Shown piece after piece: positions 1-53,370 of a stretch of 53,370 nucleotides of DNA (positions within the stretch are counted from its first letter, which is position 1; each line of letters begins with the position of its first letter). The notes beneath the pieces are model-generated. The model saw nothing but the letters and a program-made list of their open reading frames with translations. It had not been told where the DNA came from and ran no database searches. A program made the translations under genes and the position numbers. The DNA lies in assembly GCA_000320545.1 (NCBI GenBank), contig ADNK01001676.1, forward strand, positions 1-53,370. Reading direction: 5' to 3'. The stretch is from Bigelowiella natans CCMP2755. Taxonomy: Eukaryota > Protista > Cercozoa.

Positions 1-200
1 TTTGACTTCCCCCCCCCCGCGGCCCCCGCCCTTCCGCAGATTCGAACCTACTACCCTTCCTAACGGCAACCTTCCTTTATTTTAATGATAAAAAAAATCG
101 GTTTTCGTGTGCCCCCCTCCCCCCTCTCTCTCTCTCTCTCTCTCTATATATTTATATTTATCTTCCTCTCTCACATATAGGTATAGGTATATGTCTCCAG

Positions 201-330
201 GTATCTATAAAGAAAAAGGATCTAGGTCGCTCAGAAAATCAATATATCCCCATCGAAACAATCAAATACACGAACATCGGAGAGAATGCACACACACACA
301 CACAGACAACACATAATTTATATATATATA

Positions 331-368
<38 letters not shown>

Positions 369-461
369 CAACAATGCGATTATACTTTACATATATCATA
401 GGGCTGGCTATGAAGGCTGCTGAGCAAGCAGGAGTGAGAAAACATTACATCCACACGTTAT

Positions 462-518
<57 letters not shown>

Positions 519-698
519 TTTATTTTATTTTTTTTAATTACGATTTGAACCTATCGTGTCTATCAGGTAAAGCTTCCTCTGGGCGAGATGTCAGGTGCGC
601 TGTACACGCTGCTCGAAGTTCAAGATAACCGTGCACACGCCGACAAAGACTTCAGCTATATCTTTGAGTATCTTCGTACACTAAATGACAAGCAATGA
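201..698 (+). CDS. HIBADH: 3-hydroxyisobutyrate dehydrogenase, last exons (gene starts upstream of window)
   Basis: Exons at about 201/213-225, 402-433 and 567-698 splice (GT-AG) to KKDLGLAMKAAEQAGVKLPLGEMSGALYTLLEV...DKDFSYIFEYLR*, matching the KDLGLA...LPLG...Y...KDFS C-terminus of the family. TGA at 696-698. Confidence 0.8.
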
Positions 699-1668
699 GC
701 GGAGGCGACGAACCAAGAAGTTATTTCAGCACATCGCGCATTGTGAAAGTTGCATGTTGCATGCGCGCGACTGTGGTGCATCTTATTGTTCATGCCAAGC
801 TGTGCGGCGGAACAAGTCAAGGCCATCATCATAGTAAGTTGTCTACAATCATCATTGCATAGTGTGTTACATCCAGATGCGATGCGCTTGCCGACAATAT
901 CATTAATTTTATTGCAGAAGGTTCTTGTGCATGCTGCTGGTTAGTCTTGGAGTCTAGCAGTGTGGTGCGTGCACAAAAATCGATCTTTCTAGAGTAGCGC
1001 CGTGTGTTGATTTGTCGTGCACACGGTCATGGTGCGTTTATGATAAGCACTGGAATCCTGGCAACATGCACACATGTCACAATTCATTGTCATTGAGAAA
1101 CTACAGGCTCCATCTAGTTGCAGCGTGCGAGTGCAAACACAATGTTGGCCGATGCACGGCACATCCCAACACAGCGACACACCATGTCGTTTAAATGGCC
1201 AATGTGCCATACGTTGCTACATGGAATCATTGTTATTTGTGTCAGTTTGTTCTCTCGATCGATTTCCTGCTGTGTTGTTTGTTACATCTTGAAAACATCA
1301 CAGCCAAATGAGCAATGAGCACATCGCAAGACTGGCAATCTGTTGCAAAAATCGGAGAATCAAAAGGATGAAACCGAGCAAAATGAATCTGTCGCGTCGG
1401 TTTGTGGTATTTTCGACCCGACCCACGCAGGAATCTGGAAGCGCCTCCTCCTAAAAGCTCCAATCGGCGATTGCACGCAGACTACCGAGATGCTCAGAGA
1501 AGCACAATGTAAATAATCATCGGGACGACTACCTAGAATTGTTGTCGCACATTTATTTTTGCAATCTATTTTGCTCAAAAACTCAGAAGTAGAATTGTTT
1601 CAGAATAATGCAGCGAATAGCACAGTGCGACAACGGTTTTTATCCTAATTAAGCAGAAGTTAAATCAG

Positions 1669-2940
1669 ATGATGGCTGCCCATCGCCGACGATGTCGGCG
1701 TGCAGCGCTCGGGGTGAAAGAACAGGCGAATCGAGCGATAAGAGGGCGACAGAACTTGCGGACGTTCATGGATAGTAGTAGCATTCGAGTGTCTGGGCAA
1801 TCAAGAGGCAGGTGGAAGAATCGTTGTCATTCAGCTTTCCTCCCCACGGTTTGGCAGAATTTCACACAGAAGAGAAATGGAAGCTCGAGCCGCGAGATAA
1901 CGAGCGACAAGGAGGAATCTACTAATCCCACCCTGACTCTAGAATATCTCCCCTTTCGTGCAATGGCGGAAACTACAAGATTCATCCTTCATTACGGCGG
2001 TATCGGCTATAGAGACGAGGCCGTCTGGGGACTGACTTTTCACGTAATGAACAACGCCAAAACGTCAACTCCTCAACCATTTTATTCTCGTACGAGAAAG
2101 CCACGTACAAATTCTCAATTTTTTCTCTCAACCTCTCGGTTTCTCGTTATGTTTACCGCACTGCATCTTCCCCCCACCTCCTCCGCCGCACATTGCTTTT
2201 TCAAACGATAGGAAAGGCGCCAGCAAGGGCGCTACCCATTCAATGTAGTTCCCGTCATGCACGTTAGCGAATGTTCCGATGGTGCAACAGTGACCGTCGC
2301 GCAAAGCGGTACGATTGCACGCTACGCAGCTAAGCTCGCAGGGTGCTATCCGACAGACCCACAGCAATGCGCTCTAAGCGATGCTGTGTTCGAGCTTGGC
2401 CAGGAGATGTGCACGATCAACCCTCTTGTCAACTGCTACGTCGGCTCTCAGCATGCCCAGATTAAAGACTGGTACTTCTCCAAGCTGCCCACGCACCTGA
2501 TGATGCTTGAGCGACAGTTGTTTGTGGCAGGGGAATTGCTTCGAAAGCCGAGCGAAAACAGCAGTGAAGTCGACCTATCATCTGCATCGTCATCATCATC
2601 GTCGTCATCGTCGCTCTCCTCAGAGCTGCACTTCTTCGGAGGAAGAACTCCGTCACATGCGGACTTCAATGTGTACCACCATCTTTCCAACGCGCTGTTA
2701 GTGGATCCCAATTGTGTCGAAGAAGTGAGCGGAGAGCTGACGGAATGGATGGGGAGGATGGAGACCTTACCGAGCATGAAATCGTACTTGGAGAAGCGAC
2801 CGAAGCTTGTGGGGATCGGAGAAAATCCCGGCCTTCTCGATAAAACTGGGAGGCTTGTGACTCAAAGAGACCCTGAAGGAATTGCCTGGCTGATGGACGA
2901 TGGGTGTTTCACGTTTGACAATCCTTATTATTCGGAGTAG
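1669..2940 (+). CDS. Glutathione S-transferase (sigma-like) with an N-terminal extension of about 85 aa; one intron 2044-2211
   Basis: Spliced translation reads LEYLPFRAMAETTRFILHYGG..|..YPFNVVPVMHV..VAQSGTIARYAAKLAG..FFGGRTPSHADFNVY..YLEKRP. The GT (2044) to AG (2211) intron joins the two track ORFs in frame. The start codon is uncertain. Confidence 0.88.
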
Positions 2941-3648
2941 CTGGTAGTAGGTGGCGACGTTGTGCATCAAATTGTAGACCCTACATAAAATGCAGCAACC
3001 GTTCTAGCGATGAATCATTCCCTAATTTTTAGAACCTGCCATAGCAACGCACTGCACCACAATTAATGCATTGTGTTTTGAGCTGGCGTGGCGCTTGATG
3101 ACATGTACGTTCAGTTCCAGCAGCAAGATGAGTACTGATTGTACGGGTCGTCCAGATACAATTGAGACAATAATGACTAATGACTATACATCTAGCCATG
3201 AGAGTTTCGCATTGCATTTGTCGCTCGATCTCATGAGCAACTTCGCGCTAATCTAGTAGTGATGCATCGTGCTGCAGGGCTGCAGCAAGCTGGTAGCTGC
3301 ATGCATCACAGTTAAGACGCACGTATGAAAACGTGCGTGCTTGTTGCGCTCTTGTGCCATGTGCGCAATGCACAGCGTTCATTGCGCAACAGGCTAGCAG
3401 GCAACTTAAGTGAACTCGTGCCTACTTCGCTGCAAGCGCCATCCTCATTTTAGCACACCGACACGACTTGCATACATGTGCATGCAGCAGTCGATCCTCA
3501 ATGACTTCGTAGCCGTCTGTTGTAAATCTGTGCTATAGTGCGCCATGCAGCTTGCAGCTCGATCATGTGCATAAGATGCATAATAGCATACTCATATTGC
3601 ATGTATCTATCATATGCTTTTGTACTTGTGACGCAATGGAACACCTCT

Positions 3649-4202
3649 TCTATAGCCCCATAAGGCTATATAGCGTAGGCACGTAAGAAAATATGTAGTT
3701 CAGTACACATGTTCTTTACAACACATGCTCTGTTTATGTGTATTTTTTACCCACACATGTTCCAAAGCATATATTTCATGGCATGGATGTGTTTTTAGTA
3801 AGGTATGTGCATTATCCGCAATGCCCGCTAGCCCGCAATAGCCACGCACATACGTAACATATGTATAGTCAGGTATTTAGGCATATTTATTATAAATCCG
3901 ATGTACACTTTATTTTCATTTACATGTACACAGCACTCTTTAGAACACATACAACAAAGCATGTGTACAATGATATATTTATCAATGTCTTTTGTTGATC
4001 CAAGTCACACCACACACACCTGACACCCAAAGCTGCAATATGATAATGTACTAGTACGCTATGCCAGTCAGTGCATTCGAATCTCGAGAGAGTCACTGGT
4101 TACAGAATTTTAGTGCAAAGTACTAGTGAACGTCGTGACATGGGCATGTTCAGGGAACATGTGTGCTTTTGACCCGGTACGCTCTATAGCCCCATAAGGC
4201 TA
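3649..4202. mobile_element. Non-autonomous Crypton-like (tyrosine-recombinase type) element
   Basis: The identical 20-mer TCTATAGCCCCATAAGGCTA occurs at 3649-3668 and 4183-4202. Each copy has inverted arms around an asymmetric core containing TATGG on the minus strand. Subterminal inverted repeats match at 13/14. No coding capacity. Confidence 0.55.
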
Positions 4203-4505
4203 CACACTCTGGGTGCATGTACTTTGCGCACTGGCACAACGCAGCACTAGAGCACTACACACAAATGAGACCATTGACGCGCAGGATTTTCTTAATGCTA
4301 AAGGAGATACAACAAAAAAGATTCTAAAGTTACATAGTTTTACGACGCACGCATGCTAGCGCATGCATGTCCAGCACAGTAGACACATGCGACTAAGAGA
4401 GCATCATTGCTTCATGCGCGCACTTGCATCATTGAAACAATTTGAGCTTTCAATGCACAACATCTAGAACATTTGCATCATCGAACACATCTGTCTTTCC
4501 GATGG

Positions 4506-6007
4506 TCATTGCTTTGTCTTTGTAGCTTCGACTATGTACATTGGGTCATGCCCCTTTGGAAGCGTGATGTCGTAAGCCTCTGGATTTTCAAACCCAGCCA
4601 TCCTGATATAAATTCCACCATGTTTCAGAAGGGTACGATGCACAGATTTAGACCAACTTTCTAGTAAGAATGGGGGCTAGATGGCATAATTGGCATTTCT
4701 CTCCATAGCAAAATAGATACTTGAAGTATTGTGCGACGATGAGGAGATGCGTCCAGTCTTGAGTGTTTAGCCATAAGTCGATAGCTTTCGTTGGAAAGCA
4801 CCGATTCGAGAAGCTGTTGATCAAGACGCCACCAGGCTTTAAAACACGGTTGATTTCCTGTGGTGAAGCAGGCCATATATTATCCAATACGATAAATATA
4901 ATTGTTGTGAGCAATACAGCTATGTTTATCTGAAATCTTATCCGTAGTGGGACAATCAGACTATAGTTCTAATATTTGCAGTAACTACCTTGAATATTTC
5001 AATGGGCTTGCTCAAATAATCCACAGACACGACGTTTGTCACGTACTGAGAGACGCACGCAATACACACACACACACACACAGACACACACACACACCTT
5101 TGAGAAGACGCACATACGTCTCGATAGCTCTATATAACATGCGCATGAAACTGTTGTTTTTCTATACTGGAATGAGAAGAAGGCATGTGTGTTGGAATAC
5201 ATCGAATGAATTGTCCGGAAAAGGAAGCTTTGGCTCGAGGTTCATGTCCTGGAGAGGAAATTGTAGCAATTATCATGTAAGTTAATGCCCCCATCTTCAT
5301 ACAAATATTATACATATGTATCTTCGTTTCACCAATATATCACCATCTCATTATACACAAGGCACAAAGATACAGTGACGCTTCCTTTCCGTCTCGTTTA
5401 TTTTAGGTTTTCGGTTCTTCAATGGTGTTGCGACGGAGGGGAAGATATGCGCGTGGTGAGTGGCACTGAGTAGCATGGGTAACCTGCACGACGTAGGATG
5501 TAAGCTGCTTATTTGCTTTCAGCTCTTTCTCGTTCATTCCTAGCCCAATCTACAAGGAGAATGCAGAGCCCAATGGCATTTGGGTCAATTCAACGGCGAT
5601 TTCTCAGAACAGATGATAGGACAGAAAATGAAGGAAGATAACATATAGTTGCAGCACGGCACTAGCTTCTAGCTTCTAGACTTGTTTTATCTGCTGATTT
5701 AAGCACTGAGCGAAGCGCGAGCTTTCCATCCCGCAGCTACCGCTTTAGCTGGCTTGAAGTCTTTTGGGTAGTGTGATATCCACGACGAGCACAAGTCCAA
5801 CACCTCCACCTTTGACGGTGCGCCGACGGGGAAGGTAGCTGCGTTAGCGGGGGGGGGAGCGGGAAGGGGACCAGAACGTAAGACGCACACGTTTGAAGGT
5901 ACAGCTAAAAGATTGCTTACCTCCATAGTACTGTGTCAATGCTTCTATTGCCTAAGATCAGTTTTAAATAGTATATTAAAATTCATAAGAACATATTATT
6001 ATTTTAT

Positions 6008-6046
<39 letters not shown>

Positions 6047-7313
6047 AGTAACTATTCAAAGAAATTTCCATTGTTGTTTGCGTTTGTCGCAGTGCGAGTG
6101 TATTATGTCATTGGCACAACGTCTCTATTCGTTCTCGTTTTTAATTAATAACCCCATAGGAAAGGACCTGATCGTCTATATGTGTTACGAATCTTGGTTC
6201 CGCATAGAATTCAGCATCAATGCTTTCGTCGTATCGCTTAAAATCTGCCGGTCTGTTTTGGATTTGGGTGGGGGGGGAATCAGGAAGGAAGAATAATGAT
6301 CTACTTATGTGTAGAAAGAAAGGTGTACACAAACACTCAAAGCTAATATAATATATTGTTTGCAATAGCACCTGAAAGGAGAGTCTTGTGGATATTGCAC
6401 ATGCGAGATGAGATTTGCTTTTTCGTCCTTGCCAGCTTTCGGATCAATCCTCTTCACGGTTTCCATGTCCGGCGTCTGTTTCGTGTACATGTAGTATGTA
6501 TACAAGCGCAAGCTCGCAATACGTATGAGAGCAATGTCAAATAATGGCTTTGAAGGAAAATAAGCTGATGTATGTATGCAGCAAGCTATTCTGTGTTTAT
6601 GATATATCCCTTCAGTCCAAAGGCGGTTTAAATTTGCGGGGGGGGCACGAAGGATACACATTTGTAACAAAACACCTGCAAGAAGTATGTCCGCGGCTGC
6701 TCTTTGAGGTCAATTTTTGGTTGGTTGCTGTTACCAGTGGTTGTGCCCGCGGAAGCTGCGCACGCTGCGGTTTATTGTGATTAACACATGGCCAAGGGGG
6801 GGGGGGGGGGAGGGGAAAAAGGAGAAGACAGAAAGTGGCGTTGAAAATAGTCTTTTACCGACTAAGTGGGTCGGCATTTGTGGTAACTTCGTGCTAACAG
6901 CTAAGATTACCAGCACCCGTCGCGAGCGTCCCCGTACCCATCATGCCAAGACGCAGGATCGCTCGACGGCTACTTTCCACTTGGGACCGAATGAGACTGG
7001 TGCTTTTCCGAATCTGCGACGCGCCTGTTCCTCCTAGCCCTCCGAAGTGACTCCTGGAGAGGGGGGAGATCCTTCCGGATAGGCGTGCCTTCTAATCGTT
7101 CGTAAACGCAGTAACAGTAAGACATCTAGGTACGACGGTCTCCCCCTACACCCTGTTTCTCACCATGGAGCTCGCAGCTCCCATCTTCGCCAAATTGCTA
7201 CTCATGAACGAGGATGCGAGCAGAATAACGGCCGATATTGCGAATAGGAACAATAGGGTGGTGCAGGAGGAGGAGGGGCGCGGAACCAGTCGACGTCGAT
7301 CCAGGCCACTCAT
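4506..7313 (-). CDS. Plastid-targeted SAM-dependent methyltransferase (type 11, plant/cyanobacterial-like), multi-exon
   Basis: Exons encode DFKRYDESIDAEFYAEPRFVTHIDD, VLDLCSSWISHYP, GLGMNEKELKANKQL, LPFPDNSFD, VSVDYLSKP, RVLKPGG..SFSNRCFPTKAI and HDPMYIV..KQ* (stop 4506-4508). The N-terminus has a hydrophobic signal peptide followed by an Arg/Ser/Gly-rich transit peptide. Confidence 0.88.
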
Positions 7314-8193
7314 TTCTGCATAAAAATCAAACGCTGATCTTAACGGCACACAATGCCTCAATTAGACGAGAATTACCAATTAGAATCATCATTCGTCCAT
7401 GTCGCAGGTCGGAATAATCATGTAATTTTGCATCAGCCGGAATTTTGAGGATTTTCTGCAAGCTTGTGCTTGAACACAGTCCCGTCGACAAATGCAGATG
7501 AATCGTGGCGATGTCAAAACTGCGACATGGTTGCGTCTTAGTTTTTTCTAGATTTTTTTGTGCATGGTTCCGATTGCCAGTTTTGTTCACATCCATGCAG
7601 CTGTCTGGCGGTTCACAGGTTGCGAGCCATCTAGGAACCAAGAGCGAACCACCCAGACTGCAATTGATCTTCGGTTGATGTTCACGTTGACGAATTGTAG
7701 GTTTTGCTAGGAGCCTGCATTGGGATGGACGTGGGAGAGGTCACGACAAACCTCGCCGAACCAGCCACACATTCGTTGGGGGTGCTGCTGATTTTTGGTG
7801 TCCCTGAACGATGGTGGACACCGCTGCTCTCTCTGTGGTGTGACACTGTTCAAAGCGGCTGATGGAATGACCACAATGGAAGGATTCCCCCAATGCTGAA
7901 AGGAGGGGATGGTGCATCACAGCAACGTTTGAATGCAAGGGTGGATGTGGCTGTCTGACGGTTGCGAGTCATCAAGAAACCAGGAGCGAACCACACCACC
8001 CAGATTGATGTGGTGTGCATGTACATGTGCACAATGGGCACAGCAACATGGTGTGTGTGTTACACATGCATCACATTGCATGTCTATCACAATGCGTCAG
8101 GGTTTGAGCTCACCATGCAATGCGCGCATTGCGCATCGCACAACCTAGAACAAGCTAGCAAGGCTAGAAGGGTCAAGATGAAAAAGTCATTGT

Positions 8194-9147
8194 TTAATGA
8201 ATGTCCGAACTTTGCCCTGCATTTTGGTCGGAAACAGGAAGCATCTCCAACAAATCTTCCAAACCTAAATCTTGTGATGCCTCATTGGGGTTTTTGAATT
8301 CATCAGGACGATGGAGCCATTGGAAATTATCGGACAATATGTTAGTTTCCCGGTCGTTAGTGTTTTGGGGAGCATTGTAATTGTCTGAAACCATAGAACT
8401 GTCATTGAAGCATAGATCTTGGGAAGCTTCATTGAGGTTTGGAAATTCATCAGGACAACGGAGCCATTGGAAATCATCGGACCAAATTTTAGTTTTCCGG
8501 TCGTCAGTGTTTCGGAGAGCATTATGATTGTCTGAAACCATAAAACTGTCATTTATGCTACTGGAATGGGCCTCTTTCACATCTCCATCCACATCCTCAA
8601 CCATAGATGTTTTGGTTTGAATTTCACTTGCTGAATCCCTTGCACGCTTATGACTTTTCGATGAAGATCTTTCATGTTCGGTTCCCGGAGAAGGAAGGCG
8701 TTTTGGCTTTGAATATGCAATTTGCTTCTCAATGGTCTTAATAGGAATTCCCAACAGCTCAACAAGCATAGCAGCTTCATGCACCCCATTGTGCTGCTTC
8801 TTAATAATCTCGACATAGTTTTGTACTACTCTCGAAATGAACGGAAATTGGCATTGCATATTTTTCACCATTGCCGTGAAGGCATCATTAACACTCGGTA
8901 TGTTTGCATTTTCCAAAACTTTAGTCTTTCCTCTTCCGTTGGTCATCTTTAATCTTTCTTCTTCTCTTTTAATTTTTTCTTTTTGATCTCCGGTGAGGGA
9001 TTTGCAAGTACACAAATGCTTTCTAATATTTTCTTTATCTCTGCTAACCCGTCCTGGTGGTCGTATCTTAAAACATTTCACCTTGCTTTTACAGAGAGTG
9101 CAATAGACATATATGAGACTATCCCCCATGCATTTTCTCCAAATATC
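8194..9147 (-). CDS. BED-type zinc-finger protein, copy A
   Basis: DIWR..VYCTLC..ENIRKHLCTC fits the W..CxxC..NxxxHLxxC BED pattern. About one third identical by eye to 35309-36010 over roughly 140 aa. Homology extends upstream of the Met at 9129 to D at 9147. Confidence 0.65.
   Translation of the reverse strand, partial: DIWRKCMGDSLIYVYCTLCKSKVKCFKIRPPGRVSRDKENIRKHLCTCKSLTGDQKEKIKREEERLKMTNGRGKTKVLENANIPSVNDAFTAMVKNMQCQFPFISRVVQNYVEIIKKQHNGVHEAAMLVELLGIPIKTIEKQIAYSKPKRLPSPGTEHERSSSKSHKRARDSASEIQTKTSMVEDVDGDVKEAHSSSINDSFMVSDNHNALRNTDDRKTKIWSDDFQWLRCPDEFPNLNEASQDLCFNDSSMVSDNYNAPQNTNDRETNILSDNFQWLHRPDEFKNPNEASQDLGLEDLLEMLPVSDQNAGQSSDIH
8260..8553 (-). repeat. In-frame 147-bp (49 aa) tandem duplication in BED protein A
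   Basis: NDSFMVSDNHNALRNTDDRKTKIWSDDFQWLRCPDEFPNLNEASQDL versus NDSSMVSDNYNAPQNTNDRETNILSDNFQWLHRPDEFKNPNEASQDL; units start at 8553 and 8406. Confidence 0.92.
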
Positions 9148-9334
9148 TGCAACGTAGGTGGAGCGGCCCTGCTCTCTATGCTCGGTAAGACAAGTGTAAT
9201 AAAATTAAGTAAATTAATGAACTTCAGTTGTATCCCTATTGATCCTCATTCTAATTACACATTCAAACAAAATATTAGAATTATGCGTACCAGCGCTACC
9301 TTTTCAATATATTGAAAAATTGATCTATTTCTGC

Positions 9335-9658
9335 CTAAATATTTTCCGAGTTAGGAAAGAAGTTAATGCTGCAAATGGGCACCTTATTTTCCGCATATGT
9401 GCAATTTGGTGCAGAAAGTATTCGACAAAGAGCCTCCACTTCAGCTTTCGTACAATCAATTGATCTGCTCTCATTAACTCCGACCTTCAGAAATATATGT
9501 TCAATGCTTGTTAAATCTTGAAGGAGTTTAGTTACCCCTTGTTGACGTCTTAGTAAAGAGTTTTCCAGCTTTAGTTCGGAAATCTTTCTTTTAAGGGCTG
9601 AGATTTCCCGTCGCGCATTGTTTAGTTTCTCTTCCATGATGTAAGCATGGGGTGACAA
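9335..9658 (-). CDS. Small coiled-coil protein (cluster A)
   Basis: Heptad run EEKLNNARREISALKRKISELKLENSLLRR; syntenic with the coiled coil at 34610-34822. Confidence 0.4.
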   Translation of the reverse strand: MSPHAYIMEEKLNNARREISALKRKISELKLENSLLRRQQGVTKLLQDLTSIEHIFLKVGVNESRSIDCTKAEVEALCRILSAPNCTYAENKVPICSINFFPNSENI

Positions 9659-12213
9659 TTGGTTTGTGACCCCTTTTCATTTCCAGAAGATTGCACTCAT
9701 TGCTGACCCCATGATAGTGATTTTGTTAAGAATAGAAAATTACTCATCCGTTCAGGGATACCAAAAAATGCCCTACATTTCTTATTGAACCGCGAGAATT
9801 ATAAAGTCGTTTTTCAATGCATGCATGCTGTTACGTTTGTATTTGTTTCGGACTCCTCTAAATTTGCAACGTTGGTCTCTGATTGTTGGGAGAACAATTT
9901 GTCACAGGGGCAGCTTTGTAGAAATCCCAGCATTGTACGTGTCGTTTTGCGATCTTACCACCCTTTTGACACATTCAAGATACGATCTGAAGCTGCGACA
10001 ACAAAATTTGAAAAAGTAAACAAAATGCGATGAGCTTCATGAAGTATCTCTCAAAAGCCCAAAAGAAGCATTCCATTTCGTCGCAATTGGGTCTCTGCGA
10101 CAAGGGTACAATCTCTAAAGCGCCTGGAATTGAGTGTGCTTGACCAGAAACCCAGATTTAATAGCACGACGCAATTAGAAATATTGCATAGGATGTGGCC
10201 CATCAAGAGTTAGCGACAATTATATTTGATGAAAAAAGTGTAAAAGAAACGGGTTTAAAGGAATTTGGGTCCACAACCTATTCTGAACAGAAGGACACCA
10301 GCCTTGAGTGGATTGGCACATTCCAGGAAATGGCAAATCCCTGCTCAGGGAACAGATGCCTCACCGCATGGGTTGTAAGCGATACGATAAAGGTTTTGGG
10401 AGAAGAAAGAATTTAGTTTTTAGGAATGAAGAAATCAGCCTACAGAGTTATTTAGTTCATGACTGGGTGATTTCTTCATAGGAGTTCGTGATGTTATGCC
10501 AGATTTGCTTTGGCGCACACCAGCTACATTATGAGACTGTTGATCAAAATTTGATCCGACGACTACAATGGTGATCATAGTGATCATAATAGGATACATG
10601 CATAAACATACTTTTGCAATTATACGACCAAGAAGTCCTTTATTTACACGTCTGAGCAAGATTCCCTCCAAAATTTTATCAAAAAGTTTTTGAATGTGAG
10701 TACACATTACTGTCACCTAGGATGGCTGTAGTAAATGCAACAATAATCTTTGGGCACATATTGGTACATAATTCATACAAGAAATATTTTATTTTATCAA
10801 ATTGATACTGGTTTTCCTTTGCTAGACATATCATGAACCGTTTGCTGTACATTGGCGAATAAATCTTACGCTAAATGGAATAGCAAGAGTAATACTTATT
10901 AATCTTATCAATGGGCTGTCCTCATATTTGATATTCAAACTTTAGGTGCTTTCTTCTATCATGATTTTGGTATTAAAGGTGCAGAAATTACGGAGATGAC
11001 TATTAATTTTTGCTGATACCATCACCAGTTTCTGGTCTTTCTCTGTGGGAGTGCATTGAAGAAAATGTCCCGCAACAAAATATCTCATAAAAGAGAGCCA
11101 TTATACAAATATTTTATCGTAGGTAACTTGTATTTCAAAATTCTAATGTCAATTGTGTTGAGAAAATATAAAAGCTACCATATGCGCAGCTCTCGTGATC
11201 ACATTAGGGACGCAATTTGCAAGCTACGTCGGGTTGATGGTCACAAACTCATTGAAGTATGGTTATGAGCATTGAAACTGTCTTTATCTCTTAATACAAT
11301 AAGTAATTTTAGTTGGGCTGCAATAAGAAATCTTGCTTTGGTAATATTTTTACTCCTAGCAGGTTGACAAGTTTGTAAAAATGTACGTGTTGTTCTCTTA
11401 TTTTGAACCTTTAATACGTGTGTGAGGCTACGGACTTCATGCAGTAAGGAAACTCCTAGAGGTGTTCCGTGAGAATCATATTTCTTTGGAGAAATCTATG
11501 AAATCCGTACGAACCCCTCAACAAACTGCACCTGGTCACTGCAAGATTTCATTAATAATTCTAATTACTCTGAGCTTGTGAGCTTATATATCTTTAGGAA
11601 GCCGTCCAATGTCCCCGATCCATACCCCTCCATCCGAGCGTCGGAAAACTATGAAACCTAATGGCGTTCGGGATAGTCCAAGGTAAATTTTGTACTATCT
11701 TTGCCAGTTCAGGTGAGACAAAATAATATTTTGCAGATTTGGAAGTCGAAAGTTCCGTGAAAAACAGGCAATGGAAGTTACTAAAGATTCAGATATCGTA
11801 ATTGAAGGAAGGTATAAAGGATAAGTATTCGAAATACACTTGCATCTCGCTATTTTAGTATCCAAAGTGAAGTTGTTTTCTTTAGATATGGATCTTCATC
11901 TGTGCTTCCAGTAACAAAACTTGAAATTGACCCAAAGTAACATTGTGTATATTATATGTTCTTGCATTCTTCATTTATTTCCTTCTCCCTCTGACGTCGT
12001 TGAATGCGATAGTTAAATTGAATTATGTTCAGAAAGTTGTTTTTTGGGCCCATTTTGCAGAAATGCTTTTAATTTAGCTCGAACGAATAAAAACGACAAC
12101 AATTCAGCACTGAACTCTAAGCTGTTAGATAGCATAGTTCAACAAGAAGTATTTGGGGAGAAAAAAGAAGGTAGGAACTGTACATTCTAGATGTAAGAAG
12201 TAATTTTTCCCCA

Positions 12214-12846
12214 TTGTTTTTAACAGAAATGACTACTCTCGGCGGGACACAACCAGGTGTGGACTTTAGTACAGATTTTGTACCTTCAGTGATAATACCG
12301 TTTTTTTTAGACATTTCAAGAAAGAGTGTCGAAGTGACTGTGGAAGAAATCAAAGTATATCCAAAAATAGCTGATATAATTATACCAAGGACATCAAAAA
12401 ATGCTTACAGTGAATATGACGACAAAGTGGCGCAGTCATCAATTGCAAATTCAAATCGAAGAAAAATTAAGTTTAAGAATGATTGCGTAGATGATAGCAT
12501 CGGAAAATGTTCGGGAAAAAGTAAAGGAGACTCTAGAAGAATTGGTTTTGGTCCTGACACCTATATCCCAGAATCAAATTCTATGGAAGAAAAATTTAGA
12601 AGGAGAGCATATACTACTATCTTTAAGATGAGGATCTTGTTCTATCTCGGGACATTTATCATTATTATAGCTTCTCTCTCATTACTCATTGCTGCCTTTA
12701 TCCAGCTTATGCAGTCAACAAGTGATGCAGAGTCGTATTCTGATACGTTGGACCAGGAGATGAGAACATATAGCCCTGCAACCGATGCAGGTCTATGGAT
12801 CCTTACAATTACCAACTTTCTTGTTCAGTTGTACACGATACGTTAG
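12214..12846 (+). CDS. Two-TM membrane protein fragment (cluster A)
   Basis: 210-aa ORF. Its KFR-TM-YSDTLDQE-TM layout resembles the C-terminal part of 32299-33273 (KFR-TM-YSNDSTLEE-TM). Confidence 0.45.
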   Translation: MFLTEMTTLGGTQPGVDFSTDFVPSVIIPFFLDISRKSVEVTVEEIKVYPKIADIIIPRTSKNAYSEYDDKVAQSSIANSNRRKIKFKNDCVDDSIGKCSGKSKGDSRRIGFGPDTYIPESNSMEEKFRRRAYTTIFKMRILFYLGTFIIIIASLSLLIAAFIQLMQSTSDAESYSDTLDQEMRTYSPATDAGLWILTITNFLVQLYTIR

Positions 12847-13879
12847 TGCAAAATGAATTTTAGTAATATTAAACATACCAAAGGCATTATTCAGACTGAA
12901 TAAGAGCATGCTGTTATGTCTTAAAGGAAAACAGTAAAATTCATTCCGATGATTCATCATTTGTAGCACATGAGGTCGATTTTAGAATCTCGAATTACGC
13001 ATCACCCACAGTGACCTGATGGCAAATTGAGCTGGATCATCTTTGAAAAATGGTCATTTCTCAGCCTTCAGAAGGTAGCAACATGCCATTTCTTTTCATG
13101 CCACACAATGCAATCGCGTGAAAGGGCAAACAACCACGCGAGCATGGCTAGGCTAGCTAGGCCTAGAGGCCAACCATCTCTGAACTCTGCGGACATTTTC
13201 ATTGCATGCAATTTCGAGTCGTGCTGCGGTTTGCGTCGCACTGGTTGCAACACGGCTCCAAACACGTGAACGTTTCAACACAGCACTTGCCGTCAGTTGA
13301 CACGATTGGCGGAGAAGACAGGAAAAGCCGCAGAAGGACAAAAGTGTGCACTCTAGCACTCGCGATGCATCCTGGCATCGTCTAGGTCGTGTTTGACAAC
13401 GGAGAGGAGCACTGGAGCAAACGGGTGCAACGAGTTTGGCGAACTCAAGTGAGAAGAACGGAGTTCACTCTCTCAATTTCTCAAATGGCGCTGACGTGTC
13501 AAACGACCAACACCACCATCACGTGCATCGTCAAGTTGGATGAGCCTTGTGATTGCGGAGAACACCAGAAAGAAAAGCTATTTTTGGCAAATCGTCTCAT
13601 TGGCATCGGAAACAAGAAAATGGAAGGAAATTGACTGTCGCAACTAACAAATCCCTTGTCATTCGGCGGCTTGAGACGCTGGAAAAGCATCATCAGAAAT
13701 GACATGACATCACAATCAGATTTCGTCAGACCGTCCAGTAAGTAGATTTGTCCGTTTGCCACTGCGAAGGCCACACATTGAAATGCATCCCCGCATCTTG
13801 TTGGAATTTCTCCGAGCGAACTTAGATCTGGTCATCAGTCTTCATTGCTCCCTTTGTACAATGTGCTTTTGTTCATGTT

Positions 13880-14215
13880 CAGATCCCGTAGAAGTGGGCT
13901 TTGCAAAGTTTGTGGTCGAGTTTTCTCATTCGGTGAGAAGAAATGATGAAAATTTCTTTCATGTGCTGTTGTTCAGCTGATGTTCAAAACTCAAAACCGA
14001 CACAGTTTCTAGGCTATAGAATCTGTGCTTTTGCAAACACTACTGTGAATCATGAAAATCCTTCGTTTACACTTGAAATTCATGTTCGTTGGAACAATCC
14101 TTCCCGATCTCTTGACGAAGCCCAGGATGCCTTCGAAAAATGGACAATAGATTCCAATCTAAAACATCAATCAGGAGCTTCTAATCTGAAAATTAAAAGC
14201 CTTTTGCATGCGTGA
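13880..14215 (+). pseudogene. Frameshifted copy A of the conserved orphan gene (paralog of 31521-32049)
   Basis: VEVGFAKFVVEF..ENF lies in one frame and GYRICAFANTT..PSF..RWNNP..FEKW..GASNLKIKSLLHA* in another. 34 of 70 ungapped positions are identical to copy B. Confidence 0.7.
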
Positions 14216-14898
14216 GCTTCCAATCTATCGATGGATGTGCATTCTGATTGTTCGTGACAACAAGTAATCAACAATGAAGTGTCACTTGTGCAACAGCTGT
14301 GGACATCCAGCATACTTTCCGTGGACACATGTAGACATGCATGTGTGCAATCACATTTAGACATGCCATGACTATGTGATGGATCTAGACAAGCAGCAAG
14401 AAGCTAGACATCTCCACACTCCAAGCATCTCTAACATCTCTAGATCTAGACATGATTGCTGGACTGTGGCTTTTGTGGAAATTCATGTTCAAATCCTGCT
14501 TCTCACTTGTCTAGCTAGGTGCAGGTGCGGAGATGCAAAAAATGCAAGCTTGGTGATGTGCGTGTCAGATGGAAGTCAATGTCTAAATGCATTGTACGTT
14601 CAATGGCTTTGCAAGCGAGGCGGTTCGCAAAGGGTTAGTAAAAGGTCAGCATGTCATCTACAACGCGATGCAAGGTTTATCGCAAATGTTAAAGCTATTT
14701 ACGATGTACGCTACGAAGAGCAACAACATCTAGAGCACATATGTCAAGCACCAATTGAGCGTACTGCTGTAATGCTGGCATTGCGCCATTTTCATGTGTC
14801 TTCAAAGCATACGTCGATTCAAGTTTTCTTTTACTTATGATGTCTAGAATTAGAGCAAATTCACATTAAATCCTTATCTTCACGGATCAAAATCGTCT

Positions 14899-14900
<2 letters not shown>

Positions 14901-14937
<37 letters not shown>

Positions 14938-14945
14938 TACATATA
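14901..14945. repeat. (TA)n microsatellite (representative of many (TA)n/(CA)n/(GA)n/(CTA)n/(CAT)n runs, mostly intronic)
   Basis: Seen directly. Confidence 0.9.
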
Positions 14946-15429
14946 AATATGTTACGACCGATAAATAGGATTAAAGACTTTTTACTCGATAATATCAAAT
15001 CGATGCCTAAATATTGAAGACAGGTCCAGATTTTTTCTTGATTTTAGAATTCTTGTTGTCACTTTTCATCCAAACACAATTCTGATATAGCTCTGAGCGG
15101 TATCGGGTCCTGCCCTAAATTATAAGGATTGCTTAATTTGTGTCATTTCAGGATAATGGCATTAATCGTGAAGCCTCTGATGTAAGTACTAAGATGATAA
15201 ATCTTAGTGTCCACCATCAAAGGGGTTGTCTTACATCACTTATATACTAGATCTTAAACTAAAGTGAAAATAATAGGATAGTTACCTTACGAGTATTATC
15301 ATAGGTTTTCAGCCACTTCCATTCGAATCGGCACCCTAATAATTACCCAATTTCTTATTAAGCGAAATTCAAATAAATAGTGTACATTTATGTTAGCAAA
15401 GAAATAAGCTTAATCATGAGTTACCCTTC

Positions 15430-15835
15430 TTACACTTGTCCTTGAAAGTGTTCTTTGGAAATTTGAAAGAGTTGAGGAACCTTTAAGGCGATGCAAAATG
15501 GTATCAATATACTGAAAACAGCTTTGGGATTCATTGGTGTGTTGATGAACGGAAAATATGCGCGTGAATGTATTTTTGTACAGAAAGATATTTCCAGCTG
15601 TCAAATAGAAAACTCGTTATTGTATTGACACACTTTGTTGAATGAATGTTCCCGTAAAGTCCTCCAGAGGTCAGGTCGAAGTAGGGGACAAACTCGCCCT
15701 TCCTGTAACTCTTTACAACACTGACAGGGTCTATCTTTTCGCCGTTGATCCGAAACTCCTGGTAACCTCCATGACCGTATTTTAATAACACCTAAGCGAG
15801 AGAGAGAGAGAGAGAGAGAAATATATACATGAGAA

Positions 15836-15879
<44 letters not shown>

Positions 15880-16510
15880 AGTACACAATCAATTAAGTTT
15901 AAGTGTCATGACAACCGTGATCGTATCATCTTCTGGAATATCCTCCCAATTGGCTGGTGGGACAGTATATCCGCACACTTTCGAAGGGGTGGAGAGCCTT
16001 CTGTCTTGCCTCTTTGTCCAAAACCATCCTAAACGACACACTCGATTAGATTGAGAATATCGCGAAAGAAATGCTATTTAAAATAAAAATTGGAGGGCAC
16101 AAGATCAACATTTAACTCACAAAAACATATAGTCTACAGCACACCTTTCTTCCATGCGTCTTCCAGGGTTGAAAACTTTGCCGACTTGCTGAATACGGGC
16201 CAAATTGCCTTCTCGAGGTTGGGATTCTTGAACGCCTTTTTCACCTGATTGTGGAAACGTTTGTACATTTTCGATCACCGGCCTATGACGAGAAGTATAT
16301 GAATTGCAAGGCACTGCCGTACACATGTCAAACTTCAAAGCGGATATGCATCCCTTCTAATTCCTTTAGGAAACATCGTATTTCTATTCGACAGGACGGG
16401 GTGGTATATTGTCTATTATCAAACCTTATTCACTTGGCTTTGTGTGTTGATTTGCCAAGGGGTGAAGAAATATGAGTCGCATTTCGGATTGAAGCTCCAT
16501 TTTCTGATTT
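15430..16510 (-). CDS. Multi-exon hypothetical protein (ends uncertain)
   Basis: Phase-compatible GT-AG exons: VKKAFKNPNLEKAIWPVFSKSAKFSTLEDAWKK|GWFWTKRQDRRLSTPSKVCGYTVPPANWEDIPEDDTIT|VLLKYGHGGYQEFRINGEKIDPVSVVKSYRKGEFVPYFDL. Confidence 0.55.
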
Positions 16511-16924
16511 TTACGTGTTGACACCATATCATCATATGCACACATCAATAGAGCCCTAATGGCTAATTGGACTATTTAGACCTTCTCAGCTAGTGAGATT
16601 GAAGCACAGAAGCGTGGCATGAAGGGAGGCGCTATATTTGCATATTAGACACATTTAGGCTTACGTGTTGTCTCGACACGTGTGCTTGAATGTAGCATAT
16701 GGTAGGTTCTTGTTCTGGACGCGTTTTACGACTAATCCATGAGCGTTTGCTTTGCGAAGCCATATTTCATCACCAAAGAATAGTCCGATGAGGAGAATAA
16801 GAAGATGCGACAGCTCTGAGTTTGTCATTAGGCCTATGCGGGAAACAACGAGGCCAAGTTTGATTTAGAAGATTGGAGGCAGGAGACGGAAGTACGTCAA
16901 AAATATACAAATGCGGTATATTCA

Positions 16925-16959
<35 letters not shown>

Positions 16960-17956
16960 CTTATATCCTTTTGAAATAACACTCTCCTCAGCCTCTACCT
17001 TGATGGGTGGAAGTAACAGCGGGGATGTATAGGTCGTGTGTGCGGTCTTGAGCCTTGCAGGCGAGGTTCCAGCTTACTCAACCGAATGCAATGCGTGGGA
17101 GTATGGATTCTGATTGCGCCAGAGACTATCTGCCCACGCAATCCTAACGTATACACTGGGACAACACGCGTGCGCCTACCCTCCTGTCATTCCGTTTAAT
17201 ATCCGCATGACTGCGAAGATCTCGTGACAGTACATGTACCTTGATGGCCTATGTGCCGTCCTGGCATGCAGCACACAACACCTCTCCGCGATGCCATGCT
17301 TATTGTAGAAACGTGCTGCAATTACCACATGATTCTTCCCAAGAAGGCGAAGCAGTAGCGAAATGCCCTTGCAGCAGCGCCTCTAAATCACCGGTCTGCG
17401 CTGAGCTGCAGACATGGAAACGTTGAGGGAATGCGTACGCAGCAGGAGACATCCCCTAGAAAGATCAAATCATGTATTGCCGCTAATTTTTCACCCAACT
17501 TCTTCAATTTCTTCTTGTCGCAGACGTTTTATGCAGTTAAAACTTGCCAGGAAAGAGCCAGCAGCAGGTTCTCCTATGAGCCTTTTCAGCAGCATTGTCC
17601 TCTCCAGAAAACTCTAAGAGCCACTGTCGTTGCACGAAATTTTATTCTTCGTCTTGTTGAGGAGGAAATTAGGCGAACAATATCGATAATGTATGTCGCG
17701 GGTCAAAAGTTCCCTCGATCTTGATCCCTTCTGGTTCCTACACCGGATTGTGATCTGTCTGTCAGGAAACGTATCTTGACAACACCAGCGGGCACAGTGT
17801 CATCGGTCACAATCCGTTGTTCTGAGCTCATTCATATGCGCGACATCAACCAAACCTTGTCGCCTGCAACGTTCACCCTGAAAGCGAATCCGCAAGTGAA
17901 GCGCGTGTCTGGCACACGTGCGGCGTTTCGGAAACAGGTGCGCGTGCACAAAACTA

Positions 17957-19249
17957 CGGAACACTTTCCAGGAGCTTTTTGCTGTTCCTTCCTTCTTCGG
18001 CCCCATCTAGCCATGCTGGCATGGTCGGCGAAAGCCAATCAACGACAGCCACTTTCTTTTCCACGTTGCACCATTCGTCGTGTGTCTGGATGCACGCATG
18101 ACCGCTGCTCCTTCCATTCGGCGCTTCCCGATCGTGCGGTGTGTGGAACAGCAACGAAGTTTGGATTTCACAACGTTCACGAGCGGGTCAAAATGAGTGT
18201 CTGGGCGTGACAGGTCAGGTCGTCGCACCTTCCAGCCTTGCTAGCTTGTCGAGGTGCGCAATCACCATCGTTGAGGTCACTGCGAAAAGTCCAGGAAGCG
18301 ACACCACAGGCCATCACGACGAGACGAGCAGGCCAGCAGGCCAGCAGGGTGCACGTCGCACTGATGAAGTTTGCACACTTGCCATTGCTTCTTCAAATCG
18401 CACTTCTGGACTTCCATGCTCTGCTTCAAAACACGCCTGGAGAGCTTTCCATCTTCGACTTTGTTGCCTCAGCTGGCCAGTGACAACGTCCAGCTTCCCG
18501 GTGAACGAGTGTCTTGGGGCACTCATCCCCATTGCTGATTTTTCGAGCAAAGTTGATCAATTCGTGCGCACCACTTGGCTTTCGCTGAATCGACTGCGGT
18601 CAAGTCTGTTCGACACGGTTTCGGACTGGCTGGCTGGCTCCAGGGCTTGCTGGAGTGCTCCAGCGCATCGAACAATCCTGCTGGCCTGGCGTGCTGTGCA
18701 CACATCCGCGGGGCCATGCAGTGCCAGAGTGTTCGTGCGCAATCACCTTGCGAGTTTCAGTTGATGGCATCACAAGTCTCAAAGCCGAACACTGAATTGA
18801 GTCAAGTCCCTTGTGTGCCTAGGTGCGTGCAATGCGCTTTCGTGCACCAGGCCAGCCAGCATCAGTGCCAAGTGTGTTGAAGTGCAACCGCCGCGTTTGT
18901 GCACTTGAATGCAATCAAACGCAGGCAACAGTGCATGCATGAGGTCTCAGAAAAAACACCAGTGATTTGATCATTGCAATGCCCAAACGATGCTGTCAAC
19001 ATGCAACACCATTCCCGCACTGATGATCCATCTGTGGGTGTGGGAAATGTGGGCCTTTGTTCGCTGCGCAGTTGATTCATGCACTGGCATCCATGCATCT
19101 CTAAATTTTGACATTTTCGTCCGTTTGCTTGTTTTCCGGTTTCCCAGATTTCTTTCGTTTGCCCTGCAACACACAGATCCAACGTGCATGTCAAACATGG
19201 CAAACATTGCACGTTGACAACATGGTGAAATCAGCATGTGCGGCATGTG
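17957..19249. other. TpA-erased (hypermutated) tract
   Basis: Only 4 TA dinucleotides in 1293 bp: three in CTAG and one that is the TRM1 stop codon. Confidence 0.9.
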
Positions 19250-20564
19250 TAAAACTTCACATCGTTAGTCGTTTACTTGATTCTGCAGCGACTTTTCCTT
19301 TTCCGTCATCGTTTTTCGCTTTCCTCCAGTTGCCCGCGACTAAAACAAAAATGTGTTGAATCCGCTGTCAACTTCCCCTTTTCTTACCAACAAATTTACA
19401 GCCTTGGAGAACCATTATGGAGTTCACAGTGTACATATGGTTTGGTGCATTCTTCACGTGATGTTTCTTGTGTCATGCAATACCTTTGGTCCCCAATTCT
19501 CCTCGGGATTAGGGAAAAATGCCTGGTGAAGCTACAAAATCCACACAAAAACATAGATTTATGTGCACACAAATGATATCTGTGTTGCGATGTAAGTAAA
19601 ATGCACACATACTGAAGCTTTTTCATACTATAAATTGTTCATCTCTAAGGTATGTAGCGGTTATTTTATTTTCGTTTGAGCTCTGCATACCCCTTCCGAC
19701 CCTTTCGCCTGCGAGAAGTTAACCTAGTTATGCGGACAAATAATATTATATTCTGTGTGTTCATATATCCCTAAAATAATGCACAATACAATACGTTATG
19801 ATATCATGTATATGTGAGAATGTGGGGCTATTTATATGTACAACACCTTTAATTCTGTGCCCGATTTTGTCGTGACTGCTATTATCTTTCCTGCTGCCGA
19901 GTCAGGACCTCGTTTAGCTTTGCCCTGAGCATAACGAGTTTTTAAAACTCAAACAATAAACAATTAACATTCGCAAGTTTGTCACCTGTTCTGGATCTCT
20001 AGCAACGATGGCCGCCATGATTTCCATGATGACCTTCATGTTTCATCATAACCATTTTAAATATATTTTCAATAAGATTTTCGTATACTATTATTTCATC
20101 ATTCCAAATGGAAATGCAGACGCATGTGCATTTCTTTCACAGAAAATTTGAAATATATTCGCGTGTGTGTTTTTGAGTGTTCTGAGCCATTATGTGCAGG
20201 AATTATTTTTTCACCCAATCCGAGAAAACGATCAAGTCATGTTACAGAAAATAAAAATATCTTTATCTCAGCAAAGATGAATGCATTACCATTGGAGATG
20301 CATCAGTCTTAATTGCAGATGGGTCGGCGTGCGATTGTGAAACGCTACAGAACACATAAGATATGAGGAAAACAACCAAACATTGCATACATGTGCAAGA
20401 ACAAATATAACCCGGAAGAGAGTAGTAACCAACAAATATGTTAGAAACTAGTACCGATATCCTGCATTGATTATCGCCGAACGCAGCTTAATGATATTCA
20501 CAGATGTGTGGAAGAGATGAGCAAGGCTTTTGTGCGTGTAATACCTGTTGATATCAGAAACAAT

Positions 20565-20601
<37 letters not shown>

Positions 20602-21388
20602 AAAGAATATGCCAGTGTGTACAAACACCGAAATCTTTCTCCATCTCTCCCTCTCCCCTTATTTTCTCTGTATCTCCCAACAATGATTCTAAATATCGTG
20701 TGCCCATACAGCGGTGTTTCGATCTCAGTCTCGCAAACGCGCAACTGCCCAAGTATCCTCCTCTCAGTCGTGTACCTTTATATGCAGGCAGAACAAAATA
20801 CAACAACATCATAAGAGACAGCGTTAATAAACATATATGCAAATACGTGACTGTGTATATTTGTGCTTGTGTATATGTGTGCTTGTGTGTGTAGGTGACT
20901 GATAAAATAGACAACTTCTTCGGGTTTGCCTCGACGTGTTTCAGCACTCTCTGAACGAAATCAACCTCGTGCATTTTGCCTGACCTGATAACCGATTATA
21001 GACGTATAGATACGTTTATACGAACAGTCTTTCATCATCATGCGTATTTAACTTCAAATTTTCATGGGGGGTCAAAAGCGCATTTGCTTGTAGTATATGC
21101 GTGATTTTTCCAGGTTTCAAATCAATTCGAAACATCACAACAAATCTCATATTTTCATGGCAATCGCCATCCTCTCGTGTATTATATTTCCCTCTCACCA
21201 AATCGGCCCTGCCACCTTCAAACGGCTATGCACATCCATAAGCAATAAAAAGCAGTACATAATGAGAAACTGACACAACGTCCAACGATAATATCCTCAG
21301 TAGTATCGTGACAGCCAACACATGCATCAGATGGACATGCAAAGCTATATCATTCAAATACCTCTTTAGGTAGTTACGCGTATCCCAC

Positions 21389-21424
<36 letters not shown>

Positions 21425-22916
21425 TTACTACTACTACTCCTACTGCTACAATTTATTACCACTACTACTGTTACCGACTGCTACTACTACTACTACTATT
21501 ACTTACAACCTGTTGGTAAACTCGCATGTGGTATTGCATGGCGGCCCACTCGAATGCTTGTACTTGGGGTTTTTCCTCGAATAACTGTTGCATACAATTG
21601 CTACTCAATTCGATGAATAACTTAAAAACGCACTGGCCTCGATAGGATAGACTTCATAAGGAAAAACTGTTTTTTTAAATCTGTATGTAGAAGTATGTGT
21701 GATGCTTTATGCGCCATCATGAGCTCGTTGGTTGGCTACTACTCGATGACTCCATAAGGCTGAAGATAAAACGCATCACATCCGAGAGACTGATACCTAC
21801 GAACATACACAACCAGCAGACGTCACGTGTGATGAAAAGGATAACGAAAATGCACTCCTTGCCCAACACCATCGCTTCCTGCCTTCTTCTACCTCTATTA
21901 CGCGTTCGTATTTGTGATTTTTGAGTTATTCAGATAGTCGATAGGTGAGACACAATGCATGTATATGAAGACAAATGTCGCAAATAGCTTTGCTTTCGCA
22001 TCTCGCGGTAGTTGCGTGCGTACGAGCTTGTGTGTTTGGGAGATGCTGCGAGGTCATAGTGAGGATGGAAAGTACACTAAGGCAGTCTTGCTGGCAGAGG
22101 CTTTGACATTTATTGGCGATGTGTGGACCTTCACGAGATACAAAATACGCACGAATACACGAATAAAACACAGAGATATAAAAGAAAAACTAAAATATTT
22201 TAAAAATTTGATCGATCATTTTGAATGTAGTAGACATGATATGTGTGCTACGTGAGCGCTGATTGGCTTGCATGCATTAGAATGGATGTGTGTTATGTGA
22301 GTGCTGCTACCCTTACGAACATCCGAACGTAGAAGTCAATGCTCATGGAGAGGACAGGAGTGATGTATCGCTTGTACCGATTGGCGCTATTTTCTGTCGC
22401 AAAACAAAACACGACGTATATCAATATCAATGGAGAGATGACCTCTTGAAAAAAACAACAACATGAATAAACGATAACGACGGCATTTTCAAGCACACAG
22501 GAAGAAAACTCGCCACGGCACAACAGACAGTGAAAGCATGTCAAGGAGACGAGGAGGGGGGGGATGCCTGATGTGAAATCTACATGTTTATTCAGGGTAC
22601 TACCGATTGCTCGGAGCACGATTCGAACTGCCATCTAACGTTTGAAAGAGTGCATATTAGTTATTAATATAGTCATGAATACGCTGCAAACATAGCTATT
22701 CTACTACTCCATTTTCCAATGAATGTTCCCTCTTCATTCCATTAGCGAGTGACGCCCAACGAATTGTCTCATTCGAAACCGCACCACTCCCCTCATTTCA
22801 TCTACGACCTCGTGACAGTATGGATGGCGCAGGGATAGAGAACCATACTTCCCGAAACACGTTTCTGCTCATACCATCGCAATGAATCAAAAATATCATT
22901 TATTTTCAATGGTAAA

Positions 22917-22952
<36 letters not shown>

Positions 22953-23825
22953 CTATATACACAGCACTTTATATTTACCGATGCAATAGGCATCATGAGC
23001 TATACTTGGCTATTAGAGTTAGCGAGGGAAAGATGTGGGATAAAATGACACAGCTCGCACGGTACCACACAACTACATGCAGACGTAGCAGCAATATCAA
23101 AGGCCGATTTACTATTTCATTAAAAGTGACAGAATACCGGAGTTCTTGCCGCATAGCACTGCCTTATCAGTGCACGTTACACAAAGAAGACCCCCATCTC
23201 GCACCTACGTGAGCGCGACACATTTAAATGCGTCGATGCGACGTCTAAGAAGTGGAAGATGGTGTAGTAGCAGGCAATACAAAAGTTCTCCGAGCAAAAA
23301 ATGATAGTTTTTGCTTCTTCCGATGAAAAACAGCCATAAGTCGCATGCTTACAACAGCTAGAGATTGAATTTCAACGGTATCGAAACCGTCATTGGAGGG
23401 TTCTTTGGTGTCGGATGGAAGGAATGCTGAAAACAGCGTCCATGTCGTGCTACCGCTTGTACTGCGCCATCAAGAAACTCTGCTGCGGATCCGTATGGAT
23501 CTAAATCGATTACGTCGAACCCCTTCCCTGTTTATTGTGTTTATATGCGTGTTAGTCTGTGCGTGTATGTGAGTGAGAGAGTGTTCGTATGTCTTTGTGT
23601 GTTTGTGTGTTTGTGTGAGTGTGTTTTGTATTGGTGAGCGTGGGCGTGAGTTGGCCTTCTCTTCGCGATGTACATATAATGTCACACAGAGCAAGAATGC
23701 TTCAAATGACCTTCCTCCACACTCCTTCTGGACAAAGCACGGTTTGCATACATGACCTCACATGCGTCCCCCTACCAAGGAGGAAGAATAGTCGAAATTG
23801 GAAGACGATAACTTGCTACACATCC

Positions 23826-23858
<33 letters not shown>

Positions 23859-24405
23859 TATCATCGTCGTCGTCGTTGTCGTTGCCGATGCTAGAAGCAA
23901 AATGCTAATAGGTACACACCATATTTGGTATAGTTTTGTCCAAAGGGCAGCCGTTGTACTTCAAGTTCCGTTCAATCGTCTCCACAGCTATAAACACATA
24001 AACACCAAAACACACACGCACACGCAACCATATGAATAAAAGCATAACACGACTTGAAATCACAACACGGCACTCAACTATCGCTCATCATCCTGACCTT
24101 TTTCATCCAAGTCATTAACAACTATGGTATCCACCAGCCCTTCTTCGATTTCTTTCCAATACTAACAGCATCAAAATAATGAATCCGCAGGAAATCAATG
24201 TACTCACAACGTTCACCAGCGGCCCTCGATCATTCGAAAGAGGGCGGTTTTTCATAGGTACCGATGCTGTCATTTGTTTACGCAAAAACTAGCTGTACTT
24301 GTGTTGATTGATTCAAAGCAAACTCTTCCCCTCCTCTTGTCATACACGGCCTTTATTCCGTATCTGGCAGTGCTACTATCACTGCTACTACTACTTCTGA
24401 TGCAG

Positions 24406-24438
<33 letters not shown>

Positions 24439-25428
24439 GTATTGATCTTAGTCCTGTCGCAGAGAGAGCCTCAAGCACCCGGAGGCCCGGAATGGAGACC
24501 TTCTCGGGCTCAACTACTTTGTCAATCCCCTTCTCTGTTTTCGTCGTTGTAAATGAAGATTAGGTGTGTGCGTGCATATACGTGTGCGTGCGTGCGTGCG
24601 TGCGTGTGTGTGTGTGTGTGGTATTCTCGTAGAATTCGATACGCGCAGCCTCGTGCGCGATAAAAGTATTTGCAAAATGCATGACAGATGCTGGGTAGCT
24701 TTGATTTCCGAATAGAAATGATATGTTTACCTTTATTCTCCTTCGTGAGTCTCTCTGCCCTGCGTTTGGCTGATAGGAAGGATAAAATGATGATGATGAT
24801 GATGATGATGATGATAACTGTGATGATGACGATGATGACGATGATGGTGACAACGGTAATAATGATAATGATTCGTCAGACTTTCATGCTTGTTGTAAAA
24901 TAATTAAATGCTTAACTTACTATTTACCTTTAGCAGTCTCCTTCTCAAATTTCTCTTGACGATACACTTTCGCAAATTCGTTGATGACCTGCACGATACG
25001 CCACGCATCAGAGGAAGGAATACGTGGACGACAGCAAGGCTTGCATATATGCTGTCACCGGTTGGCGGTGATGTGTTAGATTGTCGCAAGTACCGCTGTA
25101 GATAGGTCTCTGTTGAATTCTTGCACCTAATTACATAACCAGTTTATACGATAGGATATCATCGTGATCTCAATATCGATAAAGAGTATTCGTATATGTA
25201 AGTAAAACGCACGATCAATCTGAGAAGGATCACTTGCACTGATATAGCACTCTCATTACTTAATCTTAATGAATCCATCTTATAGACGCACCCCTCCCCC
25301 CCCCCCCCCAACCCTCTCTCCTCCCTCACGCTCAAATCCGCCTTCATAACCGTTGCCACCTTATTATAAAACACGGTGTTGGCCTTTTCGTACAGGATAG
25401 TAGCTTTCCCTTCCGTGAGAGTCTCCAT
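19101..25428 (-). CDS. TRM1: tRNA (guanine26-N2)-dimethyltransferase, multi-exon
   Basis: Exons encode [111 protein letters not shown] and NQ|GKRKK..ENVKI* (TAG at 19101-19103). Confidence 0.93.
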
Positions 25429-26916
25429 TTCCACGGATTCTACAAAATGAGTAATCGCAAGTAAACATTCGATCCCGAGAGGCGGGCGTGCGCGACAATG
25501 GCGGAAGTGCCTTTGGATGAAGTTTCCTTCTTCTCCTCTGACATGCTGGAGAACTTCTGCGTGAGCGTGCGCAGTTTACTCAGGCGTATTCTACTGATGT
25601 ACATGTATCAAATAACACAATATATACAGAGTGCAGTATTAGTATGAATGCCAGTGCGTTTGACCCCGAGGGCAAGAAGAAATGTACACATATAATGGGG
25701 ATTGATCATCACCCCCTCACCTTCCTGCATGTACCTGCTGTGAACTCCACGGATTCGAAGAGAGGACCTCCAAATAAAAAAGCCGTAGCGCATACACTAG
25801 GACGTTTACATTAAGGAAAGGAAATGGTTTTAGGATTGAATAAGAAGCAGGGAGGGACAAGAGAAATGATCCCCTGCCAACTCGCTGCGATATATAAACT
25901 TTTGCGATTTTTTAAACCCCACCGGCGAAGTATTTCTGTACACAACTAAAGCCCGCATGTATATATCCACCCCCATCTTTCCAAATGCTCTCTTGTGTAA
26001 AGCCTCATCCAATATATGAGGATTCTGAATTGGCAGCGGAGAGGGGTAGGATAGGCAGCTTACCTGGGGCAACGCGAAATGGTTAAAATTGTAGAAAATC
26101 TTTTTAGGTAAATTTACGTATAAATCTTTCCATTATTTTTTAGAAGTGTAAAATATTTTGGCCCTGTGTCACGAAAGAGTACAGATACTTTTCACGATGT
26201 TATCAGGGTAAACCTCGATCTAGGAAATTGAGTTCCTCGAAATTTCCTAGAAAAGTGTTTTATTCTATTCCGACAAGATAAATCTCGTGTCTTTCCACAA
26301 AAATACACCTCATATTTACTCATTTTCTTGCTCGCGGCGAGTTTCTGTATTCTCCGGATGAGAAATGCTAGAACGCCTAAGAATGTCAGAGATAATGTTG
26401 TAATATTTTCTGTCGTATAATAAAAATATACTACTTTTTGGGAACCGAAGAAATTAGAATGAGCATGCGGAAAGCGGGACTTCGGACAAGGAAGATGAAT
26501 TCCGTATGTTACTGTGAGAGAGACAATATACCATGGTAGTCTTAGTTTAAAATATCATGCCATTTCGAATATTTTACATCCTTTACGCGGTTAAATAATT
26601 TTTCGCGGAGTTTAGACATTCAGTCAGGAAAATTAAAATTTTCACCTTCAAACGTCTTTTGTTTATATATAACGACATCAATTTTAATGAATAATGATGA
26701 AAATATTAGTGGATTTACTTAAGATCTCTAGCTTTTTTATGACAATCACGTTCTGAACACAAATTTAATAAGGTTCGCCCCCTCCCAGCGCAGCGATGCG
26801 GCGATCGATTGATCACGGACAGGATCGTGTTGGGGCAGGCCGTGTGCCTCATTTTCGCGATTCCTTGTCCTATGGCAATTTTCTAACCACATATTTTCTG
26901 CTCCAGGTAGATCACC
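25429..26916. promoter_or_regulatory. Divergent (bidirectional) promoter region TRM1/EIF3I
   Basis: Head-to-head start codons with an AT-rich core. No specific sites are claimed. Confidence 0.5.
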
Positions 26917-27843
26917 ATGCCGACACGGCCGATCATCATGAAGGGGCACACCCGCCCCATCACGCAGGTGCTATATAACCACGATGGAGATCTCATCTTC
27001 TCGTGCTCCAAAGATAAAGTTGTCACGTGCTGGCGAAGCGATAGCGGGGAGCGTCTTGGTAGTGATAATACGATTAGTTTCGATATGCAGGAAAATTCAG
27101 CTGTAGGAAGAAGCTGCAGTTACATTTCCCCTTTCCCTTCCATTCTTCCCCTTACAATCTGCAACACACACATACATCGACATCGTAATATTGCGCTATC
27201 CTCATACCCACCTAATGCTACACAGGCACATATGAGCAGCACCGTGGTGCTGTGAACGCCATAGACGTCGATCGGTTGACGACAACAGTCGCATCGGCCG
27301 CTTCTGATAGCTACGTGAAGTTATGGGAGGCCCAAACGGGGCAAAAGAAAGGCGTTTTCAAAGTGGAATCCAGCGCGAGAGCGGTCAACTTCGCTCTCGG
27401 CGACAAGTTGCTTCTGGCAGCCCAGGATAAACAGTATGACCATCATTAAGCTAAGCCTCTTCGTTCCTTCCCTTCCTCATGCTGACCTCTCCCCCCTTCT
27501 CTTCCATTTCTTCGCCCTGCCTTTTTTAGAATGGGAAAGCAGCCCGCAGTCTTTATATACACAATTGGCAAAGATGAAGTTACAGACGGCGACTACAACG
27601 AGGACGGAAGCTTACGATCAAGCTTCGATGATGAAGCTAATCCAATGAAGTACTCCATTGCTAGGACTTATGTCGATGATGATGATGTTAATGATGTAAT
27701 CGTGTTTGCTTGTATGATCGTGCTTTTCATGATCGTTATGTTAATGTGCAACATTTGGTTAGATACACCGCCAAACTCGTCCACGAGGAGAAATCCAAAG
27801 TAAAATCTGAACTCCGCTTTCCCAACACCAATTTGCTCTTTCT

Positions 27844-27883
<40 letters not shown>

Positions 27884-28914
27884 TCACCCTCTTTCTTTCT
27901 GTGTGCGAGTGTGTGTAATTATCTATTAATCCACGTGAGAGAGTACATTTACGGCGTACGACAAGAGACCGCCGCAAAATATACAGTCGGAAGCATAAGT
28001 CGTTTGAGATCAACCTTCACGTTTGTCTTATGTCCTCCTATCGCACACTGATTTTGCTGTTTATCACAAAAATCAAATATATTAGATAAATTACGTGAAC
28101 ATTGTCTCCATAAATATCACTACTGCATCGACATGTACACGCGCCCGTGCGTCGTCGCACTCAACTAATGAAACTGTTTACCCGCAGATCAACATCGTGA
28201 GCGCGAAATGGTGCGATATGAACAAAACCATCGTCACTGCGCACGAGGACGGAATGGTGAGAAAGTGGGACGTGGAGACGCAAAAGGTACGTACCGATTC
28301 AACGTGTTGGGTAGTATCCTCCTCTCGTTAGATGGTGTATCTCCAGCGGATGGTGAATACAGTTTTCCCCTGAGCACTCTACCGCTGCTTGGGCAAAATC
28401 ATCAACTCGTTTGGTTTTGAAGTGAGAGTGGATGCAGTGCTGCTGTTGCTGCTGCCGCTGCTACTGTTGAAAATGGGCGAGTTTTGCGCTTTGCTATATA
28501 GAGTAATTATTGATCGCTGACACCTTGCACCGCGCCCCTCCCCTCCACCCACCCCCCGATGTTCAATGGTTAGATTCTGAAGGAAGTCCGGGCATGCGAA
28601 ACCCATATAAACTCAATGTCGTTCAGCAGAGACCAGACTATGCTTATAGCGGCCTCCCAGGTGGGGTGGACTGATTGCGTGTTTGTGTGATTCGCTGTGT
28701 GTGCAAACGGAGTGATGGGCAGGAGGGGGGGGGAGCGGGGGGGAGGGCCTAATAAGATTATGATATGATGTAGCATGTTATTGTAGAAATGAAGAAGTAT
28801 ATATATTGTGTGTGTGGGTGTGTGTGTGTGTACGTGTGTGTACATACATATATAAATTTATTTATTTCTAATGGAAATAGTTAAACGGTGCGGTTAGAGG
28901 CTCACGCACTCTCA

Positions 28915-28955
<41 letters not shown>

Positions 28956-28956
28956 C

Positions 28957-28997
<41 letters not shown>

Positions 28998-29950
28998 TAT
29001 GCCCTTACGTTTACAGGCCGACCAATGCGGAAAGTTAATCGATGCAAAGACTCTAAAAGTTCTCAAAACGTGAGTTGCGAGCGATAGCAGGCATGCAGCA
29101 TGTTTCTTATCCTCACTAGCCGCCCCTTAACACGCATCGGCCTTTTATGCAGCCCCCATCTCACATATGGCACTTGCACATTTAGGTACAAATCCAACCG
29201 TCCTATTAATGCTGCTGCAATATCACCAACATACAACCAAGTAAGTAGTCTGGCACTATGAAAGCTTTGAAGTATAAAGACCCAGTATGCGACAGGAGAA
29301 CCGCCATCTTGGCTCTTCGTCATAATAGCGACGTTGTATGTTTTCGCTTGAGAAGGGGAGGAGGGATGGGGAGGTTGAGCTGATTCATGAGTAGTCACTC
29401 ACTGCCAGCCATTTAGAAGGAACGGGGGAGGGATATGCCAGATATTCATTTCACAACTATTTTTGCATCGAAATTGGAGAAGAAGAAATAGCAGTAGAGG
29501 CAACAATCGTGATAATTTTTGCCCACAATTAGGTCCTAATTGGAGGCGGTATTCAAGCACGAGATGTTGCGCTGGTGGACTCGCGTATGTCGCACTTTGA
29601 AGTAGATTTTTGGCACATCTGTTATCAGGTCTGTTCTTCTACCATGATCCGTTTGTCATGATTTCCCTTTTGCTCAATTACATCGAATGACATCCCAAGC
29701 AAAGCCGATATGAGTCTGGTGCGCGCATAGATGGCCGTTATCTACAACATCGCTTTATTCTCGCATTGATCGCATGTCGAATTTAAATCAGTTCTACATG
29801 GGATCCGCTCGAGGGCACTTCGGTCCTGTGAATTCCATCGATATACATCCCAATGGAAAATCCTTTGTGAGCGGCGGAGAGGAGGGGGAGATCCGTCTGC
29901 ACCATATGGATAGCGTGTATGTCAAATCGAGCAACCAGATGGAACTTTAA
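26917..29950 (+). CDS. EIF3I: Translation initiation factor 3 subunit I (WD40), multi-exon
   Basis: [71 protein letters not shown] and [32 protein letters not shown] (TAA at 29948-29950). Confidence 0.95.
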
Positions 29951-30632
29951 ACGATTAGTAAGTTATGAAGGGTAGTTGTTTGTGTGTGAGGAAAATATGC
30001 TGCAGCAGATGTCAATGGCAGATGTTGTGATGCTTCATCATGGAAAATTTAGGCAGCAGTTTGTCGCAAATCAATGCAGCCTATCGTTGCGTCGTTGCAT
30101 TACGCAGCCACACATAACTAGATGAATGTGTGCATGTTTGGGTTGACTGGAGTGTTGCATTACGACATCGCGTCCGCGCGCACGACCTGCATCTCATTGC
30201 GCGTGGAAGGCGTCAACTTCATTCATTAGCTAGCGGCCTGTGAAGACACTCTAGCACTGCAATTCGTAGGCGGCACTAGTGCAAGTCCACACTTCATTCT
30301 GTAATTAGCTCACAGACGCGCTGCTCGCCAATGCTTGTTGTTGCACGCTGATGTAATCAAAGCTTTTGAAAACAAAACACTAAGCCCCTGATGATGAAGA
30401 CACATTGTGAGCTTGAGCATGCATGCTGAAACAAGCTCCCAAGAGGACATTGCCGCTCGCACGCGGGTCTTTTGACTTTTGCGCGCGCATTTCACTTTGC
30501 TGCAACTAGCTCAGTTGAACACATCACATCACGCCATTTTCAGATTGAAAAGGCAACATTTTCCCCCAACATTGCATTGTTTCGCTAACTTGTGCTGCAA
30601 AAGTTCCCTTTTGCAACACAGCATCTTCCATG

Positions 30633-30712
30633 TCGCACTGGCCCAAGCGGGGCCAAAATGCCAAACTCACTAACCACTTTCGCACTGGCCCAAGCGGGGC
30701 CAAAATGCCAAA
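30633..30712. repeat. Perfect 33-bp direct repeat, two copies with a 14-bp spacer
   Basis: TCGCACTGGCCCAAGCGGGGCCAAAATGCCAAA at 30633-30665 and 30680-30712. Confidence 0.9.
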
Positions 30713-31520
30713 TTTGCCAACTCATTTTGCCCCCCCAGCATGCATCCAACACACTGCTACCAAAACCAAACCAGAACAAAACTGCATCATGAATGCAAGC
30801 ACACGCTTGGTGGTCATGACCGACCACACATTCAGTGATCTAGCATGGCGGTGATCATGCGCTTCACAGACACACGCGACTTAGCGACGCTGTCTAGCTG
30901 TGTGTTCGAGCGGCGCTCTGGGCATCCTGCATGCATGCCCATTGACTCTCTAGTGTTGCTAGATTGTGGGGCCCATCAGCTAGCTAGCCTGCATGAATCA
31001 ATCTAGCAATTGGTGTCAAGCGCATGCATTCTAGCATTCACTAGTTCAGCACGCGATGAGCACAAGCATGCCAGATCGAATTCCCATGCTAGCATGATGT
31101 GAGCTAGCTAGCTAGAGAGTCCATGAGCTACGCTAGCTAGAACACCAGAACGAGATTCTAGTTGGTCAAGCACAACAAAATGACATTTGACCTAGCTAGC
31201 TAGAGAACGACATGGATGGCTTGCTTAACCATGCACGTGGAATCGAACAAGTCAGAGTTGACGTGCTAGCGTGTGTGAACAAAGTGAGAATCGAAATCGA
31301 CTAGTCGAGGGAGTGTGCCCAGTCATCACTAGATTTGCCAGACATCTCTAGTAGCTAGATCTGAACAATGCTAGAATGGGAGTGATGATGTGACACGGAT
31401 GCACACCTGGCCATGAAAAGAAAAAAAAAGATGCATCCCTATTGTAGGTTTTGATCTCTGAGTCCCGACAGGTTCCCAATCATTGCGGACAGGAACGTGA
31501 GACCATTGTAGTCTAGATAG

Positions 31521-32049
31521 TTATGCGTACAAAAGACTTTTGATAGCAAGTTTAGATGCCCCTACTTGACCCTGAAGATTGTACTTTTCGATCCACTTCT
31601 CAAAGGTGTTTTGTGCCACATCGAGATTCAATTCTGGATTTGACCACCTAATTTGAAGTTGAACTTTAAAACTGGGCTGATGACTCTCCGTAGTAGTGTC
31701 TGCAAAACCAGTAACTCTGAATCCCATAAGCCTATTCACTAGATCAGAAGAAATTTTTTTCCGCATTGTTTCTACAACAGCTTTGAAATTTTCTTTTGAC
31801 AGTTTTCTCTGATAAAAACAAATAAAAGTATCAGAATGGATTCAACTCCGAGATTTTTTGTGTGATGTTAACCTCGAAAAACATCTCGATCACGAATTTC
31901 ACGAAGTCCACCTCCAAGGTTTCAGTGTTATCGACGTTGCTCTTGCCTTGTTCCTGAGCATGCACCTCTTTTCGATCATTTATGTCCTCCTCAGCAAATC
32001 TTGGCTCCGAGATTCCAAACACTTTTGTAAAGATGATATTAGTGAACAA
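31521..32049 (-). CDS. Conserved orphan protein, copy B; intron 31809-31872
   Basis: A 64-nt GT..AG intron joins LEVDFVKFVIEMFFE to RKLSKENFKAVVETMRKKISSDLVNRLMGFRVTGFAD..IKSLLYA* in frame. The 5' end is uncertain. Confidence 0.65.
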
Positions 32050-32251
32050 ACTATATCATCTCATCCCAAACATTCGCAGAATACTTAAGTATTTGGGAAC
32101 TTGATTACAAATATTGGATTACTGATTCGACTTCTATACTAGTTCACATGATATATCATCCCATCCAAATATGCATAGTATATCGAAGTTTTTAGGGACT
32201 TGAATACATACGTTAGACGTTAGAGTACTGATTCGACTTCTATACTAGTTC
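32046..32251. repeat. Diverged tandem duplication of about 100-106 bp
   Basis: The identical 26-mer TACTGATTCGACTTCTATACTAGTTC occurs at 32120-32145 and 32226-32251, with similar upstream flanks. Confidence 0.8.
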
Positions 32252-32298
32252 TTATACGATCTAATAGCCAATAGTATGATCCATCTACAAAGTATAAC

Positions 32299-33273
32299 TC
32301 AATATTTTTTACCAGAGAGGAACAGTAGTAGAATGATAGTCAACTGAGAATTGAGAACTTTAGTCAATTCACTCCCAAAGGTGATATTCGAGCATTCTTC
32401 CAGAGTACTGTCGTTTGAGTATCCCAACCCAAGTAAGGTTTCTACCAAAGATGATTCCGGGAAGTATCCAGGGACACAGAGTAGCAGTAACTCCGGTAAG
32501 ACAACCAGTGTAGCAGTCACTATGAATAACAGATTGCTCTCTAAACAACTAAACTTGTGACGGAACTTAGTTCTAATTGGCGGGAAACTTTTCCCTTGGT
32601 CGTGCTGATGGCTCCAAATTAGTAGGAGCATTAGCAAGATGGCATCGATGAACAGAATGGCGGTTTCAGTTTTAGTTACAATGTCGGGGAGAATCTCCTT
32701 CACGAGTAAGTCACTATAGATCATTGGTAAGGCAGAGAGGGAGAAACGTAAGCTGTATAAAGGTCCTAGATATCTAAAAATAATGGACTTTTCCATGCAC
32801 CACTTGTAGAGCAGCATCATAGATATTCCAAGGGACACCCAATTATGCGAGAGGAAATTGACTAGTATACTTGGAACCTGAGCACCAAGACGGATTACTC
32901 CTGCTATAAGTGCTGCGAGGCTAATCCAAAAGTACGAAAAATTGTTTTGTTTTGAAGAGTCATATGATGAGGGTTTCCACATATTCATGCCAACATAGCT
33001 TTCACAGAGTAGGCGTCCAATGTGTAAAGACTCCATAGCCACTGGGGAAAGGTTCCAGGTCTTTATAAGTTCCAAAGATGATGTAATTAGGTAGTAAGCT
33101 GCAACGACGAAAACCATGGACTGGGACCAATTTTCGCGAAGTTTGACATACAGTGCCAGGAGTGCCCGGACGATGAGTGTTTTGAAAATTGCAATGAGCA
33201 GCAGTTCAATCGACATGCCAACTCTGCAGCCGCTAGTGTTGAAGAGCATGGAGTAAATCTTGGCTACAGCCAC
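32299..33273 (-). CDS. Multi-pass membrane protein, divergent ERD2/KDEL-receptor-like N-terminal part plus two extra TMs
   Basis: 324-aa ORF with many hydrophobic segments. The motif series KIY..SGC.VGMS, SYDSSKQNNF, IIFRYLGPLYSLR, ILFID, QGKSFP parallels ERD2 (KIW..SCAGIS, TYD..DTF, ITTHYLFFLGLYR, FYCD, KGKK.LP). Confidence 0.5.
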   Translation of the reverse strand: MAVAKIYSMLFNTSGCRVGMSIELLLIAIFKTLIVRALLALYVKLRENWSQSMVFVVAAYYLITSSLELIKTWNLSPVAMESLHIGRLLCESYVGMNMWKPSSYDSSKQNNFSYFWISLAALIAGVIRLGAQVPSILVNFLSHNWVSLGISMMLLYKWCMEKSIIFRYLGPLYSLRFSLSALPMIYSDLLVKEILPDIVTKTETAILFIDAILLMLLLIWSHQHDQGKSFPPIRTKFRHKFSCLESNLLFIVTATLVVLPELLLLCVPGYFPESSLVETLLGLGYSNDSTLEECSNITFGSELTKVLNSQLTIILLLFLSGKKY

Positions 33274-34609
33274 AATTTTCAGGATCGCAGTGGGTGCTGT
33301 CGATCTGTCGATTCGGTCACGACTGTGATGTATCGCAACAGAGCAGAATGAGAAATGAGGCTTCCAGATGCCGTGAGCCCTGAGTTCGTGATCTAGGTTG
33401 AAACATTGAATTGACTGTAGAAAGCCGACTTAGGCCATGTCGTTTCTGGAAAACGTCTTCGACTTGCCGAAGCTATCAATCGTTTGTAAAGTCGTCTTGA
33501 ATGCTTTGAGGCAGGCGTCATCCAGAGGACAGTCAAGGAGTCCGCGCCAAGAGTCCACTGTGCAAACAGAATCGTGTATGAAGAGTCCGACACAGAATCG
33601 ATTGAGCAGGCAACCATCTTCAATCGTCAACACTATTTGGGAATTACAATGATAAATTGGCCTTTTATTGATGGCTCTGACAACATCGTACCGCACTGGA
33701 GTCCACAATGAAGAATGAAAAAAAGCATTGATGAATGAACACTATCAAATTTCATATTACGACATACATCTGATTCTGATTATGGAGAAGAAATCGCGCA
33801 TCACCATGCAACCAGAGCCGCCATGCAACCAGAGCACCCATGTGCTGCTACTTTTCTGTCACTGTCAAACTTGTCGAGCTCTACGTTCACTGTCAAAACA
33901 TTGCGCTTCACAACCGTCTTCACATCCAACTTGAGGCAATTTAAAGCATTTTTGGTAGATCTAATCCGTAAGCGGCGGGAGCCTCCACAAGATTTGGTAC
34001 TGAACACGTACAGTGTAGCTGGACTGAATTCATTCTTTCACGAATTCTTTATCCTTCACAATCCCTCAAGCAAGGACGTTTTGCAGTACTACAAAGGTTT
34101 GCACGGACTCCGTTCTTGGAGACCAGTGCTCCAAGAAATACGAGGCGTCAATTTGTGCAGTAATTGTTCTAAACCGCATGTAAATGGTGGCTACGACAAA
34201 GAACAAATCAAAAATTATCTGCAGCTCTTGTACATCCCATGGACTCCAATCGCACCAAAAGTATTCAGATAGCTGCAAAGCAGCAATCTTGGAAAAATTG
34301 GAAATCTTGCTCGAAATCCTAATAAATCTCAAAATTTTGGCATGCATTCTCTCTTTTTGCGGAAAAATCCAGGAAGTTTACGAAATTTTCAAGATATTTC
34401 TGAAGCGTGACGTGCTAAAATTGTCAGTCTTTTCTCATCATTAATGAGAGCGCTTGTGCAAGATGAATCTTCGCTTCTTCACCTTTGAAAGCTATTTTAC
34501 CTTCCGCCAATGCTGGAGACTGATGATGACAACCTGACCTTTGTGTCTGAGGGACCTAGCATCAGCAGCTACCTCAACATGGAGACTAGGTCGTTGAAAC
34601 TGACATCGC

Positions 34610-34822
34610 ATGCCAATGTGCGCGCGCAACTTACTGCGTGGAATGTCAAAATCGATTAGGTTTGCCAATAGCGATTCCATGAACATCCATGGTCTCCAAG
34701 TTGAAATTCTTCGCCAAAAGAATCACATCAAAGAGTTGAAGAGCGAAATCTCTAGATTGCGTTCAACATCCACAACAAACATGGTGATGAATACCTTCAT
34801 AGTGGTATTTAGATGTGGTTAG
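34610..34822 (+). CDS. Small coiled-coil protein fragment (cluster B)
   Basis: LQVEILRQKNHIKELKSEISRLRS; lies directly upstream of BED copy B, as 9335-9658 does in copy A. Confidence 0.35.
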   Translation: MPMCARNLLRGMSKSIRFANSDSMNIHGLQVEILRQKNHIKELKSEISRLRSTSTTNMVMNTFIVVFRCG

Positions 34823-35308
34823 ACTGCCAAACTATTACTCTATCACCACCATGCCATCGAACAAAATGTCTTATCATCATAGACAGCTTAAATCATACAG
34901 ATTCAGTTTGTGCACTAGTGCTCAAAACACAATTCATTCTTCTTTTTGACGTACACTTGTGTGGTTGTGTGTCTCAGGCCAACGGGAAGGTATGCCATTC
35001 ATCAAAGTCAGAAGAAACTTGCATTCATTCGTACACCTTTTCAATAGATCGACCAAATCTCGCAATCATTACTGAAGGCTTGGGTCGAGAAGATACTTTT
35101 AAGCATTAGCTGTGAAAAGGATAAAGAAAAAGAAATTGTACAATAATAACAAATGTTTTTGCAACATCCCGGTTATTTGTTTTTTTGGCTTCAGAAAGCA
35201 AAGTGCGATTTATGGAATTATAAAAAGGGTACCCTAAAAATCAAGTAACGCAGCTATTCGATAATGTGTTTGTTTGTTTAAAGGCATCAAAATGACACTG
35301 ACTATCTG

Positions 35309-36010
35309 ATGGATATTTGGAGGGAAAATGTTGATGATAATCTACAGTTTGTAAAATGCGAACGATGTGGGAAACGAATAAAAATAATCAAAATACGTTC
35401 TCCAGGGAGAGCAAGTCAGGATAGAGAAAATATGATGAAGCATCTCTTGCTGTCATGCATCAAACTAAATGAAAAACAGAAACTATTGATCAAGGGCCTA
35501 ATGAGAGATGGGATGAAGGATGAGGGGGTTATTCAACGTCTGGAATTGAAAGAACTGCAAGATGCTTTCTTGATAATGGAAAACAATATGAAGCGCCAAT
35601 TTCCTTTGTTTGAAAATGCTGTGAAGGAGTATGCCAACAATATCAACAACAACAAACACAGTTCAGCGATACGGATTGAACTTTTGGGTATCAATAAGCG
35701 ATCTATTATTAGACAAATTTCACAATTTTCAGTGAGGGAATCTCAAAGGCAGATCACTAATACTCAAAATAGCGGAACCGATCGAAAGGATATCAACTCA
35801 AATTGGGCAGCTGGTCCCTCTACTACAAAACGTAAACGTCACATTGAGTACCAAAAAGTGCCTCCTAATATTTTGCTCACTGACTGCAATGATAAAAAAG
35901 CTAGCTTCACATCAAAAGATTTTAGCAACGGTTATGAAGAGGGATTGCTTAGTCCTACATGTGCTAGCCTAAAATATGATTCCAGCGCGTTCACCTTTGA
36001 AGACGAATAA
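35309..36010 (+). CDS. BED-type zinc-finger protein, copy B
   Basis: MDIWR..VKCERC..KIRSPGR..ENMMKHLLLSC. Shares DAF, NM, QFP and ELLGI blocks with 8194-9147. Confidence 0.7.
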   Translation: MDIWRENVDDNLQFVKCERCGKRIKIIKIRSPGRASQDRENMMKHLLLSCIKLNEKQKLLIKGLMRDGMKDEGVIQRLELKELQDAFLIMENNMKRQFPLFENAVKEYANNINNNKHSSAIRIELLGINKRSIIRQISQFSVRESQRQITNTQNSGTDRKDINSNWAAGPSTTKRKRHIEYQKVPPNILLTDCNDKKASFTSKDFSNGYEEGLLSPTCASLKYDSSAFTFEDE

Positions 36011-37027
36011 AATATGGGCGACATTAGACATTGCCGAAATGCTTGGAAGCCATTTTGGAGATTTAGTTACTTGCTGTTTCGCAAAAGCAATTAAGTTTTG
36101 AGGACTTTCTGTCAAGGATTCCTCTATCCATACAAAGTTCTATGAAGTTTATATTTCTCAGTCATAGTTTTTCATGCAGATGGACCTATGTACGAAAATA
36201 GAAACATAAAGGAATGTTACACGTAAAAGTATCAGCAACATGAGCTAAAGGCACAGACATGATTTGAACACTTGTCACTGAAAATCATCCTCGCCTATTG
36301 GCACAGCTAAAATATTTTCTCGTCGCAACAAAGATGAACCAATGCCAGCAGAGCAGCCACTTTGGTGCGCATTGTTGTGTAGTGTTCTAGTCTAGTAGTG
36401 TCGACTGATCTAGATAATCATTTCATTCATGTCGAGTCATTTGCACATCTCGTGTTCACATCAGAGACTCACATCACTGCTAGACTATTCTGACGCAGAT
36501 GCGATGGCATGTTGCCGGCTATGGTCACATGCAAGCGCTCATTTTGTCCAATGACACACGCTCATGTTTTTTTAGATTTTACTGGATTAATGAACTTCAC
36601 ATGTTCTAGATGTTGCATGCTTTCTTGGCACTGAAGTGCTACAGGATTGATCCCTACATTATAGTCTAGATAGTTTAATTTCTGATATGTACTTTTATGC
36701 ATACTTGCTTCATTCGTTTTCATTCATTGTTAATCAAATTGCACATATCTAGAGCAGCTTCGTACTTTAACACAGAAGAGCCGAACAAATTCCATTATCT
36801 TCCGCTCACGTACAAAGATTTTCAGTTTTTAAGAGAGAGAGAGAGCGAGAGAGAGAGAGAGAGAGATTTGGATTTGGCAGGCCTAGTATCAATCTGCTAC
36901 TTCAACAGCTGCTAGCCTCGGTGTTATATTGACGCTCTTCAAGATTGCGTATGCTATGAATACAAGCTCTTGACTCGTTTCGTTTCCGATAAAAGTGCTG
37001 CTGCAAGTCAAATTTCTTCTGAATCGC

Positions 37028-38282
37028 CTACATTTGGTCGATCCGTAGCAAACTTCCACACATCGTACAGCACCAGTCATTTATCTGAAAGTGTCATGAA
37101 ACAAGAGGGTCAGATGAAATTGAGAGGCATTTTTCTCTCGAATGGCTTGATGTAGCCGAACTACAGAGATGCCAGCATAGCTACTTCCGACAACAGATAA
37201 AAATTGGTAGAGATGCCAGTTAATCTAGGCCTCCGTCTAGTAGGAAGAGCACGATCTAAGGCTACAGCACAAATGCTTCATTATTCTCTCTCGCATACCC
37301 ACAAGTAAGGAAATACCTTGCTAGGGATAGCACAGACCCTACAGAGCACCATGCCATCGGGGGGATCAGGAAGATAAGATTCCACAGAACGGCATTCATA
37401 CTCTATTGCACTATCATCAGATTCGATCATCGTCCGAATGTCCTCCTTCCTGTCCAGATACTGGCTCGCTCTTGATGATGATGGTGATGATGATGATGTC
37501 GCAGTGGCTGTGGGCGTCGTCGTACGTGAAGGGGTTGTGTCATCATCCAAGACCAGTAAGGCTAAATTCTCACTGCTGTTCAGCAAGAGGGAGCCTCCGC
37601 TTAAGGGGGCCGGAGAGCCAGCATCGGCTTTAATTGATGACGAGGACGAGGTCATGGACGAATCAACTACCTCCAATGGCCTCATTTTTTTAATTAGCCC
37701 CTTCTGCTTTCTCCTCTTCCCCTTTTTCTTTTGCCCAGTCAATTTGTCCTGCTTCTTCTTCTTCTCCTTCTTTTTCTTCTTCATCTTCTTCTTCATCCTT
37801 TCCTTCGTCTTCTTCCGCGTATTTTCGCTTCGCACCACTGCTGTCTGCGGAGCTTCGGAACCCCCATGGCAGTGAGGAGACGTGTTACTCACACAACGAG
37901 TGGGTGTGGTAGGCAGGCTGCTTGCAGGCTCGAGAGAACGAAGAGAAACGAGCGGATATTCCAAATCGGGATCCGCAATAGCTTTGGAATCCTGCCCTGT
38001 TGAAGGTGATGATGACGCAATCGATGGGGAAGCCACAACAGGGGATCTTCCTCTTGGCCCGATGTCTACATGCCGTTTACTGCTCTGTTTCACTTTGAAC
38101 TTCCGAACTTTTTTACCCCCTCTCTTCCTCTTCCTCCGTCGCTGTTTAGTCTCTCCGTTTCGACCGGCTGGAAGCGTCGACTTCCCAGGCATGAAGACAT
38201 TTGCTGGGCAACTTTTACTTGCTCCACAAACCTTGGCCTCCCCCGCCGGCCATGATTTTACCGGTTTCGAGTCATTGTTCAT
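37028..38282 (-). CDS. Lys/Ser-rich disordered protein with C-terminal RanBP2-like zinc ribbon; intron 37085-37316
   Basis: Long ORF with basic NLS-like tracts. A phase-0 splice gives CRVCAIPSK|INDWCCTMCGSLLRIDQM*, i.e. CxxC-x10-CxxC. Confidence 0.65.
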
Positions 38283-38965
38283 TCCGAGTTGTCGCTTGTG
38301 GCCATAGGGCAGCTTGAAATGAAAGCAAGAGGGATGAGTATCAAGAAAAATCGACCATCCAATTGTTTTGCTGCTTACCGCTACGACTGGCCGTCTATCC
38401 CTCCACAAAAATAGAGTCGCTAGTACATTCCGAGTAGCTTCATTAAGAGATGAATGAATGAGAACTCAGCAAAGGCGAACATATGCATCCAATCTTTAGG
38501 AATTTAACTATACTTCTATGCACTTCGTTCCCCTAGGCCTATTATAAGTATACAAAGACTACTCAGTTCCTGAGCTCTGGGCGGGTTCGCCTGGAGGAGG
38601 CCAGCCAATCCGATTCACTACAAAAATTGTGTAAAACTCTCTTTGTTTCTTGTCGCAGAATAAAAAATGACCTAAATACATCATAAAAAATCCATCATTT
38701 TGTTGCAGGCCAAGAACTGGAGGCACTTTCTGATTCCTTCTCCTGGGAACTAATAACTATTGGGGAAATCGTCCTATATTTTTCTTACGCGACAAGTCTC
38801 GGACACAACCCAAATCTAGTTTCGCTTGTGTTAAAATGTGTTGGGAAGTGTAAAATAAATGTTGTAACTTTTTATCCAGAAGACATCTAATCATTATTTC
38901 CTAAAACAATCACGTCGGGAAGAGAAAACCAACATCCGGGCACCACTGTGCACCTACCGGGGCGC

Positions 38966-40120
38966 ATGCATGCCAAGAGCCCCCCCCCCCGGCTACGCGC
39001 TATCTTATTCGCCTTTCATTCTGTCATCACCCTTGCAAATCAGCCTCATAGATACGCACCAGCTAAAAGACCTGGGCTAGCGCCGCGGCTACTTCGCACA
39101 CTCGCACATCATCAAGGAACCAAGTCGAGTCGAGTGAGGATATCTAAATTTGCAGATCATCCCCAGTTTAAATTGAACGCACTCCGAGCTGAGTCGCGGC
39201 CAACACACTCATCTGTACGGTGCTATGAAGGCGGGCAAAGCAGTCCTTCAATACGCGGGCTCTCGGATGTAGGGGCAATGGACGCCGGGAACGAATTTTC
39301 AGATAGAATTAGAACCTACAAGGTGTGGGGACCGCCCGCAGTTATTCTCGCAGGGTTTTCCCCACCGGAAGCTTCTATGGTTAAGGAGATACTTTGCGCG
39401 GTCGGGTCGGACTTTGTTCCGGTCATTTTAGTCGATGGCGAGCAGCTGTACCGCCCTGTTGCTGAGGTAGTAACCCTCCCCGAGCCGGAATGGCTGCTGC
39501 AGCCTTGGGCCTACAACCCAGAAAGCAAGCTGGGCAATGTGTGGGGCAGCGATCACGTGATCTTGTTCTCTGGCATTCCTATTCAAGAGCAGGCGACCCT
39601 GCTCGACGTGCTGGAATCGTGCCCGATGATGCCGATGCCAAGGATGTTCCCCGCGCTCGCGACGATGCATAACCAGAACGAGCCCGTGGGGAGCGTCATG
39701 GCGGAGGCAATCGAGCTCTATCGCCAGCAGCTCGACTTGAAAAAGGCGCCAGAAAAGTCTGTGTGGAGAGAGGACACCAAGCCGCCATCCCCGGTGCCAG
39801 TAGCAGACCCCGCGGTTGGCCTCGCCCCTCCCTCAAAGCCGAAAGAATTCACGCTGCCGTCGGAAGAGGAGATGGAAGCTGCCTGTGCAGAGTTTCTGTC
39901 TACAAATCTGCGCGAGCAGGTTGACGAGATATATCGCGGCTTGGAAAACGACGATATCTCCGTGCTGGAGGGACGCCGCGCAGCAATGACAGAGGAGGAG
40001 AAGCTTCGGTTGCGGAAGCTGATGGACGAGGAGGATAGGAGGAGGGAAGGGCAGCAACAACAAAGCAACACTGCTAGTGATGAGCCCGTAGATGATAATA
40101 ATGATAATGTTATCAAATAA
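38966..40120 (+). CDS. Plastid-targeted DUF3783-family protein, intronless
   Basis: Signal-plus-transit N-terminus, then WGPPAVILAGF..FVPVI..VILFSGI..FPALAT..N.N.PV..E, which resembles the plant/green-algal DUF3783 proteins. Acidic/charged tail. Confidence 0.7.
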   Translation: MHAKSPPPRLRAILFAFHSVITLANQPHRYAPAKRPGLAPRLLRTLAHHQGTKSSRVRISKFADHPQFKLNALRAESRPTHSSVRCYEGGQSSPSIRGLSDVGAMDAGNEFSDRIRTYKVWGPPAVILAGFSPPEASMVKEILCAVGSDFVPVILVDGEQLYRPVAEVVTLPEPEWLLQPWAYNPESKLGNVWGSDHVILFSGIPIQEQATLLDVLESCPMMPMPRMFPALATMHNQNEPVGSVMAEAIELYRQQLDLKKAPEKSVWREDTKPPSPVPVADPAVGLAPPSKPKEFTLPSEEEMEAACAEFLSTNLREQVDEIYRGLENDDISVLEGRRAAMTEEEKLRLRKLMDEEDRRREGQQQQSNTASDEPVDDNNDNVIK

Positions 40121-41197
40121 GTCCGATAATTAAGCGCGTGCTCTTGCCTTGCATCTTCCTCTTTTTGCACGGGTACAGTAACTATGAAAGAAATGATGAA
40201 AATGCTTCTCAATGCTCAAAGTAGCTAGGGCAGTGAGGCGAAATGTAGATAAATCGGCAAAATTTAATCATGTTATGTATAAGTCTTTTCTAGTGTTAGA
40301 ATACATCTAATTATGATAAATATAATAATACCCCACATTATTGTTACACATGCACGATCGATCATCACATCGCTGCTCGAAGCTTGCGTCTATAGCTGAC
40401 TTGCACGTGGCACACATTTATTACCAATGTATCCTGCACGCATGATGTATATGTGAAGTCGCTGTGCTTAATTTTTTCGCATTTTCTCACACCATCGATG
40501 AAACCTATCAACCTAACGCATTTAGCATCGTCACGTGATTTACACAACATGCATTTTAGAAAGCTCTTTAATATTGGGCTACAGTAGTTCGGCTAGATTT
40601 CTGTCGATAAATCGAACTGCTTATGTACGCATGGACACTAGCACAGCTAGACAGCACCACATCCCTCACAATTTCATTAAGCTGCATAGAAGCGCCGCTG
40701 CAATGCTAGAATGCACAACACGTTCTTCTTTCGGGTTGCCTGCTGAATGATAATTAGCGCGCAGCACGTATTTGTGCAGTTTGTTAGTCAATATGACATA
40801 TTTAGATGCAGCTAAAGTGCCTATACTAATAAGTGAGTCACATGCAGACTGTTACACATCATGTCTATGATCGCACATATGGCGGCCTATGCTAGTATGT
40901 GGTAAATCGTAGATTACTAGCATAGATGATTATCTAGATCACGTAATGAATGTAGCAGCGTCAGCTGCGAGCAGCACGCCGTGTGCACGTACGAATTGCA
41001 TTCTGGTAACAACATTGTCCATTGTAGCCTCGAATCTATAGCATATGAATTCTGCGAAGAAAATCCATGGCCACCGCCGCATGCATCATGCTTGCTTGCG
41101 CCCACAACAACGCCACGACATACGAAGTGTAACTGTAGGCAATATTATCATGCCGTGCTAGCATGATCGGCCGCATGCACAGCGTAGCCGCCACTCT

Positions 41198-42463
41198 CTA
41201 GCCTGCCCCCCCATGGAGATTCGAGATGAAGTCTCTCGTTGCAGCACCGTGACGACCATAACGAGAGCGCCTGGCGGGGTTCCTCGTTGTGGTCGCTCCA
41301 GCTGACGATGACGATAGCGCAGAGGGCATGACTCCTGTAACAGGTATTCGAGATCTTCCTCGCCCAACCAAACGGCCTCCTGATATGCAACCACACATAA
41401 GCGTGCATTCTCCTAGGAACCTAGCGCGCGCGGGCTGCTTTCTACTGCTACTTCAATGCAAAGGGCATCGTTTGTACGATCTGCAAAAGCACGGAAAGTA
41501 ATCGGTTCCTTAGGCTCTCCCATCGGGTACCGTTAGGTTGCAATCGGAAAAGCAGTAAAAGGGAAAAATGCAAAGAGACGGATTTTGGCCCCGGCGCCAA
41601 GGAGTGGGCGGTTCTGCGAGAATCGTCGATGCCTCCATGCTTCATCATTGGTCTTTTGGAGGAGGGGAAAGAAGAATGTCTATCTGCAAATCAATGTGAA
41701 ACTTACTTAATCCAGGATGGCGGGCTATAGAAGGCCTGAAGCTTCCTCCCCGAACAGCCTTGAACCGCGCCCCATGCTGCCAGCTGCGCGACCTTTGCCT
41801 TTGGTAGACCTGCCTCTCACGGAGCGTTGCTGATAAGCGAATATGTGAGCCCTGAGGTGTGTGTGCTCGCTTCTCCCTCCCTCCCTCCCCTCCCCCCCCC
41901 CTCTCTGTGTGTATGTTTGTGAATTTTTGGATATGCTTCGGACACGGTACCTGCCGATTCAGCGATGCAGATTTCAGATCTCTCCCCCACCTAATTTTCG
42001 ATAATTCTCAAGGTTATGAAGCATATGGTTCCAAACCTCTTCTCTCCGTATCATCTATCAGGGTGCTATATGGCCATCTACCGCATCGAAGACCCCGAGG
42101 ACGACGACCTAGGAAGCAAACGCTCTAGTCAGTCACATTGAGTAACATGGAATACTACTCAACTTGTAATGAACAACAATAGCTGCAGGGAGAGGAGGGT
42201 GGCCTCGCACTACTACTCGGAAAAGGACGTGTACACACGTTATTACCAAGCCGAATGACGCTCCAGTTCAGTCTCTAAAATACCTGTTTACAGCATCACA
42301 TCATTGGCACGATATATGCGCACACTTACCGCTCAAAAAAACGGTGCGCATTTTGCTAATCGACGTGCTGCTATTTTGCCCTTGATGACAGGGCAACGAG
42401 CAGTTTCAGAAGATAGTAATATGAACTCTCTTCTTACACCAACTATCTCTCTATCTCCCTCTC

Positions 42464-42541
<78 letters not shown>

Positions 42542-42765
42542 ATTACGAATATTTCCCACACACACACTCTAATCAACACGGACGTTTTAAACGCATCATT
42601 ACAGTCGGAAAAACCCCGCATACGATCTACGTTGGGAGCCACCTTGAGCACAACCGCCATCAACACCGCTGTCGTCAAAAGCGTACGCATCTGGAATCGG
42701 CGCATGCATGATGGAGAAGCTACGCCGAGCCCACTCATTCTAAAAATATATGATTAAGAGCATAT

Positions 42766-42806
<41 letters not shown>

Positions 42807-43832
42807 ACATATATGTATACAATATTTTATATGTGTGTGTGGACACGCGTTCGTTTAATCGAAGAAAACCAAAGAAAAACTCAGCATTTTATCGTGCTCA
42901 TCCTGCGAGAAACAACGACGGGATATCCAATACACGAGGCTGATTCGTCTTGAAAACTGCGAGAAAGAGCATTCGTGCTGTTCTCAAAGGATTCGTTCAC
43001 GAACGCAAGACAACGATCGGAGTGCTGCAGAACACGCCATTCTCATTGAAAGTGATGGCGGCTAGAACAATCCCCCAACACCGTGCTGGTAATGTCTGAA
43101 CGACATTCTTAGTTGTTTTGTTCTCATCAACACTCTTAGCTGTTTTGTTCTCGCCGTTTGGTAGTCTCACCCCTTTTGGCCTCGCTGCCCCACTGCCTTG
43201 GATCTTAGGAGGCTGGGCGCTGAACGACACGATATAGACGAAAAACAGCAGATCCAAGAAGTGTTTTTTCGAGAAGCTGGGAAAACGGTGTCACACAGTC
43301 TCTGGCGACGCTGAATCTTTTTGCGAATCTCTCCCTAGATAAATACCGATGCAGTGTCGCGAAATCCACGTCTTTGAAGAAAGGATGGTTCTTCAGAGCC
43401 CCGGCGCCGCTGACGACCGACAATATATGCAATCAAGACAAGCCTCAAACATCACGAAAATATACAATCACTCGAGTTTATTCTTGCCAGTGCTCTTACG
43501 TTCGCTTGCGACTCTTATATCGAAGAGTAGGTATCCAAAAAAACAAATGCTGCAGGGGCGACAAGTGTTATGATCTTCAAACCTTCTTCCTAGCCGCTCA
43601 GACTGCTTCGGTAGGAGGAGGGAACCAACGAGGCCACGTGACTTTGGAACGGCATCAATAGCACACGCCAAAGTGAGATTCATTAACCCAAACAATGAGT
43701 TCATTGCAAAGATAGGTTATTTAGCTGCCATTCGCTTTGCGTCGTCGTGTTAAATCGAAAGGACCCGTGCATAAAGAAGAAGCGAAATTACGATATAAAC
43801 CATAATGTCCTTCTCCTCGAAAAGCCACGATG

Positions 43833-43868
<36 letters not shown>

Positions 43869-44613
43869 ACACGTGATGATCAGCCAACCTTTGCATCGAA
43901 GTGCGACTCCGGAAAGCGTTTTTCCATTGCTTTTGAATACTCGCTGCCCCCCCCTCCAGCCTCGAGACCGTTGTCCACATCAAAACTGTCGGTGGGGGTG
44001 GTCAGAATTTGCAAACTACACAACTCCTCAAAAATTATCTTCCTCCTACTATTTTGATGAATCGCCGTCTTATCGCTTTATCATTATCATCATCTCCCCC
44101 CCCCCCCTTCAATAATAGAAAACTACTGCAGCATTCTGCTGCTGCTGCTGCCGTGGTGTGCGTGTGTCTACATGCATGCGCGCGCGTGTGTTTGTGTTGT
44201 TGTTGTTGTTGTTGTTGATATACCGAACGCTGGAGCTTCTGGCAACAATCTCTACGTCATTTGACTAATGTACAATTTCGACGGAAATATCAGTATCAGC
44301 TCAGGATCAAGATAAATCAATGCGAGCCTTCCTCACAAACTACTACTGAGCGCTAGGAATCCTGCCAAAGAATACAAATCTTTAAATCCGATTTTCTTCA
44401 TAGTTCAAAAAAAAAAAAACAAAGAAATAAGAAATGGTATCCTTATGGTGCGCTGGGTATCAAACCCCTGCGGTGACAATTGCTATTGATAAGCCGGTTG
44501 TTTGTTTACTGTGTGTTTGTCTTTTGGAACAAGAAGAGAATAACTGCTACCTGCTTGACCCATATTGGAGGACCTCCAGAGAGCATATGGAATACCACAC
44601 ATCCAAATCCCCA

Positions 44614-44655
<42 letters not shown>

Positions 44656-44788
44656 TGTACATGTGTGTGTGTGTTTTGTGATTGTGTTGTTATTTGCAGC
44701 GAGAAAAGACGCGCAGTTGTTGTTTGGGAGTTGAGGAAAACGCAGCAAGCATTCGTGGAAGAGCAACAACTCAAGGCATAAATATGTG

Positions 44789-44835
<47 letters not shown>

Positions 44836-46179
44836 GGCCTACCCAATCTGTGAGATAACTGGAATCTCCTCCCTTGAGCACCTGTAGCAATTACGCATGA
44901 TATAGCAAAAATGATCCCCGACACGAAATACATATCAATGTGAGTAATGAATAAAAGCAGCACCTCAGGTGGAAGATATATCGCCGTCCCTTCAATAGCA
45001 GCGCCACCTACAAAAATGGCGCGTTACAAATCACATCGCAAGAAAAACACAATTAGAAACAATTGTCCCATACGCTCTCCCCTTACTACCCTCCCCCGCC
45101 TCTAGAAGCCGTTATAAGACAAGAAAAATCATCCTATATGTGCTCTGTCCAATCGGCGATCAAGATAAGCAAGGTCAAAGACGACCTTTGCACTCGGATA
45201 TATGGCGGCAAGCGCCAAAATCGCTAAGTTTCGCATGGCCTGTAATTACATAGCTTAAGTACATAATATACATAATATTCGCGACACACACACACATACA
45301 CACACACACACACACACACATAATATAATGTATTGTCAGATTCACCTGATTCCATCATCAGCACGTTCTCCGGCTTTAAATCGCCGAATACATATCTGCA
45401 GGCGAAGACACGAAGATCAGATTTCGACCAGAAGAGTGCGTATAAAACATAATGTATATATAATATATGTATAGATTATACACATATTTATGTGTGTGTG
45501 TGTGTGTGTGTGCAATGGGTAGATATGGTTTGTTATCTGACTTGAAGGAATGGATATGCTCAACCGCTGAGAGAATCTCCGCCGCTGTAAACCTACCAGT
45601 TAAAACACGGCAAGAAGTGCCACCACCGCGCAACCGACCGCAAAAATCAGCATGGAAGAGGGAAGCGCTCTCCCAACTACTCGAAATTCATTGGAATTGG
45701 AGAGTGAAGATATCGAGTCTGACGGTGGTGTGCGTGCGGATGCGGCAGTATCTGGCAAAGGAAGAGTCTCTGCGAAATGAGAACTATTCGGACATCAATG
45801 CACACATAGATATAACATAGTATATTTACCGGGTGTTTTCAACGGCAATAGGCCCCAAACGCACAATAAGCGAGTGCAAATCACCGTTCTATATAAGGTC
45901 ACAGACAACGGCAGTGTTAGCAGTACCATCGAAGAATGCCCATCAACGCAATATATATAAACAATACCGTTTCGGATTTCACAAAATACGCGAACAACAA
46001 AAGATTCTTTCTTTGAAACCGCTACCTGTGCGTACTCCGACACGATGTGGAAATGCCGGCTACTCGCAAAGAAGCTAACGAATCCTTTCCAAGGCGTGTT
46101 CCAAGCAGGATTAGCATGAATAGCAGTCGCAATCAGCGAAGGGTGCCATGAGTGAGAGCATCATTCAAAGGACATTATG

Positions 46180-46214
<35 letters not shown>

Positions 46215-46534
46215 ATATCGTTGTGGAGGAGTTAGTAGCACAGCACGTGATCAGACCTATGATGTTGGGGTGAGAGAATCTTCTCATTACATTGACTTCC
46301 CGCCTCGCCACCTAGTGATGAATTGCGCCGTTCATTTAGACTTAAGCGCCATATGCGATGAATCGCCAGGCAAAGAGCCACCACCTTTTCATGCTCTTTC
46401 TTTATCTCCTTTACCGCATATGACCTCCACTGAGATCTACCCGTCCAAAACGACGGCCATGACAACAACAACAACAACAACGACAACGGGACAATCCAAG
46501 TGAATAGCACTCTGGTTGGAACCCACATATATCA

Positions 46535-46571
<37 letters not shown>

Positions 46572-46959
46572 ATATATGTATATATTATGTATATGCTGCA
46601 AGGAATAAAGTAGGCGCATAAGCTCTCCGCGCTTAGAAAGTACAGGGACATCTCGTCACTTCGCACATGCTTGCACAAACAACGCCACCTTGCCTTTCCT
46701 TTCAGGATTCTCTGGGCATGCCGCACAGTAGCAAACGACCCTAGATTTTTGGGAGAGCAAGAGAACGGCGACACCGCACTTAGTCCTCACGTGAAATAAT
46801 AGATAATGCTTGAATATGCTACTATTCGTTATTCTCTCCGCAATTCTGATACAGCCTGACCTTTTCCTAGATCTTTGCCAAATACAAGTTTGAAGAGGTT
46901 GAGGTCCTTTTCCTCTTTAGAAGAAGCAGCCTCATCGACAGCAGCTGGGTATTGTAATC

Positions 46960-46997
<38 letters not shown>

Positions 46998-47293
46998 ACC
47001 AGCCAAAAGAAATGAAACTATTAAAACAATATAGAATTCAAATATATAGAGCCGTATTTATATAAGCAGCTAATTTACCGTCATTGGTGGGTTTTTTAGT
47101 TATTTTGGAATCGTGACCCTCTTCCAGCTTCATATCTTTGTCGCGGCTATTATCGCCCTTGCTTTCACCTTTGTCATCCTCCATCTCTACCCCCTTTGCT
47201 CCGTTTCGAGCTTGATCTGGGCTAGTATTAACCCTAAGCACTAACTTCTGTACCTGCGGGTAGTAATGTGCATCAATGCTCGTAATGCTGTTG

Positions 47294-47331
<38 letters not shown>

Positions 47332-47448
47332 TATATTAGTATATCAATCTATATCTCACACTCACTCCTCGTTGTTCGCGACCGTTATCATCGTATCTGA
47401 CAGCAGTCATTATGCTCGGATGCTCGAAATACATTACCTTATCTGCAA

Positions 47449-47486
<38 letters not shown>

Positions 47487-50017
47487 TCATCCCCACTCTT
47501 CCTTGACGAGGCAGATTCGAGGCTGTTTTGCTGCCGCGACTGAGCGGCGGCCATTTCGAAAGCACGGACCGCCTCCGTTTTGAACGATTGCGCATCTAAT
47601 CGTATCAAAAACCTGCATTTGGCGGAAGGAAGATGCCAACGACAAAGAAAAGATGAGAGAATGATTACAAGCGAGAATACTAATGGAATTATTATTATTA
47701 ATACATATATATATATATATATATATATATTATGTGCTGTAGTTAGATGTTTTGGGTGGCTGCGCACGCAAGATAGCTCTTCAAACCTGATGACATTCTC
47801 CGTCATTTTGCGAACAGTCTCGTTCCAGTGATCTAGCCCCTCAACTACCAAAGGCCGAGTCTATAACCATGATAGTATTGATAGTAGTAGCAGTAGTAGT
47901 AGTAGTAATAAGGATATTGTCCAGTGTTTTGGAACAACAAAACGAAAAAAAAGACATGGTTGAACATCGCATCCAGTCTTCTCCCTCTTTCTCTCGTCCC
48001 GCGTCTCAAAACCATGCAAAAAACACAAAAACGTCATTCAGTAAAGACTCCGATGCAGCCTGGCCTCTAGCACACACACATACGTACCAAATACGATATA
48101 ACTCGATCTGGGTCGCTCTGCGGGTACAATCGAACAAACAAACACGTCCGGCAGCAATTGAGTTAAACGCGCGTGGAGGAGAGAACATCGCGCAAATTGC
48201 AGCTTGGGAGCGCGCGCAAACCCATCAAACTAAAGCTGTGCGGCGAGCAACCGATGTTAAGTTAACACACGCGACCGATGCTAGAATGCCCCGAGCGCCA
48301 TCAGAACGGAACAGCCTCAAGCCCGCCTCGGCGACCATACTAACCAACATTACCAACACATGCAGACAACACCGCTGGTAAGAGAGGTGAAAGGGAGAAG
48401 AACATCAACGACACTCGCATCCCACGAGAGAACTGCCTTCAGCTCTGCATGTGGTAAAGACGCGGAAAACCGTGCCACCGGAGACCGACCTGTTTTGGCA
48501 CGAGACGCACGCTGTCAAACGCGCGGCGACCATTCCTGCCTCAAGTTTCGTGAGTTTCAAGCCTATTTGATGAAAGAGCAAGAGGGGAGCGCACGCCATA
48601 TCGATGTGAATGCGCAAGGTAGCAATCGGTTCCGACGTGTTCCGCTGCCTCTCCCTGATCTACTTACTACCTCTCTGCTTTCCGAATTCTAAGAGAGATG
48701 TCAACTCCGTCAGTAGTAGAACCTTTGTTGTGAGGAGCACCGGGGGGCAGAGGGGGGGAAAGAGAGGGGGGGGAAGAGAGCGTGTTCATAATAGCCGGCA
48801 AAGACGTTACCTTTACCAACAGCGAGGTGCATTGTACACCGTAGGCGCTGCTACATATCATTTGCTTTTGAAAAAACAGAGAAAGGACCATACAAACGAC
48901 GCGGATGGCGACGAAAGTGCTTACACAGGGGTAAATGCGAGCAGGCAAATGGGAAAAGCCTCCTCAGAACCCCCCCAAACCAACAAGTACGGGGCCCATT
49001 TACTAAGCTCACCGACCTCTTTCGGCGTATTTCCTGATGACCTCTTTGGCCAGGAGCTTAAGACTCCTCTTATGATCTTCCCTGTTTTGAGTACTTTTCA
49101 GAATTCAAACCGCGTGTTTCAGCAGCACATCTACCATTCCTCCTAACTTGCAACGCTACTACAAAAGCCGCGCACGAGCATCCCTTGCAGCCGCCCCTCG
49201 CTTGGTGTGTGTGTGTGTGTGTGTGCGTGTGTGCGTGTGTGTATATGCTTTATGTTAGTAGACACGTGGAAAGTTAAAACACTGAAGAGGGAGGGCGGCA
49301 GGAGGGATACGATATGACCGAATACGCCAGGTGCTTTCTCGATAAACGCTCTCAGCGCAGCAACCAATGGTTTGTGGATGACCTAGTCAAGCACACGCAA
49401 TGATCGGCTACAGGTAGAGGCATATCAACCGTGTTATATATGGAGCGGGGTGAATGATGATGCTGCAGGCCTCTGCGACGGCAATGGCGCAACCTGTAAG
49501 AGGGGCTTTAGATGACTTAGTTTGCCTGGAATCCCATGCAATGGGAGAACCTGAGCAGCGGTGTTCCAGCAACGTGTTAGTAGTAGTAGTTGTAGTAGTA
49601 GTAGAAGAAGAAGAAGAAGAAGAAGAAGAAGAAGAAGAAGAAGGGAGCCCACGTCCTTTACTTTTTGAGCGCTAACTTAGATATGTAAATTTTGGGATTA
49701 GTCCTGTGTGTGTGTGTGTGTATGCGTGTGCAGGTTAATACGCGGATGTGTGTTTGAGTCTCAGGATTATGATCGATTTTATACGCATTTTCCCGTTTAC
49801 TCTATCGATTAGCAGCTTCTGGTTTTGAGGTGATAGTGGAAGTTTAAAGCCCTGTGTATGCAATAACGACGAGTTGGCATTGTCATCATCATTTTATTCA
49901 CATTATTCAAGAGCCAATCCTTCGTTCAAAGGCTGAATGGTAGATCTACTTCGAGCGCACGATGCAGCGTACACGCATACGCTTTCGCACACAAACACAC
50001 TTGAAAAAGACACTTCA

Positions 50018-50056
<39 letters not shown>

Positions 50057-50097
50057 AATATAATATCTACGCATATAAAAAACGCCTAATGAGAGAG

Positions 50098-50139
<42 letters not shown>

Positions 50140-50372
50140 GGAGAAGGAATAAATACCCACCTTAATTATAGTGGTAGTAAGTGTCAATGCAACGTGAGCT
50201 GCCCGAGCCTTCTCTCGAGGCGACAGTCCTGATAAGCTAGTGGGGAGGGGGGGGGGGGAGAGAGGAATCATCATCGTTTCAGTAGTTCATATTTCATGTG
50301 TAACGCACTGTTATGTAACACATATGCTCGTATTCAGATTAACTCAGGTTAGCAAAGCTAATGGGTTTTAAT

Positions 50373-50419
<47 letters not shown>

Positions 50420-50578
50420 ACTTATAGCCCCTTTATATTATCTTCTTGGATTTACATGTTTGTAGCGAAGGATATCTTATTTGCATTCGTCAAAAGGCTT
50501 CCTAGATCGCCTGAATATCGATGATGAGCATGAATGGGTGAGGGGGAGGACAGACGATGCGGTCTGCTTCAAGGGCCG

Positions 50579-50624
<46 letters not shown>

Positions 50625-50954
50625 GTACACAAGCACGTACGGAGTCACACACATAAAAACGTGTAAATATCATCGCTGTTACTTCGAATGAGAGGCCGTA
50701 GGTTGGGAAGCAGCTGGTAGATGTCTTGCACTATTTTCTGGAGAAATACTCCTGCAAATATTAGCAACCATGTCAACGACAAAGCAATGGTAATTCGCAA
50801 TGGTTTCTGTTTATATTATATCACAATGAATGCTGGATAAACAAAACACCGAACCCTTCATCTTATCACGTTCTTTTTTATAAAAAGAAAAATAATGATG
50901 AGAACTTGAGTGAATGCAGGTGTGCGTGTGTGTGTGTGTGTCTGCATACATGAC

Positions 50955-51001
<47 letters not shown>

Positions 51002-52247
51002 GCCTTGTTTCTTACACAGTGCTTATGTTACTTTGACCTTCGCCAACTTTCCCAAAACGACCGAAGAAGAGGCCGAGCATGTTCTTTATACACATAATGT
51101 TCAAGCACAATGCATAAATTTGAAAAAAAATCTCCTCTGCACTTTAATTTTTAGCCCTGACACATCGCTCAGATTTAATTTCAGTAGATTTTACATATCT
51201 CTTTACAGTTGATGATGCATCATGCATAATTTCGCACCTCATCGTTGAAGACGTTCCTAAACACCGCCTCTGTGAATTCCTCGAATTTCCTGCATTGCAG
51301 GGCAAACTAGCAACCGTATGAAGCAGCATATGCAAAAATATGATCATCGTTGTGTATGAGTATGAGATCAGAAGAAATGCTAAGTTTATCTGGAGAGAGA
51401 AGGCAGCCCACTTTGTACGCGCAGCTCATTATCTCCGACTCCTCCTCGTCGTTGCCAGCATCTTCGTCCCTTTTTTGGATGTATGCAAAAGGGCAAGAAT
51501 AGTGTATATGTAATCTTGTTTCTCCTTCTTTCTTCTGCTCTTTCTATATATTAGGTACAAGCGTCTATGTCAGTGAATCTCTACGTCTAGGCAGCGGAGA
51601 GACTGTCGTCGCTATTATTGCTGTCAATGATGTGTCCAACTCCCTCCCTTTCCTCCTCATCCTCCTCCTCCTCCTCCTCCTCCTCCTCCTCCTCCTTCTC
51701 GTCATCATCATCTTCCTCCTCCCTATTAGCCATGAGAGTACCTTGAAGTATCTTCGAACACGAGCATTTCCTTGATGAACACCTGCACAAACATCATTGA
51801 CAAGAAGGCGGGTCGTATCAATATATGACCAAACGACTGCTGGCACATGACATGGCGAACGTTATACTAAAGAAAACTTATCAAATGAAAGTAAAACCTC
51901 AAACCTTAAAGGCCTCCGTGAACGTTTCTGGGTATAGACTCATCACATCCCTGAATTCAATTCTCGCATATCACAACGGCGCAAGCGCTCCGACGATGTC
52001 GGAAGATAAAAATATTGGCTCAAAAGAACAAAGCCGACCTCACAACGCCCTTCGAAGCAAGTGCTTCACAGCTTTTCACCCTCTCCAAGAGCTTGTTGTC
52101 ATCTGAATAAAACACCATTCGTTGTCTTCCGACCCCAGATAAAACCGACCCCGCTCGCAATAACCCCTATACTTATAGCATCCTAAGAGTACCTCCTTGC
52201 CAACAGGTTTTGATGTCATCGAGGCAGCGCGCCTCTTCGGCATCCAT
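41198..52247 (-). CDS. Large multi-exon Ser/Thr kinase (PDK1/AGC-like) with a long helical N-terminal region
   Basis: Exons encode LVFGKDLGKGSFATV, YAVKEIKK, FTAAEILSAVEHIHS, VFGDLKPENVLM, HAKLSDFGAC, EGTAIYLPPE and LKNHPFFKDVDF. Upstream exons run to MDAEEARCL (ATG at 52247). The single-gene model and the 3' end are inferred. Confidence 0.75.
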
Positions 52248-52743
52248 TCTGAGCAGTGGAGGGGGGGAGGGCGATGCTCCGGGTTTTGAGGTCTGCTTCC
52301 TGATCAACCGAAACTAGCAAAATAGGGTCTATTTTAATAATATATTGCACTTAATCGATGTCGCATTTATTAAAATAAACGGCGTTTGTTAATATATGGG
52401 CCGCTGCAAGGAGCGATAGATATTCCTCCGATAATCTTTCGCCTGGCACGATCATCTCGCAAAGTTGTCGGGGTGTAGATCTAACACGAGATCGTCGGCT
52501 GAGAAGGAGCACACAAATGTTACTAGAATTGACCCTTTTTTCCGCGCAAAAAGATTGTCGCATTTGTGGTTTCCCCTTTTAATATGATGAAATACGGAAC
52601 CCGTTGTGACTGAAAAAGAATATTCTCATAACTCGAGCTTTGGACTGCCATTCGACCCCCGACCCCTTCACTCAGCGTCCTCCCACCAACAGACTAGAGA
52701 AAACGCTTACAGTGGCGCGCATTTCGAAATAAACCGTAAGGCT
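52248..52743. promoter_or_regulatory. Short divergent promoter region kinase/XPB
   Basis: Head-to-head start codons about 500 bp apart. Confidence 0.5.
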
Positions 52744-53009
52744 ATGAGGATTACTATCAGCGGGAGGGGGAAAGCTGAACGGGTGCAGAGGCTTACGAAG
52801 AAAGGTTCTCAGTCACCCTCCCATTTGTGCGTGGGGTGGAAGTCGAAAGGCTGTCAGTGGAGGAGGATGGGGTCAGTGGACGCGGTGTAAATGACTGTTT
52901 TTCATTTCCCCAACACCCATCAGATGGCGGGGACGAGCTTAAGGACGTTTTCTTTTACTCGTTTAAGGATATGAGGATGAAGCAGGATCATCAAGATTAC
53001 CCGCTTTGG

Positions 53010-53054
<45 letters not shown>

Positions 53055-53370
53055 GATGATTTTATGGTTTGGTGGGTACGTGCTATATAGGTTTGTCCTA
53101 ATCGGCGTATCTATCTGGAGTCGTACTCTCCTGTCGCACAGCAAGCGTAACAAAAAGACGAAGAAGAAGAAGAAGAAGAAGAAGACCATCATAATGACCC
53201 ACAAACCAATCCTGCTCCCCCACAATACTTACACGAGACCGCGAGAGTAGAGATAAAGATAGAGCGAGAGAGAGAGAGAAAAAACGCACACACGCGCGGT
53301 CACATTGTCAGACACGCATGGACACACGCAGACTGAGACCGACAATCTATTCCGGTGTTTATAATTTTCG
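52744..53370 (+). CDS. XPB: TFIIH helicase XPB, 5' exons (continues beyond window)
   Basis: Spliced FKDMRMKQDHQDYPLW|VCPNRRIYLESYSPVAQQA matches the XPB N-terminal LKxDHxxRPLWV..xRIFLExFSP..QA motif. Confidence 0.85.

Follow-up and report, generated by a model that had tools for sequence, protein, structure and literature searches.

Why should a stretch of nuclear DNA that has lost almost every other TA dinucleotide keep those that lie within CTAG? The question is raised by a tract in contig ADNK01001676.1 of Bigelowiella natans CCMP2755, analyzed here over 53,370 nucleotides (the whole stretch of DNA studied, hereafter the window). That a TpA mutator exists in this organism, as the original prediction presupposed, is established by the mutation-accumulation work of Mettrop et al. 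(10.64898/2026.01.13.699255), in which mutation runs a thousandfold faster in two integrated viral regions and is nearly always TpA to TpG or CpA. According to the same preprint, every A-to-G or T-to-C change in the hypermutable regions falls on TpA; it also counts 124 TpA-poor clusters in the genome and proposes an ADAT2-like deaminase, with Bn78255 as a candidate from sequence and a model only. Its main text does not contain the terms CTAG, trinucleotide, tetranucleotide, flanking, or context; the supplementary mutation table may carry flanks. Literature searches on Bigelowiella with CTAG found no report, and searches on TpA depletion and hypermutation in algae found nothing beyond this preprint.

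The feature that prompts the question is the following:

30781 to 31430, unstranded: focal TA-eroded tract, in which CTAG accounts for 25 of 29 TA; its depth is near single-copy, and the stretch between about 30830 and 31455 is single-copy

The four remaining TA are one each of TTAG, CTAC, GTAG, and TTAA, exactly as originally counted. When positions 30781-31430 were shuffled 5000 times with dinucleotides preserved, 2.6 +/- 1.5 CTAG were obtained, with a maximum of 9, and the runner-up 650-base windows across all 53,370 nt likewise hold 9 CTAG at most. Among ordinary sites, meaning those with neither C before nor G after the dinucleotide, just 1 of 113 has survived. The tract is no assembly artefact, since contigs from three public DNA runs, which represent at most two samples, match positions 30802-31484 without a differing letter. 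No ongoing mutation was seen across 30802-31484 in those three runs, and none is listed across 12900-19400 in two DNA runs; few TA targets remain in either stretch. The feature is real, and the hypermutation process that probably underlies it is already known.

Eroded DNA across the window was delimited with a two-state model that sees TA versus TG/CA only and is blind to flanks, which yielded six tracts totaling 6.5 kb; all counts below come from these tracts in this single window. They are listed here, together with a seventh stretch named in the original prediction:

913 to 1406, unstranded: eroded tract with 3 CTAG, 4 half-sites (C before or G after TA), and 6 other TA
7429 to 8322, unstranded: eroded tract with 6 CTAG, 4 half-sites, and 3 others, downstream of orphan ORF 8194-9204 (minus strand)
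13000 to 14581, unstranded: eroded tract with 13 CTAG, 16 half-sites, and 5 others, spanning introns, exons, and the 3′ end of a paralogous gene
17741 to 19249, unstranded: deepest eroded tract, single-copy, with 7 TA in 1.5 kb (3 CTAG, 2 half-sites, 2 others)
29998 to 31435, unstranded: tract of the two-state model that holds the focal tract
33100 to 33632, unstranded: weakly eroded tract with 2 CTAG, 4 half-sites, and 5 others
36240 to 36660, unstranded: partly eroded tract with 5 CTAG and 10 half-sites, uncalled by the blind segmentation

Pooled, the six tracts have a TA observed/expected ratio (O/E) of 0.30 and a TG and CA O/E of 1.58, and they pass the B. natans hypermutation cut-offs (TpA rho <=0.43; CpA+TpG >=1.52). 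The focal tract by itself misses the TpA cut-off of 0.43 only through its CTAG, which keep its TA O/E at about 0.7.

The original prediction ranked survival as CTAG above half-sites above other TA, and this order is what the six blind tracts display. Survival was taken as the TA share of TA+TG+CA+CG for each flank pair, with the window's own DNA as background and stand-in for the ancestor. Of 129 C..G sites in the tracts, 57 still carry TA; for half-sites the figure is 42 of 471 and for the others 27 of 1097. The background shares are 30% at C..G sites, 27% at half-sites, and 25% at the rest. Half-sites outlast other TA in six of six tracts (Mantel-Haenszel odds ratio 3.9, p 3e-8), the same ratio being 1.01 in 28 kb of background, and CTAG in turn outlasts half-sites (odds ratio 9.8). 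If CTAG is counted in the segmentation, the two CTAG-rich tracts are lost, and there are still 18 half-sites versus 11 others (p 0.006, composition-adjusted). In the partly eroded stretches singled out beforehand, the non-CTAG survivors are mostly half-sites, as had been stated: 5 of 7 in 14220-14580, 4 of 4 in 30360-30780, and 10 of 14 in 36240-36660.

Some qualifications attach to these counts. The surviving TA at 13076 and 13739 are the GT splice donors of the paralogous gene, so selection retains some TA; both were omitted from the survival shares and relative-rate fits and kept in the other counts. Fixed-window binning by CA/TG alone was tried and set aside: eroded and intact DNA fall together in such windows, which diluted the signal (raw O/E 0.46 for half-sites versus 0.41 for others). 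Grouping by ordinary-site survival selects on one of the classes compared and is excluded from the evidence. Downstream of genes at 2950-4700 and 40100-41500, there is TG/CA gain with 7-8 CTAG per 650 bases and many TA left; both are probably partly eroded DNA, and the tests are conservative because they were counted as background.

How the grading arises can be approached through relative decay rates. When each tract is given a single exposure, the decay rate relative to ordinary sites is 0.51 for half-sites and 0.08 for CTAG. An additive model with one rate per strand, fitted without CTAG, assigns flank rates of 1.67 to A, 0.99 to G, 0.82 to T, and -0.05 (about 0) to C, so that ATA/TAT is the fastest-hit context among ordinary sites. 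These four rates beat both a single rate (p 2e-8) and a contrast of C against the rest (p 0.002). A model in which YTAR survives fitted worse, with a negative log-likelihood of 26.9 versus 23.9 for C against the rest and 17.6 for four rates.

An enzyme blocked outright by C at -2, or alternatively by G at +1, was the mechanism first put forward; half-sites would then be lost by one route only and CTAG never. The half-site rate of 0.51 and a CTAG rate near 0 are exactly what such a block predicts, and the fitted C rate of about 0 also favors it. The two versions are inseparable by survival, and trinucleotide product ratios (CTG 1.21, TGG 1.31, others 1.33-1.47) do not separate them either; the products of whole half-sites do. 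Written as C-TA-H, half-sites lack 85 TA, with CG unchanged, and both products are in excess: C-TG-H by +35 (95% 15-56), an edit made despite C at -2, and C-CA-H by +49 (95% 29-70), an edit of the other strand made despite G at +1. Neither flank stops the edit outright. Since the G-at-+1 route is the commoner, C at -2 appears to be the stronger obstacle.

Both routes can also be followed among relatives of a repeat that adjoins the focal tract:

30300 to 30830, unstranded: dispersed multi-copy repeat, TA-eroded, whose other copies show TA retained, TG, or CA

Its summed contig depth is about 830-920 versus 15 in unique DNA (run X13), a depth that does not equal copy number, and up to 17 contigs support a variant. 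The evidence from it is qualitative, since the copies are related by descent, depth does not number mutation events, and 40 of 95 variant rows are listed. Paired T/C and A/G variants at TA sites between copies correspond to TA to TG and TA to CA, as in the known process. For example, the CTAA at 30381 appears in three runs as CCAA in 38-48% and CTGA in 21-36% of depth, that at 30586 as CCAA in 24-34% and CTGA in 17-43%, and that at 30427 as CCAA in 80-98%, whereas ordinary sites keep TA in 0% (30401) and 3-4% (30723). CTGA or its mirror occurs at four sites where relatives still have TA (30306, 30381, 30586, and 30767), and CCAA at all six CTAA sites among the 40 of 95 rows listed. This pattern runs against a strict single-flank block, and although background A-to-G in an early repeat copy could yield some of these changes, we consider such a block improbable. 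The one CTAG in the repeat, at 30506, has no variant among the same 40 rows. The motif of the repeat has no match in viral contigs, and its degenerate form has none in metagenome contigs.

Other differences among the copies lie outside TpA. At seven transitions (30348, 30384, 30399, 30563, 30621, 30730, and 30489), at least 79% of other-copy depth differs from the window's copy, which has G or C in six of the seven, among the 40 of 95 variant rows listed. This direction is opposite to the AT bias of the genome and may point to a weak A-to-G activity outside TpA. The repeat also contains a tandem duplication at 30633-30726 (47 bases), of which the other copies have a shorter form; further duplications occur at 8261-8558 (about 147 bases) and 32036-32251 (about 100).

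If half-sites decay by both routes, the next matter is how completely CTAG is spared. Full protection, as originally claimed, is not borne out: the pooled relative rate of 0.08 has a profile of about 0 to 0.21, and the deepest tract by itself gives 0.37. CTAG survival is 0.81 in the focal tract and 0.08 in the deepest, where CTAG stands at 3 of 36 C..G sites, below background (p 0.002), and still outlasts other TA (3/36 versus 4/370, p 0.018). The presumed products are in excess there as well, with a CTGG/CCAG O/E of 2.26, whereas a simulated old tract with full protection gives low CTAG but no CTGG excess. The deepest tract also contains a run of three CTGG at 18626-18640 and a run of three CCAG at 18847-18860 that resemble eroded CTAG runs, each apparently altered on one strand as by a processive enzyme; this DNA is single-copy. 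CTAG is the slowest context, at about 0.1 of the ordinary rate and at most about 0.2, which does not imply immunity.

In the focal tract, just 6 CTGG/CCAG accompany the 25 CTAG, so that the relative CTAG rate is <=0.07 (95% 0.16) on the assumption that all six derive from CTAG. Independent flank effects would give a rate of 0.25 and 27 CTGG/CCAG. This shortfall of 6 against 27, even though half-sites decay both ways, speaks for a separate shield, such as a modified base on each strand or a protein sitting on the palindrome, acting on top of a real graded context. Variation in CTAG survival from tract to tract would likewise suit a regional mark, and N6-methyladenine reportedly resists deamination by TadA, which is the basis of eTAM-seq. 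Yet outside the two CTAG-rich tracts the additive per-strand model, fitted without CTAG, predicts 24.8 CTAG and 26 are seen, with no extra term. Furthermore, the known eukaryotic 6mA writer marks ApT and not TAG (PMC12695648, the available text of which does not name chlorarachniophytes), and the available text on giant viruses of B. natans names no CTAG motif (10.1101/2025.11.19.688996). The original prediction had offered a methyl mark or a binding protein at CTAG as its alternative. A shield at CTAG only cannot by itself account for the intermediate survival of half-sites (odds ratio 3.9), and the four flank rates differ, so that the equal mutability of all non-CTAG TA which a CTAG-specific methylation shield needs is not found; an additional shield is compatible with the data, though on balance we think it unlikely.

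The reading that we prefer, with a probability of roughly 0.55, is that TA is lost save at CTAG because the hypermutator is slowed by C before or G after TA and nearly stopped by both. The mutator would be the proposed adenine deaminase, converting TA to TG/CA with a graded flank preference of its own. Half-sites would decay at about half the ordinary rate via either strand, while CTAG, presenting both slowing flanks on both strands, would decay at about a tenth of it and, in the focal tract, more slowly than the product of two single-flank effects. We infer that the grading reflects the enzyme's own preference for sequence or DNA shape. Such an intrinsic route to CTAG sparing is plausible by analogy, because TadA editors have flank preferences and CTAG is polymorphic and rarely mutated.

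The local over-abundance of CTAG, also part of the original prediction, was found, with an O/E of 9.9, but protection does not account for it. Simulations that combined the preprint's background spectrum with a TpA mutator and were run to equilibrium, once for each of five settings, gave a CTAG O/E of 0.21-0.57, namely 0.2-0.5 with full protection and 0.57 with fivefold extra C-to-T at CWG. Protection keeps only CTAG that already exist, and the tenfold excess therefore needs a separate origin. One conceivable source is a mutational sink, in which CTAG would be made from CCAG/CTGG by C-to-T, or from CTAA/TTAG by off-target A-to-G, and could then not be removed. The focal pools have the shape that a sink would leave, with small half-site pools (10, 11, and 14) and a C..G pool of 31 against 8, 11, and 13 in the other palindromic pools, a difference of about threefold, and the six G/C-ward differences in the window's copy of the repeat, from the 40 of 95 variant rows listed, point the same way. 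Nonetheless, the simulated values never come near 10, and the preprint places all A-to-G and T-to-C changes of hypermutable regions on TpA. Because CCAG/CTGG (O/E 1.25) and AA (1.12 versus 1.06) are not depleted, a sink is unlikely, and we give it very little credence.

Inheritance with slippage is the simplest account. Six of the 25 focal CTAG stand as additional units in tandem (AGCT)n runs and may have arisen after the erosion. A contig from elsewhere in the genome, reached through a loose end behind 14454, carries CTAG-rich DNA with its other TA intact, and the paralogous gene likewise has a CTAG-rich 3′ end. It is likely that the focal unit was already CTAG-rich, low-complexity 3′ DNA, enlarged by (AGCT)n slippage, and that erosion merely unmasked the excess. 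Readings of the cluster as a tandem array, a hairpin, or a Helitron end were rejected, as there is just one 22-base direct repeat and the spacing is irregular.

The genomic setting bears on both the origin of the CTAG and the reach of the mutator. The dispersed repeat lies on one side of the focal tract and the last exon of a minus-strand orphan gene on the other, and the relevant features are:

31258 to 31520, minus strand: 3′ UTR of this neighboring gene, from RNA reads, overlapping the focal tract and holding 6 of its 25 CTAG
31521 to 31841, minus strand: last coding stretch of the orphan gene, paralogous to 13949-14212 (plus strand) at 46% of aligned residues
12965 to 14215, plus strand: paralogue, spliced, transcribed, and single-copy, with introns and exons strongly TA-eroded

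In one RNA run (X22), minus-strand first mates cover 31105-31586 at a depth of 16-18, and five reads with a poly-T loose end before 31258 place poly(A) addition near that position. The GT..AG joints of the paralogue at 13072-13282 and 13737-13883 are present in two RNA-type contig sets, and 12900-19400 is single-copy with one variant row. The DNA is nuclear B. natans DNA with spliced genes, and ORF 2212-2937 is 100% identical to Bigna1 aug1.39_g12141. A many-intron gene at 26911-29930 (plus strand), transcribed at its 3′ end, stops just before the tract. Judged by its peptide, this gene may encode the translation factor eIF3i.

Searches for relatives were largely uninformative. The orphan gene at 31521-31841 has no relative at the level of Pfam, PHROG, or longer proteins; no viral locus was found for its last exon; and six-frame translation of 17741-19249 gave no Pfam match. 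One metagenome locus matches the last exon weakly, at 41% over 41 residues, with 55% GC and 2 CTAG, and was taken as chance. The neighboring ORFs have no informative Pfam, PHROG, atlas, or viral-contig match, and neither viral nor transposon homology was found for them; this evidence is weak. Erosion here is not confined to recognizable viral DNA.

The window also contains two inverted, old clusters of paralogous orphan genes, at 7429-14900 and 30000-36900, each bordered at its two outer 3′ ends by DNA that is TA-eroded and rich in CTAG. Orphan paralogues 8194-9204 and 35282-36010 share 37.5% over 160 residues, 13949-14212 pairs with 31524-31841 at 46%, an 11-base word with CTAG recurs at 31510 and 36663, the two ends of one gene cluster, and 31455-31500 is a short dispersed repeat.

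Selection could conceivably have kept and multiplied CTAG as a functional motif in the 3′ UTR or terminator DNA of this gene family. CTAG clusters do lie 3′ of both paralogous genes (14220-14581 and 30830-31430) and of ORF 35282-36010, six CTAG fall within the transcribed 3′ UTR, and neutral substitution cannot reach an O/E of 10. Against this, CTAG spacing is irregular, and CTAG outlasts other TA in tracts without an excess, as in 17741-19249. Selection would also leave half-site survival without a reason, so that it may explain the excess and not the hierarchy; as an account of the whole pattern, it is very doubtful.

A bolder version of the preferred reading can be offered, tentatively, as possible. 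The mutator would be a natural DNA adenine editor with an AND-gate immunity: it would edit TA if either flank is permissive, and only the palindrome CTAG would halt it, by way of a symmetric read-out of the duplex or a host mark. Its reach would extend past integrated viruses to the introns, exons, and 3′ UTRs of single-copy, transcribed, host-like genes that neighbor dispersed repeats, thereby reshaping expressed genes in which CTAG would be the only lasting TA word.

Whichever enzyme is responsible, a four-base signature in which ATA/TAT is hit fastest, half-sites are halved, and CTAG is nearly spared provides a test for any candidate and can be checked directly against the published B. natans mutation list. 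Counting non-CTAG TA maps old targets more sensitively and catches tracts missed by a plain TpA cut-off, and the signature could guide searches for this process in other lineages. B. natans has the only described TpA-to-TpG genome defense, and a flank fingerprint would help to identify its enzyme. In the literature searched, no description was found of a context rule spanning four bases, of half-sites decaying by two routes, or of erosion that extends into transcribed genes present in single copy.

Fungal RIP provides one point of comparison. Its chemistry is C to T, which creates TpA; in the B. natans tracts, TA falls while CA and TG rise, the opposite chemistry, and two of these tracts are single-copy at 80% likeness. 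The two processes are alike in being regional, dinucleotide-specific hypermutation that erodes mobile DNA, a comparison drawn in the preprint (10.64898/2026.01.13.699255). TadA-derived base editors offer another. They perform A-to-G on DNA with activity highest after T, higher with C after, and lower with A after (PMC8989541); they are engineered, T is preferred and not required, and the available account names neither CTAG immunity nor an effect at -2. By contrast, the B. natans tracts erode fastest where T is at +1 (or A at -2) and slowest where G at +1 coincides with C at -2. A physical route to protection without a mark is offered by a report that CTAG is a structurally polymorphic tetramer and that cancer and SNP data show it to be rarely mutated (PMC6511876), although that work, in the part available, concerns how mutable human, yeast, and E. 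coli DNA is in general, CTAG being scarce there, and involves no deaminase. Finally, the closest known system is the hypermutation of NCLDV and virophage DNA in B. natans itself, which shares the organism, the change of TA to TG/CA, and the clustered loss of TpA with gain of CpA/TpG. Unlike the targets described by Mettrop et al., the tracts here, for which no viral homology was found, are short and extend over single-copy DNA in the introns, exons, and 3′ UTRs of orphan genes that are transcribed.
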